Assembly: GCA_041690135.1 (NCBI GenBank)
Contig: JAWLHY010000008.1
Span: forward strand, 96,001-160,000
Length of the DNA stretch: 64,000 bases
Source of the DNA: Armatimonadota bacterium
Lineage (GTDB): Bacteria > Armatimonadota > SYMT01
Direction of reading: 5' to 3'
Position numbers and translations under genes: made by a program. The notes beneath the pieces are model-generated. The model made no database searches and had not been told where the DNA came from. It saw nothing but the letters and a program-made list of their open reading frames with translations. How positions within the stretch are numbered: position 1 is the stretch's first letter; the number at the start of each line of letters is the position of its first letter. This document shows, piece after piece, positions 1 through 64,000 of the stretch.

Positions 1-213
1 AAGCGATCCTCTCCGACTTCCCCTGCGACGGCCCCGCTGCCGGGACTCGTTCACGGAGTAGTTCGTGGGAAAGATCCCGGTTTTCCTGCCGGAACTCCCT
101 CAACTGGAGCACGACCGGTTTCGGCAGTCGCAGGGCTCTGCCGCCCCTCCAGGGCTCTTTGTGCCGGCGTCACGTGCGCGGGTCTGCACTTCGCGGCACG
201 CACTATCCGATGG

Positions 214-1212
214 CTATTTTTCGGCGGAGAGCAGGGAGTAGTAGCCGTAGGTCGGCGTCACTGTGACTTTGTGGAAGTCGGCAGCGCGGAGCATCTCGTC
301 CAGTTCCGCGGCGCTGTACTGCTTGCCGCGGGTGTTCAGCACCATCGAGAGGGAGAAGGAAGCCGCGGGGAGGGGGCCCGACTTCGTATCCGCGAGCAGC
401 ATTTCGTGGAGGTAGATCGTCCCGCCGGGCGGCAGCACCGCGTAAGCCTTGCAGGCGAGTTCGCGGCAGCGTTCCGGATCCCAATCGTGGAAGATGTTGC
501 TGAAGAAGAGAGCGTCATAGCCGGTGGGCCAGGGGTCGCGGAACATATCGGCCGACAGGGTGTCGATGCGATCGGCCACCCCGGCGGCGGTGGCGTATTC
601 GCGAGCCAGGTCGCACACCTCCGGCAGGTCCATCACGGTGCCATGCAGATCCGGGTACCGGTGGGCGAGCGCGATGCAGAAGCAGCCGGAACCGCCGCCC
701 ACGTCCAGGAGCCTGCGCACGCCGGTGAAGTCCCCGTGTCGGGCTACCCCGGTGGCGGCGGGATAGGAATGGCTGTGCATCGCCCGGGTGAAAGCCCGGA
801 CGCGCTCCGGGTCGACCTGCCCCCGCTCCCAGGCATCGGTGATCCTTTCCCGGTCGATGTCGGACTGCAGGGCTGCGCGGATCGCTTCGGTGGCCGGATG
901 GGCGCGGAGGCGATGGAGCATGCCGCCCCAGTAGAAAGGGTTCTCCGGCAGCAGGTAGTTCCGCGAGAGGTCCGTGAGGTGGAAGCGGTCCAGGTGGTGG
1001 GACAAGAGCCCCAGCGAGGTCAGAATTCCCAACACCGCTTCGGTCCCACGCTTGGAGAACGCAAGGACCTCCGCAACCTCCTCCTGAGTCCGGGGCTCCC
1101 GGGCGAGGAAAGGAAAAAGGCCGACTTCATCCGCGAGGCAAAGCACGGGCGCGTGATGGAAGGAGAGCCAGAGGTCCCAAAGGGGGCGGTCGTCACAGGT
1201 GGGAGGCTGCAT
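214..1212 (-). CDS. SAM-dependent O-methyltransferase (Methyltransf_2 family with N-terminal dimerisation domain)
   Basis: LLDVGGGSG SAM-binding motif, VMDLPEV, ADMFRDPWP, SNIFHDW. Start trimmed to ATG at 1212 (MQPPTCDD), 5 nt downstream of the kinase stop. Confidence 0.9.
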   Translation of the reverse strand: MQPPTCDDRPLWDLWLSFHHAPVLCLADEVGLFPFLAREPRTQEEVAEVLAFSKRGTEAVLGILTSLGLLSHHLDRFHLTDLSRNYLLPENPFYWGGMLHRLRAHPATEAIRAALQSDIDRERITDAWERGQVDPERVRAFTRAMHSHSYPAATGVARHGDFTGVRRLLDVGGGSGCFCIALAHRYPDLHGTVMDLPEVCDLAREYATAAGVADRIDTLSADMFRDPWPTGYDALFFSNIFHDWDPERCRELACKAYAVLPPGGTIYLHEMLLADTKSGPLPAASFSLSMVLNTRGKQYSAAELDEMLRAADFHKVTVTPTYGYYSLLSAEK

Positions 1213-1217
1213 GGGCG

Positions 1218-3923
1218 TTACGAGACTTCTCGGGGTCGGGAGCCGTTCAACAGTTCGTGGAGCAGTTTGAGGAGCGTTTCGGGGTCCACCGGCTTGGCCA
1301 GGTAGCGGTCGAACCCCGCCCTCCGGCCCCGATCGGCGTCTTCTGCCTGGGCATATCCGGAAATCGCGACCAGGCATGCCTCCGCAGTAGCGGCCTCCTG
1401 GCGCAGGGCCTTCGCGACCGAATACCCGTCCATTCCGGGCAGGCCGATATCACACAGTACGGCGTGCGGCGACCAGTCCCGGGCGATCTCGACTCCGCTG
1501 ACGCCATCCAGGGCCAACCGTATCTCGTAGCCCTCGTCGGACAGGAGCTCGCCCAGGGTCTCCGCCGCGTCCCGGTTATCTTCGATGATCAGAATGCGGC
1601 AGTCTGCGGCCACCGGGAGAGCAGGCTCCGGGAGCACCTGCGGCGGAGAGGGTCGAACCGATTCCACTCCGGTCGTCCGGGGGAGAGTGAAGGTGAATTC
1701 GGCGCCCTGGCCGGGGCCCGCACTGGCAGCGGACACTGTGCCACCATGCATTTCGACGACCCCTTTCACCAGGGCCAATCCCAGTCCCAGGCCACCACCG
1801 CTGCGCGCCATGTCCTGTTTCCCCTGGACAAAGCTGTCCCAGATGGTGGGAAGGATCTCCGGGGAGATACCGGCTCCGGTATCGGTCACGGTGATCACAG
1901 CCCGTTCCTCGTTCTCGACGCGATCGGTATGGAGGGCGACGGTGATCCGGCCGCCGGCTGGGGTAAACTTGCCGGCATTGCCGAGGAGGTTCCCCAGGGC
2001 CTGGCAAAGGCGCACGTGGTCGCCGTACACGCACACAGGCTCCGACGGCAGCTCCAACCGCACCGCGATCCCCCGGTGCTCCAGCTCTTCCTGGTAGTCT
2101 TCCACACAGCTCCGGGCCGACGCCGCAAGGTCCAGGATCTCCCGCTGGAGGGAGAGCTTTCCCCGGTTGATCCGGGATACGTCCAGGAGATCGGACACCA
2201 GCCGGGCCATGTGCTCCACCTGTCGCCGAATGACCTCCCGGTGGCGCTCGAGGACCGGGTCGGCGGAGCCGCGCGCGCGAAGGACCGCCACCGAGTTCAG
2301 TATGGGGCCCAGCGGGTTCCGGAGTTCGTGGGCCAACATCGCCAGGAACTCATCCTTCCGGCGCGAAGCCTCGCGAACGGCCTGTGCGGCCTGGACTTGT
2401 TCCGTAATGTCGCGCGTTACGACGAGGAGCGAGCTGGGTGAGGCGCCGGGGTCCGCACCGTTTGGGGACTCGTCGGTGAACTCCGGAATGAACCGGGACT
2501 CGAAGTGGCGCACCTCGCCCTCGGGAGACGTGAAAGGAAACTGGATGGTCCGCGGTCGCCCTTCCACGAACACGGCTTCCATTTCCGCATCCCAGTAATC
2601 ACACAGGTCCGGGGGCATTCCGAGATCCCGGTTCGTCTTCCCCAGATAGTCGACAGGCGTCAGTCCCGTAAATCGGGTAATCGAGGGGCATATGAACTGG
2701 TGACGAAGCTCCCGATCTACCCGCGAGACGATATCCGGCAAATTATCCACCAGTGTGGACAGGCGACGTTCGGAAAGGCGTAGACGCTCCTCCGACTGGC
2801 GGAGTGCTTCCTCCACCCGCTTGAGATCATCCACGTTAACCGCCGTGCCGAACCAGCGGACGATCGCGCCAGACGCATCCCGGATGGCTTGTCCCCGGAC
2901 CTTGAACCACTCGTACACTCCATCCCGGCGCCGCACCCGGTACTCCAGGTCATACTGCCCGCGCCCTTCCACGGCCGCCCGCCAGGCCGCGAAGGCGCGC
3001 TCTCGATCAGCGGGATGTACTACCTGGATCCATCCCTCCCCGAGATGGGCTTCCGCGGGGATGCCGGTGAACTCCACCCATTGTTCACTGACGTAATCGC
3101 ACGACCCGTCCGGCCGGTTGGTGAAGGTCATCCCAGGGATCGATTCCAGTGTCTGGCGGTAAAACGACTCGCTGCTCCGCAGCGCCTCTTCCATCCGCCG
3201 GCGCTCCGTGATGTCCGTGCCGGAGGGGATCAGATGAGTGATCCGTCCTTCCGCGTCGCGGAGAGGGGCTATCTGGAAATCGATCGTCATCCGGCTATCG
3301 CCGGCGACCCGGACGGTCGCGTCGTAGCGGACGGTCTCGCCTCGGGCCGCCCGCTCACATGCGTCGCGCACCCGGTCTCGGACCTCGTCGGCGTAATTCC
3401 ACCAGTAGCAGTCCCAAAACTTCTTCCCGCGGACTTCGTCCAGCGCTATCCCCGCAGCCCGCAGTGGGGCCTCGTTGGCGTCGATCAGGGCGCCATCTGG
3501 CTCCAGCATGCCCACAAAGGCGAACAGATTGTTCAGCACCCGCCGTAGGTGCTGCTCGGAGGCATGTGTTTGCCGCAGGCTTTCTTCGCTGCGTTGCCGC
3601 GCGCGATGCAGCAGGGAGATGACCCAACTGACGGCCAGGCCGACCGAAAAGAATAGGGAAAGGACCAGCCAATCGACGGGCTGACTCAGGCTCCACTGGG
3701 AGAAAGGGGGAAGGAAAAGGAAACTGCCCAGCAACGCTGCCAGGCCGCTGGCTACCGCTCCCGGTCCGAACCCACCATACCAGGCGGCCAGCATGATGGC
3801 CGGTAGGAGCAGCAAAAGTGGCGCTTCCGCTCCCAGGAGTGGCCAAAGAGCGGACCGGAGGACGACGAAGACCAGGGTGGTGAGAACGGCCACCCCGTAG
3901 CGCAGGAGCGGTGGATGGGTCAT
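1218..3923 (-). CDS. Hybrid sensor histidine kinase (DUF4118-like TM region, 3 PAS/PAC, HisKA, HATPase, REC)
   Basis: Hydrophobic N-terminus, PAS/PAC repeats, FLAMLAHELRNPL H-box, NLLGNAGKF N-box, DTGAGI and GGLGLGL G-boxes, C-terminal receiver (IIEDN...CDIGLPGMDG...KP). Confidence 0.95.
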   Translation of the reverse strand: MTHPPLLRYGVAVLTTLVFVVLRSALWPLLGAEAPLLLLLPAIMLAAWYGGFGPGAVASGLAALLGSFLFLPPFSQWSLSQPVDWLVLSLFFSVGLAVSWVISLLHRARQRSEESLRQTHASEQHLRRVLNNLFAFVGMLEPDGALIDANEAPLRAAGIALDEVRGKKFWDCYWWNYADEVRDRVRDACERAARGETVRYDATVRVAGDSRMTIDFQIAPLRDAEGRITHLIPSGTDITERRRMEEALRSSESFYRQTLESIPGMTFTNRPDGSCDYVSEQWVEFTGIPAEAHLGEGWIQVVHPADRERAFAAWRAAVEGRGQYDLEYRVRRRDGVYEWFKVRGQAIRDASGAIVRWFGTAVNVDDLKRVEEALRQSEERLRLSERRLSTLVDNLPDIVSRVDRELRHQFICPSITRFTGLTPVDYLGKTNRDLGMPPDLCDYWDAEMEAVFVEGRPRTIQFPFTSPEGEVRHFESRFIPEFTDESPNGADPGASPSSLLVVTRDITEQVQAAQAVREASRRKDEFLAMLAHELRNPLGPILNSVAVLRARGSADPVLERHREVIRRQVEHMARLVSDLLDVSRINRGKLSLQREILDLAASARSCVEDYQEELEHRGIAVRLELPSEPVCVYGDHVRLCQALGNLLGNAGKFTPAGGRITVALHTDRVENEERAVITVTDTGAGISPEILPTIWDSFVQGKQDMARSGGGLGLGLALVKGVVEMHGGTVSAASAGPGQGAEFTFTLPRTTGVESVRPSPPQVLPEPALPVAADCRILIIEDNRDAAETLGELLSDEGYEIRLALDGVSGVEIARDWSPHAVLCDIGLPGMDGYSVAKALRQEAATAEACLVAISGYAQAEDADRGRRAGFDRYLAKPVDPETLLKLLHELLNGSRPREVS

Positions 3924-6355
3924 GTCCCCGCCTTCGGGTAGTGAAGGGATTCTTTTAGGGTCCGCAGCAGTTCGGCGGGGTCCGTGGGTTTGGGCAGGTA
4001 ATGGTCGAAGCCGGCAGCGCGGCCACGCTCTCGGCTTTCCGGCTCCGCGTAACCCGTAAGAGCGATCAGGACGGCATCCGCCGTCCGGGGATCGGCCCGA
4101 AGCGACTCCGTCACCCGGTACCCGTCCATCTCCGGCAAGCCGATGTCGCAGAGCACCACATGGGGTGTCCAGGTGTGAGCCAGTCCTAACCCCTCGGGCC
4201 CGGAGAACGCCAGCCGCACTTCGTAACCGGTGAGCTGCAGCAGGTCCTGGAGAGACTCCGCGGCGTCGCGGTTGTCCTCAATGATCAGCACCCGGCAGGG
4301 TCGCTCACTGGGGAGCGTGGGGGTTTGAACGGGTTCGTGTGGGATGGAGAGCTTGGCCACGGGCAGCGTCCGCAGCGGCAACCGGAGGACGAACTGGGCG
4401 CCGGGGCTGGGAGCGGGACTGGAGGCGAATACGGTGCCTCCGTGCAGTTCTATGATGCCCCTGACGAGGCTTAGGCCCAGGCCGAGCCCTCCGGTGGTGC
4501 GGGCCAACTCCTGCTCGCCCTGCACGAAGCTCTCCCAGATCCTTGGTAGCAGGTCCGCGGGAATGCCCACTCCCGTATCACGGACGACGATCCGCACCTG
4601 ATCGGTGCGATCCTCCTCCCGGCACAGTTCCACTTCGACCCGACCGCCGGCCGGGGTGAACTTGCCTGCGTTACTGAGGAGGTTGGCGACGGCCTGGCAC
4701 AAGCGGACCGGATCTCCATCCAAAAGCAAAGGCTCCCGCGGGAGGCGGACCTCCAGGATGAGGCCCTTGCCCTCGAGTTCGTCGCGGTAATCCTCCACGC
4801 ACTGGCGCACGATCTCCACCAGATTGACCGGTTCCAGTTGCAGCGAGAGCTTACCCTGGTTGATCCGGGAAACGTCGAGCAAGTCGGAGACTAACCGGGC
4901 CATATGGCGGGCCTGGCGCTGGATGATGGCCTCCTGGCGCTTCAGGAGAGGGTCGTTCGGGCCGTGGGCCTCCAGGACGGCGGCCGCGGTAACGATGGGC
5001 GCGAGAGGGTTCCGCAGCTCGTGGGCCAGCATCGCCAGGAATTCATCTTTCCGTCGGTTGGCCTCCCGCAGCTCTTCCTCAACGGCGCGCTGCGAGGTGA
5101 CATCCGTGTTGGTGCCGAACCAGCGCGTGACCTTACCCGTTTCGTCGCGGATTGGAATGGCGCGGGAAAGGAACCAGCGGTACTCACCGCTTTTGCTCCG
5201 CAACGGGAAGGTATCTTCCCAGACCTCGCCCGTGTCCCAGGAGCGCTGGATGCGCTCCACCACACGAAGCAAATGATCCGGATGGTGCACCTTCTGCCAG
5301 CCCCAGCCCTGCATCTCTTCTAGCGTGGTGCCAGTGTACTCAAACCAACGCCGGTTGTACCAGAAGATCCACCCGGTCGAGTCGGCCATCCACGCGAGCT
5401 GCGCAATGTTATCGGCCAGGGTCCGGAACCGTTCTTCGCTCTCGGACAGGGCCAGTGCGGCACGTCGTTGCTCGGTAATGTCCTTGAAGACGAGGGCGAA
5501 CCGTCCCCGTGGCGCTACGGGGGTGGCGAATACGTCGAACCAACGCTCCATCGCCTCCGAGCCGCTAACGAACCGCAGCGTTTCGCCGTCGAGGGCCACG
5601 TGGGCGTAAGTATTCACCCACTTCGGCTCCAGGTCCGGGACCAGTTCGTAGGCCGTTCTGCCCGTGGCGTCCCTCAGCCCGGTCATCTCCTCAAAGAGCG
5701 GGTTGACCTCCAGAAACCGGTAGTCCACCGGCCGGCCCTGGGCATCCTGGATTATCTCCGCAAGGCAATATCCCTCATCGATGGAGGAAAACAGGGCCCG
5801 GAATCGCTCCTCTCGCTCCCGCTGCGCCTCCTCGGCTTGCTGGGTTCCGGTCAGGTCTACCATGTTGACGACGTGCAGGATGACCCGCTCCGTGCGGTCA
5901 CGGATGGGTACGACACCGTACTTGATGAAACGCCGCTCTCCGCTGACACGGCGAATCAGGAGCACGTCGAAGTCGCGGACGTACTCCCCGCGCATTGCGC
6001 GCGCCAGCGGCCAATCCTCGAGTGGCATCGCGCTCCCGTCCGGATAACACAGCTCGAAGTACGCCACATAACGGTCCAGGTGATCGAACATCTCGGCTTC
6101 AGAAGCGAACCCGTGGATCCGCAGTCCTTCTGCATTCAGTGAGAGGATCGTGCCCTGTGGGTCCGTCAGACCAATGCCGACGGGAATACTCTCGATGACG
6201 GCTCGCAGCTTCTCCTGTTCCAAGCGCAGTGCTTCTTGCGCTTCGCGGAGTTCCTGAAGTTCGGTCAGGAGCTCACGGCCACATTCCGGCCCTGTTACGT
6301 CCGCGTCCGGGTGCGCTTCAGCGTTTGGTTCGTGATGGGGACGGGACTCCGGCAT
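3920..6355 (-). CDS. Cytoplasmic hybrid histidine kinase (3 PAS, HisKA, HATPase, REC)
   Basis: PAS/PAC repeats, FLAMLAHELRNPL, NLLSNAGKF, GGLGLGL, receiver CDIGLPEMDG. 4-nt ATGA overlap with the next kinase. Confidence 0.95.
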   Translation of the reverse strand: MPESRPHHEPNAEAHPDADVTGPECGRELLTELQELREAQEALRLEQEKLRAVIESIPVGIGLTDPQGTILSLNAEGLRIHGFASEAEMFDHLDRYVAYFELCYPDGSAMPLEDWPLARAMRGEYVRDFDVLLIRRVSGERRFIKYGVVPIRDRTERVILHVVNMVDLTGTQQAEEAQREREERFRALFSSIDEGYCLAEIIQDAQGRPVDYRFLEVNPLFEEMTGLRDATGRTAYELVPDLEPKWVNTYAHVALDGETLRFVSGSEAMERWFDVFATPVAPRGRFALVFKDITEQRRAALALSESEERFRTLADNIAQLAWMADSTGWIFWYNRRWFEYTGTTLEEMQGWGWQKVHHPDHLLRVVERIQRSWDTGEVWEDTFPLRSKSGEYRWFLSRAIPIRDETGKVTRWFGTNTDVTSQRAVEEELREANRRKDEFLAMLAHELRNPLAPIVTAAAVLEAHGPNDPLLKRQEAIIQRQARHMARLVSDLLDVSRINQGKLSLQLEPVNLVEIVRQCVEDYRDELEGKGLILEVRLPREPLLLDGDPVRLCQAVANLLSNAGKFTPAGGRVEVELCREEDRTDQVRIVVRDTGVGIPADLLPRIWESFVQGEQELARTTGGLGLGLSLVRGIIELHGGTVFASSPAPSPGAQFVLRLPLRTLPVAKLSIPHEPVQTPTLPSERPCRVLIIEDNRDAAESLQDLLQLTGYEVRLAFSGPEGLGLAHTWTPHVVLCDIGLPEMDGYRVTESLRADPRTADAVLIALTGYAEPESRERGRAAGFDHYLPKPTDPAELLRTLKESLHYPKAGT

Positions 6356-6657
6356 TCATGAACTCCAGATCGCTTCGGCACAGGCGTCGCTGCCGATCCG
6401 CTACGAAGCTAAGATAGTTTACGGCATGATCGGGAAGGGCGGATCGTCCTTCGAAACGTTGGTGAACGGGTTCGTCGGCCGCACCTTTTCGGATACTCCT
6501 GGATGGGAGCAGTGCCCCGGTAACTTGAGCGCGCCTTCCCTGAACGCATCCATTCATAGAGAGGAGTCCTGCCGGATCAGGCACAACAAGCAGGAGCGGA
6601 GTGGCGAACGGCGAGCCGGTGAGCGGAGATCTCGCCGCGATGTAAGGAGAGCAGGGG

Positions 6658-7950
6658 ATGGCGACGGACCGACGGCGGGTCGTAGTAACGGGCATGTCAA
6701 TCAACACCCCGCTTGGCGACGACCTGGACACCTTCTACGCGGCACTCCTCGCGGGCCGTTCGGCCATCACCCGGTGGAAGTTCTTCGAGCACGAGGGCGT
6801 CTACTCCAAGGTCGGCGGTGACCTCTCCGATTATGATTTCGGCGCGAAGCTCTCCGCACTGCGGGCGCGGCTTCCGGAAAGCCTGGGACTCCGGCTGCGG
6901 CAACTGTGCCGGAAAGCTCCGTTCTCCACGCGCCTTTCGATGCTGGCCGCGGCGGATGCCTGGCTGGATGCCGGGCTGGATGCGGGTATCGATCCGGCCC
7001 GCGGCGCGGTCCTGATTGGCGGGCACAACCTCAATACCCGGTACCTGATCGAGAACTACAACGTTTTTCGGGATGAGCCGGATTACATCGACTCGCAGGG
7101 AGCGTTGCTGACGCTGGATACGGACCATGCCGGCTCGGTGAGCGAGGTCCTGGGTTGGCACGGGGCGGCTTACACGATGGGTGGCGCATGCGCGAGCGCC
7201 AACCTCGCACTGCGGAGCGCCCTGGATGAGATCCGCTACCACGATCACGACATGGCGATGCTGGTCGGCGGCGTGCTCGATTTTACCGATATGGACCTTC
7301 ACGCGATGGCGCTCATCGGCGCCATCACCGTCCAGAGCTTCAATGACGATCCGGAGCGGGCCAGCCGTCCTTACGATGTGCGGCGGGAGGGGTTCGTCCC
7401 CTCTCACGGCACCGCCGGGCTGGTGCTGGAAGAATTGGAGCACGCGCGGGCCCGTGGCGCCCGGATCTACGCGGAAGTGCTGGGTTGCACCGCCACGGCC
7501 GACGGGTGTCACCTGCCTTCTCCTTCGACGGCGGGCCAGGCGCGGACGATCTCTCGCCTGTTGGATGAGACCAGGGTCGCGCCGGAAGAGGTCGACTTCG
7601 TCTCCGCGCACGCCACGTCCACGCCACTCGGGGATCTTTCCGAACTCCAGGCGATCAAACAGGTCTTCCAGGAGCACGCTTACCACCTCCGGATCAACGC
7701 GCCGAAGTCGATGCTGGGGCATACTTGCTGGTCGGCACCGGTGGTGGAAACGGTGGCGGCGCTCCTGCAACTGCGGGGCGGTCGGCTCCACCCCTCGATC
7801 AACATCGAGGAACTGGACCCGCAGGTCGATCTGGACATCTGCGCAGACGGACCCGTGGACCACGCGGCAAACGTAATCCTGAAGAACTCATTCGGCTTCG
7901 GCGGGCTGAACTGTTGTGCACTTTTCCGGCGGCTCGAGATGGCCGGTTAG
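6658..7950 (+). CDS. Free-standing beta-ketoacyl-ACP synthase (FabF/PksF-like KS) with active-site Cys retained
   Basis: RRVVVTG start, GGACASAN (catalytic Cys), SRPYDVRREGFV, HATSTPLGD, KSMLGH, NSFGFGG. AAGGAG RBS upstream. Confidence 0.93.
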   Translation: MATDRRRVVVTGMSINTPLGDDLDTFYAALLAGRSAITRWKFFEHEGVYSKVGGDLSDYDFGAKLSALRARLPESLGLRLRQLCRKAPFSTRLSMLAAADAWLDAGLDAGIDPARGAVLIGGHNLNTRYLIENYNVFRDEPDYIDSQGALLTLDTDHAGSVSEVLGWHGAAYTMGGACASANLALRSALDEIRYHDHDMAMLVGGVLDFTDMDLHAMALIGAITVQSFNDDPERASRPYDVRREGFVPSHGTAGLVLEELEHARARGARIYAEVLGCTATADGCHLPSPSTAGQARTISRLLDETRVAPEEVDFVSAHATSTPLGDLSELQAIKQVFQEHAYHLRINAPKSMLGHTCWSAPVVETVAALLQLRGGRLHPSINIEELDPQVDLDICADGPVDHAANVILKNSFGFGGLNCCALFRRLEMAG

Positions 7951-7966
7951 CGATTTCGGGGGCTCG

Positions 7967-8713
7967 ATGGTTTTCTTTGTCACGGGGGGATCGCGCGGGA
8001 TCGGATCCGAGATCGTCCTGCAGGCAGTGGCCGCCGGTCACGACGTGGCTTTTACCTACGTCCGGGACCAGGCAGCGGCGGAAGATGTGCTCCGGCGGGC
8101 GCGCGAGGTGCGCCCGGCCGGCCGGTGTGCCGCCTATCAACTGGACGTGGCCGATGCGGCCCAGGTGGAGCGGGTGGGCGACCGCGTGCTGGAAGACTTC
8201 GACACCGTGGACGCGGTGGTGAACTGCGCGGGGATCCGGCGCGATAACCTGGCGGTGTCGATGGCGGACGAGGAATGGGCGGAAGTCCTGGCGGCCAACC
8301 TTACGGGGCCGTTCTACGTCTGTCGCCAGTTCCTGCCGACGATGCTGGCGAACCGTTTCGGGCGGATCGTGAACATCTCCTCGGTCCAGTACAACGGGGG
8401 CACGGGGCAGGCCAACTACGCCGCGAGCAAGGCAGGTCTCCACGGCCTCACCCTGACACTGGCGAAGGAATACGGCCGGAAAGGGATCACGGCGAACGTC
8501 ATAGTGCCGGGGTTCTTCGAGACGGATATGACCCGGGATACGCTGCCCGACGCTCTCCCGGAACACTGGCGGAAGCACTGCCCGATGCCGGGAGGGCGGT
8601 TCGGGCGCCTCTCGGAGCTGGCGGGGACCGTGCTCTTCCTCACCTCGGAAGCCGGCGGCTTCATCAATGGCGAGATCCTGCACGTCACCGGCGGCCTCAA
8701 CCACACCCTCTGA
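7967..8713 (+). CDS. fabG: 3-oxoacyl-ACP reductase (FabG-like SDR)
   Basis: TGGSRGIG, NCAGI, NISS, GQANYAASKAG, PGFFETDMT. Start trimmed to ATG 7967. Confidence 0.88.
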   Translation: MVFFVTGGSRGIGSEIVLQAVAAGHDVAFTYVRDQAAAEDVLRRAREVRPAGRCAAYQLDVADAAQVERVGDRVLEDFDTVDAVVNCAGIRRDNLAVSMADEEWAEVLAANLTGPFYVCRQFLPTMLANRFGRIVNISSVQYNGGTGQANYAASKAGLHGLTLTLAKEYGRKGITANVIVPGFFETDMTRDTLPDALPEHWRKHCPMPGGRFGRLSELAGTVLFLTSEAGGFINGEILHVTGGLNHTL

Positions 8714-8726
8714 CCGGGAACCACTG

Positions 8727-9971
8727 ATGAGTTATCCTCCGCGCCCGGATCGCGTCGGTATCGAGAAGATCGCGGCCTACCCGTGCACGCTATCGCTGGA
8801 TCTCCGGCTCCTGGCGGAGAAGCGTGGGGACCCGCCGGACTATCCTCGGAACGAGCTGAACGTGGAGACACGCTCGGTAAACCCGCCCTGGGAAGACCCG
8901 GTCACCATGGCCGTGAATGCCGCACAGACACTGCTCGGCGCGGGGAATCCGGAAGAAATCGGTCTGGTGCTCGTCGGGACGGAGTCGTCCCCGGATTTCG
9001 GCAAACCGATCTCCTCCTACGTCCAGCGGTTCTGCGAGATCCCCGCGAATTGCCGGAACCTGGAGACCAAGCACGCGTGCTACAGCGGCACCGGAGCCTT
9101 GATGCTGGCCGCGCACTGGATAGCGTCCGGCCTGCACCGGGGGAAGAAGGCGCTGGTCATCACCACCGATCAGAGCCGGGTGCACCTGGAGAAGCGATGG
9201 GAGTACGTGCTCGGCGCCGGAGCGGTGGCGATGCTCGTGAGCGACCAGCCGGACGTGCTGGAACTGGAACTGGAGCACAACGGTTATTGGAGCGCCGAGC
9301 TGGCCGACACCTACCGTCCCACGTCCACCGCGGAGGTGGGGCACGCCGAAACCAGCCTCTTCGGATACCTCGAAGCGCTGGAGAACACGTATGAGGCCTA
9401 CCTCGCTCAAGCGGGACCGGTGGAGTACACCTCCCATTTCAAGAGACACATCTATCACGTCCCCTTTGGTGGGATGACCCTTCGCGCCCACCGGGCTCTC
9501 CTCCGGCGCGAGGGCATCACCCGGGCTTCCGAAGTGCGGGCCAGCTTCGAGGAGCGGGTGCGGCCGTCGCTGCATTACACCGCGCGGATGGGCGGCACGT
9601 ACGGCTCGGCCACTTTCCTCGCGTTGATGAGCCTGATCGACTCCAGCGACGATCTGGGGCCCGGCGATCGCATCAGTCTCTTCTCCTACGGGTCCGGCTC
9701 CTGCGCGGAGTTCTACAGCGCGCGCATCGGACCACGCGCGCGGGCGGTGGTGGGTGCGGCGGGGCTCGCGCGGGCGCTGGAGGAGCGGGAAACCCTCACC
9801 GTGGAGGCCTACGAGCAGATCGAGCGTGAACGCTTCGCGGCGATCGATCGGTGCGACTACACGCCGGACCTGGGCCTGCCCGGAGGACTCTATGCACGGA
9901 AGTATGCCGGATGCCGGCGGCTGGTGCTGGAAAGTGTCACCGGGTATCAGCGCAACTACGGGTGGAGCTGA
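8727..9971 (+). CDS. Hydroxymethylglutaryl-ACP synthase (PksG/HCS-type beta-branching enzyme)
   Basis: VGIEKIAAY, EDPVTMAVNAA, TESSPDFGK (Glu), ETKHACYSGT (Cys), YHVPF (His), FSYGSGSCAEFYS. Confidence 0.93.
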   Translation: MSYPPRPDRVGIEKIAAYPCTLSLDLRLLAEKRGDPPDYPRNELNVETRSVNPPWEDPVTMAVNAAQTLLGAGNPEEIGLVLVGTESSPDFGKPISSYVQRFCEIPANCRNLETKHACYSGTGALMLAAHWIASGLHRGKKALVITTDQSRVHLEKRWEYVLGAGAVAMLVSDQPDVLELELEHNGYWSAELADTYRPTSTAEVGHAETSLFGYLEALENTYEAYLAQAGPVEYTSHFKRHIYHVPFGGMTLRAHRALLRREGITRASEVRASFEERVRPSLHYTARMGGTYGSATFLALMSLIDSSDDLGPGDRISLFSYGSGSCAEFYSARIGPRARAVVGAAGLARALEERETLTVEAYEQIERERFAAIDRCDYTPDLGLPGGLYARKYAGCRRLVLESVTGYQRNYGWS

Positions 9972-9975
9972 ACGG

Positions 9976-10752
9976 ATGCGGCTCCACTGCGAAACCCGTG
10001 AGACATCTGTATGGCGTGTGCAGCTTGAGCCAAACGCCGAGGGACGCACGCTCCTGAACCCGGCCGGGCTGCGAGACCTCGAAGCCGTGCTGACGCGCCT
10101 GGAGGCGGCTGAGCACTGCCGCGTGCTGCTGCTGGAGGGCGTGCCGGGTGAGTTCTGCTCCGGGATGGACCTGCAAGCGGCCCTGGAGCGCCGGGAAGAG
10201 GTTGCCGATGATCTCCGGCGGTATGCGGGGTGCCTGCGGAGGCTGCGGGAGCTTGCCTGCGTAGTGGTAGCGGTGGCGGATGGTCGCGTGATGGGGGGCG
10301 GGGTCGGTCTCGCCGCCGTCGCCGACCTAGTGTTGGCAACGCCCCGGGCCTCGTTCGCCCTGCCGGAGCTGGCGCTGGGGCTGATTCCCTCCCTTGTGCT
10401 GGCGGTGCTCTCCGAGCGGATGCCGCCGCAAAAGGCGCGCCGCCTGGTGTTGACCGGACAGCCGATCTCAGCGGAAAAGGCCGAAGCATTTGGTTTGGTG
10501 GACCAGTTGGTGGAAATCGAGGCGCTGCCGCAAACCGTTTCGGGCCTGCTGCGCCAGCTCCTGCGAGAGGATCCGCGATCGGTCGCACGGCTGAAGCGAT
10601 TTTCCCGGGGATTGGAAGGTCGGCCACTGTCCGCGGCGCTCGAGGCCGGTTGGCGGCAAACGGCCGGCGACCTGGCGGACCCGGCCATCCGCGCCGGCCT
10701 CCAGGGGTATCTGGAGGGGGAGCTGCCCCCCTGGTTTGAGCGGCGCGCATGA
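9976..10752 (+). CDS. Enoyl-CoA hydratase-like dehydratase ECH1 (PksH-like)
   Basis: FCSGMDL, GGGVGLAAVADL, FALPELALGLIP crotonase motifs. Directly follows the HMG synthase. Start ATG 9976. Confidence 0.88.
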   Translation: MRLHCETRETSVWRVQLEPNAEGRTLLNPAGLRDLEAVLTRLEAAEHCRVLLLEGVPGEFCSGMDLQAALERREEVADDLRRYAGCLRRLRELACVVVAVADGRVMGGGVGLAAVADLVLATPRASFALPELALGLIPSLVLAVLSERMPPQKARRLVLTGQPISAEKAEAFGLVDQLVEIEALPQTVSGLLRQLLREDPRSVARLKRFSRGLEGRPLSAALEAGWRQTAGDLADPAIRAGLQGYLEGELPPWFERRA

Positions 10753-11501
10753 ATCCGATTCTCCTCGAAATAGACGCCGATGGGGTGGCGGTGCTCCACA
10801 TGCGCGACGTGGCGGGGCGAAACGCGTTCAGCCGGCCCTTCGTCGAGGCGCTGGTCGAAGGTTTGGGCGGACTCGCGGACGAGCGCGTCAAAGTCGCCGT
10901 GCTCCGGGGGCTGGACGACGTCTTCTGCGCTGGCGCAGACCGCGAATTGCTGCTCGAGCTGGCGGAGGGCCGCCTTAGCCCTTACGACCTGCTGCTCACG
11001 CGCACGCTGCTAGAGGTGCCGGTTCCGACGATCGCCGCCATGGCGGGCCACGCGGTGGGCGGCGGACTGGTCCTCGGGCTTGCCTGCGATATGGTGGTCC
11101 TGGCGCGCGAGAGCCGCTACGGCTGCAACTTCATGGATCTCGGCTTCACGCCGGGGATGGGCGCTACGGGCCTGCTCCAGGCCGCGGTCGGGGAATACCT
11201 GGCGGCGGAGATGCTTTACAGTGCCCGATATGTGCGGGGCTCGGAGTTGGAAGGGCGGTCCGGAGTCAACGCCGTGCTCCCCAAGGCGCAGGTGTTGGAA
11301 CGCGCGCTGTCCCTGGCCGCGCGGATCGCCGGGATGGAGCGATATGCCCTCCGTATGCTCAAAGAAGCCCTCGTCACTCCCCGTCGTCGCGCGTTCGAGG
11401 AAGCGCGCGCGGTGGAGACGCGGATGCATGAAACCTGTTTCGCCCGTCCCGAGGTCCGGCAGCGGATCCGGGAGAATTATCCGGACCTGGAACGAAACTG
11501 A
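10749..11501 (+). CDS. Enoyl-CoA hydratase-like decarboxylase ECH2 (PksI-like)
   Basis: AMAGHAVGGGLVLGLACD, NFMDLGFTPGMGAT (PksI-type signature), C-terminal MHETCF His. Confidence 0.9.
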   Translation: MNPILLEIDADGVAVLHMRDVAGRNAFSRPFVEALVEGLGGLADERVKVAVLRGLDDVFCAGADRELLLELAEGRLSPYDLLLTRTLLEVPVPTIAAMAGHAVGGGLVLGLACDMVVLARESRYGCNFMDLGFTPGMGATGLLQAAVGEYLAAEMLYSARYVRGSELEGRSGVNAVLPKAQVLERALSLAARIAGMERYALRMLKEALVTPRRRAFEEARAVETRMHETCFARPEVRQRIRENYPDLERN

Positions 11502-12238
11502 TGGTGCGCGACTTCCAAGAACGAGCGGTGTACGTGGCCGGGTGCGGGTGCGGGCCCGGCCCGGCGGTGGCGCTAGCTTTTTCCCGCGCGGGAGCGCGAG
11601 TCTACTTCGCGCCCGGCTGCAGGGCGGTTTCCGAGAGGGCACAACGGGACAACCTTGCCATAACAGTCGGCCGGTATGTGGTCGTATTCGAATCCGGTAA
11701 CCCGGAGGCGGAAGTGGCGGAGTTTGCTGCTTCCGCAAGATCCGCAGGGTCGCCGGATGATGCCGCACAGATCGACATCTTTGTCTGGTGTGCATGCTCC
11801 ACGCCGCCCAGTGATATGCAGCCAGGCGGTTTCGAACGGCTGCAAGAAGCGGTGGGAGAAGACAGTTGGCCGTTCGTCGCGCGGCTCCACGCTCTTCGGA
11901 AGGCAAATGGCCGTTACCCCCGCTATGCGGTTGCGCTGGCCGCACCGCTTGAAGGTAATCCTGACGGCGCCGCGACACTGGCGACGGAGGTGTTGGAAAC
12001 GCTCGTCCGGTATCACGCCACACACCTCCGCCCGGAGGGCGTGCGGGTCAACGCCGTGCGCGCGGCCGGTGGAGAGACCTCCGTCTCCCCACGTGAAGTT
12101 GCCGGTACGGTCCTCGCCCTCTGCAGCGGCCTCCTGGATGCAATGTCCGGCCAGGTCCTCCGGGTGGGGTCGGCATCACCTGCCGGGATGAGTAGCTGGC
12201 TGGCTGACCCGTCATCCGAGAAAGGAGCTTCCGGATGA
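11501..12238 (+). CDS. Degenerate SDR, paralogue of the FabL-like enoyl reductases, lacking catalytic Tyr/Lys
   Basis: Shares SWP...RYPRYAVAL...LETLVRY...GVRVNAVR...LCSGLLDAMSGQVL with 12235 and 16804. The Gly motif is GCGCGPG and there is no YxxxxxxK. Confidence 0.75.
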   Translation: MVRDFQERAVYVAGCGCGPGPAVALAFSRAGARVYFAPGCRAVSERAQRDNLAITVGRYVVVFESGNPEAEVAEFAASARSAGSPDDAAQIDIFVWCACSTPPSDMQPGGFERLQEAVGEDSWPFVARLHALRKANGRYPRYAVALAAPLEGNPDGAATLATEVLETLVRYHATHLRPEGVRVNAVRAAGGETSVSPREVAGTVLALCSGLLDAMSGQVLRVGSASPAGMSSWLADPSSEKGASG

Positions 12239-13083
12239 ACCCGAACGATTTCCGGGGCCGGGGAGTACTGGTTACGGGGGGAACCCAGGGGATCGGCCTG
12301 GCGGTGGGCCTCGCTTTCGGGCGGCTCGGCGCCGACGTCTTCCTGACCCATCGCTGGGGCTCCGCGGACGAAGCGGAACTCCGGGAGCGGTTCCGCGAGG
12401 TAGGCGCGGCGCCTCCGTCCATCCTGGAGGCGGACGTTTCCCAGGAAGAGGATACCTGCGCCGTGATGGAGCAGATCCGCGAGCACTGCGGCCGTCTCGA
12501 CGTGCTGGTGAGCAACGTCTCCTTCGCCCGGATTGCCGCCGAGCCGGCCAGCCTGCGCTGGCGGGACCTGACCCGCGGCTTACGGTATAGCGCCTGGCCG
12601 TTGGTGGAGTACCTGCAGGCGTGTCGCCGTGAGTTGGGATGCTACCCTCGCTACGCCGTGGCTCTCTCGTCCCGCGGGCCGGACATGTTCCTTCCCGGCT
12701 ACGACCTGGTAGCGGCCAGTAAGACGGTGCTGGAGATGCTCTGCCGGCAGCTGGCGACGGAGTTGCGAGAAGAGGGAGTCCGGGTGAATGCCCTCCGCGC
12801 TAACCCGGTCGATACGCGCTCCCTGGCTGCGACGTTCGGTCCCGAGTTTGCGGCGTTCTGCCGAAAGTATTACGGCGACGACTACCTGGTCCTGCCGGAA
12901 GAAGTTGCCGACGCGGTGGTGGCGCTCTGCAGTGGCTGGATGGACGGGGTCTCCGGCGAGGTGCTGTTCGTCGATCGCGGCTGTAGCTTTTCAGACAACG
13001 TGGCCCGGCTTTACACGGAGCGAGCCCAATTGGGCCTGGAGGTGGAAGCCGATTTCTCGGAACCTATCGATACGAAAGGATGA
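12235..13083 (+). CDS. Enoyl-ACP reductase-like SDR (FabL/FabI-type)
   Basis: TGGTQGIG; YDLVAASK (Y-x6-K spacing of enoyl-ACP reductases); GVRVNALR. Confidence 0.8.
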   Translation: MNPNDFRGRGVLVTGGTQGIGLAVGLAFGRLGADVFLTHRWGSADEAELRERFREVGAAPPSILEADVSQEEDTCAVMEQIREHCGRLDVLVSNVSFARIAAEPASLRWRDLTRGLRYSAWPLVEYLQACRRELGCYPRYAVALSSRGPDMFLPGYDLVAASKTVLEMLCRQLATELREEGVRVNALRANPVDTRSLAATFGPEFAAFCRKYYGDDYLVLPEEVADAVVALCSGWMDGVSGEVLFVDRGCSFSDNVARLYTERAQLGLEVEADFSEPIDTKG

Positions 13084-13355
13084 AGATGATCACACGGGAA
13101 GCGGTCTTTGAAGTCGTAAAGCGGAACCTGGGGGAAGTGGTGGAGGACCTGGAAGGGGTGGAGATCGATCCCAACCAGAGCATGGTCGAACTGGGCGCCA
13201 ACAGCCTCGACATCGTCGAGGTTGTCTCCTGCAGCATGCGCGAGTTGAAGATCAAAGTGCCCCGCGCGGAACTGTCGAAGCTCAAGAACATCGGGGAACT
13301 GGTGGATCTCCTCTACCGAGTAGCCCGCGAAAAGGAAGATCAGGGCGCCGCCTGA
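13080..13355 (+). CDS. Acyl carrier protein (AcpK/donor-ACP-like)
   Basis: Small protein with LGANSLD phosphopantetheine site. GANS is typical of beta-branching donor ACPs. Confidence 0.92.
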   Translation: MKMITREAVFEVVKRNLGEVVEDLEGVEIDPNQSMVELGANSLDIVEVVSCSMRELKIKVPRAELSKLKNIGELVDLLYRVAREKEDQGAA

Positions 13356-13374
13356 CCGGGCGGATACCGGCACC

Positions 13375-14898
13375 ATGCGCATTGCAGTGATCGGGGGAGG
13401 GGCGGCCGGGCTCACGGCAGCCTGGCGCCTGTCCCGGAAACACGAGGTGTCGCTTTACGAAGCGAACTCCTGGCTGGGCGGGCACGCGCGAACCGTGGAG
13501 GTTCCGGGACCGGGCAGGACTGTCCCTGTGGATATGGGGTTCCTCGTATTCCACGAGTGGATCTACACGAACTTTTCCGCGCTGCTCGCACATCTCGGCG
13601 TGGCTGCGGTGCCGACCCCGCCTCAGACCACTGCCGTGTCGTTCCCGGGTGGCGCGTGGAAAACGGGACTCGCGACGCCGTTCTGGAGCACCGTAAGCGA
13701 GGAAGCGGATCGTTTCCACCGGATGCTGCCCTCAGTTGTGGCCGATCCGGTCCGGTATGCCGGGTTGAAACTGGGCGACTTCCTGGACGGGAACGGGTTC
13801 TCGGAAGATTTCAAGTACAAGTGCGTGTGTCCGGTCGGCGGCTCTCGCTTCGTGACCCGGCGGGGCGTGCTGGAACTGTCGGTGCTGGAGTTTGCGGCCG
13901 GCTTTGGTCCGGTGGCGCTCTACTCCATCATCCAACCGACCTTCTGGCGGACCGTCGGGGGCGGGATGCGGGAATACATCGACCGCCTGGCAGGGGAGAT
14001 CACCGGGGAAGTTCACCCTTCCACACCCGTCCGGTCCGTCCAGCGGTCCCGCGGCGGCATCACCGTGACCCTGGCCGGTGGCCAGGTGGAGACGTTCGAT
14101 CAGGTGGTGGTGGCGACCGGCGCGGATGTGGCCCTCCGGTTGCTGGCCGATCCCAGCCCCGAGGAAAAGCTCCTGTTGGGTTCTTCCTACCAGGAGACGC
14201 GGGTGGTGCTCCATACGGACCCTTCCGTGATGCCGGACGACCGGAGCCTCTGGGCGGCAGACACCTACGTCACGCACGAGACCGCGCCCCCCTACCAGCG
14301 GGGCTGGGTGAGTTACTATCTGCCGGACACACAGCCCTGGGTGGATTTCGACATCTTCGTGACCGTGGGTGCTCCGGAAGGGCTGATCGCCCCCGACCGG
14401 ATCCTGGAGGAGCACCGGTGGCGCCACCTGGAGGCGGACAGTGTGCAGTTGCTGCGCTCCATGGAATTGCACCGGATCCAGGGGAAGCAGCGGACCTGGT
14501 TCTGCGGAGAGTACGCGGGAATGTACGGCGGTCACGAGTCCAGCGTGGTGACCGGCCTCGCCGTGGCCGCCGCGTTGGGCGCCGACTACCCCTTCACGGA
14601 AAATGCCGCGGCCTACCGGGTGTTCCTGGACACGGCCGTCAACCATATGCGCGTGCTGGACGGTCCGCGTCCGGCGGCCGATGCCACCTGGTGGCCGCCG
14701 GTGCTGGGTGAGGTGAACGCCCGGATGATCCGGGAAATCGCACGGGAAGAAGTGCGCGGGGTACTCCGGCAAAAGCTGCCCAGTCCCCTGGCGGCCCTAC
14801 TGGACCGGCTGCCCTGGATCGAGGATACCCTGGTCCGGCAGATCGCAGGGCGGATCTCGCTGCTGGAAGAGGCGGTCCGGCGCCAGCCGGAGGCCTGA
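13375..14898 (+). CDS. FAD-dependent oxidoreductase (COG2907/amine-oxidase-like, lipid-modifying family)
   Basis: IAVIGGGAAGL...YEA...LGGHART, VDMGFLVF, LHTDPSVMP, QGKQRTWFCGEY. Confidence 0.85.
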   Translation: MRIAVIGGGAAGLTAAWRLSRKHEVSLYEANSWLGGHARTVEVPGPGRTVPVDMGFLVFHEWIYTNFSALLAHLGVAAVPTPPQTTAVSFPGGAWKTGLATPFWSTVSEEADRFHRMLPSVVADPVRYAGLKLGDFLDGNGFSEDFKYKCVCPVGGSRFVTRRGVLELSVLEFAAGFGPVALYSIIQPTFWRTVGGGMREYIDRLAGEITGEVHPSTPVRSVQRSRGGITVTLAGGQVETFDQVVVATGADVALRLLADPSPEEKLLLGSSYQETRVVLHTDPSVMPDDRSLWAADTYVTHETAPPYQRGWVSYYLPDTQPWVDFDIFVTVGAPEGLIAPDRILEEHRWRHLEADSVQLLRSMELHRIQGKQRTWFCGEYAGMYGGHESSVVTGLAVAAALGADYPFTENAAAYRVFLDTAVNHMRVLDGPRPAADATWWPPVLGEVNARMIREIAREEVRGVLRQKLPSPLAALLDRLPWIEDTLVRQIAGRISLLEEAVRRQPEA

Positions 14899-14964
14899 CG
14901 CGAGGGGCCGGGACGGGTCCGGAGCGTGCCGTTTGAGCTGGGTATGAGAGGAGCATGCGAGAGT

Positions 14965-16224
14965 ATGAGCGGGGCGATGGAAGAACAGCTTTCGGTAACC
15001 GATTTCTACCTGGGCTCCGAGACGGATCCCCTTGCTCCACCGCCGGAGTTCGCGGAGTGGCTGCGAGCAACGGAGCCAGCCTGGAGCCTCTATGAGCGAT
15101 CGTTGTGCGCGGCGCCTACCGCGCGGACGCTTCTGGAAGTGCGAGGGCAACCCCATCCGGTCATCAACCTGACCTCGTACAACTACCTGGGGCTTTCGTG
15201 CCATCCGGAGGTGATAGCCGCGGCCCGCGAGACACTGGAAAGCTGGGGCACCGGCGCTTGTGGCTCGGCGATCCTCTCCGGGATGACCGTGCTTCACCGG
15301 GAGTTGGAACGCCAGATCGCCGGCTTGCTGGGCCGGGAGACCACCCTTTTGTTCAGCAGCGGCTTCGGCGGGGCATTGGGGCTCACTTCCGGGTTCCTCC
15401 GCCGGGGGGACGTCGCGGTGGTGGATGAACGGGTGCATATTTCCTTGATGGATGGCGTCCGACTTTCCGGGGCGCAGACGGCGACGTTCACTCACAACGA
15501 CCCGGCCGCTCTCGACCAGGTGCTGGCACGTTACCCGAACCGGCGCCGGGTGGTAGTCGTGGAAGGTCTTTATTCGATGGATGGCGATCTTCCCGATCTG
15601 CCGGCTCTGTTGGAAGTAGCCGAGGCGCATGGAGTGGGGCTGGTGATTGATGAAGCCCATTCCTTCCTCGCGTTTGGCGAGACGGGAGGTGGCATCACCG
15701 AACAGGCCGGCGTGCAGGACCGGGTCCGGTTGTTCTACGGAACCTTCTCCAAGGCGCTCGGCGGGATTGGTGGCTTCGTATCCGGTCCGGCGGATGCCCT
15801 GGGCTACATGCGCCTCTTTTCGCACCCCTATGCCTTCTCATGCGCCCTTCCCCCCCTGACGGTAGCCGGCTTGCTGGCAGGGCTCCGGGTGGCCACGCGC
15901 GATCGGACCCTCCGGGCGCGGTTATTGGAGAACGGCGAGTATTTCCGGAGGGGTCTGCAATCGATCGGTATCGACACCGGTCTTTCCACCACCCACGTGG
16001 TGCCGATCGTCCTCGGGCGGCGCCGGGACCTGCTCTACACGGCGGGGCACCAACTGGTAGAGCGCGGGTTGTTCCTCGCGCCGGTGGACTATCCCGCGGT
16101 GCCGGAAGACCAGGTGCGGTTCCGCGCCTCCGTGACGGCGATGCATACCCGGGAGGACCTGGACGAAGCGCTGCAAATCATCGAGGACGTGATCGCCCGG
16201 CCGCTACGCCGGGGCGTGGGCTAA
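14965..16224 (+). CDS. PLP-dependent alpha-oxoamine synthase (serine palmitoyltransferase-like)
   Basis: NLTSYNYLGL, GTGACGSAILSG, VHISLMDG, FTHND, EGLYSMDGD, IDEAHS, GTFSKALGGIGG (PLP Lys). Exact start uncertain (14926/14965/14977). Confidence 0.88.
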   Translation: MSGAMEEQLSVTDFYLGSETDPLAPPPEFAEWLRATEPAWSLYERSLCAAPTARTLLEVRGQPHPVINLTSYNYLGLSCHPEVIAAARETLESWGTGACGSAILSGMTVLHRELERQIAGLLGRETTLLFSSGFGGALGLTSGFLRRGDVAVVDERVHISLMDGVRLSGAQTATFTHNDPAALDQVLARYPNRRRVVVVEGLYSMDGDLPDLPALLEVAEAHGVGLVIDEAHSFLAFGETGGGITEQAGVQDRVRLFYGTFSKALGGIGGFVSGPADALGYMRLFSHPYAFSCALPPLTVAGLLAGLRVATRDRTLRARLLENGEYFRRGLQSIGIDTGLSTTHVVPIVLGRRRDLLYTAGHQLVERGLFLAPVDYPAVPEDQVRFRASVTAMHTREDLDEALQIIEDVIARPLRRGVG

Positions 16225-16248
16225 CCGAAGAGTTGTGAGAGGACGAAC

Positions 16249-16782
16249 ATGGACCCGGAAGAACTGCGAGCCCTGATCCGTACGGCCCGACGAAAGCCGC
16301 TGTTCGATCCTACGGTCGCCGGGGATCCTCGCGACCTGGGGCGAGAGCAGTTGGTCCGGATTTTGCCTCACCGGGGTACGATGCTGCTGCTGGACGGCAT
16401 CGACCGGGTGGACCTCGAAGGCGGTCGTATCGTCGGCCGCCGCCGCGTGGCGGCGGCCGATCCGGTGTTCGGCGACCATTTCCCGGGCTACCCGGTCTAT
16501 CCGGGGGTCCTCCAGGTGGAGATGATGGGGCAACTGGGTCTCTGCCTGGCCGTTTTCACGGATCGGGGCGCCGTTGAACTGCCGGAGGAGGGGAGAGCCT
16601 TGCAGGTGCGCCTCCTCCGGATCCACCATGCGCTCTTTGTGCAGGAGGTCCGTCCGGATGACCGCCTGACAGTGCTGGCGAAGGTGCTGCACGAGGACGG
16701 AACCACGATGATCTGTACGGGCCAGTTGCTTCGGGACGGGGAAGTGTTAAGTATCGCGGTGCTCGAGGCTTTCCGGGCCTAG
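16249..16782 (+). CDS. fabZ: 3-hydroxyacyl-ACP dehydratase (FabZ/FabA hot-dog fold)
   Basis: ILPHRGTMLLLD and FGDHFPGYPVYPGVLQVEMMGQ. Confidence 0.88.
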   Translation: MDPEELRALIRTARRKPLFDPTVAGDPRDLGREQLVRILPHRGTMLLLDGIDRVDLEGGRIVGRRRVAAADPVFGDHFPGYPVYPGVLQVEMMGQLGLCLAVFTDRGAVELPEEGRALQVRLLRIHHALFVQEVRPDDRLTVLAKVLHEDGTTMICTGQLLRDGEVLSIAVLEAFRA

Positions 16783-16803
16783 TCGGGAAAGAGGGGAGAG
16801 GGC

Positions 16804-17610
16804 GTGTTCGACTTACGGGGGAAGACAGTCCTGCTTACCGGCGGGACCATGGGGATCGGCCTCGCCACCGCGCTCAAGTTCGGAAGCGTGGGGGCGCGCA
16901 CGATCCTCACCTGCCGGTTCGGCTCGGCGGATGAGGACGAGGTCCGCAGCCAGTTCGCCGCAATAGATGCTCCCATGCCGCTGATCGTTCAGGCGGACGT
17001 GGCGAACGAGGAGGACACGGTTGCGCTGATGGACGAGATCGCGCGGGAGCACGACGGGGTCGATATCTTCATCTCCAACGTCTCGTTCGCGCTCCGGATC
17101 TCCGGGCTGGAGGACTACGATAAACGCGCTTTACTCCGGGGCATTGAGTACACGTCATGGCCCCTCTGGGCTTATACGCGGGCTCTCCGGGAGCGGTTCG
17201 GACGGTATCCGCGCTATGTCGTCGGGCTTTCCAGCGACGGCCCCGACTCCTACTACCTGAACTACGACTTCGTGGCGATGTCCAAGTCGCTTCTGGAAAC
17301 CCTCTGCCGTTACATGAATTACCGGCTCTTCGATGAAGGGGTGCGGGTAAACGTGGTCCGCTCGCGGATGATCGTGACTGAATCGATGCTCGCCACCTTT
17401 GGCGAGGATTTCGCGGAGTACCTGCGCCGCCTGAAGGTGGAGGAACTGAGCATCAGCCCCGATGACGTGGCCGGGGTGGTAGTCTCGCTCTGCAGTGGCT
17501 GGATGGACGCGGTCGCCGGCCAGGTGATCCGGGTCGACCGCGGCACGGCGTTCTTCGACAACACCATGGGGTTCTTCGAGCGGATCGAGCAAAGGCATGA
17601 GCCGCTCTAA
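16804..17610 (+). CDS. Enoyl-ACP reductase-like SDR (FabL/FabI-type), paralogue of 12235
   Basis: TGGTMGIG; YDFVAMSK (Y-x6-K); GVRVNVVR. GTG start with GGAG-rich RBS. Confidence 0.8.
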   Translation: MFDLRGKTVLLTGGTMGIGLATALKFGSVGARTILTCRFGSADEDEVRSQFAAIDAPMPLIVQADVANEEDTVALMDEIAREHDGVDIFISNVSFALRISGLEDYDKRALLRGIEYTSWPLWAYTRALRERFGRYPRYVVGLSSDGPDSYYLNYDFVAMSKSLLETLCRYMNYRLFDEGVRVNVVRSRMIVTESMLATFGEDFAEYLRRLKVEELSISPDDVAGVVVSLCSGWMDAVAGQVIRVDRGTAFFDNTMGFFERIEQRHEPL

Positions 17611-18481
17611 GGTAGCGCCCCGGGAAAGCCGGTACTTCCATGCCAGGCATGTGCTGGTGACCGGCGGCTCCAGCGGGATCGGGCTGGCGGTCGCGGAAGG
17701 CATTGCCGCGCGGGGCGGTCGGGTCACGCTGATCGCCCGTGATCCAAGCCGGCTCGAGGAAGCGCGCCACCGCATCGAGAGCCGCTACCCGGCATCCGTG
17801 GTGGGTCTTCTGGAGTTGGACGTCGCCGAGGAAGAGGCGGTCCATTCAACGGTGCCCGCCTACCTCAACGAGCATCCGGCGTGGGGATTGGTCAACAGTG
17901 CCGGCATCACCTTGCCGGGACGGGCGCTGGAATTGGGCTCGGAAGACTTCCGCTCCCAGATGCAGGTGAATTACTTCGGGACGGTCGCGATGTGCCGGAC
18001 CGTGGTGCCGGACCTCATCGCCCGGGGCGAAGGCCACGTGGTGAACGTCGGTTCCCTGCTGTCGGTGATGTCCATCTACGGGCACTCCGCGTACTCGGCG
18101 AGCAAGTTCGCGGTTTATGCCTTCACCGACGCGCTCCGGGCGGAAATGACCCGGAACGGGGTACGGGTCAGCCTGCTGCTGCCGGGGGACACGGATACTC
18201 CGCAACACCAGCATGAGCGCCGGTACCTGCCGCCGGAAACCCGCGCAATTGCCGGCTCCGTGAAACTGCTGTCGGCGGAGCAGGTGGCGGCCGAGCTATT
18301 GCGGGGAATGGCGCGAGGGGCCTTCGAGATCATCCCCGGCACCGAGGCCCGCGCCGCAGTTCTAGCCTACCGCTGGTTTCCGGACCTGGCCCGCTGGGTG
18401 TGGTCCCGCGCCGAACGCCGGGCGATGAGCATTTCCGGGGAGTCCGCTACGGACCTTCCCACCGAACAGAAGGGTCGGTGA
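17597..18481 (+). CDS. 3-ketodihydrosphingosine reductase-like SDR (KDSR/TSC10-like)
   Basis: HVLVTGGSSGIG, VTLIARD, QVNYFGT, YSASKFA, and PGDTDTP...E...PETRAI...EQVA, matching the KDSR-subfamily pattern (PPDTDTP). Confidence 0.8.
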   Translation: MSRSKVAPRESRYFHARHVLVTGGSSGIGLAVAEGIAARGGRVTLIARDPSRLEEARHRIESRYPASVVGLLELDVAEEEAVHSTVPAYLNEHPAWGLVNSAGITLPGRALELGSEDFRSQMQVNYFGTVAMCRTVVPDLIARGEGHVVNVGSLLSVMSIYGHSAYSASKFAVYAFTDALRAEMTRNGVRVSLLLPGDTDTPQHQHERRYLPPETRAIAGSVKLLSAEQVAAELLRGMARGAFEIIPGTEARAAVLAYRWFPDLARWVWSRAERRAMSISGESATDLPTEQKGR

Positions 18482-18577
18482 TTGGGAGAATGAGGGAATG
18501 GTAGCGACTGTTTCTGCACCCGTTGCTTCCGTTTCCCTTCCTAATTCTCAGAATTCGCCCGATTAGCCGATCGTCCA

Positions 18578-19369
18578 TTACTCCAGGTAACGGCGGACCC
18601 GGTTCTTCCAACCGGTGAGCCACCGCTTCTCACCGCGGGCGGGGGGAGAGTTCTCCACGCGGCGCGTGAGGACGGACTCCGCGCTGGCGGCGAACTCCTT
18701 TACCGGCCCCGGTCCCTTCCCCTTCATGCCCGCCAGGACCTGGAGGAGGCCCCAGCCCTGGCCCTGGTAGCGCTCGGTCTCCTTGATGCCTTCGCCTTTG
18801 AAGTTGACGTAGTCGATCAGGGCGAAGGTACCGGCGCTGCTGCCCAGCATCCGCTGGAACTGGGCTCTAACGTTCTCCCGCTGCGCCGCGGGCGCGGCCT
18901 CCAGCATCTTGGGGAGGCTCGCTTCCATGCGCTGGACGATAAAGCGGCTCTGGAGCGAGAGGGTGCGAGAGAGGAGATTCCGCAGCTCCTTCATGCGGGG
19001 GCTCTGGAAGTCCCGCTCGAACTCCGCCTTCGTGGACCACGGGCAGGGCCTATCGAGGGCCCATTCCGGGACCGAAGCACCCTCCTCCGCCAGGAACCGG
19101 GCGAGTCGCGGGAAGGCCTCGTCGAAGGGTCCACTGTAGCCTTTCGGATACCAGATAAAGTGACCGATGCCGAGGGAAGCAAACTGCTCGCCGGCATTCC
19201 AGGAGGTCAGGCCGTCGATCCGTCCACCGCACTCGTTCTGCCAGATTCGCTTCCCAATGGTGGTCAGTTGCTGGTCCGTCAATTCAACAGCGCAGGCGGC
19301 ACTCGTGCCGGCGATGCACGATGCCAGTAAGAGCACGCGAAGGATATGGAGAATAACTGTAGGGCTCAT
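18578..19369 (-). CDS. Secreted hypothetical protein, possibly lysozyme-like fold
   Basis: Signal-peptide-like N-terminus; IWQNECGG...SLGIGHFIWYP; IDYVNFKGEG; WxxGWxNR C-terminus. ATGA-coupled to the upstream kinase. Confidence 0.7.
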   Translation of the reverse strand: MSPTVILHILRVLLLASCIAGTSAACAVELTDQQLTTIGKRIWQNECGGRIDGLTSWNAGEQFASLGIGHFIWYPKGYSGPFDEAFPRLARFLAEEGASVPEWALDRPCPWSTKAEFERDFQSPRMKELRNLLSRTLSLQSRFIVQRMEASLPKMLEAAPAAQRENVRAQFQRMLGSSAGTFALIDYVNFKGEGIKETERYQGQGWGLLQVLAGMKGKGPGPVKEFAASAESVLTRRVENSPPARGEKRWLTGWKNRVRRYLE

Positions 19370-21372
19370 AGGGCGGTGGTACTTGGGACGTCTTGCAAGA
19401 GGGAGCGCAGTTCTTCGATATCGATCGGCTTCACCCGGTGGTGGTCAAATCCGGCCTGGAGTGCCGCATCCTGGTCCGCAGGCAGTCCATGCCCGGTGAG
19501 CGCTATCAGGATCGCTTCCGACCCTTCCTCCCGAAGTTTACGGGCAAGCGTGTATCCATCGATCCCGGGCAGTCCTACATCCAGAATGCCCACGTGGGGC
19601 GGTTCTTCGCGTGCGAGTTGGAGGGCCTGGTCTCCACTCCTTGCCAGCCGAACGGTGTATCCCCACATCTCCAGGATCTCCTTCAAGGTCGCGGCCGCAT
19701 CTTCTTGGTCTTCCGCAACTAGAACCACCTGTCGGTGCGGCTGCTGCGGCAGAGCCTCTTCACTGCCGGCGATTTCCTCGGCCCCGGACAGTTCCGGTCC
19801 TCCGGTGAGCGGCAGGCGGACGGTGAATTCGCTGCCCCGATTCGGTCCGGCGCTATAAACTTCAAGCTGCCCCTCGTGCAATTCCACCAGACGCCTGACC
19901 AGCGTCAGGCCAATTCCCAATCCGCCCTCGCTGGAGCCGAGCGACCGCTTCTCCTGGATAAAAAGGTCGAAGATGGTTGACAGGTGTTCCGGATCGATCC
20001 CCAACCCGTTGTCCCGCACCCGGAAGATGAGAGCCCCATTCTCCAACCCCAGGAACACATTAATCTCGCCTTCCGGCTGGGTGTACTTGGCGGCGTTTCC
20101 CAGCAGGTTTACAAACACTTGCTCCATCCGGTCCGGGTCGGCGACCGCCCAGAGTGGCTGGTCCGGTAGATCCAGGCGGAGCATGTGGCGCTTGGCGCTG
20201 ATGAGGGGCTGGACGGCCTCAACGGCGCCTTGTAGCGACTCCCGCAGGTCGGTGCGCTGGGGTCTGAGTTCGATGACGCCGCGAGTGATCCGCGAGACAT
20301 CGAGTAGATCTTCCACCAGGCGCTCCAGATGCCGAGTTTGACGCCGGATGGTCGCAACCGGCCGGTCGGCCCGGGCCTCGCCGCTCCGCCTCTCCAGGAG
20401 GTAAAGGGCGTTGGAGACCGCGGCCAGCGGATTGCGCAGTTCGTGTGCCAGGGCAGCGAGGAATTCATCCTTGCGACGGTTCGCTTCCTCTTCGCGCTGG
20501 TAGAGGCGATTGACCTCGGCAAGGAGTTCCCTTTGCTTCCGGAGCGTGTCGATGTAAGTCCGGTACGCCGCGAACACCAGATAGAGGCAGGGCAGCAAAA
20601 GCAGTGCAATCGGACCGGCAGAAGTGTAGGCGATGGCGATTCCTCCCGCGACGGTAGCCGAAAGGAAATAGACGGGCGCCATCCAGAAACAATGCTCTCT
20701 CCACACCTGGAGAGGAGACTGACCCTGTTCGAAAGCGATGGCGGCAGCTACTCCAAAGGTGTTGATGAGGAAGTAGGAACTCGTGAAAACGATCAACTCG
20801 GAGAGTTCCCGCTGCCACCCCGCGTGCGCCAGTGGCCCAACCGCCCAGCCCAGCCAGCCGGCCAGCGCACCGGCCAGCGCGCAGTGAGCCACGTTGAAGA
20901 CTCTGCGGTAAGAGGGTTGGTTGAAATAGCGTAGCCGCCACCAGGCGCCTTCGGGACGAACCAGATGGGTGAGGAGAGCGCCGACGCCGGCGCAGAGCGT
21001 GGCCGCCTGTACGCCCTGGATAAGCAGCGCCAGGCAGACCACGGCAAACACCAGGCTTTGCCGGCTTTGCTTGAGGGTCACCTCGATCCGCCAGACCCCG
21101 GCCACTGCGGCGACCAGCAGCAGCGCACCCGTTACCCACGCTTGATTCGGTGCCGGCAGGCGAGCTACTAAGACTGCCGCTGGCAGCACCCCACCAACGT
21201 GCAGCAGGATATACCACTGTAATGAACGGGGAAGATGCCCGAACCCCGCCCCTTTCCCTGCCCCGGTCGCCTTCACGGATGTGGGCCGCCTCCTGTCGGG
21301 TATTCGTCCTATCCCCAGGTCAATTTCGCTCTGCGGGCCGGCCGGGCGAAGCTTGTTTCGCGCAGCGATCAA
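19366..21372 (-). CDS. Membrane-bound hybrid histidine kinase (multi-TM sensor, HisKA, HATPase, REC)
   Basis: Several TM helices, FLAALAHELRNPL, NLLGNAAKY, GGLGIGL, receiver LDVGLPGIDG...KP. Start uncertain. Confidence 0.92.
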   Translation of the reverse strand: MIAARNKLRPAGPQSEIDLGIGRIPDRRRPTSVKATGAGKGAGFGHLPRSLQWYILLHVGGVLPAAVLVARLPAPNQAWVTGALLLVAAVAGVWRIEVTLKQSRQSLVFAVVCLALLIQGVQAATLCAGVGALLTHLVRPEGAWWRLRYFNQPSYRRVFNVAHCALAGALAGWLGWAVGPLAHAGWQRELSELIVFTSSYFLINTFGVAAAIAFEQGQSPLQVWREHCFWMAPVYFLSATVAGGIAIAYTSAGPIALLLLPCLYLVFAAYRTYIDTLRKQRELLAEVNRLYQREEEANRRKDEFLAALAHELRNPLAAVSNALYLLERRSGEARADRPVATIRRQTRHLERLVEDLLDVSRITRGVIELRPQRTDLRESLQGAVEAVQPLISAKRHMLRLDLPDQPLWAVADPDRMEQVFVNLLGNAAKYTQPEGEINVFLGLENGALIFRVRDNGLGIDPEHLSTIFDLFIQEKRSLGSSEGGLGIGLTLVRRLVELHEGQLEVYSAGPNRGSEFTVRLPLTGGPELSGAEEIAGSEEALPQQPHRQVVLVAEDQEDAAATLKEILEMWGYTVRLARSGDQALQLAREEPPHVGILDVGLPGIDGYTLARKLREEGSEAILIALTGHGLPADQDAALQAGFDHHRVKPIDIEELRSLLQDVPSTTAL

Positions 21373-21834
21373 AGGTCCGAAAGTTCCATGTCAGCTACGG
21401 TCAACATATCAGTTTACCAGAAGTGACGTGACACGATGGAAGGTATCGCTCGATCTGTCACGAACGATGCCGATTGCCCCGAATCAGGAACAATGCCTCC
21501 GGAGCGGAATGCATCGGGAGATGACCCCCTGCATCTCCGCTGCCGCCTGTGTAGCCGGCTAACGAGCATCCCTTCGTCGTCAGGATGATAGGACGAGCGT
21601 CAGGGGAGCGAGAGAACAAGGGCCGGAGCGCTAGAGAAGTAGAGGATTAAGACTCGAACGACCGGGGTAAAACCCCAACGAGCGTCTATCCTCTCCACGC
21701 GAGTGTGGTTGCGGTATCGCCGGGTCGGGGGAGGGCTGATGCCCACCTGGGTTGATGACAACAAGTGTCACCCGGAGACTGCCTGAATTCTCGATCCCAT
21801 GCACTCCTATCTAATCCATTCACGCGTACCCCAC

Positions 21835-22605
21835 ATGCCGGATCGGCGGGGCTTTACACTCATTGAATTGTTGGTGGTAATAGCAATTATCGCCATCCTC
21901 GCCGCCATCCTCTTCCCCGTCTTCGCCCAGGCGCGGGAGGCGGCTCGGAGCACCGCGTGTCTTTCCAACCAACGGCAGATCGGCACCGCGGCCATGATGT
22001 ATTCGCAGGACTACGATGAGTTGCTGCTCCCCTGGCTGCGCCGTCGGGCCGGCACCGAACCCGTGAGCCAGCGAGTCTGGGTTAGCCTCATCCAGCCCTA
22101 CCTGAAGAGCGGCGGCGAACTCCAGGCGAGCGGTGCCATGCGATGCGCTTCCTGGACGGAAGCCAAGATCCGCGTGGCGGCCAATGCGCCCGGGTGCCAA
22201 AGCATGGACGCGGCCTTTAACGCCCAGCCCACCCAGATCTGGGCTCACTACGGGATTGCGCTCCCCGAGCCGCAAATCACGGGAACCGGTACGCAACAGG
22301 ACCCCTTCACCCACCGGCCTGGCAGCGGCGCCCTGGGCGCACTCGATGTGATTGTCGGGCTGCCACAGGTGCTGCGACCCGCGGAGACGGCCTTCATTTC
22401 AGATGGAGTCACCATGGGGGTCCTGGGTGGCGCGGCGGGGGTCAGTGCCTGGGGGTGCCAGGGTGCCTCAATGCATCGCGACGGCACCAACTACATCTTC
22501 CTGGATGGGCATTCCAAATGGCTCAAGGGCAATGCCGAGAGCTATCTCAAGCGGGATGCTTCCGGGCGCTATTTCCGGCGGTACTTCACTTACGACATGG
22601 AATAG
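21835..22605 (+). CDS. DUF1559-type prepilin N-terminal cleavage/methylation protein with H-X9-DG motif
   Basis: [35 protein letters not shown]...CLSNQRQIG...YSQDYDE; [14 protein letters not shown]. Confidence 0.93.
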
Positions 22606-22745
22606 GCTCAATCCCTGTTTAAGGATGGACCGCATGGGCTAACTGTTTTTTGGCCGCAGAAAGTGCCGGTTGCCCGCTGGATCTCCGTCGTGTCGCGCGG
22701 GCAGCATCCCGACACTCACCAGGCGGCATTTACCTGGGAACCAAA

Positions 22746-24473
22746 ATGCTCCGTTCAAGATATCTCCCATTCCAATTGCTGCTCGCCGTCCTGCTGGGTA
22801 CGTTCGCCCTGGCATCGCCTGCTCGCGCCGGCGGGATTGCGGACGACCTGAACGAAGAGATGCGAGCGAATCCGCTCAGCCTTGTTAGGCGGCGGGTGAT
22901 CGTTCAATACTCTCAATCGAACGTCAACAGCGGCCTGCTCGCTTTGCTGGTGGGCGGAACGCACGTTGAAGACCTGCCCCTGATCCAGGGCGCCGTGATG
23001 CTTGTGCCGCAGGTCAACCTAACGGTGCTGGCTGCGCACCCCGCGGTGAAGCAGGTTTCCCCGGACCGCAAAATCTTCCGGGAGTCCAACCACACCTTCG
23101 ACTACGACGTGCAGACCGCGGGGGCGAATGAGGTTTGGTCCGCCACACCTTACCGGGGGCACGGAGTGGGTATTGCGGTGCTCGACACCGGTGTCCATCC
23201 CGGAACGACGGATTGGGTGTCGCGGCAGACCGGCGCCAACCGCCTGGTGGGGTGGAAGGACCTGGTAAACGGCCAGCCTCTACCCTATGACGACAACGGG
23301 CACGGGACCCACGTAGCCGGAGTGGCGTTGGCCAGTGGTTACAACTCTGCTGGCAGGGTCAACGGGACCGCGCCGGAAGCCGCGCTCGTAGGCGTGAAGG
23401 TGTTGGGAGAGGACGGTTCCGGTCAGGTGAGCACCGTGATCAAAGGGCTTACCTGGTGTCGCGACAACCGCAGTGCCTACAACGTCCGCGTGATCAATCT
23501 CTCCCTAGGCCACCGGCCGGGCGAAAGCCGGCATACGGACCCACTTTGCACGGCTGTAAGGAACGTTGTCCGAGAAGGATTGGTGGTGGTCTGCTCGGCC
23601 GGCAACAAAGGAAAGGATAGCAACGGCCAGACCGTTTACGGAGGTGTTTCCAGCCCTGGTAATGAGTTGGCAGCGATTACGGTCGGAGCCCTGAATACCT
23701 TTCAGACGGAGAAGCGGGAGGACGACGGGGTTTGCACCTACAGCAGCCGGGGACCCACCTACCTGGATCATGAAGCCAAGCCGGACCTCGTCGCCCCGGG
23801 AAACAAGATCCTTTCCAGTCGCGCCCCAGGCTCGAAGCTGGACACGGATTTCCCGGCAAACCGGTTCGACGCGGACCCCACCACTTCCGGCAGCGTGGAT
23901 CACTTTCGCCTTTCCGGCACCAGCATGGCCGCTCCACAGGTTGCCGGTACCGTAGCCCTGATGCTTCAGGCCAAGCCCGGCCTGACTCCCAATACGGTCA
24001 AGGCGGTCTTGATGTACACGGCGGAGAAACTGGCACTGACGGATGGTGCGGGCGTGCCACTGACCGACGGCCTCTCGCTCCTCACGCAGGGGGCCGGGAG
24101 TCTGAATGCGGTCGGCGCCGTGGAAGCGGCCATGAAGATCAACCCGGCTATGCCGACCGGAGAGTGGTGGCTGACCGCGCCCCTCAGTGGGAGCAGCCAT
24201 ATCAAGAACCACACGTTTAACTGGAACGCGAAGGTCTTCTGGGGGAATAGCGCTTACACGGGAGTGGGGCTCCTCGGCTTCCGCCAGCAGGCCTGGGACC
24301 AGCAGATGACCTGGGGCGACCAGATGACCTGGGGCGACCAGATGACCTGGGGCGATAATGGGGTCACGGGAGACCGAACGGTGTGGGAGAGTTACTCCAT
24401 CTGGGGCGACCAGATGACCTGGGGTGACCAGATGACCTGGGGCGACCACACCGTATTGACCGGAGGTGAATGA
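22746..24473 (+). CDS. Secreted S8 (subtilisin-like, AprX-type) serine peptidase with C-terminal WGD repeats
   Basis: Signal peptide (…ASPARA), VLDTG (Asp), GHGTHVAG (His), SGTSMAAP (Ser), CSAGN oxyanion; tail of QMTWGD repeats. Start trimmed to ATG 22746. Confidence 0.93.
   Translation: MLRSRYLPFQLLLAVLLGTFALASPARAGGIADDLNEEMRANPLSLVRRRVIVQYSQSNVNSGLLALLVGGTHVEDLPLIQGAVMLVPQVNLTVLAAHPAVKQVSPDRKIFRESNHTFDYDVQTAGANEVWSATPYRGHGVGIAVLDTGVHPGTTDWVSRQTGANRLVGWKDLVNGQPLPYDDNGHGTHVAGVALASGYNSAGRVNGTAPEAALVGVKVLGEDGSGQVSTVIKGLTWCRDNRSAYNVRVINLSLGHRPGESRHTDPLCTAVRNVVREGLVVVCSAGNKGKDSNGQTVYGGVSSPGNELAAITVGALNTFQTEKREDDGVCTYSSRGPTYLDHEAKPDLVAPGNKILSSRAPGSKLDTDFPANRFDADPTTSGSVDHFRLSGTSMAAPQVAGTVALMLQAKPGLTPNTVKAVLMYTAEKLALTDGAGVPLTDGLSLLTQGAGSLNAVGAVEAAMKINPAMPTGEWWLTAPLSGSSHIKNHTFNWNAKVFWGNSAYTGVGLLGFRQQAWDQQMTWGDQMTWGDQMTWGDNGVTGDRTVWESYSIWGDQMTWGDQMTWGDHTVLTGGE
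24303..24446 (+). repeat. 18-bp coding tandem repeat CAGATGACCTGGGGCGAC (QMTWGD), 3 + 2 copies
   Basis: Copies at 24303, 24321, 24339, 24411 and 24429, plus a partial CTGGGGCGAC at 24401. Confidence 0.95.
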
Positions 24474-24498
24474 CCCCAGGGACCTCTGATGGTGAAAC

Positions 24499-24540
24499 AT
24501 GAGGTAGGGCGGATCCCGGTGCGGGTCCGCCCTACCTCAT
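24499..24540. terminator. Inverted repeat between convergent genes (likely terminator)
   Basis: ATGAGGTAGGGCGGA ... TCCGCCCTACCTCAT, 15-bp perfect arms. No strong U-tract. Confidence 0.7.
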
Positions 24541-24552
24541 GCGCTCCACCGA

Positions 24553-25479
24553 CTACCGGACGTGCCATGGTTCTACCAGGGGTTTGGCGCCATTCAGCTC
24601 CCCGTAACCCGCCCCCGTGGTGCCGGTAGGATCGGGACCGAAGTAGCGAGGATCCATGGGGTCGGCGGCCGGCTGAAACCGGATGTCACAGGAGAGCCGT
24701 ACCCGGTTGTCCGCCGCATGATGGTCGAAAGAGCCGTGCATCAGCGTCATGCTAAAGAGGATCGCATCGCCGGGGTGGAAGTGCGTCGAAAGTAGCCGCG
24801 TGCTCCGCTGGCAGGCCAGGGTGATTGCGTCCTCCCGCGCAGCAAGTCGCGGTGTGTTCACATCGTCGTAATCGACTTTGCGGATCGGTGCGATCAGGTC
24901 CTCATACGTCTGGGAGCCCTCCAGTACCATAAGTGGGCCCAATTCCAGCGGGATCTCACCCAGGGCGATCCAAACCGTGTGCACGCGCTGCGAGCCCCGG
25001 CAGAAGAACGGCAGATCGTAGTGGAGGTCCGTCGCTTTGCCGGGAGTGCCGACCCGCAGGAACAGGTAATCGTGCGGGTGGGCCGGCTCGCCGACGCAGT
25101 TGGAAACCAGTGCGCGGAGTTCGGGTCCGTGGGTGACCCGACGCAGAGCCGGACCTTCCGAAACGCTCTTCCAGAAGGCGCCCAGATCGGGAGCCAGCTC
25201 GCGCCGCCGGCTCCTCCCGGTGAAGATTCCCTCGATCGCCGGTTCGGTGATCTCGTCGACCTCCATCAGGCGCGACAGTGCTTCCTCACGCGCGGCGAGC
25301 ACAAGCGCCGGAGCGACGGCCTTCCGCACGAATACATAGCCATCGGTCGCGATCCGGTCCTGCAGGGCCGCGGCGTCCTCCCGCAGCGCCGAGCTATCGC
25401 GAAGCTCTCCCAGTAGCTCGTGCGGAACCGGATGCCCATACACCTGTGCCGAACTCAATTCACCCTCCCTGGTTACCAT
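24553..25479 (-). CDS. Phytanoyl-CoA dioxygenase (PhyH) family Fe(II)/2OG enzyme
   Basis: DGYVFVR, LHYDLPF (HxD), VWIALG...GPLMVLEGS, LMHGS, RLSCDIRFQP. Confidence 0.88.
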   Translation of the reverse strand: MVTREGELSSAQVYGHPVPHELLGELRDSSALREDAAALQDRIATDGYVFVRKAVAPALVLAAREEALSRLMEVDEITEPAIEGIFTGRSRRRELAPDLGAFWKSVSEGPALRRVTHGPELRALVSNCVGEPAHPHDYLFLRVGTPGKATDLHYDLPFFCRGSQRVHTVWIALGEIPLELGPLMVLEGSQTYEDLIAPIRKVDYDDVNTPRLAAREDAITLACQRSTRLLSTHFHPGDAILFSMTLMHGSFDHHAADNRVRLSCDIRFQPAADPMDPRYFGPDPTGTTGAGYGELNGAKPLVEPWHVR

Positions 25480-25690
25480 GTTCGTCTCATTACCTGCTCC
25501 ATTCAGCAATACAAGCCCAGGTCCAGGCGGTCACGAAGTATCCCGCCCTACATCGATAGGTGCAAGGACAGAGACCGTACTGTTCACCAGCATAACGGAG
25601 TTTACGGGCAACTGACCCATTGGCTACGTCTATCAGGTCACCCCTGGATCACCTTCGCTCGTCCGGAGTGATTGTCCTTGGATCCGGGTT

Positions 25691-27048
<1,358 letters not shown>

Positions 27049-27052
<4 letters not shown>

Positions 27053-28254
27053 TTCGGTTCCTTCTTCTGGCTGGGTGAAGCGCCGTTCTCGTCCAGCGTC
27101 ACGCGCGCCCAATGGATGCTCATACAGTCGGGCGTGCCGGCGTAGTAAGCCAGCAGCACGCTTCCTTCCTGGAGAACCCGGAGAGCGGGGTGGCCGAAGC
27201 TCCACTTGCCCATGTCTTCCCAGTACTCTTTGAAGTCGATGTCCCGGCTACCCTGCGTGAGGAGGGCGCGCTCGTCGTGGACGTGCACGACGACGGACTC
27301 AGCTTCGGGCCAGGTCGCGCCGCCATCGCGGGAGAGCCAGAGGCGGAGCGTGCCGGGCTGGCCCCGGTTCACGATGAACGCCAGTACGCGGCCGTCCGGC
27401 AGCACGAGCGGCGCCGCGATTTGGCCAGGGAGGGAGGTCTCCTGCGGCAGTTCGAGAATGGTGGCCCGAGGCGACGTGTTGGTCGGGTGTGTAGCTGACC
27501 GGGGGAGTGACCCTCGCAACAAGTGGACGTTCCGGTCCTGCTTCTCGATGAGGTCATGCGTCCAGAACAAGGCAAGGAACTCGCCTTCCGTACCGACCGG
27601 GCAAAGGCGTTGGTCCCAGTAGTACAGTCGGTGCTCCGGATGCTGGGCTACGCGGAGCGGCGGTGCAAAGGTTTCTCCGCCGTCCCGGGATACCAGCAGC
27701 CATGCAGCGTGCCTTCCAGGTCGCGGATCATCGAACTCCTTGAAGCTTTCGAAGGCATAGGCGAGCGTCCCGTCCGGCCAGCAGATCGCCGGTCCGGTCC
27801 CTGCGCACCCTTTCAAGTCCCTGGTATCGAGTTGGCGCCAGTCGCTCCAGGTTTCGCCGTCGTCCGTGGACACGGCGAGCAATTGCCGGCTGTGCAGGAT
27901 TCCCTCCGTCACCGGATCGAAGAGTGGCCGCTCCGGCTCGCTGCGATCGAACCAGGTGGTGAAGAGAAGGAGACGACCCGGTGCGGCCTCGACCATTTCC
28001 GCCATGGCCAGGGAGCCGGGAACGTCATCGAGCAAGGTTTCGAACCGCCAGGGGATCTCCGCCCAGGTGCGACCGCCGTCCTCAGAACGACAAAGGCGGA
28101 CCGTCGAGGTAGGTGCATGTTTGGCCGGGCCGACCTGGAAGCCCGCCAGCACCATTCCGGAACGCAGCGGGCAAAGACTGGTGAAAAATGCGATCCGCTC
28201 CCGTTCGGCGCGGGCGGACGCGTCCAAGATCAGGCCTTGTTCTTCAACCTTCAT
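27049..28254 (-). CDS. BNR/Asp-box repeat sialidase-like protein (no signal peptide)
   Basis: Four Asp boxes: SEDGGRTW, STDDGETW, SRDGGETF, SRDGGATW. Start trimmed to ATG 28254. Confidence 0.85.
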
Positions 28255-28435
28255 CCCCGGCGCTCCTCTTGGCAGTCGCCCAAGCAGCCCTTTTGTCGCA
28301 ACCGGAAAACTTCGACGCAAAACTTCCGCAAAACAAAAGGAGTCTGGGTGTCGCTTATAGAAGTGGTGACATAGCAACGATATATCACTGGAACTGGGGC
28401 TCAAGCCACCCGCTGCTCGTTTCGATCCAACCTGT

Positions 28436-29152
28436 ATGTACAGATCTTCCGGCCCTCTGGGCCCCGAGGGCGAGGAAGCCCGTACGACGACCGACGCCGT
28501 TTACTACCGGATGCGAAGAGAGATTGCCACGGGCGTGTTAGCCCCAGGAACCCAACTCGTGCACCGGAAGCTCGCCCAGCGAATGGGCACCAGCACCATC
28601 CCGGTGGTCGACGCCTTGCGTCGGCTGGAAGGGGCAGGATTGCTGGAAACCACGCCAGGCCAGGGAACGCGGGTACGGAAGTGGGAGCCGCACGAGGTCC
28701 AGGAGGCTTACCTGATCCGGGCCGCACACGAGGGTGTGGCTTGCCGGCTCTTCGTCCAACGTGGGACGGAGGAAGAGTTGACGGCAGTGGAAGCGTTAGC
28801 CGCAGAATTCGACGCAGCGGCTCGGGCAGGTCAGGCGGAAGTGTGCAACGTCACCGACGAACGGATCCATTTGCTGATCGCACAGGGAGCCCGCTCCCGG
28901 GAATTGCTGCGGTTAGTGGAGAACTCAGGGCTGGTGTTGCTTACCATCGGCCGAACGATGCTGCCCTTGGAACTGGCGAATGAGCGGGAAGTGGGGCCAC
29001 TGGGGATCCACGATTCCCTGATCGCGGCCCTGAAGTCCGGTGAGTCGGGCCGCGCGGAACACGAAGGTCGCGAACACGTGTTGGAAGCCTGGGGCCGGAT
29101 AGCGCCCCGGTTGGCGAAGCATTACCGGCACTTGAACATTCTTCCTGGCTGA
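28436..29152 (+). CDS. GntR family (FCD) transcriptional regulator
   Basis: VYYRMRREIATGVLAPG...LAQRMGTSTIPVVDALRRLEGAGLL; FCD region with His residues (RIHLLI, IHDSLI). Confidence 0.92.
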   Translation: MYRSSGPLGPEGEEARTTTDAVYYRMRREIATGVLAPGTQLVHRKLAQRMGTSTIPVVDALRRLEGAGLLETTPGQGTRVRKWEPHEVQEAYLIRAAHEGVACRLFVQRGTEEELTAVEALAAEFDAAARAGQAEVCNVTDERIHLLIAQGARSRELLRLVENSGLVLLTIGRTMLPLELANEREVGPLGIHDSLIAALKSGESGRAEHEGREHVLEAWGRIAPRLAKHYRHLNILPG

Positions 29153-29216
29153 CCTCGCGGGTGGGGTCGCCGGGAGCCGGAACACCCGCAGTTGCTTCGG
29201 ATAAGGAGCGATCACT

Positions 29217-29981
29217 ATGGTACGGCGAAGAGGGTTTACCCTGATCGAACTGCTCGTGGTCATAGCCATTATCGCGATTCTGGCAGCCATTCTCTTCCCG
29301 GTGTTTGCGCAGGCAAGGGAAGCAGCGCGCAAAGCTTCGTGCATCAACAACATGAAGCAGATCGGCACCGGCTGGATCATGTACGCGCAGGACTACGATG
29401 AAACGGTGGCATGGCGTCTGGTCTGCGCCACCACTGGCGGAGACTTCTCCACCGGGTGCGGTGAAATTGGGGTCACCACGGCCGCGCAGTACCTGCAGAC
29501 CACGCCCGGAATGCTGGACCCGTACATCAAGAATAAGCAGATCTGGGCCTGCCCTTCCGCCACCCCCAAAGGCAATCCCGACCCCAGCCAGGGGACCGTG
29601 GTCTCCAATTACGGCTTCAACGACTGGTACATGCAGTACGCGGAATCGAGCGCGGGGGGCTGGGGAAGCGCCCGGACCTACGACGCGCGCATCAAAGGAA
29701 AAATGGGCCTCGCGATCCTGGAGATGCCGGCCGACACGGTGGTCATGACGGATGCCATCCCCACGCCCCCGCACCGAGGCGGACCGTATTGGGCCATGTA
29801 CCACGCGAATCCCCGGGAAAACAACTTCATGGCGCCTCTGCATGCCGGCGGAACCGTAGCCCTGATGGCGGACGGCCACGTGAAGTGGTTCCGACAAACC
29901 ATGCTGAACGGAAACCACAACGGCATCGGTTACTACTACTGGAAGGTCAACAAGTCGGTGGCGGTCGGGTTCTACCCGTAG
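29217..29981 (+). CDS. DUF1559-type prepilin N-terminal cleavage/methylation protein with H-X9-DG motif
   Basis: [35 protein letters not shown]...CINNMKQIG...YAQDYDE; [26 protein letters not shown]. Confidence 0.94.
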
Positions 29982-29997
29982 GCAAGTGGGGTGTTCA

Positions 29998-30228
29998 ATG
30001 AGGATAAGCAAGTTGGGTCGGACATCGACCCTTGTCGGCTGCCTGATGGCGGGTAGTCTGGTCTATCTGAGCGGGTGCAGCCAGCCACAGGCGCCGAAGG
30101 ACCCGAGCATCCCGCCTCCCATGGCCTCGCCGGTGCCGCCCGCGGCCATGGGCACGGCCCCCCAGGCTACGCCTACCGGCGGTCCCACGCCGGACGGCGG
30201 ACCCGTGTCGGGCGGGACAGTTCGATGA
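29998..30228 (+). CDS. Small Pro-rich lipoprotein
   Basis: Basic N-terminus, hydrophobic stretch, lipobox LSGC, Pro/Ala/Gly-rich tail. Directly downstream of the DUF1559 gene. Confidence 0.7.
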   Translation: MRISKLGRTSTLVGCLMAGSLVYLSGCSQPQAPKDPSIPPPMASPVPPAAMGTAPQATPTGGPTPDGGPVSGGTVR

Positions 30229-30475
30229 TTGCCATTGGATAGCGATGGTTGAGGGGTGGGGTGGGTAGTTACGGCGACTCAAGAAGCTGCGGTGACCCAG
30301 GAGACCTCACCCCCGCCACCCACTTCGTGGTTACCCCCCACCCCCACCCACTCCGTGGGTACCCGGTGCCCGGCTCTGACACAGAGTGGGGGAATTCCGT
30401 GCCCATGGCAGGTCGAGATTTCCAGTTGTTCGCTACCGTTTTCGAGGCTGTGGCGCTGAATGCTAATACACGGGA

Positions 30476-32119
30476 GTGGAGGCGAGGACCGCTCCAACAT
30501 TGCCAATGCAAATGCCTTCTGCGATACTCCGACGCACCGTAGCGGCCGCCATTCTGATCGTGACGGGGTTGCTCCCCGCAGTTTCCGCCGGAGAGGCGGT
30601 TTCCCTCACCGCAAAAGACCTCACCCAAATGGGTGGCAAATGGGAGCGAGAGGGAGGCGAACTACGGCAGAGCGATCCCCACGGGCGCGCTTTCGCCGTC
30701 CTGCGCCGCAAGCCGTTTTCGTCCACCCGGCTGGGCTTCCGCTTTCGGGTGGAGCCTAGCGGGAGCGGTGTTAGGGCCGCGGGGGCGATCATCCGGTCTA
30801 CCAACAGCGAGACTTATTACGGCGTGCATTTCGACTGCCGCAACAACCAGGTGGTGCTGTACGCCAGCCCCTGGGAAGTGATTTCCCGGAAGCCCGTGGT
30901 GCTTGAGGAGGACCGCTGGTACGCGGCGACGGTCGAGGCGCGGGGGGAGCGGTTGACGGTGGCGCTGGATGGTCAGCCCGTTATGGAAGCAACCGATAGT
31001 CGCCATCCGGCTGGGGTCGTGGGGCTTTATACCAGCCAGGGGAGCGTAACATTCCGCGACGTTCAGGTGGAGGGCGAGGCGGCAAAGCTGGAGCGCCCCT
31101 GGAAGGACGTCACGCCCAGGCCCCATTACAAGATCGTGGCGTCGGGGGAGGCAGCCGGGGGCTATGCTGCATTCCCGGACCTCTGTCGCGCCCGCAGCGG
31201 CGATCTCCTCTGCGTCTATTACTCCGGGTACGGACATATATCCACGCCGAATGATGCCTGGCCCGCGGGTGGACGTGTGCAACTCGTTCGCTCGCGCGAC
31301 AACGGCAAAACGTGGAGCCGGCCGGAGACGATTGCGGATACTCCGCACGACGACCGGGACCCCCATATCGCGCTGCTCTCGGACGGGACGCTTATCTGCA
31401 ACTGGTTCGTGGCGTGGAACCCCAAGGCACCGCCTGCGGGGGAGCGTCACCGCTATGGGATGTTCCTGAGCCGCTCGCGGGACCAGGGCCGGACATGGTC
31501 CGCTCCCGAGCGCCTGGCGGTGGAAGCGCCGACCTGGTTCGTGTGCTCCGCTCCGATCCGCGAGTTGCCGGACGGGTCGCTGATCCTGGGGCTGTACACC
31601 GAGGCAGACGAAAAGAATGCCTACGGCGCCACGGTCCGCTCCACCAACGGGGGACGGACCTGGAAAGACCTGGCAACTATCGGCAAAGACGCGGGTCTCT
31701 ACCTGGATGCAGAAACGGACGTGCTCCGCCTGAAGGACGGCACCCTGCTGGCCGCGCTCCGGTCTTCCCGCACCGACCTATACTTCTCTCATTCTACGGA
31801 TGGGGGTAAGAGCTGGGGACCGGTGCGGTCCGCGGGGTTCAAGGGTCGCTGCCCTATCTTCCTCCGGACCCGGAAGGGGACGATCCTGCTGGGACAGCGT
31901 CTTCCGAATACCGCGCTCCACTGGAGCACGGATGAAGGCCAAACTTGGCGGGGACCACTGGAGATCGACTCCGTCATCGGAGCATACCCGGGTCTCGCGG
32001 AGCTGCCGGACGGCTCCGTGTACTGCGTCTACTACGAAGAGGGCGCCGGCTCCAGCATCCGGGGGGTGCGTCTCCGGCTGGATAAGAAGGGCGTTCCCTC
32101 TTTGGAGCGCCGTCGTTGA
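30476..32119 (+). CDS. Secreted protein: N-terminal DUF1080/ConA-like domain + BNR sialidase-like beta-propeller
   Basis: Signal-like segment; WYAATVEARGERLTVALDG...GVVGL...VTFRDVQV; Asp boxes SRDNGKTW, SRDQGRTW, STNGGRTW, STDGGKSW, STDEGQTW. Start may be 30506/30512. Confidence 0.87.
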   Translation: MEARTAPTLPMQMPSAILRRTVAAAILIVTGLLPAVSAGEAVSLTAKDLTQMGGKWEREGGELRQSDPHGRAFAVLRRKPFSSTRLGFRFRVEPSGSGVRAAGAIIRSTNSETYYGVHFDCRNNQVVLYASPWEVISRKPVVLEEDRWYAATVEARGERLTVALDGQPVMEATDSRHPAGVVGLYTSQGSVTFRDVQVEGEAAKLERPWKDVTPRPHYKIVASGEAAGGYAAFPDLCRARSGDLLCVYYSGYGHISTPNDAWPAGGRVQLVRSRDNGKTWSRPETIADTPHDDRDPHIALLSDGTLICNWFVAWNPKAPPAGERHRYGMFLSRSRDQGRTWSAPERLAVEAPTWFVCSAPIRELPDGSLILGLYTEADEKNAYGATVRSTNGGRTWKDLATIGKDAGLYLDAETDVLRLKDGTLLAALRSSRTDLYFSHSTDGGKSWGPVRSAGFKGRCPIFLRTRKGTILLGQRLPNTALHWSTDEGQTWRGPLEIDSVIGAYPGLAELPDGSVYCVYYEEGAGSSIRGVRLRLDKKGVPSLERRR

Positions 32120-32168
32120 CGTCGCCGGCGGATCTCGCGTGCCGGCTTTGGGGAACGAGGGAAGTAAG

Positions 32169-32921
32169 ATGAGTTTCGTGGATTACCGGGACCGGTTTGT
32201 CCGGGACGGCTTCGTCATTATTCCCGGCTTTCTGTCCGGTGCCGCCCTGAGCGAGGTGAGGAGCAACCTGGACCGCTACATCCGAGAGATCGTGCCCGGC
32301 CTCCCCGAATCCGACGCCTTTTATGTCGACCGCAGCCGGCCGGAGACGCTCAAACAGCTTCAGCACATGAACGGCGATCCGTACTTCGAATCCTACAGCC
32401 GCAACCCGCACTGGTTGGGCCTCGCGCAGGATCTTCTCGGTGAGGAAGCCCGCAGCCGCGGTCCGGAATGGTTCAACAAGCCGCCGGGCACCGAGGCGCC
32501 GACTCCTCCCCATCAGGACAACTACTACTTCAACCTCAAGCCGCCGAATGTGCTCACCGTGTGGGTAGCCCTGGAGCCGGTGGATGAGGAGAACGGGTGC
32601 CTTCGCTACGTTCCGGGCTCCCACCAGGAAGGGATTCGCCCGCACGGACGCTCCGCCATTCTGGGCTTCTCGCAGGGAATCACTGACTACGGTCCGGCAG
32701 ATGTAGAGCGGGAGGTGCGCGTCTGTCTCCAGCCCGGCGATGCCGCCGTTCATCACGGAAATACCATTCATCGAGCCGATCCGAACCGGTCCGGCACGCG
32801 CCATCGCCCGGCCTTCGCCATGGTGCTGGAGGGAGTCAGTTGCCGCCGTGATGAGGAAGCCTACGCGCGCTATCTCACCGCGCTCCGGGAACAACACGCG
32901 GCCCTGGGTCAGCAGTCGTGA
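32169..32921 (+). CDS. Phytanoyl-CoA dioxygenase (PhyH) family Fe(II)/2OG enzyme
   Basis: DGFVIIPGFL, FNKPP, PHQDNYY, WVALE..DEENGCLRYVPGSH, HHGNTIH. Start ATG 32169. Confidence 0.92.
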   Translation: MSFVDYRDRFVRDGFVIIPGFLSGAALSEVRSNLDRYIREIVPGLPESDAFYVDRSRPETLKQLQHMNGDPYFESYSRNPHWLGLAQDLLGEEARSRGPEWFNKPPGTEAPTPPHQDNYYFNLKPPNVLTVWVALEPVDEENGCLRYVPGSHQEGIRPHGRSAILGFSQGITDYGPADVEREVRVCLQPGDAAVHHGNTIHRADPNRSGTRHRPAFAMVLEGVSCRRDEEAYARYLTALREQHAALGQQS

Positions 32922-33973
32922 GAGCGTCCTCACCGCTGGTGCTGAACGACCTGGATCGCCGGATCTGGGCCGAAGAGCTGGACGGGTTCGTGCCCCGGCG
33001 GGTGTTCGACGTCCACACCCACCTCTACCGGTGGGAGCATTTCCGGGACCCGGAAAAGGAAGCGGGTCCCTACCGGGAAATGTTGGGCGGCATCTGGGGC
33101 AACGCGACCCGGGCACTGGCGGACGCGTGCGAAGCGGTGTTGCTGCCGGGTCGCGAGGTGCATCGCCTTGCGTTTCCGTTTCCTTTCCCGCACGATTGTG
33201 ATTTCGCGGCGGCGAATGGGTTCCTGGCGGACGAACTCGCGGGAGATCCCGCGTCGGCGGGGCTCCTGCTCGTCCATCCCGGCATGGCACCTGAGGAAGC
33301 GGAAGCACAAGTCGAGCGGTACGGGTTCCTGGGGTTCAAGCCGTACCGGTTCTACTCCCGGACGGGTGACGCGGTGGAGTGCCGCATCACCGACTTCATC
33401 CCAGAGGCGCTGATCGAGGTAGCGGACCGGCGCGGGCTCCTGATCATGCTGCACCTGGCGAAGCGAGACGCCATTGCGGACCCGGAGAACCAGCGGGATC
33501 TGGCGGATCTCTGCGAACGGTACCCCAAGGCCCGGTGGATCCTGGCGCACTGCGCCCGCGGCTATTCGGCGTGGGCGATCGACCAGGCCGCGGCGGTGCT
33601 GCGAGACCTCACGAACGTGTGGTATGACACCTCATCGGTCTGTGAGACCGACGCGATCCTGGCGCTCTACCGCGCGGTCGGACCGGAGCGGGTGATGTAC
33701 GGCAGCGACGACCTGCCGGTGGGGGTGCTGCGGGGCAAGTACATCGCCTTCGGCCGTGCGTGGGCCTACCTTTCGGAGGCGAACCACCGCCTCGGGCTCT
33801 CCCACTGCGACCCGCGGATGACGTTCACCCGGTACGAGCAACTCCGCGCGATGCGCAGGGCCGCGGACTGCATGGGGCTTACCCCGGCCCACCACCAGGC
33901 GATCTTCCACGACACAGCCGCGGGGCTGATCGCGGCCGTGCGCCGTCAGTTGGCCGGAGGGAGAGACCAATGA
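32918..33973 (+). CDS. Amidohydrolase family (Amidohydro_2) metal-dependent hydrolase/decarboxylase
   Basis: FDVHTH, GFKPY, MLHL, ILAHCAR, WYDTSS, VMYGSDD. Confidence 0.88.
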   Translation: MRASSPLVLNDLDRRIWAEELDGFVPRRVFDVHTHLYRWEHFRDPEKEAGPYREMLGGIWGNATRALADACEAVLLPGREVHRLAFPFPFPHDCDFAAANGFLADELAGDPASAGLLLVHPGMAPEEAEAQVERYGFLGFKPYRFYSRTGDAVECRITDFIPEALIEVADRRGLLIMLHLAKRDAIADPENQRDLADLCERYPKARWILAHCARGYSAWAIDQAAAVLRDLTNVWYDTSSVCETDAILALYRAVGPERVMYGSDDLPVGVLRGKYIAFGRAWAYLSEANHRLGLSHCDPRMTFTRYEQLRAMRRAADCMGLTPAHHQAIFHDTAAGLIAAVRRQLAGGRDQ

Positions 33974-34914
33974 ACCCGGAGCCCCTGGTCTATCTCAACG
34001 GGCGCTTTACTCCCGCTTCGCAGGCGCACCTGGCCATCTACGATGCCGGCATCGTGCTCGGCGCCACCGTCACGGAGATGACGCGCACCTTCCGCCACCG
34101 CCTGTGGCGGTTGGACGATCACCTGGCGCGCCTCTATCGGGCGTTGCGGTACACGCGGATGGAGATTGGTCTCTCCCCGCAAGAACTGGCGGCCGTTTCG
34201 CACGAATTGGTCAAACGGAACGCCGCGCTCCTGCCGCATCCGGAGGACGAGCTCGGCCTGATCCACTTCGTGACTGCCGGTGAATTCCCCACCTATGCGG
34301 GCTCCGCGGGCGGCGGGGCGCGGACTACCCCGACGGTGTGCGCTCACACCTTTGTGATGCCGTGGGAACTCTGGGCCGAAAAGATGCGCACCGGCATCCA
34401 CCTGGTGACGCCCTCGATCCGTCACGTGCCGCCGCAGTGTTACGATCCCAAGATGAAATACCGCAGCCGGATGCATTACTTCCTGGCCGACCAGGAAGCG
34501 CGGCTCGTCGACCCGTCCGCCGCTGCGTTGCTGCTGGACCTCGACGGCAATCTCACGGAGACCAGCGGCGCTAACTTCTTGATGGTAGAACGGGGGACGA
34601 TCGTCTCGCCGCCCGAGCGGAACATCCTGCCGGGGATCAGCCGCGCGACGGTAATCGAGCTTGCGGCACGCCTCGGCATTCCGTTCGCCGAACGAGATCT
34701 CCAGGTGTTTAACGCCGTGAATGCCGACGAGGCATTTCTCTCGACGACGCCTTACTGCCTGATGCCGGTTGCACGGCTCAACGGGATCCCGATCGGCGGA
34801 GGCGTACCGGGTCCCATCTTCCGGCGGTTGCTCGATGCGTGGAGTGAGGAGGTTGGCCTGGATATTGGAGCCCAGATCGAACAGGGGGCGCTCCGGCGAA
34901 CCGTGCGGCACTGA
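33970..34914 (+). CDS. Class IV aminotransferase (BCAT/D-amino acid aminotransferase/ADC lyase family)
   Basis: VYLNG, DDHLARL, PKMK, ETSGANF, ILPGISR, ADEAFLSTT. Confidence 0.9.
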   Translation: MNPEPLVYLNGRFTPASQAHLAIYDAGIVLGATVTEMTRTFRHRLWRLDDHLARLYRALRYTRMEIGLSPQELAAVSHELVKRNAALLPHPEDELGLIHFVTAGEFPTYAGSAGGGARTTPTVCAHTFVMPWELWAEKMRTGIHLVTPSIRHVPPQCYDPKMKYRSRMHYFLADQEARLVDPSAAALLLDLDGNLTETSGANFLMVERGTIVSPPERNILPGISRATVIELAARLGIPFAERDLQVFNAVNADEAFLSTTPYCLMPVARLNGIPIGGGVPGPIFRRLLDAWSEEVGLDIGAQIEQGALRRTVRH

Positions 34915-34959
34915 TGGGTTGCCTCTCGATCCGTATTCCGGAGCGCCTTCCGCCTGTTC

Positions 34960-36021
34960 CTACTCCGCGTCCACCGGCGTGACCGTGCACTCCGAGAGGT
35001 GGGTCCCGCGCAGTAGCCCCAACCGCACCGGTTCGCCGGCCGAAACTCGCGCCAGGATACGCTGTACGTGGTCGATAGTCGCGGCGGGCTCGCCATTCAC
35101 CGTGACCAGCAGGTCGCCGCGCACGATGCCCGCGCGCTCCATGGGGGATCCGGGCAGCACCTCGTGGATGTAGACCCCCGTCCGCGTGGTACGGCTCATC
35201 GCCACGACCTGTCCCGGTGAAAGGGGCACGTTCCGCCCGGTGAAGCCGAGGTAAACGCGCTTGACCTTACCGGTGGTGATCAACTGCCCCGCCACCCAGG
35301 TGGCCGTGTTCGACGGGACCGCGAAGCAGAGGCCCTGCGCCCCGGAGATGATCGCGGTATTGATCCCGATGACCCGCCCGTGCGAATCGACCAGCGGTCC
35401 GCCGGAGTTGCCGGGGTTCAGTGCTGCGTCCGTCTGGATGATCTCCTCGATGAGACGGCCCGACTGGCTCCGCAGGGAACGCCCCAGGGCACTCACCACG
35501 CCGGTGGTGACGGTCGCCTCGAAGCCCAGCGGGTTACCGATTGCCACCACGAGCTGGCCCACGCGCAGCCGCTCGGAGTTCCCCAACACCGCTGCGGGCA
35601 GGCCGGACGTATCGACCCGCACCACAGCCAGGTCCGTGCTCGGATCGGCGCCGACCACGCGGGCCGGAAGGGTACGGCCGTCGGCGAGACCCACTTCCAG
35701 GCGGGCGGCGTCCTGCACCACGTGGGCATTCGTGAGGATGTAGCCGTCGGGCGCCAGGATCACGCCGGATCCGCTGCCGGTGGGGACCCACTCTCCCTGG
35801 CGCGGGTGACGAGGGTCCTTCACCTGATCCAGGCGCGCGAGATGAACGACGGTGGGGCCGACATCTTCCACCACCTGGATGACGGCACGCGAGTAGGAGT
35901 CCAGCAGTTCCAGGTCGCGCGCTGCCTGCTCCCGGTGCGCCGGGTCGGTCGTCCGCCCTAGATAGGGATGGTTTTTGGGTGTTGTGGTTATCATCTGCTT
36001 CGTTTCCGCTACTGCAGCCAT
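34960..36021 (-). CDS. HtrA/DegS-like trypsin serine protease with one PDZ domain
   Basis: GSGSG, TNAHVV, DLAV, QTDAALNPGNSGGPL, C-terminal PDZ. No evident signal peptide. Confidence 0.93.
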   Translation of the reverse strand: MAAVAETKQMITTTPKNHPYLGRTTDPAHREQAARDLELLDSYSRAVIQVVEDVGPTVVHLARLDQVKDPRHPRQGEWVPTGSGSGVILAPDGYILTNAHVVQDAARLEVGLADGRTLPARVVGADPSTDLAVVRVDTSGLPAAVLGNSERLRVGQLVVAIGNPLGFEATVTTGVVSALGRSLRSQSGRLIEEIIQTDAALNPGNSGGPLVDSHGRVIGINTAIISGAQGLCFAVPSNTATWVAGQLITTGKVKRVYLGFTGRNVPLSPGQVVAMSRTTRTGVYIHEVLPGSPMERAGIVRGDLLVTVNGEPAATIDHVQRILARVSAGEPVRLGLLRGTHLSECTVTPVDAE

Positions 36022-36088
36022 GTTAGTGCTTTAAAAAGTAAAGTGTAAATGCCGGTATAGGGACGACGTTGCGGGAAGGGCGTGACTA

Positions 36089-36904
36089 ATGCGGGAGATC
36101 CGAGATTGGCACACCAACCGGGTGTTATGGATCGTGGATAGCCACGCGCTTGCGGGAGCTTTGCTTGTGGGTGCGGAACTCGACCGGGCTATGCTTCAAG
36201 AGCAGGATCTTGCCGGGATTGACCTCCGGGGGGCCTCGCTGCGATCCGCCCTTCTCTTCCGGTCGGATCTCCGCGACGCTGATCTGCAGGAGGCTCAACT
36301 TGTCCAGGCCGATCTTCATCAGGCGGATCTCCGCGGAGCGAACTTGCGAAACGCACGTCTTGCGGGTGCTAACCTGCGCGATGCGGACCTCCGCGCGGCC
36401 GAACTTAGTGGAGCACTGCTTTCTCGGGTCAATCTTCTCGGGTCGCGGATCGACACCAGTACTCGCCTGGACATCCGGTGGCGCAAAGTGTGGGAAATCG
36501 TGAACGAGCCGAGTATTGGTCGCTTGCTGTGCGGTTTCGACCTCGCGGACGCACACCTGGCCGGTGCGTGCCTTACGGGGGCGGACTTGAAGGGCGCGCG
36601 GCTAGAACATGCTGATCTCCGGGGTGCGGACCTTACCTCGGCCGATCTGCGGGGCACAAACCTATGGTGTGCGGCGGGTGAAGAGGCAAGATTCGATGGT
36701 GCCCAACTTCTGACTGCCGACCTTCGGCACGCGCGGCTGTCCGGGGCATCGTTCCAGGGGGCAGACCTCCGCGGAGCGGATTTTCGGGATAGTGAGCTAT
36801 ATGAGGCAGACTTGACCTCTGCCAACCTCGAGGGGGTGGCATTTGGCGGAGCACGGTACAACAGCGAAACGCGGTGGCCGGAGGGGTTTGGACCTCCGGA
36901 GTAG
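36089..36904 (+). CDS. Pentapeptide repeat protein
   Basis: Two runs of A(D/N)L(R/x)x repeats separated by a WRKVWEIVN linker; ends YNSETRWPEGF. Confidence 0.93.
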   Translation: MREIRDWHTNRVLWIVDSHALAGALLVGAELDRAMLQEQDLAGIDLRGASLRSALLFRSDLRDADLQEAQLVQADLHQADLRGANLRNARLAGANLRDADLRAAELSGALLSRVNLLGSRIDTSTRLDIRWRKVWEIVNEPSIGRLLCGFDLADAHLAGACLTGADLKGARLEHADLRGADLTSADLRGTNLWCAAGEEARFDGAQLLTADLRHARLSGASFQGADLRGADFRDSELYEADLTSANLEGVAFGGARYNSETRWPEGFGPPE

Positions 36905-36920
36905 GCACCTGGGTGGGTGA

Positions 36921-37427
36921 TTGAAGCCGCGAATGCTGGGCCCTGTAGATGGGACCGCACGCAGCCTCACAGGGGTCTGGACTCAACAGAACATGCCATC
37001 TTTGGAAAAGCACATGCGAAGGCTCCGAGCGATCATCGAACGCGACTACACCGCGAGCCTGTTGAACGCGACGAAATGGATGGAGGTCTTCGCAGCCCTC
37101 CACCGGCTTCCCCTCTGGTGGCGCCTCAAGCTCATCACCACCGAGCAACCGTGTAATTGGGGCAAGGGAGTTCAGGCAAGCAGCACAGCCGCGCACCTCC
37201 CCTTCGGTTGGGTGGAGGGGTGCGGTTATTCCCCATTCATGGCGTTGGAGATAGAGTGGCTGGAGGTGCAACCGGCTGTTGAGCCGGACGAGCGGGCGCA
37301 GGGAGTAGACGAGCGGACCTGTGAGTTGGTGGAGAACCAGTTGTCCGCCATAGGGGTGGGATATGAGCGGGCGGGTGTGGTTGTGCGGGTGACGGGTCAC
37401 GTCCGCAATGTGGGGCCGGTCCCCTGA
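36921..37427 (+). CDS. Hypothetical protein (DUF6678-like)
   Basis: LNATKWMEV...EIEWLEV...VRVTGH pattern. True start possibly 36993. Confidence 0.6.
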   Translation: MKPRMLGPVDGTARSLTGVWTQQNMPSLEKHMRRLRAIIERDYTASLLNATKWMEVFAALHRLPLWWRLKLITTEQPCNWGKGVQASSTAAHLPFGWVEGCGYSPFMALEIEWLEVQPAVEPDERAQGVDERTCELVENQLSAIGVGYERAGVVVRVTGHVRNVGPVP

Positions 37428-37730
37428 ACCGCGCACCTGAAATGGGGCGCAACGGAGCGCGGACGTCTCGTCCGCCAGTGTTCGTTCACTATCAAACAAA
37501 AAGCCGCCGGGGCGAACCGCGATCCAAGCGCGATCTGCTCCGGCGACCCTGTGGAACCAGGACGAGGTTATCCGTGTTCAGGGAATTGTAGGAGCCACGG
37601 AAGGTTCGTGACGTGACCGACGGGGACGAGCCCCTCTACTACCTTCCGTGCTCCGATCAGTCCATCCCCCCGTTCCCTCGCCGTGTCGAACTCCGCGTCT
37701 CTGTGGTTCCGTGGTGAGATCTTCCAAGGG

Positions 37731-38855
37731 TTAGCCGAGGCCGGGGCCGAAGCCCGTACCGAGGGTGAGCATGCCAATGGAGCGGGTCTGCACGCGGATG
37801 GCGGGGGAGTTGGGTGCGTCGAAGGCCTGGCCCGGACCGTAGGCCGTCATGTTGACCATCACGTTCTGGCAGCCTTCGAAGATGCCGGCCGGGATGTTGC
37901 AGGAGGTGGCGGAAGGCGGAAGGTAGACCCCCTTCTCCACCAGCGCGCGGACCTCGGACATCTGCGGGAATTGCATCCCAGCGCCCATCCCCTCGTATGT
38001 CTTGCCGCCCGCCCACATGATCAGGAGCTTGCGGCCCTTCGGAGCCACGGCCGTGAGGTGATAGCCAAGCACGCTAGCGACCGGCTTCCACGAGAGGTGG
38101 ATGAACTGCTTGAGATCGGCGCTCCCCGGCTTCGGCGAAGTGAACACCACCGGGTCGAGGAAGTCCACCGGTCCGCTCACGCGGAAGGCGGCGTCTCCCA
38201 GGTAGCTGGTGCGGAGCTTGTGGTCGCCCTGGAGCGAACCGGGCTTCACGAGAAGGGGGTTGGTTCCGGCCTGCGACTTGGCATTGGGCCACATCGCTTC
38301 GGTCCAGTCCGGCTTCTCGATCGCACCCATGCCCTGGGTGGAGTACCGCTTCCAGGCCTCGCGGTCCGCCGGCGGGAGGTCGGAGATCTTCCAGATCTTG
38401 GGCTGACCCGGGAGCACGGTTTCCGAACAACCCCAGTACTGGCGGATCTCGAAGTCGTCCGTGATCCGGTACTCCTCGGGAATGACACTCTTGGCGGCTT
38501 CCGCCTTGCGGACCTCCGGTCGATAAATCTCGAGCGGTAGGGTGGAGCCCAATTTCAACCCGGCCGGTACATCCAGGTTGGCGGTCGCCGCAGCGGGCGC
38601 GGTGCCCGGTGACCAGAGACGGACTTCCAGCTCCTTCCGGCCGGAGGCCAGCGCTCCCAGCGCGGCGGCCGCTTCCGGCGGAAGATCCTCCAGCTTGAGG
38701 CCTTCGGGCAGACCCGGTAGACCCGGCAGGCTCATGTTCTGCGTGGTGGCCCACAGGGCCAGGTAGGCCTTATCGCGATTCTCCTGCGCGCGCACGGCTG
38801 AGGCCAGCGCCGTGCCGAAAGTCCCCAGGAGGAGTGTTCTTCGATTGATCTGCAT
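37731..38855 (-). CDS. Tat-exported hypothetical protein
   Basis: MQINRRTLLLGTFGTALASAVRA twin-arginine signal; YWGC motif; 374 aa. Confidence 0.78.
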   Translation of the reverse strand: MQINRRTLLLGTFGTALASAVRAQENRDKAYLALWATTQNMSLPGLPGLPEGLKLEDLPPEAAAALGALASGRKELEVRLWSPGTAPAAATANLDVPAGLKLGSTLPLEIYRPEVRKAEAAKSVIPEEYRITDDFEIRQYWGCSETVLPGQPKIWKISDLPPADREAWKRYSTQGMGAIEKPDWTEAMWPNAKSQAGTNPLLVKPGSLQGDHKLRTSYLGDAAFRVSGPVDFLDPVVFTSPKPGSADLKQFIHLSWKPVASVLGYHLTAVAPKGRKLLIMWAGGKTYEGMGAGMQFPQMSEVRALVEKGVYLPPSATSCNIPAGIFEGCQNVMVNMTAYGPGQAFDAPNSPAIRVQTRSIGMLTLGTGFGPGLG

Positions 38856-39087
38856 CACAACCCTCGCACAGCAAACGGGTAAGCGGTTTGTTGGAATTCT
38901 CACTCGGCTTTCCGTCACCGGAAGCCCTTACCCAGAATAACCCTTTCGCGGTTCCGCGTCGCGTGTTTCGGGTGTGAATTCGCTCACATCTCGACTGATG
39001 GTCGGACTTCTTCGCTCAGCTGGCGCAAGAAGGTCAAGTCTGGAGCGGACGGGAATAGTTGGTGTCAGTCTCCAGGGGGATAGCGGT

Positions 39088-40083
39088 ATGAAGGTTCTGG
39101 TTCTGGGCGGCACAGGGTTCCTCAGCTCGGCCATCGTGGGGGAGTTGCAGCAGGCGGGCCATGCAGTCACGGTGTACACCCGCGGGCAACGGGCTCTCCC
39201 CGAAGGGGTGGACGCGATCACCGGGGATCGGAAGGACGTGCCCGGCTTCCTGTCCCAGCTAGAAGGCCGACCGTTCGACGCCGTGATCGACTGCATCTGC
39301 TATACGCCGGAAGACGCCGCCGCGGACCTGCGGGCATTCGGGGGACGCACCGGTCACCTGGTGATGATCAGCACGGACTTCGTTTACGGTCCCCATCGGC
39401 GTCTCCCGATGGACGAGGACACGCCGACGCTGGCAATGAGCCAGTATGGGCGGAACAAGGCGGCCTGTGAAGAGCTGCTGCTGGGTGCCTGGTCCGAAGA
39501 GCGGTTCCCGGTCACGATCCTGCGACCGCCGCACATCATGGGCGCGGGAGGGCACCTGGGGACCGGTTCCCTCCAGGGGCGCGACCCGATGCTGCTCGGC
39601 CGGATGTTGTCCGGCGCGCCGGTGGTCCTGCTGGATGGGGGAGCGCTGCTGATCCAGCCGGTGGTCCACCGCGACATCGGCCGGGCTTGCGCAGCGGTCC
39701 TGGGTAACGAAGCCACGCTGGGGCAGGCCTACAACGTCGCCGGCCCGGACTGCATCACCACGCGCGAGTACTACGACGTGATCGCCGCCACGCTGGGGGT
39801 GGAGCAGCCGCAGTATCTCTCGCTGCCGTCGGACCTGTACGTCCGCGCCTCTCCGGACAAGGCCCCCTTCGCTCATCACCGCATGTACAGCGTGCAGAAG
39901 CTGCACCGCGACACGGGCTACCGTCCCGACACGGACGTGCGGCATGCGATCTTCGAGATGGTGGATTGGTTACAGGCTATGGGATCCGCCGCATCCTATG
40001 TTGCCACGGATCAGGACGAGGCGATGCAAGCCCTGTGCCACACTTTCGAGACTCACGCTCTCGAAGTGCTAAAGAGCGATTGA
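39088..40083 (+). CDS. NAD-dependent epimerase/dehydratase (atypical/extended SDR)
   Basis: MKVLVLGGTGFLS, ISTDFVYG, YGRNK, TILRP. Confidence 0.9.
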   Translation: MKVLVLGGTGFLSSAIVGELQQAGHAVTVYTRGQRALPEGVDAITGDRKDVPGFLSQLEGRPFDAVIDCICYTPEDAAADLRAFGGRTGHLVMISTDFVYGPHRRLPMDEDTPTLAMSQYGRNKAACEELLLGAWSEERFPVTILRPPHIMGAGGHLGTGSLQGRDPMLLGRMLSGAPVVLLDGGALLIQPVVHRDIGRACAAVLGNEATLGQAYNVAGPDCITTREYYDVIAATLGVEQPQYLSLPSDLYVRASPDKAPFAHHRMYSVQKLHRDTGYRPDTDVRHAIFEMVDWLQAMGSAASYVATDQDEAMQALCHTFETHALEVLKSD

Positions 40084-40243
40084 CTGCGGCAGTAACCTCA
40101 GACCAATCGGGCTGGGTAGGCGGTAAAGCGAGCATTGCACTCGTTCAGGTCGACCACTGCGACCGCAATGGGATGCGTGGAGCCGTCCCATACATCCCGG
40201 CGGGGATATACTGGGTAGAGACTTTCGCCTGAGACGGACCCAC

Positions 40244-41179
40244 GTGAACCTCCCCGACGCCTGGCTACTAACCCTGAGTTCCGCCGCGCTCTCCTTCGTC
40301 GTGCCCCTGTTGCTGGCCGGAGTGGGGGAGTGCATCGTGGAGCGCAGCGGGGTGGTGAACATCGGGGTGGAAGGGATGATGCTCGCCGCCGCCCTGGCCG
40401 CGGTGGTCGTCTCGCATGCGGCGGGATCGGCGTGGGCGGGGCTGGGCGCGGGCGTGCTGGCGGCGGTGGTGCTGGGGGCACTCTTCGCGGGAGTGGCCAT
40501 CGGACGGAAGGCGAACCAGATCGTGGTGGGAACCGCCGTCAACATTCTGGCGCTGGGCCTCACGGGGGCCTACTACGGCACCCTCACGCGCCGGCTGGCG
40601 GAACATGGGGTATCCCGGCTGGGAGGGGTGAAGCTTCCGGACTGGCCGCTGCCCGGCCTCTCCGCGCTCCCGGTATTGGGGCCGACCCTATTTACGGGTA
40701 ATCTCCTCGTCTACCTGGCGTTCCTGATGGTTCCGCTGACCGCGGTGCTGCTCTACCGGTCTCGCCTGGGGCTTCAACTGCGGGCGGCGGGGGAATACCC
40801 ACAGGCGGCAGAGGCGGCCGGTACGAACGTCCGGCGTTTACGGTTGCTGGCGGTGCTGGTGGGGGCTGCGCTGGCGGGGCTGGGCGGGGTGTTTCTTGCG
40901 ATTGGTCACGTGGTAACCTTCCAGGAGAATATGATCGCCGGGAAGGGGTTTATCGCGCTGGCGCTGGTGATCTTCGGGCGGTGGAGCCCGTGGGGTGTCC
41001 TGGCGGGGGCGGGGGTCTTCAGCCTGGCCTGGGGCTTCGGCGCGGTGCTGAGCAGCCAGGGCCGGGGCCGTCCGGAAGAGGTTTTCTTGCTGGCGCTCCC
41101 CTACCTGGCTACGCTGGCCGCGCTGGTGTTCCGCTCGGGGCGCACGACCGCGCCCGCCGCGTTGGGGCAGCCGTACTGA
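40244..41179 (+). CDS. ABC transporter permease (nucleoside/sugar BPD_transp_2 family)
   Basis: ERSGVVNIGVEGMM, ANQIVVG, GLQLRAAGEYPQAAEAAG, GKGFIALALVIFGRW, LPYL, PAALG. Confidence 0.92.
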   Translation: MNLPDAWLLTLSSAALSFVVPLLLAGVGECIVERSGVVNIGVEGMMLAAALAAVVVSHAAGSAWAGLGAGVLAAVVLGALFAGVAIGRKANQIVVGTAVNILALGLTGAYYGTLTRRLAEHGVSRLGGVKLPDWPLPGLSALPVLGPTLFTGNLLVYLAFLMVPLTAVLLYRSRLGLQLRAAGEYPQAAEAAGTNVRRLRLLAVLVGAALAGLGGVFLAIGHVVTFQENMIAGKGFIALALVIFGRWSPWGVLAGAGVFSLAWGFGAVLSSQGRGRPEEVFLLALPYLATLAALVFRSGRTTAPAALGQPY

Positions 41180-41181
41180 CT

Positions 41182-42129
41182 ATGATCCAGCTCACTCGCA
41201 AAACCCGTTTTTCGGCCGCGCATCGCTACTACCTGGACGACCGCTCCGAAGAAGAGAACCGCCGGATATTTGGGCTCTGCGCCCTGCCCAACGGCCACGG
41301 GCACGACTACGTCGCGGAGGTGACCGTTTCGGGCGAAGTCGATCCGGCCAACGGAATGGTGGTGAACATCTCCGAGTTGAAGCCGATCCTGCAGGCGGAG
41401 ATCACCGATCCGCTCGACGGCGCCTACCTCACTCCGGCACATCCGCTCCTGCAGGGTAAGATTCCCTCGACCGAAGTCCTGGCGCGCCTGCTCTGGGACC
41501 GGCTGTCGGCGGCGATCGGGAACGCCGGGTTACCGGTGGACCTGGAGCGAGTGCGCCTGGCGGAGAGTTCGCGGCTCTGGTCGGACTGCGAGCGGGCTCG
41601 TCGCACCCCAAGGCGGAAGGAAACCCCGGCAACGGCAGGCAGACGGGGTGAGGGGGAACCCGCACTGGCGGCCCCCACCCAGGAAGAGGGTTCGGAAGAG
41701 GAGTCACTGGGCGTCATGGTAACGCTGACCCGCACCTATGAATTCGCCGCGGCCCACCGGCTGCACAGCGCCAGTCTTTCGGACGAGGAGAATCGCGACC
41801 TCTTCGGTAAGTGCAACAACTTCCATGGCCACGGCCACAACTACCTTCTCGAGGTTACCGTGGGCGGAGAGCCGGACCCGCGGACCGGACTGCTGGTCGA
41901 TCTAGGCGAACTCGACCGTGTGGTCAACGAGCAGGTGGTGGAGCGGTACGACCATCGGCACCTCAATTTCGACATCGAAGAGTTCCGCGAGCTGAACCCC
42001 ACGTCCGAGAACCTGGTTAAAGTGATCTGGAGCCGCTTACTCCCTGCACTGCCCGCCGGCACGCTGCGCCAGGTCACGCTGCGGGAGACGGAGCGGAATA
42101 TTTTTACCTACGAAGGGGAGACGGAGTGA
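41182..42129 (+). CDS. Tandem two-domain 6-pyruvoyl-tetrahydropterin synthase (PTPS/QueD family)
   Basis: Two T-fold domains: FSAAH...[14 protein letters not shown] and FAAAH...[14 protein letters not shown]...PTSENL. GTGA-coupled to folE. Confidence 0.9.
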
Positions 42130-42692
42130 GCGATCGTTTGACGGAGCTCTACCGGGAGATCCTGGTGGAGATTGGAGAGGACCCGGAGCGAGAAGGGCTG
42201 GCGAAGACACCGGCTCGCGCGGCCCAGGCGTTCCGCGACTTCACCCGCGGCTACACGCAGGATGTGAGCACAGTCCTCAATAAGGCGGTGTTCTCGGAAG
42301 AGTATGACGACATGGTCATCGTCCGGGACATCGAGATGTATAGCCTTTGCGAGCACCACCTGGTGCCGTTCTTCGGCTCGGTGCACGTCGGCTATCTGCC
42401 GCAGGGGAAGATTCTGGGGTTGAGCAAAATCGCGCGCGTCGTCGACATGTTCTCCCGCCGTCTGCAGGTGCAGGAGCGCCTCACGCATGAAATCGCCCAT
42501 GCGATCCAGGAAGCGATCGAGCCGCTGGGGGTCGCGGTGGTGGTGGAAGCCCGTCACCTCTGCATGATGTCGCGCGGGGTCGAGAAGCAGCAGTCCAAGA
42601 TGATCACGAGCTGCGTACTGGGCGCCTTCCGGAAGGACCGGGGCACCCGCCAGGAGTTCATGGACCTCCTCCGCGGCAACGGGCGTTCGTAG
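42126..42692 (+). CDS. folE: GTP cyclohydrolase I
   Basis: [48 protein letters not shown]. Confidence 0.97.
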
Positions 42693-42709
42693 TAAAGCTG
42701 TGATCGGAT

Positions 42710-42738
42710 TTGCCGGATTGCAGCCTGAGTTCCATAAT
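42710..42738 (+). promoter_or_regulatory. Putative sigma70 promoter for lipA
   Basis: TTGCCG-N17-CATAAT. Confidence 0.55.
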
Positions 42739-42809
42739 AAGCCGTGCGCTCCGGAGGCATGGGGCCCAGAGCGCGGTCTGTCGAGGTTGGGGATACCGAA
42801 AGGGTAGTT

Positions 42810-43715
42810 ATGAAGGAGTTACCGGTAGTCAACGAGGTTCGCATCGGCGGACCCTTGAGCGCGTTCGGACCACCCCGGCCCGACTGGCTCAAGGTCCGGG
42901 CTCCCGGCGGCCCTAACTACACCGACCTGCAGCGGCTGGTGTCCGACCTCCGCCTCCACACGGTCTGCGAAAGCGCGCGATGTCCCAACATCGGCGATTG
43001 CTGGGAGCGACGGTCCGCGACCTTTATGATCCTGGGCGACATCTGTACGCGAGCCTGCGGCTTTTGCGCCATCAAGACGGGTCGCCCTCTGGAACTGGAT
43101 CGTGAAGAACCGGAACGGGTTGCCGAGGCGATCGAGTATCTCGGGCTCCGCTTCGCGGTTATCACCTCGGTCAACCGGGATGAGCTCCCCGACGGCGGCG
43201 CGGAAATCTTCGCGGAGACGATCCGCGCGGTCCGCCGTCGCAGCCCGCAGACCGGAATCGAGGTCTTGATTCCGGACTTTGAAGGCAACGAGGACGCCCT
43301 GCGGATGGTGATGGAGGCCCGACCCGACATCCTGAACCACAACATGGAGAGTATCGAGCGCCTCTACAAGCTCGTTCGTCCCCAGGCGAAGTACTGGCGG
43401 TCGCTCGAACTCCTGCGCAGGGCCAAAGCCATGGACCCGACCGTGGTGACGAAGAGCGGAATGATGTTGGGGGTCGGCGAGGAACTCGATGAGGTTCGCG
43501 AAGCCATGCGCCACCTGCGGGAAGTCGACTGCGATGTGCTCACCCTCGGCCAGTACCTTCGCCCTTCCGCAAAGCACATCCCGGTCGTGCGCTACGTGAC
43601 GCCCGAAGAGTTCGCGCTCCTGAAAGAAGAGGGACTCGCGATGGGCTTCCGCCACGTGGAGAGCGGACCACTCGTCCGCAGTTCCTACCACGCCGACGAG
43701 CAGGTACCGAAGTAG
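42810..43715 (+). CDS. lipA: Lipoyl synthase
   Basis: [23 protein letters not shown] radical-SAM motif, NHNMES, GQYLRPS, VRSSYHA. Confidence 0.97.
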
Positions 43716-43823
43716 GACCCACATTCGCCGAAGGCTTGTGCCCTGTGCGGTGACGACTACGTATTTTGGCAATCCGCGACTCACAGGATTTGCGCCAAGA
43801 ATAGGTCCCCGCGACAGCGGATC

Positions 43824-43860
43824 ACGACGCCCGGCCACCTATCGGCCGGGCGTCGTCTTT
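43824..43860 (+). terminator. Rho-independent terminator after lipA
   Basis: ACGACGCCCGGCC-loop-GGCCGGGCGTCGT followed by CTTT. Confidence 0.65.
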
Positions 43861-43886
43861 ACCCGGTCCGTGGCGCGCGTTATAAT
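43858..43886 (+). promoter_or_regulatory. Putative sigma70 promoter for the A-type Fe-S carrier gene
   Basis: TTTACC-N17-TATAAT (perfect -10). Confidence 0.65.
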
Positions 43887-44044
43887 ACCGCCAGAGTTTG
43901 ATCGGACGCGCGGGCCTTCGTGTCGGCTCCGGCGGTAGCGGGTACGACCCCAGAAACAACTCGAGCGAATACCCCCATCCAGGTGCGGGGTTTGGTATGG
44001 CTCCTTGCTCAGGAATGGGCGAGAGAAGAAGGAAGGATCAGGCA

Positions 44045-44434
44045 GTGATTACCCTAACCGAGAAGGCAGTCGCCAAGGTCAGAGAAATTATCGAGGGGCA
44101 GGGCCAGGCCGAAGCCGGGCTGCGCGTCTACGTGGCCGGGGGCGGCTGCTCCGGCTTCAAATACGGAATGGCGCTCGACACCGAAGCCGCGCCGGACGAT
44201 GAAGTGTTCGAGTGCGCCGGGCTGAAAGTGTTTGTCGACTCAATGAGCTTCCCGTACCTGAACGGCGCCTCCGTGGATTACGTGGACGACGCGCTTCTGG
44301 GGCAGGGCTTCAAGGTTGAGAACCCGAATGCGACGTCTTCCTGCGGCTGCGGCCAGTCGTTCAAGACGGCCGACGGCGCCCCGGCGGGCGGTGGCGGCTG
44401 CGGCAGCGGCGGCTGCGGATCCGGCTGCGGCTAA
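44045..44434 (+). CDS. Iron-sulfur cluster assembly accessory protein (IscA/ErpA/HesB family) with Gly/Cys-rich tail
   Basis: GGGCSGFKY, VDYV, NPNATSSCGCGQSF. GTG start after AAGGAAGGA. Confidence 0.95.
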   Translation: MITLTEKAVAKVREIIEGQGQAEAGLRVYVAGGGCSGFKYGMALDTEAAPDDEVFECAGLKVFVDSMSFPYLNGASVDYVDDALLGQGFKVENPNATSSCGCGQSFKTADGAPAGGGGCGSGGCGSGCG

Positions 44435-44447
44435 TCCCGGTTTTCAG

Positions 44448-44496
44448 TAACACAAACAACCGGCCAGGCCTGGGGCCTGGCCGGTTGTTTGTGTTA
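44448..44496. terminator. Bidirectional terminator (23-bp perfect inverted repeat)
   Basis: TAACACAAACAACCGGCCAGGCC-TGG-GGCCTGGCCGGTTGTTTGTGTTA between convergent genes. Confidence 0.85.
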
Positions 44497-44504
44497 GACC
44501 CAAG

Positions 44505-44789
44505 TTATTGGGCTGCGCGCTGTTGCGCCGCCTGGCCCGTAACAAAGCGCCAGCAGCGCCGCAGGAAACCTCTCCAACCGACCTCGTTCGGGTCGATCAT
44601 CTCCAACCCTTCCGGAAACTCCTCCCGGTAAAAGCTCTGCATGTCGCGCATCAGGCGTACCTTCCCCTCTTCCGGAAGGTCGGCGGCGCGACTGACCCCG
44701 TAGGTCGCCAGGTGGCGCTCGACGATTTCCGTGCCGCGGTCTGCGATGCGCTGGGGCACGTCGGGTACGTAGCGATTGACCTTTTTCAT
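44505..44789 (-). CDS. Small hypothetical protein
   Basis: 94-aa ORF with purine-rich RBS, fills the gap and ends just before the bidirectional terminator. Confidence 0.6.
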   Translation of the reverse strand: MKKVNRYVPDVPQRIADRGTEIVERHLATYGVSRAADLPEEGKVRLMRDMQSFYREEFPEGLEMIDPNEVGWRGFLRRCWRFVTGQAAQQRAAQ

Positions 44790-44911
44790 CCCTCACTCCC
44801 GCCTTTAGAAGCCTGCTCTCATTCCAACTACACTTCACGCATACCCTTACCCATGTTTGGGCAAAACCCTCTGTCCCAAGGATAGGAGACCGGATGGAGG
44901 GAGTTGGAGTG

Positions 44912-45280
44912 ATGAAATCAGTCTGGGCCGAGACCCTGCGACTGGACGTGACGGAAGTGGATGGCTACCCATGCGTACGGCTTGCCGGCGAAGGGGAGCA
45001 GTGCGGAGCGGATAACCTGGAGCGCGCTTTCGAGGAGTTGATCCGCATGGGGATGACCCGCGTAGTGTTGGACACGCGCGACGTGCGGTTCCTCGACCCG
45101 CAGTGCTACGAAGCACTCGAGAGCGTGGTTCAGAAGTTGGAGGCGACGGGGGGGTTGCTCGTGGTGGTGGACCAGAGCCTGCCCGTGGAACGGACTCTCA
45201 AGCTACTGGACGTCGAGCGCCTGGCACCGGTCGTCCCGACCATCAGCCAGGCCACCACCTATCTCGACTGGCACGAATAG
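44912..45280 (+). CDS. STAS-domain protein (anti-anti-sigma factor-like)
   Basis: VRLAGE...VVLDTRDVRFLD...GGLLVVV...VERTLKLLDV. GGAG RBS. Confidence 0.85.
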   Translation: MKSVWAETLRLDVTEVDGYPCVRLAGEGEQCGADNLERAFEELIRMGMTRVVLDTRDVRFLDPQCYEALESVVQKLEATGGLLVVVDQSLPVERTLKLLDVERLAPVVPTISQATTYLDWHE

Positions 45281-45292
45281 TAAGGCGTGGGG

Positions 45293-45604
45293 CTACGGGC
45301 CGAACTCCACCGGCCCGTCCCACCCACTCATTCCGTGGCGGATGTTTCGGACCTTCTCAAAGCCTACCTCGGAAAGCCAGTATCCCGCGGAGGCGCTCCG
45401 GATGCCGTGGGCGCACACCACGAGTGTTTCCTTTTCGGGGTCGAGTTCCTGGTAGCGCGCCGTGAGTTCATCCAACGGGATGTGCACCGCACCGGGGATG
45501 TGCCCCCCGCGCCACTCCGGTGGCGTGCGGACATCCAGGATCACCACTTCTCCCGCCAGATACTGCTCCAGGGCCTGGTTCGGTGTAATCTCGATGTATG
45601 CCAT
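45293..45604 (-). CDS. Single-domain rhodanese
   Basis: ILDVRTPPEWRGGHIPGAVHIP, VCAHGIRS, GMSGW. Confidence 0.93.
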   Translation of the reverse strand: MAYIEITPNQALEQYLAGEVVILDVRTPPEWRGGHIPGAVHIPLDELTARYQELDPEKETLVVCAHGIRSASAGYWLSEVGFEKVRNIRHGMSGWDGPVEFGP

Positions 45605-45905
45605 ATATCCTGCTCCCGTTCCCGTTCCGTGTCTCGTGCAAGGTAACGCGTAAGCAGAGGCAGGTCAAGTGTTCGGCCACGGGGGACGATCAGCACGGGC
45701 AAACTCCCTGCAAGAGCAACTGCAGGCCAACTGCCCCAATTGCGCCGGGTGTTAGCGCGCCTCACAATCCTCCTCTTCATCTTCATCCAGATCGATCGGG
45801 TGGGGCAACACCTGCCCGGACAGGGGAGAATTACGGGAACGTCAGGGCTGGAGTCGCACCGCGGTTTCGGCCGCTGCTGAAGCATTGTTGATTGCCGAGG
45901 TTGGA

Positions 45906-46994
45906 ATGCACATTTCTGAGCTGGATACGCCCGCCGTTCTGATCGACCTGGATGTCCTCGAAAACAACATCCGGAGGGCACAGGACTACTTCACCACGCA
46001 CGGGATCCACTTCCGGCCCCACATCAAGACCCATAAGATTCCGCAAATCGCCCAGATGCAGGTGGAGGCGGGAGCTGTGGGAATCACCTGCGCCAAGCTC
46101 GGCGAGGCCGAAGTGATGGCCGACGCGGGCATCCAGGATATCTTCCTTGCCTATCCGATCCTGGGAGCACAGAAGCTGGCACGGTTGGTCCGCCTCGCCG
46201 AACGGTGCCGCCTCATAGTGGCGTTCGACTCCCCGGAAGCGGCCGAAGGAATCAGCCGGGCGGCGCAGGAGGCGGGGTTGGAGATCGGTGCCCTGGTAGA
46301 AATCGATACGGGTACGGAGCGCTGCGGCATCGCCCCCGGACCGGAGCTCGAAGGGCTGTGCCGGAGGGTCATCGACGCTCCCGGGTTGCGTTTCCGCGGA
46401 CTGATGACCTACCAGGGCTTCATCCAGGGTTCGCTGCAGGAGCGAACCCTGGAGATGCGGGCGGAAGGCGAGCGCATCCAGCAGATTCTGAGTGACCTCG
46501 AAAAAGTGGGAATCCCCTGCGAAATCGTCAGCGGCGGCACCTCGCCCAGCATGTTCTTCTCACACCTGGCCAAGCCGATTACCGAGAACCGGGCCGGCAC
46601 CTACATCTTTAACGACCGGAACATGGTTTCCAGCGGAGCGGTGACCTGGTCGGATTGTGCGATGCGCGTGGCGGTCACCGTGGCCAGCACGGCCGTAACC
46701 GGCCAGATCATCATCGACGGCGGCTCGAAGACGTTCAGCAGCGATCGGTGCGGCGCCTGGGAGGGCTTCGGGCGCGTGGTGGAAGATCCCGATCTCCTGT
46801 TCCTCAAGATGAACGAAGAGCACGGGTACGTGCGGCTGAACGGCAGCACGCGGAAGCACCGGGTGGGGGATCGCGTGCACGTCATTCCGAACCATGTGTG
46901 CACGGCAATGAACATGCACGATGAAGTGTGGGCTCACCGGAACGGCGAGGTGGTGGAACGGTGGCCCGTGGCTGCTCGCGGCAAGATCCGATAG
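45906..46994 (+). CDS. PLP fold-type III enzyme (D-threonine aldolase / D-serine dehydratase DSD1 family)
   Basis: DTPAVLID, RPHIKTHK, CAKLGEAE, SGGTSP, RAGTYIFND, DGGSK, EEHG, PNHVC. Confidence 0.9.
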   Translation: MHISELDTPAVLIDLDVLENNIRRAQDYFTTHGIHFRPHIKTHKIPQIAQMQVEAGAVGITCAKLGEAEVMADAGIQDIFLAYPILGAQKLARLVRLAERCRLIVAFDSPEAAEGISRAAQEAGLEIGALVEIDTGTERCGIAPGPELEGLCRRVIDAPGLRFRGLMTYQGFIQGSLQERTLEMRAEGERIQQILSDLEKVGIPCEIVSGGTSPSMFFSHLAKPITENRAGTYIFNDRNMVSSGAVTWSDCAMRVAVTVASTAVTGQIIIDGGSKTFSSDRCGAWEGFGRVVEDPDLLFLKMNEEHGYVRLNGSTRKHRVGDRVHVIPNHVCTAMNMHDEVWAHRNGEVVERWPVAARGKIR

Positions 46995-47000
46995 ATACGG

Positions 47001-47035
47001 AAAGGGGCTGCGGCATTGCGTGCCGCAGCCCCTTT
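47001..47035. terminator. Bidirectional terminator
   Basis: AAAGGGGCTGCGGCA-TTGCG-TGCCGCAGCCCCTTT between convergent genes. Confidence 0.85.
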
Positions 47036-47058
47036 ACTCTTGCCGAGTCCGCCGTGAT

Positions 47059-47616
47059 TCATTCCGGTGCGGGCGGGCGGAAGGTTCTCTCCCCGGCCGG
47101 ACGCTCGCTTCGCGACGTATTTGGACTCTCGGTTGACCCCGCCCCCGCGTCATCCGCGTAACCGTCGCGCCCGGATGGATTCCGCGGCCCGAATCCGTCG
47201 CGCCCGGGGTTTTCACGGGAATAGTGCTCGCGTGGCGGATAGTTCCCATGCCGTTCTCCGTCGCGGGGTGATCCATCCCGTGGATAACCTCTCTCACCGC
47301 CTTCGCCGGGGTGCCGTCGCGGCGGGCGGGGTCCTTCCGGGCCGCGGCCGCCGGGACCACGGCCACCACCGCCGGGGCCGCGGCCTCCGCCGAGCGTGCG
47401 CGGGCCGGAGATCGAAACGATGGCGCTCTTATAGACCAATTGCGCCGGCCCGCCGTCCAGCGGCTCAAGCAGTAGTACGTATGGATCGTACTCCAGCACC
47501 CGACCCCGAATCGACATGCGGTTTCGGAGGTAGATCGTGGCGATCTGGCGGGCCTCGGTGATGCGGCCCAGGACATTCTCCTGGAAATCCCGGCAAACGT
47601 TGGTTCTCGGTGGCAT
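47059..47616 (-). CDS. hfq: RNA chaperone Hfq-like protein with long disordered RG/RGG-rich C-terminal tail
   Basis: DFQENVL...IYLRNRMSIRGRVLEYDPYVLLL...QLVYKSAIVSI follows the Hfq Sm1/Sm2 pattern. Start 47616 chosen because a TGGTATAAT element overlaps the alternative start. Confidence 0.82.
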   Translation of the reverse strand: MPPRTNVCRDFQENVLGRITEARQIATIYLRNRMSIRGRVLEYDPYVLLLEPLDGGPAQLVYKSAIVSISGPRTLGGGRGPGGGGRGPGGRGPEGPRPPRRHPGEGGERGYPRDGSPRDGERHGNYPPREHYSRENPGRDGFGPRNPSGRDGYADDAGAGSTESPNTSRSERPAGERTFRPPAPE

Positions 47617-47671
47617 ACCTGCTCGGTCCCTGGTGGTGTTCGGTCGGACAGAAAAGTCGGCTCGCCTGACC

Positions 47672-47680
47672 ATTATACCA
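47672..47680 (-). promoter_or_regulatory. Extended -10 promoter for hfq
   Basis: TGGTATAAT on the minus strand, overlapping the coaB stop codon. Confidence 0.6.
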
Positions 47681-48395
47681 CCGGCCGGACGGAGCCGAAC
47701 ACCGGAGCATCGAGGCGCTCCGTGAGAAGGGTCACGAGACTATCGGCCAGTCCTTGCGTCGTCTCGCACTCGGCCAGCACGTTTTCCGAGTCCAGTACAA
47801 AGGCGCGGTGCCGCCCGTCATGGTACTCGGAGAGGTCATTGGCCACCACCAGATCCGCTCGGGAGCGGGACGCGCTGGATCGCGCGATGCCGAACAACTC
47901 CTCCTGCGTGCGGGCTACCTCCAACTTGAACTTGACCAGTACCAGATCCGCTGCAAGGTCCTTGATTTCGTCCACAATCTTCGGCGTGGGGCGCAGCCGC
48001 AAGATCAACTCCTCGTCGCCGGAGGGCAGCTTGGTGGCTACTTCGGAGATGGGCCGATAGTCGGATACGGCGGCGGCATGGAGCATGGCGTGGAAAGCGC
48101 CCGTCCGGAGTTGCTCGCGCACCAGGCCGTGGAGGTCGTCGAATGTGACGAAAGGCAAGACCCGAATCCCGGAAGCACGAAGCTCCTCCGCCGGAACCTG
48201 AACGGGACCCAGCAGTAGGGTGACCTCGGCCCCCGCTCGTGCAAAGGTGGTGGCCAGGGTGATCCCCGTGCGTCCCGAGGAGAAGTTACTGATATGCCGG
48301 ACGGCATCGATTCGCACCCAGGTCGGCCCGGCGGTGATCAACACCCGTCGGCCGCGCAGTGGGACCCCTTGCGGGGGATGGTTGGGACCTGCCAT
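47673..48395 (-). CDS. coaB: Stand-alone phosphopantothenate--cysteine ligase (CoaB / DFP C-terminal domain)
   Basis: VLITAGPTWVRIDAVRHISNFSSGRTG, HAAAVSDY, PTPKI, VKFKLE, VVAND. No CoaC flavoprotein domain. Confidence 0.88.
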   Translation of the reverse strand: MAGPNHPPQGVPLRGRRVLITAGPTWVRIDAVRHISNFSSGRTGITLATTFARAGAEVTLLLGPVQVPAEELRASGIRVLPFVTFDDLHGLVREQLRTGAFHAMLHAAAVSDYRPISEVATKLPSGDEELILRLRPTPKIVDEIKDLAADLVLVKFKLEVARTQEELFGIARSSASRSRADLVVANDLSEYHDGRHRAFVLDSENVLAECETTQGLADSLVTLLTERLDAPVFGSVRPVV

Positions 48396-48428
48396 GACAA
48401 GAATTCCTGATCGGCTGCAAAAAAGGTA

Positions 48429-48455
48429 GAACTTGAGGACCAATCGTGCGTCTAA
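48429..48455 (+). promoter_or_regulatory. ECF sigma (sigmaE/AlgU-type) promoter
   Basis: GAACTT-N16-TCTAA (GTCTAA), matching the RpoE/AlgU consensus. Confidence 0.6.
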
Positions 48456-48459
48456 GGGG

Positions 48460-48523
48460 TTGATCTGCTTCGTTTCCTTCTCCAGTTGGAAGGTCCCCGC
48501 CCATCGGGCGGGGTTTTCTTTTT
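48460..48523 (+). ncRNA. Candidate small regulatory RNA (~60-65 nt)
   Basis: Bounded by the sigmaE-type promoter and an intrinsic terminator CCCCGCCC-ATC-GGGCGGGG-TTTTCTTTTT. Contains TTTCCTTCTCC. No ORF. Confidence 0.55.
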
Positions 48524-48586
48524 TCTGGCAATTATTTTCGGAGATCCCAGCAGGGATTCCGGAGTTCTCGGGCCAAATAGGCCGCA

Positions 48587-48595
48587 TGGTATAAC
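48587..48595 (+). promoter_or_regulatory. Extended -10 promoter for the Crp-family gene
   Basis: TGGTATAAC about 70 nt upstream of the ATG. Confidence 0.5.
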
Positions 48596-48667
48596 ACCAA
48601 GCACCAACCGGCCTCGCCTGCCTTTGCCGATCCTGCTGGCGTGCGCCGGTGCTGCGGAGTAGTCCCC

Positions 48668-49363
48668 ATGGCCATCAGTGACCTTCTTGCGGAAGTTCCC
48701 CTCTTCGAGGGCATGTCTGAAAGCGATCTCGCCATTGTCGCGCAGCGAGTTCGGCAGCGACGCTATAAGGACGGAGACACCATCTTCCACCGGAACGACC
48801 CGGGGGTAGCGCTCTACGTCATCGTTAAGGGGAAGGTCAAGATCCACAACGAGACGCCCGACGGCTCCGACTGCATTATAGCCATCCTGTGTGAGGGTGA
48901 GTTCTTCGGCGAGTTGGCCGTGATCGATGGCGAGGAGCGTTCGGCGGATGCCACGACTCTGGAGGCGACCGACCTCCTGATGCTGACGAAGGATGATCTC
49001 CACGACATCCTGCAGCGTTATCCGGGGATCAGCCTTCAACTGTTAAGTACGCTGGCGGGGCGGTTGCGGCGTACCACCGAATCGTACCTGGCCTACTCGG
49101 CGCTCGATGTGAACGGCCGTCTCGCGCTGCAACTGCTGCGCCTGTCGGAACAGCACGGCATCGTCACGCCCGAAGGCGTCCGGATCAACCTCCGGTTGAC
49201 CCAAACCGACCTGGGCGCCCTGGTGGGCGCCTCGCGTGAGAGCGTGAATAAGGTGATGGGGTACTTCCGGCGCCAGGGGTTCATCAGCGTGGATGACCGG
49301 GCCCAGATTACGGTGCTCAACCAGAAGGCGCTGCAGCGGAAGTGCGAACTGACCCTCCAGTAA
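48668..49363 (+). CDS. Crp/Fnr family transcriptional regulator (cNMP-binding)
   Basis: GEFFGELAVID..RSA cNMP pocket; LTQTDLGALVGASRESVNK HTH. Confidence 0.95.
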   Translation: MAISDLLAEVPLFEGMSESDLAIVAQRVRQRRYKDGDTIFHRNDPGVALYVIVKGKVKIHNETPDGSDCIIAILCEGEFFGELAVIDGEERSADATTLEATDLLMLTKDDLHDILQRYPGISLQLLSTLAGRLRRTTESYLAYSALDVNGRLALQLLRLSEQHGIVTPEGVRINLRLTQTDLGALVGASRESVNKVMGYFRRQGFISVDDRAQITVLNQKALQRKCELTLQ

Positions 49364-49395
49364 ACCGGTCGGAGGGCGTTCCTGGCATTGAGGTG

Positions 49396-49431
49396 CGAGG
49401 GGAGGCGGCCACGTAAAGGCGCCTCCCCTCG
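49396..49431. terminator. Hairpin between convergent genes
   Basis: CGAGGGGAGGCG ... CGCCTCCCCTCG. Confidence 0.6.
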
Positions 49432-50577
49432 TTATGCAGCCTTGGCTTGGGACATCGGACCTGCCTGGGCCCGCAGCCATGTTGCGAGGCCTGCGACCCT
49501 CTCCTGAGGCGGCTGGGAGGCGGGCAATTGCCAAAAGGCGCCGGTGCCGGTGTTCTTCCGCATCCAGGCCGAAACGATCTGGATCTCGTCCAGCAGTTCC
49601 GCGTCGATCTTCTTGGGATCGAGTTCCTGCGAATCGGCGATTGCGGCGACGAGGCGTGTGGCCCAAGCGTGGCAGATCGCCGGTTCGCGGAGTTCCTCTG
49701 CCGTGAGATCCGCCTGCAGGACCAGGCGGCCAGAGTGGAACGCGAACAAGCTTAGGTTGCCGGGAGTGAGGGAAGGACACGCCGCCACCAGTGACAGCTC
49801 CTGCACTGCACTCATCAGGGCGTGCTGACGACCGCTCAGCGCCTCGATGTGACGCATTGCGTTTCGCAAGCGGGCTGCTAGCTCAAACTGCAGGCGCTCG
49901 GCGGCGCGCTCCATCCGGCCCCGGATACTGATGAGCACGCGTTCTTCCTTGCCGGCGAAGATATCGCGGACGGCATCCACGCCTTCCGCGTACTCGGCAG
50001 GCGTCACCGCGCCGATACACGGGCCCGAACAGGTCCCCAGTTCGTAGCGGTAGCAGACACGCTGGCGCGACAGTGCCTCTCCGCTCACGGTGCAGTCGCG
50101 CAGCTTGAGGGCGTCGGTAAGCGTATGGACGGCCTCTTCCAGGGTCGCCTGGCTGCGGAAGGGACCGAAGTACTCGGCGCCGTCCCTGCGGGGTGCGCGA
50201 GTCACCTCCAGCCGGGGATAGGGATCGTGGAAGTCGACCCGCAGGTAGGGAAGGGGCACGAACTCTTTCAACATGACGTTGAAGCGGGGCTGATGGCGCT
50301 TGATCAGCCGGCTTTCCAGGAGCAATGCCTCCAGTTCCGATCCGGTCTGCTGCCAGTCCAAATCGACAATTTCCTGCCGCAGACGCCGGATCTTCTTCGA
50401 CGGCGCGCGTCCATTGAAGTAGGACCGCACGCGATCGCGCAGGCAGACGGACTTGCCCACGTAGATGAGGTGGCCGCCGGCATCATAAAAGCGGTAGATG
50501 CCGGGACCGTTGGGAAGGGTGCGAAGGCGGGGTTCGAGTTGCGCCTTCTTTCGTGCGAGGACCGTACTGCCTGCCAT
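49432..50577 (-). CDS. GIY-YIG nuclease with UvrB/UvrC motif (Cho / short UvrC-like)
   Basis: PGIYRF...IYVGKS..LRDRVRSYF, ELEALLLESRLIK..PRFN, Cys cluster C...C...CSGPC, MERAAERLQFELAARLRN. No RNase H or HhH C-terminal domains. Confidence 0.9.
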   Translation of the reverse strand: MAGSTVLARKKAQLEPRLRTLPNGPGIYRFYDAGGHLIYVGKSVCLRDRVRSYFNGRAPSKKIRRLRQEIVDLDWQQTGSELEALLLESRLIKRHQPRFNVMLKEFVPLPYLRVDFHDPYPRLEVTRAPRRDGAEYFGPFRSQATLEEAVHTLTDALKLRDCTVSGEALSRQRVCYRYELGTCSGPCIGAVTPAEYAEGVDAVRDIFAGKEERVLISIRGRMERAAERLQFELAARLRNAMRHIEALSGRQHALMSAVQELSLVAACPSLTPGNLSLFAFHSGRLVLQADLTAEELREPAICHAWATRLVAAIADSQELDPKKIDAELLDEIQIVSAWMRKNTGTGAFWQLPASQPPQERVAGLATWLRAQAGPMSQAKAA

Positions 50578-50768
50578 CACAAACGATACACTGAAAACGG
50601 CTGAGCCTCTGCCTGGAGTGACATGACGCATAGTCGGGTTGGAATCTGCGCCGGCCACAGAAAGGTTCAAACAGATTTTCGAGAACCGGACTGTGGGACA
50701 GGGAAAAGGGGAAGAAAGTGATGCAATTGCAACGAGTGCCTGCCCGGTTGGGAAGAAGGGCGGTAACG

Positions 50769-51587
50769 ATGGGTATGGGTCTTCTGACCGCCGCCATCTT
50801 TGTGCCCCTGGGCGCCGGGGCGCAGGGAGTCGCACCGCAGATTACCGACTTGGAGCAGCCGCCGCGGCCGGTGAACGTGTTCCTGGCCGATCGTCCCATC
50901 GTAACCGTGGAGTTCGGCGGGGACTACGGACCGGTACGGGTGACCGGAGCTTTGGATCGGGCTCCCAAGGAAACGCTCCGTTTGACGGACGCCACCGGCA
51001 GGACCCGGGAAGCCGTGTGGTCCGAGGTGCAGTCCCTGACGGAGGTCCGTACGGCGACGGAAGGGCTCCCCGTGGGAAGCTACACCGTCTACCTGATCGG
51101 TGACGCCACTCCCACCACCAGCGTGGGCGGGGCGGGAGGCTATTTGACGACCACGCTGCCCACCCCGGGTGGGTCGCGCGGCGGCTGGCGGTTATCGCGC
51201 CTTCCGGAAGGGGAAATGGCCGTGGCGACAGGGAGCCTGGGAACCATCGCGTTCCCGGTGTCGCGGATCAGGTCGTTCGTCGAGGAGCCGATCCGCGGCA
51301 GCATCACGCAGATGCCCGCCGGCAATGTGACCGTAGAGGTGCTCGCCGGCAAGACCCTCACGGTGCCGTTGACGAACGTCGAGTTTCTGCGTAGAGACCT
51401 GCGTGCGGGAACCATCACGCTTAGCCTGGCCGACGGCCAGACCGTGACCGGGAAACTCCGGGAGCTGCCGAAGGTGGCGCTCGCTTTTGAGGACAAGCGT
51501 CCCCCCATCCCACTGGAACGGATCGTCCAGTTGGAGGTCGCCATTCCGGGCCTTTCCCGTGGGAATGGATTGGGCCTGGGACGCTAG
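50769..51587 (+). CDS. Secreted hypothetical protein (beta-rich)
   Basis: Signal peptide ending GAGAQ; no recognised domain. Start may be 50718. Confidence 0.7.
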   Translation: MGMGLLTAAIFVPLGAGAQGVAPQITDLEQPPRPVNVFLADRPIVTVEFGGDYGPVRVTGALDRAPKETLRLTDATGRTREAVWSEVQSLTEVRTATEGLPVGSYTVYLIGDATPTTSVGGAGGYLTTTLPTPGGSRGGWRLSRLPEGEMAVATGSLGTIAFPVSRIRSFVEEPIRGSITQMPAGNVTVEVLAGKTLTVPLTNVEFLRRDLRAGTITLSLADGQTVTGKLRELPKVALAFEDKRPPIPLERIVQLEVAIPGLSRGNGLGLGR

Positions 51588-51696
51588 GGGGTTCGGAGCG
51601 AAACGACCGGCACAAAGACGCGCCGCGGGCGAGATCAAGATCTCGAAACCCGCGGCGCTTCTTGTGTTGATCCTGCACTTACTGCGGCAAGTCGCG

Positions 51697-52464
51697 CTAA
51701 CTGCCCCCCACCTTCGGAGTGGCCAGGTAAGGAGGCAGATCAAGCGACTCCCCCTGGGGCGAGGACCCCTTCGGAGCACCGGCGGACGCGGGGCTCGCGG
51801 CGGGCTTGCTGCCTCCACCGTTAACCACCACCTCCCAGGACGGGGCGCGCCGCTTGCCGGAATTCTCATCACCCGCGCCCTCAAAGCCCAGGTGGCGCGC
51901 CATTTCGTGCGCAATCTCGGAGGTGATCGGAATGACCTTCAGGGAGGAGCTGATCCAGGTGACTTTCCGGTCCTTGGATAGTCCGTAGACGCGGGGGCAC
52001 GGGTGTCCCTTATACTCTGCCATCACCGGTCCCTGCTGCGGCTCGTAGAGCATCGTGTGCTTCAGCGGCACGTCGCGACGGTAGGACTGCTCGGCCTCGG
52101 GCGCGGAGGTGGTGACGGTGATGACGTCGGGAGCCTTAGCCCCCAGGTCTTTGGTGAGTGCACCGAGATACACCTGCAACTGGCGGCAGTTGCTGCAGCC
52201 GCAGGTGAAACACAGTAGGGTGTCGCGCTTCACCAGTTTAGAAAGCGTCTGGGGCACCCCCTTGGCGTTGGCCAGGGAGAAGTCGGGAGCTTCGTCTCCC
52301 ACCTTGAACTTGGGCATGTGCTGCGGGTTCTCGGCTTCCGCGTTGGAGGGCGCCTCCAGGGCTTTGGCGTCCTTCACAAACTGTCGCGAGTAGTCGATGG
52401 CCACCACGACGAGCACAACGGAGAGGATGGCAAGAACCCAGGTGTTGGAATTCCAGTTTCGCAT
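51697..52464 (-). CDS. Membrane-anchored redoxin (AhpC/TSA-like) domain protein
   Basis: N-terminal TM, KVGDEAPDFSL, CFTCGCSNC, HPCPRVY. Confidence 0.8.
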   Translation of the reverse strand: MRNWNSNTWVLAILSVVLVVVAIDYSRQFVKDAKALEAPSNAEAENPQHMPKFKVGDEAPDFSLANAKGVPQTLSKLVKRDTLLCFTCGCSNCRQLQVYLGALTKDLGAKAPDVITVTTSAPEAEQSYRRDVPLKHTMLYEPQQGPVMAEYKGHPCPRVYGLSKDRKVTWISSSLKVIPITSEIAHEMARHLGFEGAGDENSGKRRAPSWEVVVNGGGSKPAASPASAGAPKGSSPQGESLDLPPYLATPKVGGS

Positions 52465-52782
52465 GTATTTCCCTAGGCCCGTTCGATGCGTACGGCGTAG
52501 TCAATGAGCTCCGAAACGTTGGCCGACGGATCCTCAGAATGGATCTCCGCGCGGGTCGGGTGCGATCCTGCCGAGCACGCCTGGACAACGCAGTGGCGCA
52601 CCGGGACAGTAGCGTCCTTCCCGCATTCATTAAGTACGGAGATTCTTCAACAGGCAGTTCCTCGGAGAGGGTGGAGCGAAGGGTGAGAGCCCTCTCTGCG
52701 CTCTGCCTGCGGCGCCGCGAGCCGGAGGCCTCGCTTGCGGACTTCCCTTCGATGAATCTCGTCCGTTCTCTCCGGAAACGGG

Positions 52783-53454
52783 TCACCCGCTGCCGGACCC
52801 CGAGAGGCGCACCCGGGAGGCCACGAAGTACTCCTCATCCAGCAACCGGGTGTAGCTCTGGACCCGGCCGCGGATCGGTACGGAGAAATCGGCGCTCACA
52901 TCCCCGAAAGCGAAACTTGCGACGGTGCTCGTGCGAAAGGATTTTGTCCTTTGCCCCAGAAACTCGTCCGCGAGGATCGGCTCCTGGTAATCGGGCGTGC
53001 GTCCGGTCACGGCGATGCGGACATTGCGGCGGTTCCAGGCCAGGTGCATGACCAGTGGCGTGGACACCGTGCCGTTCTCCCCTGGTTCGAGAACTACGAT
53101 TCGGGCCTGGCGCTTCCCATACACGTACCGGAAATCATCGCCCAGGTAGTGGTGGCACACCAGTTCCCCGATCCGCACGTAAACCGGGGTCCCTTCATCG
53201 ATATCGAACAGGTCCACTTCGTCCAGCGGCAGGCGCGCCACGAGCCGGAAGCTCCCCTGGGTGACCGGGACGCACTCCACCAGCCCTTCCCGGTCCCGGA
53301 TACAGCGAACGTCTTGCGAGAGGGCTTCGGAGAAGGTGACGTGGGGACGCGTGCCGGCATGGCTTCCTTGCGCTCCGGTGATGCCGCCCAGCAGGGCCAG
53401 GAACCCCGATTTGATGAGAGTCCTGCGGGTAAGCGACCCGTGACCGTTTTCCAT
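52783..53454 (-). CDS. Tat-signal hypothetical protein
   Basis: LTRRTLIKSGFLALLGG...SHA; GGAGG RBS. Confidence 0.7.
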   Translation of the reverse strand: MENGHGSLTRRTLIKSGFLALLGGITGAQGSHAGTRPHVTFSEALSQDVRCIRDREGLVECVPVTQGSFRLVARLPLDEVDLFDIDEGTPVYVRIGELVCHHYLGDDFRYVYGKRQARIVVLEPGENGTVSTPLVMHLAWNRRNVRIAVTGRTPDYQEPILADEFLGQRTKSFRTSTVASFAFGDVSADFSVPIRGRVQSYTRLLDEEYFVASRVRLSGSGSG

Positions 53455-53580
53455 TCCGAACTTCCTCCCGACCTTCGTTCCAAACGTCCGTTCGCACACT
53501 CCGCCATGCCGTCCGTCGCCGGTCCTTCCTATGTTGATAGCATACCGAGCGGCGGAATTCCCTTCTGAACGGATTTTCGG

Positions 53581-54132
53581 TTAAGGAAGGGGCAGGTGCT
53601 CGGGTGGAGGTTGGAAGCCCAGGGCGCGCAAGTAATCGGCAATGGCCAGGCGCGTCGTGGCGAACGCGAATTCCGACCAGGGCAACGCAGCGGGAGAAAA
53701 CAGGCCGACCTCCAGACTCTCGTCGAGGGCCTGAGGTTCACCTCCCGTGATGGTTCCTCGATAGACGATCAGGATTACCGGGCTGCCGGGTGGATGGCTG
53801 TAGATCCCGAGGAGACTTTCGAGGCGAACGTCAACGCCGGCTTCTTCCCGAGCCTCGCGAACCGCTGCCTGCTCGGGATGCTCGCCTCGGTCCACGAAAC
53901 CGCCGGGGAATACCCACGAGCCGTAAGCCGGTTCAATCGCCCGGCGGAGCAAGAGTACCCGTCCCTCCTGCTCCGTCACGACTCCGGCCGCCAGCTTGGG
54001 GTCGAGGTAGAAAACGAACTCACAGCCGTTGCAGCAAAGGCGGTTCGGTTCACCGGGCTTCAGACAACGCGCAGTGAGCGCATGCCCACAGCGCGGGCAA
54101 AATCGGTAACCGGGGTCTTGTGGATGCGCCAT
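53581..54132 (-). CDS. NUDIX hydrolase with N-terminal zinc ribbon
   Basis: FCPRCG...CNGC, PGGFVDRGEHPEQAAVREAREEAG Nudix box. Confidence 0.93.
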   Translation of the reverse strand: MAHPQDPGYRFCPRCGHALTARCLKPGEPNRLCCNGCEFVFYLDPKLAAGVVTEQEGRVLLLRRAIEPAYGSWVFPGGFVDRGEHPEQAAVREAREEAGVDVRLESLLGIYSHPPGSPVILIVYRGTITGGEPQALDESLEVGLFSPAALPWSEFAFATTRLAIADYLRALGFQPPPEHLPLP

Positions 54133-54137
54133 GCCGA

Positions 54138-55118
54138 TCAGCCCGTCTGGAACTCCTTGAGTAGCTCTTGGAACGCCGTAGAGGAGCGGAGCGGCTCGAG
54201 TTCCGGATCCAGATCTTCCGGAGCGCCGACCAGTCCTTTGCGCAACTCGTCTCGCTCCTCGGCGGTCGTGATCGCCTGCCACGATAGCCGGAGGCTCTCG
54301 ACCGCTTCGCGAGTCAGTGCTGCCCTCTGCGCCTCTCCTCGCGCCAACCGCACCTTCTGCGCAAGTGCGCAAGCCACGTTGTAGTAGCTGGCGGCCGCGT
54401 ACTTCTGGCCCGCATCCCCGACAGCTCGGTAATGCTCGATTGCGGCGTCGTAGTCCCGGAGGTCGAAATAGGCCCAACCCAGCCGGTAATGCCACTCGAC
54501 CCGTTCCGTGCCAGGCATTCCCGCCTTCGCCGCCTGCTGGTAATATTCGACGGCGTCTTCGGGACGGTGAAGCTTCCAATAGGTCTGGCCCAGGTCATTC
54601 AGCGTGCGCCAGCGGGATTCGTTCGGCGAAAGATCCAGTGCGTCCGCGTAGTATTTTGCGGCGCGCTCGTAGTCGTCATTCTGGTAGGCGGCGGCCCCCA
54701 TCCGCATTAGCACCCGGTAGGAGTTCGGAAAGCGGCGGTAGGCCTGCCGATAGACGATGAGTGCGTCCAGCTTTTGCCCTTCCGCCAGCAATTGATCCCC
54801 TTTCTCCAGTTGCTTCTGCAGGACGAGGGGGGTCGGATCGGCGCTCACCCGCCACGCAAAGACATAGGTGGCGGTGAGGATGTTAAGGATGAGAATGGCA
54901 CCATAGCCGCTCAGCCGCACCAGCCGGGTCGGCTGGAGGTGGATGCCCCGCGCGAACGCCCACGCAATGACGCAGAAGAGCGACGCGTAGGCGAGGGTGG
55001 CCAGGTGCAGTGGATGCTGCACCAAGCCAAGCCACTTGTCCACCACGGCGAGGAAAGCGAAAAACCCTCCTGCCGCGCAAAGGACTACAGGTGTCCTACG
55101 GGGCCAGGTGATCTGCAT
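54138..55118 (-). CDS. Membrane-anchored tetratricopeptide repeat protein
   Basis: Three N-terminal TM helices followed by TPR-type helices (LGQTYWKL, LGWAYFDL, YYNVACALA). Confidence 0.85.
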   Translation of the reverse strand: MQITWPRRTPVVLCAAGGFFAFLAVVDKWLGLVQHPLHLATLAYASLFCVIAWAFARGIHLQPTRLVRLSGYGAILILNILTATYVFAWRVSADPTPLVLQKQLEKGDQLLAEGQKLDALIVYRQAYRRFPNSYRVLMRMGAAAYQNDDYERAAKYYADALDLSPNESRWRTLNDLGQTYWKLHRPEDAVEYYQQAAKAGMPGTERVEWHYRLGWAYFDLRDYDAAIEHYRAVGDAGQKYAAASYYNVACALAQKVRLARGEAQRAALTREAVESLRLSWQAITTAEERDELRKGLVGAPEDLDPELEPLRSSTAFQELLKEFQTG

Positions 55119-55148
55119 GATTCTGGAACGAAGTGTCCGTGCCTCTTC

Positions 55149-55406
55149 TTACGCGGGTCGCAGGTGATCCGGCGCGGCGTAGCCGAAGATCGGCAGGACG
55201 AACGACTCGCGCTTGGGTCGCTTGTCGTCGCCCGGCTTGGGCGGATCCGGAGGCATCTTGCGCATCACCACCTGTCCGCGCGTATCATTCGACGCCGTCA
55301 ACGCCTGGGGGAGCGGTTCGCTCACCGGTCCAGAGGCCGAATGAGAGACAATGACGCCGAAACCCAGGGTCAACGCAGTAATCGTAATGGAAAATCGATT
55401 CATCAA
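55149..55406 (-). CDS. Small secreted peptide/protein
   Basis: 85 aa, signal-like N-terminus (…VSHSA), Pro-rich and basic C-terminal part. 30 nt upstream of the TPR gene. Confidence 0.55.
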   Translation of the reverse strand: MMNRFSITITALTLGFGVIVSHSASGPVSEPLPQALTASNDTRGQVVMRKMPPDPPKPGDDKRPKRESFVLPIFGYAAPDHLRPA

Positions 55407-55559
55407 TGGAACCTCAGTGGGCGAATTCTTTCCGCCATCCCTAAGGACCCCGCTCGAGCCGTTAGGTTCACACTGAATCTTACCAGAACTGCCCTGGCTA
55501 CGCTAGGTGCAGGAACCTTCCGGCGGGATCGGTAACATAATCCCTCTGGGAGTAAGCGC

Positions 55560-55994
55560 ATGATGGAGCCCGTTGCTCGATTTACGATTTCAATTCCGCC
55601 CGACCTGTTGACTCAGTTCGACGAGGTGTGCGCAGGTAAGGGTTACGCGTCCCGTTCGGAGGCCGTCCGCGATGCCATTCGGGATTACCTGGTGGCGCAC
55701 GAGTGGACATCCGGGGAGGGTGCCGGTACGGAGGACGTGGTAGGCACGGTCACGCTGGTGTACGATCACGAGACCCGCGGCGTGTCCGATGAACTCCTGC
55801 GCCAGCAGCATGAACATCACGGCCTCATCCTTTCCGCACTACACGTTCATCTCGACGCGCACAACTGCCTCGAGGTGATCGTGCTCCGCGGGGCTCGGGA
55901 CGTAGTGTCTTCCCTGGCGGACCTGCTGATCAGCCAGCGCGGAGTGAAGTTCGGACGGCTCGTGTGCGCGACGAGCGGGTCGGGTCTGCTCTAG
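55560..55994 (+). CDS. nikR: Nickel-responsive regulator NikR
   Basis: RFTISI RHH domain, SRSEAVRDAIR, YDHE, QHEHH, LHVHLDAHNCLEV. Confidence 0.96.
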   Translation: MMEPVARFTISIPPDLLTQFDEVCAGKGYASRSEAVRDAIRDYLVAHEWTSGEGAGTEDVVGTVTLVYDHETRGVSDELLRQQHEHHGLILSALHVHLDAHNCLEVIVLRGARDVVSSLADLLISQRGVKFGRLVCATSGSGLL

Positions 55995-57623
55995 ATGCAC
56001 ATTCCGGACGGCTTCTTGAGCGTGCCCGTTGCCGCTGCCACCGGGGCGGTTTCCGCCGTTTCCGTAGCGGGTGCCCTCCGCAAAATCCATCCAGAGGCGG
56101 AGACGACACTCGCCCCCCGGATGGGGCTAACCGCGGCTTACGTTTTCGCGGCGCAAATGGTCAACTTCCCCGTGGCGGCAGGTACTTCCGGCCATTTGTT
56201 GGGAGCACTTCTCGCCGCCGTGCTGCTCGGCCCGCATGCGGCGGCACTCGCGATGACCGCAGTCTTCCTGATCCAGACCTTTTTCTTCCTGGACGGCGGG
56301 CATACGGCGCTGGGGGCCAACATCCTGAACATGGGGCTGGCGGGGACCTATGGCGGGTATGCCGTCTATCGGTTGATCGCGGGACGCGCACCCCACGCAC
56401 GCCGGTGCGCGGGCGCCGCTGCCGTGGCTGCCTGGGTTTCCGTTATGCTGGGCGCCTCACTAACAGCGGCCCAGTTGGCGCTCTCCGGAGCGGTGGCGCC
56501 GGAACGGGTCTTTCCGGCAATGCTGGGGGTACACGCCCTGATTGGCCTGGGAGAGGGGGCGATCACCGCCGCGGCACTCCTCCTGCTCTGGCAGGTACGG
56601 CCGGACCTGATCACGGGCCGCAGTTCCGCGGAGCCGGCACGCCTTTCCTGGGGCGGATGGGTCCTGGCGGTTGGATTGCTGCTGGTCGCCGCCCTGGCTC
56701 CGTTCGCGTCCTCGGATCCGGACGGGTTGGAAAAAGTAGCGGAGTCATTGGGCTTCGCGGGGATCGCGCGCGACCCGGCACTGCCCGGCCCGGTGCCAGA
56801 CTATGAATTGCTGGGCTTCACGGGAGTCGCGTGGGCTCCGGCGCTCGTCAGTCTTGGAGGGGCCGCATTGATGACGCTGGCCCTGCTACCCCTGCGCGGC
56901 GTCCGGCGCATTCCGTCCTCACTGGCCCCGCGGCCGGCGCTGGCCGCCCTCGATGCCCGCGTCAAGCTGGCCGGCATACTCGGTCTTTCGTTCACGGCAG
57001 TACTCCTCCCAGCGGATCAGGCGGGCAAACTCTTCCTCCTGGCGGGGGTTGCGGCTGCGTGGGCACTAGCGTCGCGAGTTTCGTTCCGCTGGTTGGGAAG
57101 CCGCGCGCTGCTGTTACTGCCGGTGGTGGGCCTGGCCGCCCTGTCGCTGCCCCAACTGCGAGGTGAAGGGGGTGGACCCGAGCTTTCCTTCTACCTCCTG
57201 GCGTTTCTGCGCGCGGGAACATCCCTCCTGGCAACGGCGGCCTTCGCGAGTGCCACCTCCGAGCCGGAGGCAATCGCCGCAATGACCGCATTTCACCTCC
57301 CACGGACGCTTGGTCTGACCCTGGCGTTCAGCCTGAGATACCTCAAACTGCTGGTGGAGGAGGCGGGGCGGATGTTGCAGGCGCGAGCCGCGCGTTGCGG
57401 TGCCTCCGGAACGCTGGCGCTGCGGGCGCAGGCGTCAGGCGGGATCGTGGGGACACTGTTCGTGCGTAGCTATGAGCGGGCCGAACGTGTTTCCCTGGCA
57501 ATGGCGGCACGTGGTGCTCAGGGAGGGGTTCCGCTGGTTCGGCCGCGTCCGCTCTCCAGCGAAGACCGCTTGTTTCTCGTGGGGGTTGTTGCCTTCCTGC
57601 TCGGGGTCTGGTTATGGCGTTAA
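55995..57623 (+). CDS. ECF nickel transporter fusion NikM-NikN(PDGLE)-NikQ
   Basis: MHIPDGFL N-terminus, GTSGHLLG, DGG..ALGAN; FASSDPDGLEKVA...PDY; LDARVKL...RYL...ARAAR...RSYERAERV..AMAARG (T component). Confidence 0.92.
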   Translation: MHIPDGFLSVPVAAATGAVSAVSVAGALRKIHPEAETTLAPRMGLTAAYVFAAQMVNFPVAAGTSGHLLGALLAAVLLGPHAAALAMTAVFLIQTFFFLDGGHTALGANILNMGLAGTYGGYAVYRLIAGRAPHARRCAGAAAVAAWVSVMLGASLTAAQLALSGAVAPERVFPAMLGVHALIGLGEGAITAAALLLLWQVRPDLITGRSSAEPARLSWGGWVLAVGLLLVAALAPFASSDPDGLEKVAESLGFAGIARDPALPGPVPDYELLGFTGVAWAPALVSLGGAALMTLALLPLRGVRRIPSSLAPRPALAALDARVKLAGILGLSFTAVLLPADQAGKLFLLAGVAAAWALASRVSFRWLGSRALLLLPVVGLAALSLPQLRGEGGGPELSFYLLAFLRAGTSLLATAAFASATSEPEAIAAMTAFHLPRTLGLTLAFSLRYLKLLVEEAGRMLQARAARCGASGTLALRAQASGGIVGTLFVRSYERAERVSLAMAARGAQGGVPLVRPRPLSSEDRLFLVGVVAFLLGVWLWR

Positions 57624-58405
57624 CAGTATCTCTGGAAAAGGTGTCGTTCACGTATCCGGACGGCCAGGTGGCCCTTCGCGAGGTGGACCTGCATGTGCCC
57701 GCGGGGACCACCCTCGGACTGCTGGGCGCCAACGGGGCCGGTAAGTCCTCGTTGCTGCTGCAGATCAACGGGCTTCTGCGGGGTACAGGCGTCGTGCGCG
57801 TGGGGGATCTCGCCCTGAACGACAAAACGCTTCCGGATATTCGCGCCCGAGTGGGCTTTCTGTTCCAGAACCCGGACGATCAGCTTTTTATGCCCTCGGT
57901 CTACGAAGACGTCGCATTCGGCCCCCGAAATCAGGGACTTCCCGAAGCGGAGGTGACGCGACGGGTGGAACGGGCGTTGGCGGTGACCGGCATGGCGGGA
58001 CTGGCGGATCGCCCGCCGCACCATCTCTCCCTCGGCCAGAAGAAGCGGGTCGCCGTAGCCACCGTTCTGGCGATGGAGTGCGAGGCCTTGATCCTGGACG
58101 AACCGACCAGTGGGCTAGACCCGCGGGGCCGGCGGGAGTTGGCCCGGTTCCTGATGGATCTCGGCCTGACCGCCCTCATCGCCACGCATGATCTGGAGTT
58201 TGCCGCGGAGTTATGCGACCGCGTGGCCGTGCTGGCCGAAGGGCGAATCGTGGCGCAAGGCGATCCGCACGAGGTGATGGGGGATGCCGCCTTGATGGAG
58301 CGGACCGGCCTGGAAGTGCCCCACAGCCTTCGCTACCATGCCCCCGGCATCCCCCATGAACATGTGGCCGGTCAGAAGAGCTCGCGGTCTCGCGATACGA
58401 TCTGA
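57614..58405 (+). CDS. ECF transporter ATPase (NikO/CbiO)
   Basis: GANGAGKS, FQNPDDQLF, LSLGQKKR, LDEP, ATHD. Confidence 0.95.
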   Translation: MALTVSLEKVSFTYPDGQVALREVDLHVPAGTTLGLLGANGAGKSSLLLQINGLLRGTGVVRVGDLALNDKTLPDIRARVGFLFQNPDDQLFMPSVYEDVAFGPRNQGLPEAEVTRRVERALAVTGMAGLADRPPHHLSLGQKKRVAVATVLAMECEALILDEPTSGLDPRGRRELARFLMDLGLTALIATHDLEFAAELCDRVAVLAEGRIVAQGDPHEVMGDAALMERTGLEVPHSLRYHAPGIPHEHVAGQKSSRSRDTI

Positions 58406-58758
58406 AGCAGGTTGCCTTCCGGATCGTGGAAGAAGGCGATCTGCCCGCCGCCGGCCGCCGGAGCCGCGGCGGTAAGACCCAGGACCTTCCCTTCGAGGGC
58501 GGCGTAGGCTGCTTCGAAGTCCTCTACCCGCAGCGCGATGTGGCGGATTCCCGGGTCCAGCGGCTGGTGCTCGACCACCTTACCGCCGTTGTCCGGCATG
58601 ATCTCAAGCACCGCTCCCATGCTTCCACCGACCAGATAGGTCGGCTGTTCTTTGCCGTTGTCGAAAAGGATCCGCATCCCCAGGATCTCACAGTACCACT
58701 GCCCCAGCGCGCGCGAGTCCCTCGCCGCAATCGCCACGTGATCGACACCCGTAACCAT
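58372..58758 (-). CDS. VOC/glyoxalase family protein
   Basis: VDHVAIAA...WY...LG, RHIALRVEDF, FFHDPEGNLLQI. Confidence 0.92.
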   Translation of the reverse strand: MVTGVDHVAIAARDSRALGQWYCEILGMRILFDNGKEQPTYLVGGSMGAVLEIMPDNGGKVVEHQPLDPGIRHIALRVEDFEAAYAALEGKVLGLTAAAPAAGGGQIAFFHDPEGNLLQIVSRDRELF

Positions 58759-58794
58759 GCTCGTACCTTTCTTGAGTGAATATCGGGGGGTCCG

Positions 58795-59727
58795 TCAGGA
58801 CTCCCGGTGGTAGACCTCCACCCGGTACAGATCTCTGGCGATCCGGGTATTGGGGAAAATGGCCCGTGCCTGGGCCAGGAGAGGGGACACGTCCTGATAG
58901 CGCGGGGAGAGATGGGTGATCACCAACTGCCGAACCCCGGCGTCGCGGGCGACCTCCGCGGCCTGCGCCACTGTCGAGTGCCCCTTTCGGCGCGCCTCTC
59001 CGGGCATCGTGGCATCAAAGGTCCCTTCGTAGATCAGCAGGTCGGCGTCGCGAGCGAGCTCCAGGGCACTCTGGCAGGGGCGAGTATCCGTGCAGTAGGC
59101 CAGCACGGCGCCGGGACGGGTGGGGCCGAGCACCTGCTCTGGTCGCACTTCGCGGCCGTCGGGAAGGGTAACCGCCTCCCCTCGCTGCAGCCTTCCGAAG
59201 AGCGGGCCTTCCGGAACACCCAGCGAACGAGCCGTCGGCACGTCGAACCGACCCGGGCGCGAAAACTCCTCCAGCCGGAACCCAAAACAAAAGAGACGGT
59301 GGTCGAGGGGGGCGGCCGTCAGACGGTACGCCTCGGTCTCCCGGAAGACGGTCGGGCCGTGTTCCTCTTGGAGTTGGAGCGGGTATCCGAACTGGGTGTG
59401 GAGTGCCCGGCGATTGCACCGCACGTACTCGCCGAGCCCCACGGGACCGTAAAGCTCCACCGGCTCGGTGCGGTCGGCCATCTGGAGGGACATCAGGAGG
59501 CCCATGAGGCCGGTGACATGGTCTCCGTGCAGATGAGAGATGGCGATTGCCGTGAGCGGAGCGAAACCGAGGCCGGCGCGGCGATACTGGATCTGCGCAG
59601 CCTCCCCGCAGTCGAACAGGAATAACTCTCCCTGCCGCTGGACTGCTACGCACGCCAGGTTCCGTTCCAGGCTCGGCGTTCCACTTCCGGTGCCGAGAAA
59701 TGTAACCGTGAGAGCGGGAGCAGTCAA
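58795..59727 (-). CDS. rnz: Ribonuclease Z
   Basis: FLGTGSGTPSLERN, FDCGE, SHLHGDH, flexible arm GVPEGPLFGRLQRG, YCTDTRP, GHST, THLSPRY. TTG start assumed (alternative 59811). Confidence 0.95.
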   Translation of the reverse strand: MTAPALTVTFLGTGSGTPSLERNLACVAVQRQGELFLFDCGEAAQIQYRRAGLGFAPLTAIAISHLHGDHVTGLMGLLMSLQMADRTEPVELYGPVGLGEYVRCNRRALHTQFGYPLQLQEEHGPTVFRETEAYRLTAAPLDHRLFCFGFRLEEFSRPGRFDVPTARSLGVPEGPLFGRLQRGEAVTLPDGREVRPEQVLGPTRPGAVLAYCTDTRPCQSALELARDADLLIYEGTFDATMPGEARRKGHSTVAQAAEVARDAGVRQLVITHLSPRYQDVSPLLAQARAIFPNTRIARDLYRVEVYHRES

Positions 59728-59922
59728 CGCGAACTCCGAAAAGCGATGAGGAAGAAGGCGGGCGAGGGCAGCCAAAGACGCCGAGCTCTCCCAGGCAGGG
59801 CGCGGCAGCATGATAGCACCGGTTGGCCGCTCCAGACCAGCAGCATGATCCTGCTGGTTTGACGCGGCTGCCGGTTGGGGCTACACTTCCCTGGCTCCGT
59901 CGTTACGTGAAAGGACAGTTCC

Positions 59923-60870
59923 TTGGCCGTGATCCTCGTTACCGGCTCCGCCGGCTTCATTGGTTCGCATGTGGTCGAACGCCTCCTGAGCCGCGGCGAC
60001 ACCGTGGTGGGCCTGGATAATTTCGACGACTTCTATGCGCGTCCGATTAAAGAACGGAATCTGGAAGTCGCTCGTGCCCACCCGGGTTACCAGCACTTCG
60101 AGGCGGACCTGCGTGATGCGGAAGCCATGGAACGGCTTTTTGCGACCCATCGACCGGAGAAGGTCATTCATCTGGCCGCCAAGGCCGGGGTCCGCCCCTC
60201 CATTCAGGATCCGGCGCGCTACGTCGAAACGAACGTCAACGGGACTGTCAACCTCCTCCAGGCGTGCCGGAACTACCCGGTCGCCCACTTCGTCTTTGCC
60301 TCATCCTCGTCCGTGTATGGCGACCGGGCGACCGTGCCTTTCCGCGAATCCGATTGTACCGACGAGCCGGCCTCTCCCTATGCAGCTACCAAGAAAGCAG
60401 GGGAGCTCTTGCTTTATACCTACCACCAATTGCAGTCGCTACCCGTCACCTGTCTGCGTTTCTTTACGGTGTTTGGACCCCGTCAGCGACCGGATCTGGC
60501 CATCAACAAATTCGTTCGCCTGATCGAAAAGGGTGAGCCGATACCCTTTTTCGGCGACGGCTCGACGCGGCGCGATTATACGTACATCGACGATACGGTT
60601 GACGGCATCCTGGCGGCTCTGGAGCGCCCCCGAGGCTACCAGATCTACAACCTGGGCCGCAGCAATCCCGTAACGCTGCGGGAGATGGTGGAAACGTTGG
60701 AGCGGGTATTGGGGAAGCCCGCGCTGATCGACCGGCAGCCAGACCAGCCGGGCGACGTGCGGGCGACCTACGCCGATGTCCGCAGAGCGCAGGAAGAATT
60801 GGGATACGCGCCGCGGATCTCCTTCGAAGAAGGTATCCGTCGTTTCGTGGCGTGGTCCCGTAGCCTCTAG
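59923..60870 (+). CDS. NAD-dependent nucleotide-sugar epimerase (UDP-glucuronate 4-epimerase-like)
   Basis: TGSAGFIGS, HLAAKAGVR, ASSSSVYG, YAATKK, RFFTVFGP..RPD, RDYTYIDD. Confidence 0.92.
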   Translation: MAVILVTGSAGFIGSHVVERLLSRGDTVVGLDNFDDFYARPIKERNLEVARAHPGYQHFEADLRDAEAMERLFATHRPEKVIHLAAKAGVRPSIQDPARYVETNVNGTVNLLQACRNYPVAHFVFASSSSVYGDRATVPFRESDCTDEPASPYAATKKAGELLLYTYHQLQSLPVTCLRFFTVFGPRQRPDLAINKFVRLIEKGEPIPFFGDGSTRRDYTYIDDTVDGILAALERPRGYQIYNLGRSNPVTLREMVETLERVLGKPALIDRQPDQPGDVRATYADVRRAQEELGYAPRISFEEGIRRFVAWSRSL

Positions 60871-60893
60871 CCATCCGCGACACGATGGATCAA

Positions 60894-60934
60894 AGAAAAA
60901 AGGGGGAGAGTGCCCACCGGCACTCTCCCCCTTT
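60894..60934. terminator. Bidirectional terminator
   Basis: AAAGGGGGAGAGTGCC-CACC-GGCACTCTCCCCCTTT with flanking A and T tracts. Confidence 0.88.
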
Positions 60935-60954
60935 GTGGTTTTTGTCGTCCGGGC

Positions 60955-63900
60955 CTACCGCCGTCCCTTTCCTGTCAGGATGGCTGTGAGGGATCCCTTC
61001 TTGGCATCCGAACTCGTGATTGCCAGGGAAGCCCGCTGCGCACCCGGAACCGTAGGTTCAAACACCAGGGTGACGGTGTGGGACTCCCCGGCAGCCAACT
61101 GGAAGGCTCCTCCCCCCTCCGTCACGCGGAACACTCCGGTGAGGCTCCCCACCGATACCGCAAGTGGCCCAAATCCCACGTTGGTGATCTTCAGCGTGCG
61201 CGTTCGCTCCGTACCCACTTTGGCGGGGCCGAAATTCACCCGCGCGGGCTGGAGCCGGATCCTACCACCGGAGGGAAGAGCAATCCCGGCCTCGTTCGAG
61301 GGCGCGGAGTCACCGCCGGCGTTTCGAGCTTTAACCCGGTACGTGAAGCTGGTATTGGGGGTCAGGCTGCTGTCGACAAAGGTAGTGACCCCGGATCCCA
61401 ACTCTCGAAGCAGGACGAAGATACCGTCACCCTGCTTGCGTTCGATCTTGAAGTGCGTTTCGTTGAGGCTGTTGTCACTCCAGTTCAACCGGACGCTGGA
61501 CCCGGAGGCAACGGCAACCGTGAGATTCCCCGGAGCCGCGGGGACCGTGGGCGGAGTGGTGGTGCTGGCCAGGTTGCTGTATTCGGAGTTGCCCCCCGCA
61601 TTGAATGCGCGGATCCGGTAGATGTAGGTCTCCAATGGCGAAACGCCACTGTCGTGGTACTCGGTCACGTTCGCGCCGACGGTACCCACCACCGCGAAAG
61701 GCACGGTGGCCGATCGTCGCTCGATCGAGAAGTGGGTCTCATTCGAGCTTTGATCGGTCCAGGTCAGCTTCACGAGTGAACCGGAAGCAAACGCGACCCG
61801 GAGTCCCTGGGGCGTACCGGGCGGCAATGCCGTGGTGGTCACCGTTTGAGTTTCGGTGTAACTGGAGGGGCCCCCCAATCCCACGGCCTTGACGCGGTAC
61901 GAGTAGGTGGTCTCCGCCGAAAGTCCCGTGTCCGTAAAGGTGGTACTGCTGGCGCCCAGGGTTTCGATCTCCAGGAAGCTGCCATCCTCGACGCGCCGTT
62001 CCACCACATAGCCCGTCTCGATATCGCTGTTGTCAGTCCACGCCAGGTTCACCTGGGTACTGGAAAGCACGGTAGCGATGAGATCGGTGGGAGCGAGAGG
62101 GGGATTGGGCGGCGTCGCCACGCTCGCCTCATTGGAGAATGGCGACGTTCCCCCCACGTTGAGGGCCACCACGCGGTACGTGTAGGAGTTATTGGGCTCC
62201 ACCGTTAGGTCCGAATGGCTCGTCTGGTTGGCTCCCACTTCTACCAACAAGGTGAACGGATTGCTGCCGACCCGCCGCTCCACGCGGAAGCCCGTTTCGT
62301 CCTGGCTGACGTCCGTCCAGTTCAGATCGATGCGTCCTTGCGAAACCGCGGTAGCCGTCAGGCTTGCAGGCGCCCCGGGAGGGTTCGGCGGCGTGGTGGC
62401 GCTGGCTTCCTCCGAGTACTCGGAATCCCCGCCGGGATTGAACGCCCGCACCCGGTAAGTCACGGCAGTGTTGGCCGGCGCCAGGTCATCCGTAAAGGTG
62501 AGCTGGTTGGCGGAGAGGGAAGCGATCTGCAGGAACCGACCCAGCCCGAACCGACGTTCCACCTTGAAGCCGGTCTCGTTATTGGCGTTGTCCTTCCAAC
62601 TCAGCGCAACCTGGGTGCTGGAAGTAGCGATGGCCTTCAACTCGCTCGGGGCACTCGGCCGCATCGGCAGCGTGCTCCCAACGGCAGTGACCGGGTCCGA
62701 GGCGCCGTCCGCGTTGACGGCGCGTACCTGGTAAATATACGCCGTAGCGGGGGCCAGGTTGGAGTCGATGAAGGTCGTGCTGTTGGCCGGCGCGGTTCCG
62801 ACCGGCACGTAGTCCGTCAGTTCCGTCCTTCGCACGATCTCGTATTCCGTTTCATTCGTAGCTTGATCCACCCAGAACAAAAGCAGTTCGGACGGGGAGA
62901 GCGTGCTGACGGAGAAATCGGTCGGGCTCTGCGGCGGGTTGGGGAACGTCTTCGCCTCCGCATCGCTGGAGTAAGCTGAAACTCCAAACTGGTTCACCGC
63001 ACGCACCCGGTAAATGTATTTGGTGTTGGAAGCGAGGAGGGTGTCCAAGAAGGTGACGATGTTCGATTCGACCGTGGCGATGAGGCCGAAGGTGGTGCCC
63101 TCGGTGCGCCGCTCGATCTGGAACACGTCCTCGTTGTTCGAACCGTCCCGCCAGTTCAGAGAGATCTGCGAGATACCCACCGCCGTAGCCGTGAGCCCCG
63201 TCGGCGCCCGCGGTGGGCTCGGCGGATCGCTGATCTTACAGACGAATGCATCCTTTGGGCCGCCGCGGTAGAAAGCGCCGAAGTACTCGTTCGGTCCCGT
63301 GACCGGGTTGACCACCGGCCAGTTGGTGGAAACCGTTACCCCAGCCACGTAGGCATCGCCATTCGCATCGACTTCCAACGCGTGCCCCGTCTCCCGGCCG
63401 AGTCCGCCTCCCCCCAGGTAGGTGGAATAGGTGATGGCGGTGCCGGTGGCATTCAGCTTGGTGACGAAGCAGTCGATCCCCCCACCGAAGAGAGCCTGGT
63501 GCGGGTTGCGCGTGTGCATATCGCGGGACCAGGTATCTCCGGAGAGCCAGACATTTCCGTTGCCGTCCACCCCAAGGGAGCGTCCCGTTTCGAAGCTGTT
63601 TCCTCCGAAATACGTTGAGAACGCGAGGGTCAACCCGGAGGGGTTAAACTTGGTCACAAACGCGTCGCTGATTCCGCCTCGAGTGATGTCGTACGCGTTG
63701 GGGCTTATCGGGAAGTTGGCGGAACCCGCTTCTCCCACGACGTAGACATTCCCGGCGGCGTCGACCTCAATGTCGTAACCCATGTCCGACGATTGTCCGC
63801 CGAGATAGGTGGAGAACACAAGGGATTGTCCGGAGGGGTGGACCTTAGTGACGAAGGCGTCCGTCTGACCCGCGTTCCCAGCCTGGTACGCGCTTGCCGT

Positions 63901-63999
63901 AGGGAAATCCTGTGAGTTGGTGGCGCCAATGAGGTAGGCGTTTCCGGCGGCATCCACAGCCAGTCCGTTGTTCACGTCGTTCCCCTGGCCGCCCAGGTA
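60955..63999 (-). CDS. Large surface protein (5' end outside window): SBBP beta-propeller repeats + 7 FN3 domains + C-terminal ASH/choice-of-anchor-D-like Ig domain
   Basis: STYLGG...AVDxxGNxYxxG...DAFVTK repeats; seven P.AP..L......W.D.S.NE..F..ER...Y.YRV.A.N.GG.S units; VNFG...ITNVG...V.FEP tail. The frame stays open to the window edge. Confidence 0.92.
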   Translation of the reverse strand, partial: YLGGQGNDVNNGLAVDAAGNAYLIGATNSQDFPTASAYQAGNAGQTDAFVTKVHPSGQSLVFSTYLGGQSSDMGYDIEVDAAGNVYVVGEAGSANFPISPNAYDITRGGISDAFVTKFNPSGLTLAFSTYFGGNSFETGRSLGVDGNGNVWLSGDTWSRDMHTRNPHQALFGGGIDCFVTKLNATGTAITYSTYLGGGGLGRETGHALEVDANGDAYVAGVTVSTNWPVVNPVTGPNEYFGAFYRGGPKDAFVCKISDPPSPPRAPTGLTATAVGISQISLNWRDGSNNEDVFQIERRTEGTTFGLIATVESNIVTFLDTLLASNTKYIYRVRAVNQFGVSAYSSDAEAKTFPNPPQSPTDFSVSTLSPSELLLFWVDQATNETEYEIVRRTELTDYVPVGTAPANSTTFIDSNLAPATAYIYQVRAVNADGASDPVTAVGSTLPMRPSAPSELKAIATSSTQVALSWKDNANNETGFKVERRFGLGRFLQIASLSANQLTFTDDLAPANTAVTYRVRAFNPGGDSEYSEEASATTPPNPPGAPASLTATAVSQGRIDLNWTDVSQDETGFRVERRVGSNPFTLLVEVGANQTSHSDLTVEPNNSYTYRVVALNVGGTSPFSNEASVATPPNPPLAPTDLIATVLSSTQVNLAWTDNSDIETGYVVERRVEDGSFLEIETLGASSTTFTDTGLSAETTYSYRVKAVGLGGPSSYTETQTVTTTALPPGTPQGLRVAFASGSLVKLTWTDQSSNETHFSIERRSATVPFAVVGTVGANVTEYHDSGVSPLETYIYRIRAFNAGGNSEYSNLASTTTPPTVPAAPGNLTVAVASGSSVRLNWSDNSLNETHFKIERKQGDGIFVLLRELGSGVTTFVDSSLTPNTSFTYRVKARNAGGDSAPSNEAGIALPSGGRIRLQPARVNFGPAKVGTERTRTLKITNVGFGPLAVSVGSLTGVFRVTEGGGAFQLAAGESHTVTLVFEPTVPGAQRASLAITSSDAKKGSLTAILTGKGRR

Positions 64000-64000
64000 G

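Follow-up and report, generated by a model that had tools for sequence, protein, structure and literature searches.

A β-branching cassette set among fatty-acid-synthesis genes: an operon predicted to make a methyl-branched amino lipid

What does a polyketide-type β-branching cassette do in a genome in which no modular polyketide synthase (PKS) is found? This question is raised by a 13-gene operon in the stretch of Armatimonadota DNA analysed here (64,000 nucleotides; hereafter the window), in which the cassette lies with fatty-acid-synthesis genes and a PLP-dependent α-oxoamine synthase (AOS). From its gene content and relatives, we conclude that the operon probably makes a methyl-branched amino lipid that has so far not been described.

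Gene content and layout of the operon

The initial annotation had described 13 tightly coupled genes. An ORF check of the window located all of them on the plus strand (Table 1), and Pfam and NCBIfam profile searches assigned each to a family that matches the earlier list. The genes all run in one direction with gaps of no more than 27 nt; when each start is placed at the beginning of its family alignment, the spacings from one gene to the next are 16, 13, 4, −4, −1, −4, −4, 19, 27, 24, 21 and −14 nt. Alternative starts are present for the FabG ORF (GTG, 7916) and the HMG-ACP synthase (HMGS) ORF (8667). Upstream, a hybrid kinase gene on the opposite strand ends at 6355; downstream, genes for a secreted protein and a kinase begin at 18578, again on the opposite strand. 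The divergent region before the operon is presumed to act as its promoter, although a sigma-70 consensus scan of 6356–6657 returned no site; this consensus may not be that of the host.

Table 1. Features of the operon and its upstream intergenic region
Feature	Position	Strand	Evidence
Divergent intergenic region, minus-strand hybrid kinase / operon (presumed promoter region)	6356..6657	.	From coordinates
KS, β-ketoacyl-ACP synthase, predicted condensation-competent, PksF-type descent	6658..7950	+	ketoacyl-synt N and C domains (Pfam)
3-oxoacyl-ACP reductase, FabG type	7967..8713	+	adh_short_C2 185 bits; TIGR01830 239 bits; YAASK motif
HMG-ACP synthase, polyketide type	8727..9971	+	Closest solved relatives CurD, PksG
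ECH1-type crotonase (dehydratase)	9976..10752	+	ECH_1 125 bits (Pfam)
ECH2-type crotonase (decarboxylase)	10749..11501	+	PRK07110 279 bits, above cut-off 215
Degenerate ER-like SDR, probable pseudo-enzyme	11501..12238	+	Weak adh_short_C2 match, 38 bits (Pfam)
ER1, enoyl-ACP reductase-type SDR	12235..13083	+	FabL PRK08063 top NCBIfam model; Y-x6-K motif
ACP, donor (AcpK/CurB) type	13080..13355	+	PP-binding domain (Pfam)
FAD oxidoreductase (g09), LkcE/UfaD branch of amine-oxidase fold	13375..14898	+	LkcE 210 bits, residues 2-416
AOS, PLP-dependent	14926..16224	+	Aminotran_1_2 170 bits
FabZ-type 3-hydroxyacyl-ACP dehydratase	16249..16782	+	FabA-like domain 65 bits
ER2, enoyl-ACP reductase-type SDR	16804..17610	+	FabL PRK08063 top NCBIfam model; Y-x6-K motif
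Classical SDR (g13)	17597..18481	+	adh_short 152 bits (Pfam); YSASK

The KS is matched best by the polyketide KS model PRK07103 (353 bits versus 293 bits for fabF). Because the catalytic Cys of its GGACAS motif and both His motifs are kept in the operon copy and in 39/39 aligned sequences, we predict that this KS can elongate. Among solved structures, the HMGS scores highest against CurD (277 bits), followed by PksG (236 bits), with the HMG-CoA synthases reaching at most 202 bits, and its Glu, Cys and His motifs are kept throughout the family alignment. ECH1 scores 125 bits against its top NCBIfam model, PRK07112, which is below the cut-off of 250, and 80 bits against the PksH homologue 3hp0; the closest solved relatives of ECH2 are PksI (156 bits) and the ECH2 of CurF (140 bits). 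The operon has only one ACP, whose 74.9 bits against PRK07117 fall marginally below the cut-off of 79. A Trp motif after the Ser flags acceptor ACPs; Trp is absent at six residues past the Ser in the operon copy and in 38/38 aligned sequences.

Three FabL-like SDRs had been proposed, of which two stand. ER1 and ER2 retain the Y-x6-K motif, as do 66 of the 67 ER family members, and two ER copies occur in 28 loci of the family; the PRK08063 score of ER1 is below cut-off, and FabI models match it too. In the third SDR, Tyr, Lys and the Gly-rich TGGxxGIG motif are all missing, the sole such case among the 67; this SDR has no match among the NCBIfam models and sits where other loci have an intact ER. 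The FabZ gene scores 73–76 bits against the NCBIfam FabZ models, under their cut-offs. For the terminal SDR, generic models top the NCBIfam list and KdsR comes 23rd, its 107 bits lying below the cut-off of 400; thus, the KDSR-like label given to it could not be established, and we regard this generic classical SDR as a candidate ketone reductase acting on the AOS product.

The AOS scores similarly against the bioF (310 bits), Kbl-related (302 bits) and SPT (291 bits) models of NCBIfam and misses every equivalog cut-off, so its former designation as an SPT is likewise not established. Because of these missed cut-offs we leave its substrate range wide; serine, glycine, alanine or another amino acid would all be compatible. 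Its closest solved relative is the bacterial SPT 3a2b (224 bits, with the GTFSK lysine aligned), whereas solved CqsA reaches 87 bits and the autoinducer-synthase model 194 bits (cut-off 428). In a tree, the operon AOS falls into the class I clade, whose members are all cluster-linked AOSs (support 99/99). The same genome encodes one true BioF and one true Kbl, both above cut-offs, and the operon AOS is a dedicated third copy. Because the AOSs of the family split into two deep clades and one outlier, the head group may differ from locus to locus.

Genome context and related loci

The window had been reported to contain no modular PKS or NRPS, and we also find none; on its contig, KS and PP-binding matches occur only inside the operon. 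A trans-AT PKS elsewhere had been named as evidence against a free-standing cassette. The 9.1-Mb assembly, which is 97% complete and not closed, contains four KS matches, each a single FabF-type gene (the longest frame with a KS match is a FabF), and no modular PKS. Contig C1 carries five clustered carrier domains without a KS match, and the single AT of the genome adjoins fab genes. Two queries found no candidate N-acyltransferase or GNAT-type ceramide synthase in the genome, and therefore we do not predict a ceramide product.

Related loci number 45 and are found in Myxococcota, Planctomycetota, Nitrospinota, Bacteroidota, Pseudomonadota and other phyla. Their core comprises AOS, AT, FabZ, KS, FabG, HMGS, ECH1, ECH2, two ERs and ACP, with FabG present in 43 loci, KS, ECH1 and ECH2 in 40 each, FabZ in 39, ACP in 37, ER in 36, AOS in 33 and AT in 31. 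The expected co-occurrence of AOS and KDSR genes with the cassette was borne out for the AOS, which is present in 23 and absent in 3 of the 26 loci with sufficient flank, but not for the reductase, since a g13-like SDR is found in 5/45 loci. Every one of the 33 AOS-bearing loci has exactly one ACP match, and in 20 of them it lies no more than 1.2 kb upstream of the AOS. Accessory genes in related loci include a membrane fatty-acid desaturase, an NAD_binding_4 reductase, GNAT proteins and exporters (RND, OEP, HlyD, FtsX); this repertoire suggests a long-chain lipid product.

The window's operon is an unusual variant of this family, with no AT, no N-acyltransferase, and an extra flavoprotein and SDR pair. 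This pair recurs beside the cassette on one metagenome contig. In locus L054, a g09 orthologue of equal length (65% identical) follows ECH2 and is itself followed by an SDR 37% identical to the terminal SDR. A literature search of limited scope found no published description of the family, in keeping with the earlier statement that no characterised cluster is known; the architecture itself, however, is a variant of a widespread one that usually includes an AT.

A proposed pathway and its alternatives

These analyses demonstrate which genes and catalytic motifs the operon carries, that no PKS is present and that the parts are inherited together. We propose, with a probability of roughly 55%, that the operon is a self-contained lipid line operating on a carrier protein; each chemical reaction in it is inferred, as are the length of the chain, the choice of amino acid and the sequence in which tailoring occurs. 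The single donor-type ACP would hold every intermediate, and the PksF-descended condensing KS would add malonyl units. Because the cluster AT is missing, malonyl is probably loaded by the housekeeping FabD, an assumption on which the pathway relies. FabG, FabZ and an ER would process most β-keto intermediates in the style of fatty acid synthesis; in at least one cycle, HMGS, ECH1 and ECH2 would convert the β-keto group to a β-methyl-enoyl group, which the second ER would saturate. The AOS would then catalyse a Claisen condensation of the methyl-branched acyl-ACP with an amino acid and so release a 2-amino-3-keto lipid, which the terminal SDR would probably reduce to the amino alcohol. Oxidation or desaturation of the product would fall to the LkcE/UfaD-family flavoprotein. 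The core of this proposal, a cassette acting on a dissociated FAS with the AOS taking the acyl-ACP, had been put forward in the initial annotation, and the PKS-free genome, the co-inheritance across phyla and the predicted competence of the KS argue for it.

Sequence does not reveal where the methyl branches lie or how many there are. In our preferred sub-model, to which we give about one chance in three, the cassette works once, on acetoacetyl-ACP, to yield an isovaleryl-ACP primer and ultimately an iso-branched long-chain base; if this is true, the primer derives from acetate alone. By analogy, the single donor-type ACP may double as acceptor, for which there is one in vitro precedent; CurD takes acetoacetyl on the donor ACP with 3-fold lower efficiency, and its substrates, acetate and acetoacetate, are those of HMG-CoA synthase (available text of PMC11522927).

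Other readings of the operon were weighed against this lipid line. It is unlikely that the product is a small diffusible signal, rather than a membrane lipid, sensed by the flanking hybrid kinases. Such a route would draw on CqsA chemistry and on the AOS-plus-oxidase route to pyrazines: the AOS would condense a short branched acyl-ACP, the flavoprotein would oxidise the amino ketone to a diketone or imine, and the SDR would give a CAI-1/LAI-1-like α-hydroxyketone, or dimerisation a pyrazine. The window does bring together an AOS, a flavoprotein with the amine-oxidase fold and an SDR, flanked by three hybrid histidine kinases (Pfam), one of which has a long, hydrophobic N-terminal input region of ~300 aa; that two queries of the genome found no N-acyltransferase also fits. 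However, the AOS is distant from the CqsA type, the flanking kinase matches only generic hybrid-kinase models, and kinases are not conserved neighbours across the 45 loci; furthermore, FabG (43/45 loci) and FabZ (39/45) regularly accompany the cassette, a pattern that implies ordinary reductive elongation cycles and not a C5 product. Far less probable still is that a modular (trans-AT) PKS encoded elsewhere uses the cassette and that the FAS and AOS genes are mere neighbours. Although each of the five cassette proteins is of polyketide type and the assembly is incomplete, the lone FabF-type KS genes, the C1 carrier domains without a KS and the ACP without the acceptor Trp speak against this, as do the FAS and AOS genes that accompany the cassette in 45 loci of several phyla. 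In addition, the operon KS retains its Cys, whereas the KS0 of PKS cassettes is described as condensation-incompetent (available text of PMC11522927).

One further alternative would alter only a single step of the lipid line. What had been annotated simply as a flavoprotein, g09, can be placed in the LkcE/UfaD branch, with a C-terminal extension of ~90 aa that its L054 orthologue shares. It is 33% identical (169 bits, residues 2–406) to an FAD protein of locus L055 that occupies the UfaD position, in the gene order SDR, FAD protein, DUF1365, CMAS, with an ECF sigma and ChrR pair adjoining. In the description available, ufaD immediately precedes ufaO, the DUF1365 gene, within an operon under ChrR control, and UfaD is a desaturase of the furan fatty acid pathway that prefers a methyl-branched substrate (PMC7380195). 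Moreover, E64, Y182 and R326, given as strictly conserved in LkcE-type cyclases (PMC6162330), have Leu, Glu and Tyr as their counterparts in g09, a mapping read by hand from a single pairwise alignment with an assumed tag offset of +4. Tentatively, then, rather than an amine oxidase, g09 might be a UfaD-like acyl-chain desaturase that acts beside the methyl branch, in which case the product would be an unsaturated branched base. Against this, g09 matches LkcE more strongly, Pfam finds neither a DUF1365 gene nor a methylase beside it in the window, and the connection to UfaD is made by the synteny of one metagenome contig with the published description, not by the UfaD sequence.

Comparison with known systems

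The HCS cassettes of bacillaene (AcpK/PksF/PksG/PksH/PksI) and curacin (CurB–CurF) have five protein types in common with the operon; they supply the nearest relatives of its HMGS and ECH2, and its ACP and KS likewise match PRK07117 and PRK07103 best. The chemistry is presumably shared: aldol addition of acetate to a β-keto thioester, dehydration and decarboxylation. However, those cassettes serve modular PKSs and include a condensation-incompetent KS0, whereas the operon has a KS with its catalytic Cys, one donor-type ACP without a Trp-flagged acceptor partner, and a cassette set among FabG, FabZ and ER genes from which the AOS would off-load the chain.

The α-hydroxyketone autoinducer synthases CqsA and LqsA also belong to the AOS family; they join an acyl thioester to an amino compound, and sensor kinase genes lie next to theirs. 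The operon AOS matches them weakly, and its neighbouring kinases are generic. The operon resembles the Caulobacter sphingolipid pathway of Spt, a dedicated ACP, bCerS and CerR (available text of PMC11087976, PMC11324152) in having an AOS whose closest solved relative is a bacterial SPT, a dedicated ACP and a nearby reductase, and some related loci add GNAT proteins and extended SDRs. The operon differs in that the AOS is under all three SPT equivalog cut-offs, two queries of the genome found no GNAT-type ceramide synthase candidate, and the reductase is a classical SDR and not of the epimerase fold (bCerS and CerR being compared by description only); its acyl chain would come from a private FAS and branching cassette, not from the cellular pool.

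For the flavoprotein, LkcE of lankacidin biosynthesis shares fold and family with g09, which does not retain the three cyclase residues in the hand-read alignment (PMC6162330). The family is also shared with UfaD, through the protein in the UfaD position; the preference of UfaD for methyl-branched acyl substrates would suit a methyl-branching operon, but its locus has a DUF1365 partner, and g09 has neither this nor a methylase (PMC7380195).

The carbon logic of the sub-model has a parallel of its own: its sequence from acetoacetyl plus acetate to HMG thioester, 3-methylglutaconyl, 3-methylcrotonyl and isovaleryl is that of the myxobacterial route. This leucine-independent route to isovaleryl-CoA uses CoA thioesters and runs from HMG-CoA synthase through dehydration, decarboxylation and reduction; its decarboxylase and reductase families differ from those of the operon, where ACP-dependent enzymes of polyketide type are found.

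Organization and setting of the operon

The window (G000:C8:96001-160000; G+C ~65%) comes from an assembly that is 97% complete and comprises 25 contigs (9.1 Mb). A DUF1559 / N-terminal-methylation gene beyond the operon, of a kind associated with Planctomycetota, may point to that phylum. Its 13 co-directional open reading frames, read with Pfam and NCBIfam, encode in order a KS, FabG, an HMG synthase (HMGS), ECH1, ECH2, a weak SDR, an enoyl-reductase-type SDR (ER), an ACP, an amine-oxidase-fold flavoprotein, an alpha-oxoamine synthase (AOS), FabZ, a second ER-type SDR and a classical SDR. These frames and families confirm the 13 tightly coupled genes of the initial annotation. With starts set where the family alignments begin, the intergenic gaps measure -14 to 27 nt, and the genes flanking the group on both sides lie on the opposite strand; the short gaps and opposite-strand neighbours argue for a single operon-like unit. 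A motif scan was uninformative: it gave no sigma-70-like promoter site, and its four terminator-like sites were outnumbered by those in shuffled sequence (mean 7.6).

Three hybrid histidine kinase/response-regulator genes surround the operon, two of them with PAS domains. The third flanking kinase has a hydrophobic N-terminal region of ~300 aa without a Pfam match, and its NCBIfam matches are to generic hybrid-kinase models only. Convergent with the lipid operon is a gene whose 263-aa product has a signal-peptide-like N-terminus and is matched by neither Pfam nor NCBIfam; this gene begins within the end of the kinase gene upstream of it, with a 4-nt overlap of start and stop. A PhyH (phytanoyl-CoA dioxygenase family) gene without an NCBIfam match lies 6 kb downstream of the operon; some enzymes of this family work on 3-methyl-branched acyl chains.

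Positions of the operon, its neighbours and features at other loci (window numbering unless a locus or contig is named)
Feature	Position	Strand	Remark
Operon of 13 genes	6658-18481	+	11.8 kb
Atypical gene among the ER-type SDRs	11501-12238	+	probable decayed duplicate
Flavoprotein gene	13375-14898	+	507 aa
Terminal classical SDR gene	17597-18481	+	
Hybrid kinase	1218-3923	-	
Hybrid kinase	3920-6355	-	
Signal-peptide-like protein	18578-19369	-	
Hybrid kinase	19366-21372	-	
DUF1559 / N-terminal-methylation protein	21799-22605	+	
S8 subtilase	22650-24473	+	follows the DUF1559 gene
PhyH gene	24553-25509	-	
Carrier-domain cluster	G000:C1:987916-997250		five PP-binding matches in consecutive 640-1379-aa frames; no KS match there
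Desaturase and NAD_binding_4 pair	L043 13907-16067		Methylomicrobium
Desaturase and NAD_binding_4 pair	L037 13882-16055		Cellvibrionaceae
Cassette region	L042 5104-9252		Sandaracinaceae; ~3 kb between KS and FabG
Furan-type gene group	L055 7324-13500		ChrR-like anti-sigma, ECF sigma, SnoaL-like protein, SDR, FAD oxidoreductase, DUF1365 protein, CMAS methylase
Rejected GNAT candidate	L006:2389-3522		

Beta-branching and fatty acid synthase components

The HMGS retains the Glu, Cys and His catalytic motifs and, among solved relatives, scores highest with the polyketide enzymes CurD (277 bits) and PksG (236 bits), whereas HMG-CoA synthases reach at most 202 bits. ECH2 lies above the cut-off of the NCBIfam model PRK07110 (279 bits against 215), and its nearest solved relatives are PksI (156 bits) and the ECH2 of CurF. 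Judged in the same way, the assignment of ECH1 appears weaker: its best model, PRK07112, gives 125 bits against a cut-off of 250, and PksH gives 80 bits. The best models of the ACP and the KS, PRK07117 and PRK07103, also score below their cut-offs, the ACP falling short by 4 bits. We take PRK07112, PRK07117 and PRK07103 to derive from bacillaene genes.

The carrier and condensing proteins depart from the polyketide pattern. Acceptor ACPs of modular PKSs carry a Trp flag after the Ser, but the sole operon ACP has no Trp at Ser+6, and the same is true of 38 of 38 aligned sequences. In the window KS, as in every one of 39 aligned sequences, the Cys-His-His triad is intact; the Cys replacement typical of a KS0, a condensation-incompetent KS that only decarboxylates malonyl-ACP, is absent. 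These two features suggest that the family combines one donor-type ACP with a KS truly able to elongate; in polyketide systems, by contrast, the cassette KS is described as condensation-incompetent in PMC11522927. The sequences thus speak for a cassette of polyketide descent that has been rewired.

The initial annotation had read this cassette as free of any PKS, which would fail if a trans-AT PKS elsewhere used it. No such system was found: in a Pfam search of the whole genome the four KS matches were all stand-alone genes (the one with a 568-aa open frame being a FabF), and at 97% completeness the assembly shows no modular PKS. Carrier domains were matched ten times in the genome, and the cluster of five on contig C1 resembles an array of NRPS-like or adenylation-carrier genes.

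By family and catalytic motif, the discrete KS, KR, DH, ER and ACP of a type II fatty acid synthase (FAS) are all in the operon, and catalytic motifs are retained in FabG, FabZ and the classical SDR. Of the 67 aligned ER-type SDRs, 66 have the Y-x6-K spacing typical of enoyl reductases. The exception is a gene of the window operon itself, which also lacks the Gly-rich motif; because it occupies the position of an intact ER in other loci, we regard it as probably decayed. Two ER copies are found in 28 loci and one in eight. A pair would fit a division of labour in which one ER serves ordinary enoyl-ACP and the other trisubstituted beta-methyl-enoyl-ACP. The operon contains no malonyl-CoA:ACP transacylase (AT), and the genome yields one AT match, adjoining housekeeping fab genes on contig C1; 31 related loci have their own FabD-like AT, between AOS and FabZ.

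Related loci and the AOS

Scanning for HMGS with one genome per species gave 48 loci. In three spirochaete loci (HMGS ~30% identical) no other operon gene was matched at the thresholds used, except one FabG-like gene in L048. Among the remaining 45, many of which are short contigs, tblastn matched FabG in 43, KS, ECH1 and ECH2 in 40 each, FabZ in 39, ACP in 37, ER in 36 and AOS in 33, but an SDR like the terminal one (g13) in just five and the flavoprotein (g09) in none. When the count is confined to the 26 loci in which HMGS has flanks of 5.5 kb or more upstream and 6.5 kb or more downstream, AOS is present in 23 (L003, L009 and L014 have none). The lack of conserved co-occurrence that the initial annotation named as a refuting outcome is thus not seen. 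The commonest gene order is AOS, AT, FabZ, KS, FabG, HMGS, ECH1, ECH2, ER, ER, ACP; alternatively, AOS is located after ACP. In all 33 loci with an AOS, ACP is matched once and once only, and in 20 of them this match lies within 1.2 kb upstream of AOS.

The carriers are labelled Nannocystis, Polyangiaceae, Kofleriaceae, Haliangiales, Sandaracinaceae, Phycisphaeraceae, Nitrospinota, Bacteroidetes, Eremiobacterota/Xenobia, Burkholderiales, Cellvibrionaceae, Methylomicrobium and Bdellovibrionales. The nearest homologues of the window HMGS (61-64% identity) are mostly metagenome proteins, the named ones being from Nannocystaceae with one labelled Planctomycetota; close homologues occur, going by source names, in cultured Nannocystis pusilla, Enhygromyxa salina and Pseudenhygromyxa. 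Among 60 relatives searched, HMGS was found in one, a genome of the same family (51% identity). In G006, a relative's genome from that family, the cassette sits on a short contig and a single AOS (34% identity) on another; no g09 homologue was found in this fragmentary assembly with its short cassette contig. The operon is thus patchily distributed and has probably been transferred.

This patchiness argues against a housekeeping role, and a function in primary metabolism or cofactor synthesis was rejected on the same count of one relative in 60 and because the genome separately encodes a true BioF and a true Kbl. Both lie elsewhere, above their cut-offs, which suggests that the operon AOS is a third, dedicated enzyme. 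What it condenses is less readily read from its scores. The PLP-lysine motif and general AOS residues align with solved serine palmitoyltransferase (SPT), and the initial annotation had placed the enzyme among sphingolipid-like ones. However, the NCBIfam scores for bioF (310 bits), Kbl-related (302) and SPT (291) are similar and all below cut-off; the three SPT models reach 291, 271 and 228 bits against cut-offs of 500, 640 and 670, with bioF and Kbl-related models equal or higher, and solved SPT and BioF/KBL structures give 224 and 221 bits. These scores do not appear to discriminate substrates, and the SPT label seems unjustified for the window enzyme. An autoinducer synthase of the CqsA/LqsA type fares no better, with 194 bits against the equivalog cut-off of 428 for NF005526. 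In a tree of 35 sequences, the cluster-linked AOS fall into an upstream type (class I; 15 loci and the window, support 99/99) and a downstream type (class II; 16 loci, support 100/100), the latter borne on a long stem, and the AOS of L042 groups with BioF and Kbl, in neither cluster-linked clade. Given so deep a split, the head group may differ between classes I and II.

The window operon is peculiar in having no AT, a dead ER, a flavoprotein between ACP and AOS, and a terminal classical SDR. The flavoprotein gives 210 bits with the amide oxidase/cyclase LkcE over residues 2-416. Where LkcE-type cyclases are reported in PMC6162330 to have strictly invariant E64, Y182 and R326, an alignment read by hand with an assumed +4 tag offset places Leu, Glu and Tyr. 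The flavoprotein is also 33% identical to the FAD protein of the metagenome locus L055, where the genes run SDR, FAD protein, DUF1365, CMAS and adjoin an ECF sigma and ChrR pair. That layout is the one described for the furan fatty acid ufaD-ufaO operon, whose UfaD is a desaturase preferring a methyl-branched acyl chain (PMC7380195). C-N oxidation and chain desaturation are accordingly both candidate chemistries for g09. The terminal SDR reaches 107 bits against the KdsR (NF049977) cut-off of 400 and is outscored by generic SDR models; the KDSR-like label of the initial annotation is not established. Another metagenome contig, L054, runs FabZ, KS, FabG, HMGS, ECH1, ECH2, flavoprotein, g13-like SDR, followed by a convergent Acetyltransf_6 gene; its flavoprotein is 65% identical to g09 over the whole length, C-terminal extension included, and its SDR 37% identical to g13. 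The occurrence in L054 suggests that the flavoprotein-SDR pair joins the cassette recurrently and is no chance feature of one genome.

Accessory genes of related loci include PPTases, exporters and, in five loci, a GNAT family (weak Pfam matches; no solved relative with an E-value below 0.04). HpnA-like extended SDRs adjoin AOS in six loci; the source genome has 22 weak homologues, none near the operon. In L043 and L037 genes for a membrane fatty-acid desaturase and an NAD_binding_4 (acyl reductase-type) protein follow the cassette operon, and in L043 RND and OEP efflux genes stand ahead of it. Together, the accessory genes point to a lipid with a long chain, N-acylated in some cases, that is exported or resides in a membrane. 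Two queries, the GNAT family of the five loci and the L054 Acetyltransf_6 protein, found no match in the source genome. A further GNAT candidate, in L006, was rejected since the Atlas groups it with UDP-glucose pyrophosphorylase-like proteins; it too has no match in the source genome, which bears nothing on ceramide synthase.

Proposed pathway and comparison with known systems

We infer every chemical step of the pathway. The conserved FabG and FabZ would run ordinary elongation cycles, the conserved HMGS, ECH1 and ECH2 would add at least one branching cycle, and AOS would be the only plausible release enzyme within the conserved core. We favour a cassette that acts once, on acetoacetyl-ACP, and would so give an iso-terminal chain. 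This preference rests on three properties of CurD, the nearest solved HMGS, given in PMC11522927: it takes acetoacetate as acceptor, its active site is common to HMG-CoA synthases, and in vitro it accepts acetoacetyl on its donor ACP. Mid-chain or repeated branching is possible. In an extended version, which we consider distinctly improbable, the condensing PksF-type KS and the cassette would iterate on one ACP, alternating with reductive cycles; acetate alone would then yield a poly-methyl long-chain base, isoprenoid-like but formed without the mevalonate or MEP pathway and without branched amino acids; the base would not be N-acylated here, the flavoprotein, as a UfaD/LkcE-family enzyme, would desaturate or oxidise it beside a methyl branch, the SDR would reduce it, and the free lipid could signal to the flanking hybrid kinases.

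If the main reading is correct, the operons would define a class of lipids, amino lipids with methyl branches or sphingoid-like bases, made from acetate alone. This would bear on the interpretation of branched lipids in environmental samples, on the evolution of bacterial sphingolipid synthesis and on ways to engineer branched chains with no megasynthase. The family is directly testable, and the window operon offers a compact unit for expression.

HMG-synthase beta-branching is otherwise described as a feature of polyketide assembly lines, and in the literature searched we found no paper linking the HCS cassette, the HMG-synthase beta-branching set, with an AOS or a sphingolipid enzyme. The accessory genes of the related loci echo the Spt-bCerS-CerR scheme in PMC11087976. 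With the HCS cassettes of PKSs, the operon shares the type of HMGS and the ECH1/ECH2 pair, but it differs in having no KS0, no Trp-flagged acceptor ACP and no modular PKS. The same enzymes are here wired, across many phyla and mostly uncultured organisms, into a discrete FAS with an amino-acid-condensing exit. We read the architecture as an HCS cassette relocated to a type II FAS whose KS condenses and whose exit enzyme is an AOS; the window's flavoprotein-SDR version, without AT or N-acyltransferase, is a distinct sub-variant.

Follow-up and report, generated by a model that had tools for sequence, protein, structure and literature searches.

A cysteine-retaining ketosynthase opens a putative PKS-free operon for a methyl-branched amino lipid in an Armatimonadota genome

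RESULTS

A 13-gene operon on the forward strand (positions 6658 to 18481) of the window, by which the whole 64-kb stretch of DNA analyzed is meant, is opened by a gene encoding a ketosynthase (KS). On the best reading of its sequence and neighbors, this KS is condensation competent, belongs to a distinct clade, and would be the sole chain-builder of a self-contained, PKS-free type II system. The product of the operon is probably a methyl-branched amino lipid. The full proposal, which we hold with somewhat more confidence than doubt, is that a self-priming, condensing KS in an autonomous type II system lacking a PKS supplies beta-methyl-branched acyl-ACP, which a PLP-dependent alpha-oxoamine synthase (AONS) releases as an amino lipid.

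Active site of the ketosynthase

The KS open reading frame (ORF; 6658 to 7950, +) starts with an ATG preceded by a ribosome-binding site of the GGAG type and was translated without stops into 430 amino acids. Both ketosynthase domains were matched by Pfam (E = 1.7e-31 and 7.4e-30), so the ORF was considered a real gene and a chance motif was excluded. The translation contained GGACASAN (Cys178), HATST (His318), and GHTC (His355), as well as Lys350 in APKS and a Phe gate in KNSFGFGG. Within the clade to which the KS was assigned, Cys178, His318, Lys350, His355, and the Phe gate were invariant (50/50 rows), with the Cys retained over a range of 41 to 73% identity. Loci L024, L029, L036, and L048, which gave split or short tblastn matches, were omitted from the active-site table and from the KS trees, and L069 was dropped for an in-frame stop. 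The Cys was also present in 21 of the 23 nearest single-domain representatives covering the active-site column and in all three other FabF-like genes of the same genome, which were located on other contigs. The intact catalytic residues and their conservation are established, and the original prediction that the KS keeps its Cys in GGACAS together with both His motifs was borne out by the translation, Pfam, and the clade alignment.

Searching 301 genomes of the same phylum with the NCBIfam PksF equivalog model NF005490 (E ≤ 1e-90) returned matches in only two genomes (the one studied here and G035), both belonging to the KS family of the window, and no score reached the cut-off. Given this lack of true PksF equivalogs in the phylum, reference cassette KSs (n = 7) were taken from public plasmid records through tblastn searches with the ACP-type HMG synthase (HCS); B. 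subtilis PksF was not among them. These seven stand-alone KSs, encoded beside HMG synthase or ECH genes in PKS clusters, carried Ser (6/7) or Met (1/7) at the active site and in no case Cys (0/7), in line with the earlier statement that KS0 enzymes of such cassettes have undergone a Cys-to-Ser change.

Phylogenetic position of the ketosynthase

NF005490 was the best NCBIfam model for the KS (353.4 bits), below its cut-off of 445; three other members of the KS family scored 340, 300, and 326 bits, and the seven reference cassette KSs scored 568, 420, 421, 290, 611, 596, and 619 bits. The FabF model TIGR03150 gave 292.9 bits, also below its cut-off (493.75). FabF proteins were the best PDB matches (233 bits), and raw identity to FabF (32 to 35%) was slightly above that to the Ser-type enzymes (28 to 32%). 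The active-site motif GGA-x-AS was common to the KS and the Ser-type enzymes, while FabF and FabB had TAC or SAC.

The first KS tree, built without an outgroup, gave only a three-way split, and E. coli FabB and FabF, along with three KS domains from modular PKSs, were added for a later tree. The KS fell in a monophyletic clade of its own (support, 100/100), distinct from both FabF/FabB (98/90) and the Ser clade (100/96). This phylogenetic position is established, and the comparison with FabF and PksF clades that the original prediction had called for thus returned a third clade. Judged from these sequences, that clade and the Ser-type decarboxylases of PKS beta-branching cassettes are probably sister groups; the two were joined with moderate support (92/72), and the relationship is insecure because an alternative placement was not rejected by the AU test (delta lnL = 0.95, p = 0.238). 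The Ser was taken to be the derived state, since every outgroup has Cys and the Ser enzymes group in a single clade.

Two simple classifications were rejected. The presence of Cys178, the placement outside the Ser clade, and the NF005490 score below cut-off set the KS apart from the PksF-type decarboxylases, and the placement outside the FabF/FabB clade and the TIGR03150 score below cut-off set it apart from an ordinary FabF.

Gene content of the operon

The gene content of the operon is established, and four of its junctions overlap by 1 to 4 bases, indicating tight coupling. A ketoreductase (KR), a dehydratase (DH), and enoyl reductases (ERs) are encoded in the same operon, as had been claimed, together with an ACP. 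The KS is its sole ketosynthase; no second KS, FabH, or Ser-type KS was found within the operon. No PKS megasynthase gene was present in the 64-kb window or in the annotated related loci.

The components of a beta-branching cassette follow the KS. HCS (8667 to 9971, +; likely start, ATG at 8727) was identified through Pfam, PDB matches, and a tree, and its triad Glu106/Cys138/His264 was intact and invariant in 56 rows. Its best PDB matches were CurD (278 bits) and PksG (235 bits), followed by an entry named only "Hydroxymethylglutaryl-CoA synthase" (202 bits), and enterococcal and staphylococcal primary HMG-CoA synthases scored about 150 bits. In a quick tree the HCS family and the PKS-cassette synthases (97 and 98) were sisters joined at 100, with the primary HMG synthases outside this pair; sequences from B. 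velezensis (L091) and Azospirillum (L096), which had no annotated cassette KS, were used for this tree only. We infer that HCS is ACP dependent. An ECH1-type crotonase, probably corresponding to the cassette dehydratase, was found at 9754 to 10752 (+; likely start, ATG at 9976; Pfam ECH_1, 3.5e-36); its best NCBIfam model was NF005498, which we take to be the PksH-type label (124.8 bits, below the cut-off of 250). The ECH2-type crotonase, corresponding to the cassette decarboxylase (10749 to 11501, +), overlaps ECH1 by 4 bases and exceeded the cut-off of NF005496, presumably the PksI-type label (279 bits; cut-off, 215). The only ACP of the operon (13080 to 13355, +) is of the AcpK (cassette donor) type; its best model was NF005502, assumed here to be the AcpK-type label, with 74.9 bits (cut-off, 79) versus 28 to 30 bits for housekeeping ACP models. 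The term "cassette KS" used in the original prediction is only half apt: it suits the HCS, ECH1, ECH2, and ACP neighbors, but the KS itself falls short of the PksF model cut-off and lies outside the Ser clade.

ORFs for ordinary fatty acid-type reactions are interspersed with the cassette. A FabG-type 3-oxoacyl-ACP reductase, the KR, is encoded at 7916 to 8713 (+; Pfam adh_short_C2, 2.6e-54; TIGR01830, 239 bits), with its likely true start at ATG 7967, downstream of the KS stop, and a FabZ-type 3-hydroxyacyl-ACP dehydratase, the DH, at 16249 to 16782 (+; Pfam FabA, 9.3e-18; NF000582, 75.7 bits). Two FabL/FabI-like enoyl-ACP reductases, ER1 (12235 to 13083, +) and ER2 (16804 to 17610, +), were recognized by Pfam, NCBIfam, and alignment, and both have the Y-x6-K pair. 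A further paralogue of these reductases (11501 to 12238, +; weak Pfam match, 1.4e-09) lacked the TGGxxGIG motif, the Y-x6-K pair, and a 22-residue loop in the alignment; this degenerate sequence is probably noncatalytic.

The AONS, of the BioF/Kbl/SPT family (14926 to 16224, +; Pfam Aminotran_1_2, 1.4e-49), presumably catalyzes chain release. It scored 310 bits with the NCBIfam BioF model and 291, 271, and 228 bits with SPT models, all below the cut-offs (500 to 670 bits for the SPT models), and its best PDB match was Sphingobacterium SPT (224 bits), with Kbl and BioF/Kbl within 10 bits. Directly upstream lies an accessory LkcE-like flavin amine oxidase (13375 to 14898, +; PDB match to LkcE, 210 bits, E = 4e-61). 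The last gene encodes a classical SDR (17597 to 18481, +; Pfam adh_short, 1.4e-44; KdsR model, 107 bits, below the cut-off of 400), a candidate reductase of the amino-ketone. The operon contains no acyltransferase gene, and searches of the genome (97% complete) using the GNAT-like proteins of L043 and L011 found no such acyltransferase.

Distribution of related loci

The core gene set recurred in Myxococcota, Bacteroidota, Spirochaetota, Acidobacteriota, and other phyla, amounting to at least eight phyla, and a literature search found no description of this cluster type. Among the 27 related loci with enough flanking sequence, the KS was accompanied by FabG (25/27), HCS (24/27), FabZ (24/27), ER (23/27), ACP (23/27), ECH2 (22/27), AONS (20/27), and ECH1 (19/27). 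The amine oxidase was absent from all 27 of these loci; a metagenome scan with this protein recovered two loci, of which L109 had the same cluster type and L110 was without the cluster. An SDR follows AONS in L043 and the amine oxidase in L109. Additions in related loci included a malonyltransferase (28/53) and a GNAT-like acyltransferase (14/53), and a PAP2_3 protein was encoded in related Bacteroidota loci; the acyltransferase and PAP2_3 companions fit a membrane amino lipid.

Most phyla had no other KS in the locus. Several spirochaete-group loci contained a second, FabF-like KS with Cys within the cluster or next to it (directly upstream in L032 to L035, L041, and L045), which might be the bulk elongator there. 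The spirochaete clusters had a single reductase.

DISCUSSION

We infer each chemical step of the proposed pathway, as well as how many branches are introduced and where, how long the chain becomes, and which amino acid is used. Malonate would be transferred onto the AcpK-like ACP by a housekeeping malonyltransferase. The KS would decarboxylate part of the malonyl-ACP to acetyl-ACP, which could serve as both primer and HCS donor, and acetyl taken onto Cys178 would be condensed with malonyl-ACP to acetoacetyl-ACP. HCS, ECH1, and ECH2 would convert a beta-ketoacyl-ACP to a beta-methyl-enoyl-ACP, to be saturated by one ER; the simplest branching point would be the conversion of acetoacetyl-ACP to 3-methylcrotonyl-ACP. 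Ordinary elongation cycles would use the same KS with FabG, FabZ, and the other ER. Once complete, the branched acyl-ACP would be condensed by AONS with an amino acid to an amino-ketone that the SDR and the LkcE-like oxidase could modify.

Elongation by the KS is supported by the sequence comparisons and is the natural reading because the catalytic residues are complete and invariant and because this is the only KS beside KR, DH, ER, and ACP. It is unlikely that the enzyme is instead PksF-like despite its Cys, converting malonyl-ACP to the acetyl-ACP donor and leaving extension to housekeeping FabF/FabB or to a second cluster KS. The 92/72 sister grouping would make decarboxylases its closest relatives in the tree, the PksF-type model scored highest (353 versus 293 bits for FabF), and the AcpK-like ACP, the GGA-x-AS motif shared with Ser-type enzymes, and the extra FabF-like KS at several spirochaete-group loci are in keeping with such a role. 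However, the Cys would have been free to change if decarboxylation alone mattered, and yet it is retained in 50/50 rows; moreover, the KR, DH, and ER of the cluster need a beta-ketoacyl chain on the cluster ACP, and no other KS occurs at the locus in most phyla.

The nature of the product was also weighed. A small-molecule pathway, in which a C5 to C7 branched acyl-ACP and an amino acid would give an alpha-amino ketone and the LkcE-like oxidase would form an imine, or a volatile or signal of the pyrazine type, is quite improbable. In Pseudomonas, an oxoamine synthase paired with a member of the amine oxidase family has been reported to make pyrazines, the oxidase adjoins AONS here and recurs in L109, and the genome yielded neither an N-acyltransferase nor a head-group enzyme, all of which are consistent with such a product. 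Against it, a C5 unit would have no need of a complete KR/DH/ER set, the oxidase is missing from the 27 related loci noted above, and an acyltransferase and PAP2 accompany the core elsewhere.

For the preferred amino lipid, a single branch introduced in the first cycle (an iso-terminus) is the simplest arrangement and explains all of the genes equally well. The original prediction envisaged a full elongation cycle in which the keto intermediate is either reduced or methylated, with the KS alternating between these fates over many cycles to build an ACP-bound, isoprenoid-like polymethyl chain that would need neither the MVA nor the MEP pathway. Its elongation component agrees with the catalytic residues and with the KR, DH, ER, and ACP neighbors, but neither the sequence nor the comparison indicates repeated or alternating branching, and the AONS and SDR, which were not used in that argument, point to an amino lipid rather than a free polymethyl chain. 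We regard the polymethyl outcome as very doubtful: the joint presence of both enzyme sets, two Y-x6-K ERs, a single ACP, and a single active KS means that each cycle offers both fates, and a basal subclade of the KS family (L057), with a SAM methyltransferase partner instead of the cassette, suggests a clade used to methyl-branched chains, but the spirochaete versions have one reductase, no alternation mechanism is visible, a single branching event accounts for every gene equally, and AONS with the SDR points to a sphingoid-like product. In sphingoid lipids, methyl branches are known as single iso or mid-chain groups. Little credence is likewise given to a scenario in which branching at regular intervals would yield phytanyl-like chains that mimic isoprenoids, built on ACP with malonate as the only source and released by AONS as amino lipids, and the KS clade would represent the ancestral condensing form of the PKS-cassette decarboxylase.

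Beta-branching by HMG synthases is familiar from giant polyketide assembly lines, which it serves as an accessory and in which a crippled KS acts as a decarboxylase. Here, a cassette of the same five parts occurs with a fully equipped KS and a presumed release enzyme that would condense the chain with an amino acid, in a stand-alone fatty-acid-type system found in many phyla. If the proposal is true, bacteria would have a leucine-independent and SAM-independent route to methyl branches in lipid chains, and branched amino lipids of an undescribed family would remain to be isolated; the KS clade also offers a testable picture of the origin of the PKS cassette.

Comparison with known systems

Among known systems, FabF/KAS II shares with the KS the fold family, the Cys-His-His triad, the Lys, and the Phe gate, and it too is a stand-alone KS partnered with FabG, FabZ, and ER. 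It differs in that the KS lies outside the FabF/FabB clade and has GGACAS instead of TAC(A/T)(S/T)G.

In the canonical cassette, as one account describes it, KS0 removes CO2 from malonyl carried by a donor ACP, and the beta-keto chain that the HMGS attacks sits on an acceptor ACP (PMC11522927). All five component types of the HCS cassettes of modular PKSs (bacillaene AcpK/PksF/PksG/PksH/PksI and curacin CurB-F) have homologs in the operon. In contrast to those cassettes, the operon KS keeps its Cys and scores under the PksF model cut-off, one ACP takes the place of separate donor and acceptor ACPs, and stand-alone KR, DH, and ER with AONS release are found in a 64-kb window that contains no modular PKS.

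The bacterial sphingolipid pathway, according to another account, comprises three enzymes, namely, Spt, the bCerS acyltransferase, and the CerR reductase (PMC11087976). The operon resembles it in having an AONS with SPT as the best PDB match, an SDR after it, and, in related loci, the GNAT-like acyltransferase and PAP2_3. The differences are that the acyl chain would come from FAS-like enzymes dedicated to it, together with a branching cassette, that the SPT models score below their cut-offs, and that no acyltransferase was found in the genome itself.

The simplest version of our model also parallels the chemistry of the myxobacterial alternative isovaleryl-CoA route (MvaS, LiuC, AibA/B, and AibC), in which an HMG thioester is converted through 3-methylglutaconyl and dimethylacrylyl to isovaleryl. 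In that route the intermediates are CoA esters and the decarboxylase subunits are presumably unrelated, whereas the operon steps would take place on ACP. Lastly, work by Sato et al. from 2019 reportedly, by its title, concerns fogacin, a type II PKS system with beta-alkylation machinery, KS-CLF pairs, and an aromatic polyketide product. Insofar as that title describes the system, it resembles the operon in combining a branching cassette with discrete type II enzymes and no modular PKS.

Active site and phylogeny of the ketosynthase

The ketosynthase (KS) gene was found at exactly the predicted coordinates, 6658 to 7950 on the forward strand, with an ATG start codon preceded by TAAGGAGAG. Its 430-residue translation contained the three predicted motifs, GGACASAN (Cys178), HATST (His318), and GHTC (His355), together with Lys350 (APKS) and KNSFGFGG (the Phe gate), and matched two Pfam ketosynthase domains (E values, 1.7e-31 and 7.4e-30). 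The best NCBIfam models were the PksF type (353 bits; cut-off, 445) and FabF (293 bits; cut-off, 494); as the KS fell below both cut-offs, it is a member of neither. The nearest proteins (64 to 73% identity) came from Nannocystis, Enhygromyxa, Plesiocystis, and other, mostly uncultured, bacteria. The other three FabF-like genes of the genome lay elsewhere than the operon, and all kept the Cys.

All matches covering at least 330 residues were aligned, apart from loci L024, L029, L036, and L048 (split matches) and L069 (stop codon). The Cys, both His residues, the Lys, and the gate were kept in 50 of 50 family sequences, including the KS from the window. The top 150 matches of a HMMER search of 1.84 billion representatives included 25 single-domain proteins; of the 23 covering the active-site column, 21 carried Cys, 1 carried Phe, and 1 carried Ser. 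The Ser-bearing protein (P0260) scored above the PksF model threshold (464 bits).

Reference cassette KSs were obtained by tblastn search of plasmid records with the HMG synthase (HCS). The set comprised seven stand-alone KSs from PKS clusters whose annotation places them next to genes for HMG synthase and ECH (Pseudoalteromonas pTML1, Sandaracinus pSa001, Enterobacter, Methylosinus, Bacillus thuringiensis, Burkholderia FERM BP-3421, and Eleftheria). The Cys-to-Ser replacement given in the original prediction was borne out in these sequences (Ser in 6/7, Met in 1/7). Cassette KSs are described as condensation-incompetent KS0 enzymes that decarboxylate malonyl on a donor ACP (PMC11522927). A mainly decarboxylating role for the KS of the window would be the corresponding alternative, but the invariance of the Cys argues against it. 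The predicted elongation by a Cys-bearing KS is supported by the sequence and by these comparisons.

A maximum-likelihood KS tree of 61 sequences (31 family, 7 Ser-type, 19 FabF-like including Escherichia coli FabF, E. coli FabB, and 3 modular PKS KS domains) recovered the family (100/100), the Ser clade (100/96), and the FabF/FabB side (98/90). In this comparison with the FabF and PksF clades, as originally proposed, the family was separate from both, and its union with the Ser clade received 92/72. Constraining the family to the FabF side cost 0.95 log-likelihood units and was not rejected (p-AU = 0.238), so the sister relationship of the family and the Ser clade is likely but not proven. 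The GGA-x-AS motif, common to family and Ser-type enzymes (TAC or SAC in FabF and FabB), agrees with that relationship, as do the cassette-type best matches of other parts and a quick HMG synthase tree, in which the family (43 sequences; support, 97) was sister to PKS-cassette enzymes (9 sequences; support, 98), with primary synthases outside. Because Cys occurs in all outgroups and the Ser/Met enzymes fall in a single clade, Cys is most simply read as the ancestral state, retained in the family.

Operon content

The KS is the first gene of a same-strand (forward) block ending at 18481. It is followed, by Pfam and NCBIfam annotation, by FabG, HMG synthase, the cassette crotonases ECH1 and ECH2, a degenerate reductase paralogue, a FabL/FabI-like enoyl reductase, ACP, a flavin amine oxidase, an alpha-oxoamine synthase (AONS), FabZ, a second enoyl reductase, and an SDR. 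The ketoreductase, dehydratase, and enoyl reductase functions predicted for the operon were thus present, and the Y-x6-K pair was found in both enoyl reductases (ER1 and ER2). Four junctions were overlaps of 1 to 4 bases; the true starts of FabG, HCS, and ECH1 are likely just past the preceding stop. The operon held one KS and one ACP (donor type) and neither FabH nor a Ser-type decarboxylase.

Among PDB entries, the HMG synthase matched CurD (278 bits) and PksG (235 bits) best; an entry named only "Hydroxymethylglutaryl-CoA synthase" scored 202 bits, and enterococcal and staphylococcal primary HMG-CoA synthases approximately 150 bits. Glu106, Cys138, and His264 were invariant across 56 aligned sequences. 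ECH2 exceeded the threshold of NF005496, which we take to be the PksI-type model (279 bits; cut-off, 215). The best matches of ECH1 (NF005498, presumably PksH type) and ACP (NF005502, presumably AcpK type) scored below or just below the cut-offs. The degenerate reductase (11501 to 12238, forward strand), a paralogue of ER1 (35% identity) and ER2, lacked a 22-residue loop as well as the TGGxxGIG nucleotide motif and the Y-x6-K pair. It has nevertheless retained its position in the operon, with stop and start codons that overlap, and may be a noncatalytic partner or a decaying gene.

The amine oxidase (13375 to 14898, forward strand) matched LkcE, the lankacidin amide oxidase/cyclase (210 bits). 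A copy with 65% identity was found at positions 5662 to 7125 of a metagenome locus (L109) in a cluster of the same type (FabZ-KS-FabG-HCS-ECH1-ECH2-oxidase-SDR).

Three hybrid PAS/HisKA/HATPase/receiver histidine kinases (1218 to 3923, 3920 to 6355, and 19366 to 21372) flank the operon on the reverse strand, which also carries an O-methyltransferase (214 to 1377) and, directly downstream of the operon, a 263-amino-acid ORF (18578 to 19369) for which neither Pfam nor NCBIfam gave a match. DUF1559 proteins with N-terminal methylation motifs were encoded at 21799 to 22605 and 29217 to 29981 (forward strand). PF07596, whose abundance is a planctomycete hallmark, had 110 matches in this genome versus 0 in 14 control genomes.

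Distribution and conservation of the cluster

Scanning species genomes with the KS returned 80 loci, 51 of which (L009 to L059) carried a KS with 41 to 73% identity; the remainder were ordinary FabF genes (31 to 38%). The 51 loci belonged to Myxococcota, Acidobacteriota, Bacteroidota, Spirochaetota, Nitrospinota, Verrucomicrobiota, Bdellovibrionota, Pseudomonadota, and candidate phyla. The nearest KS relatives were from Nannocystaceae (71 to 73%), and the KS was present in just 2 of 301 genomes sampled from its own phylum, which suggests acquisition by horizontal transfer.

Among 27 loci with at least 4 kb upstream and at least 7 kb downstream of the KS, tblastn with the proteins of the window found FabG in 25, HCS and FabZ in 24 each, enoyl reductase and ACP in 23 each, ECH2 in 22, AONS in 20, and ECH1 in 19. 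Neither the amine oxidase nor the degenerate reductase turned up in any of these 27; the amine oxidase looks like an accessory marking a sub-variant of the pathway. HCS was not found within the 7-kb downstream flank of L016. A Sphingobacteriaceae locus (L043) encoded MFS, PPTase, Omp85, a GNAT-like protein, PAP2_3, malonyltransferase, FabZ, KS, FabG, HCS, ECH1, ER and ECH2 (on the other strand), ACP, ER, AONS, and SDR. The GNAT-like protein occurred in 14/53 loci (four phyla) and the acyltransferase (malonyltransferase) in 28/53; neither was in the window, and two queries did not find the GNAT-like protein in the genome to which the window belongs. A short-chain amino-ketone, handled by the amine oxidase, would be an alternative product; the full ketoreductase, dehydratase, and enoyl reductase set and the lipid-type neighbors in other phyla argue against it.

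Four Spirochaetota loci (L054, L056, L057, and L058) formed a basal subclade of the KS family and lacked the whole HCS cluster. At L057 (9989 to 13328), a SAM methyltransferase and an ankyrin-repeat protein come after the KS, a putative different means of introducing methyl branches within this KS lineage. Spirochaete-group clusters also carried a second KS of a distinct FabF-like clade (support, 100), at L032 (3508), L033 (8737), L034 (5451), L045 (6564), L049 (16593), L051 (19431), L053 (15313), and L055 (10979); as it has the Cys and both His residues, it is a second active KS rather than a chain-length factor. A Chthoniobacter MAG (L042) had two family KS copies (9504 and 15164; 61% and 53% identity to that of the window). 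The mobilizable Serratia fonticola plasmid pSF001 (L099, 1238 to 6757) kept the core order KS-FabG-HCS-ECH1-ECH2-ER; its KS and HCS regions had no annotated CDS and gave tblastn matches in several pieces, so both may be broken.

Proposed pathway

The evidence is most likely explained by a beta-branching cassette whose KS still condenses, inside an undescribed, widespread branched amino-lipid operon. No description of a PKS-free cassette with an oxoamine synthase was found in the open-access literature searched. We infer the whole scheme, every step from priming to release. Most economically, the KS would have three jobs: forming acetyl-ACP from malonyl-ACP, self-priming, and condensation. The cassette would convert beta-ketoacyl-ACP to beta-methyl-enoyl-ACP, to be saturated by one reductase, ordinary cycles would use FabG, FabZ, and the other reductase, and the oxoamine synthase would release the chain onto an amino acid. 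The iterative branching originally envisaged, with an isoprenoid-like product, is a speculation that we consider improbable. Within the scheme of a condensing KS, the simplest placement of the branch would be the first cycle, in which acetoacetyl-ACP would become isovaleryl-ACP and yield an iso-terminal chain without leucine, mirroring the chemistry of the alternative isovaleryl-CoA route of myxobacteria.
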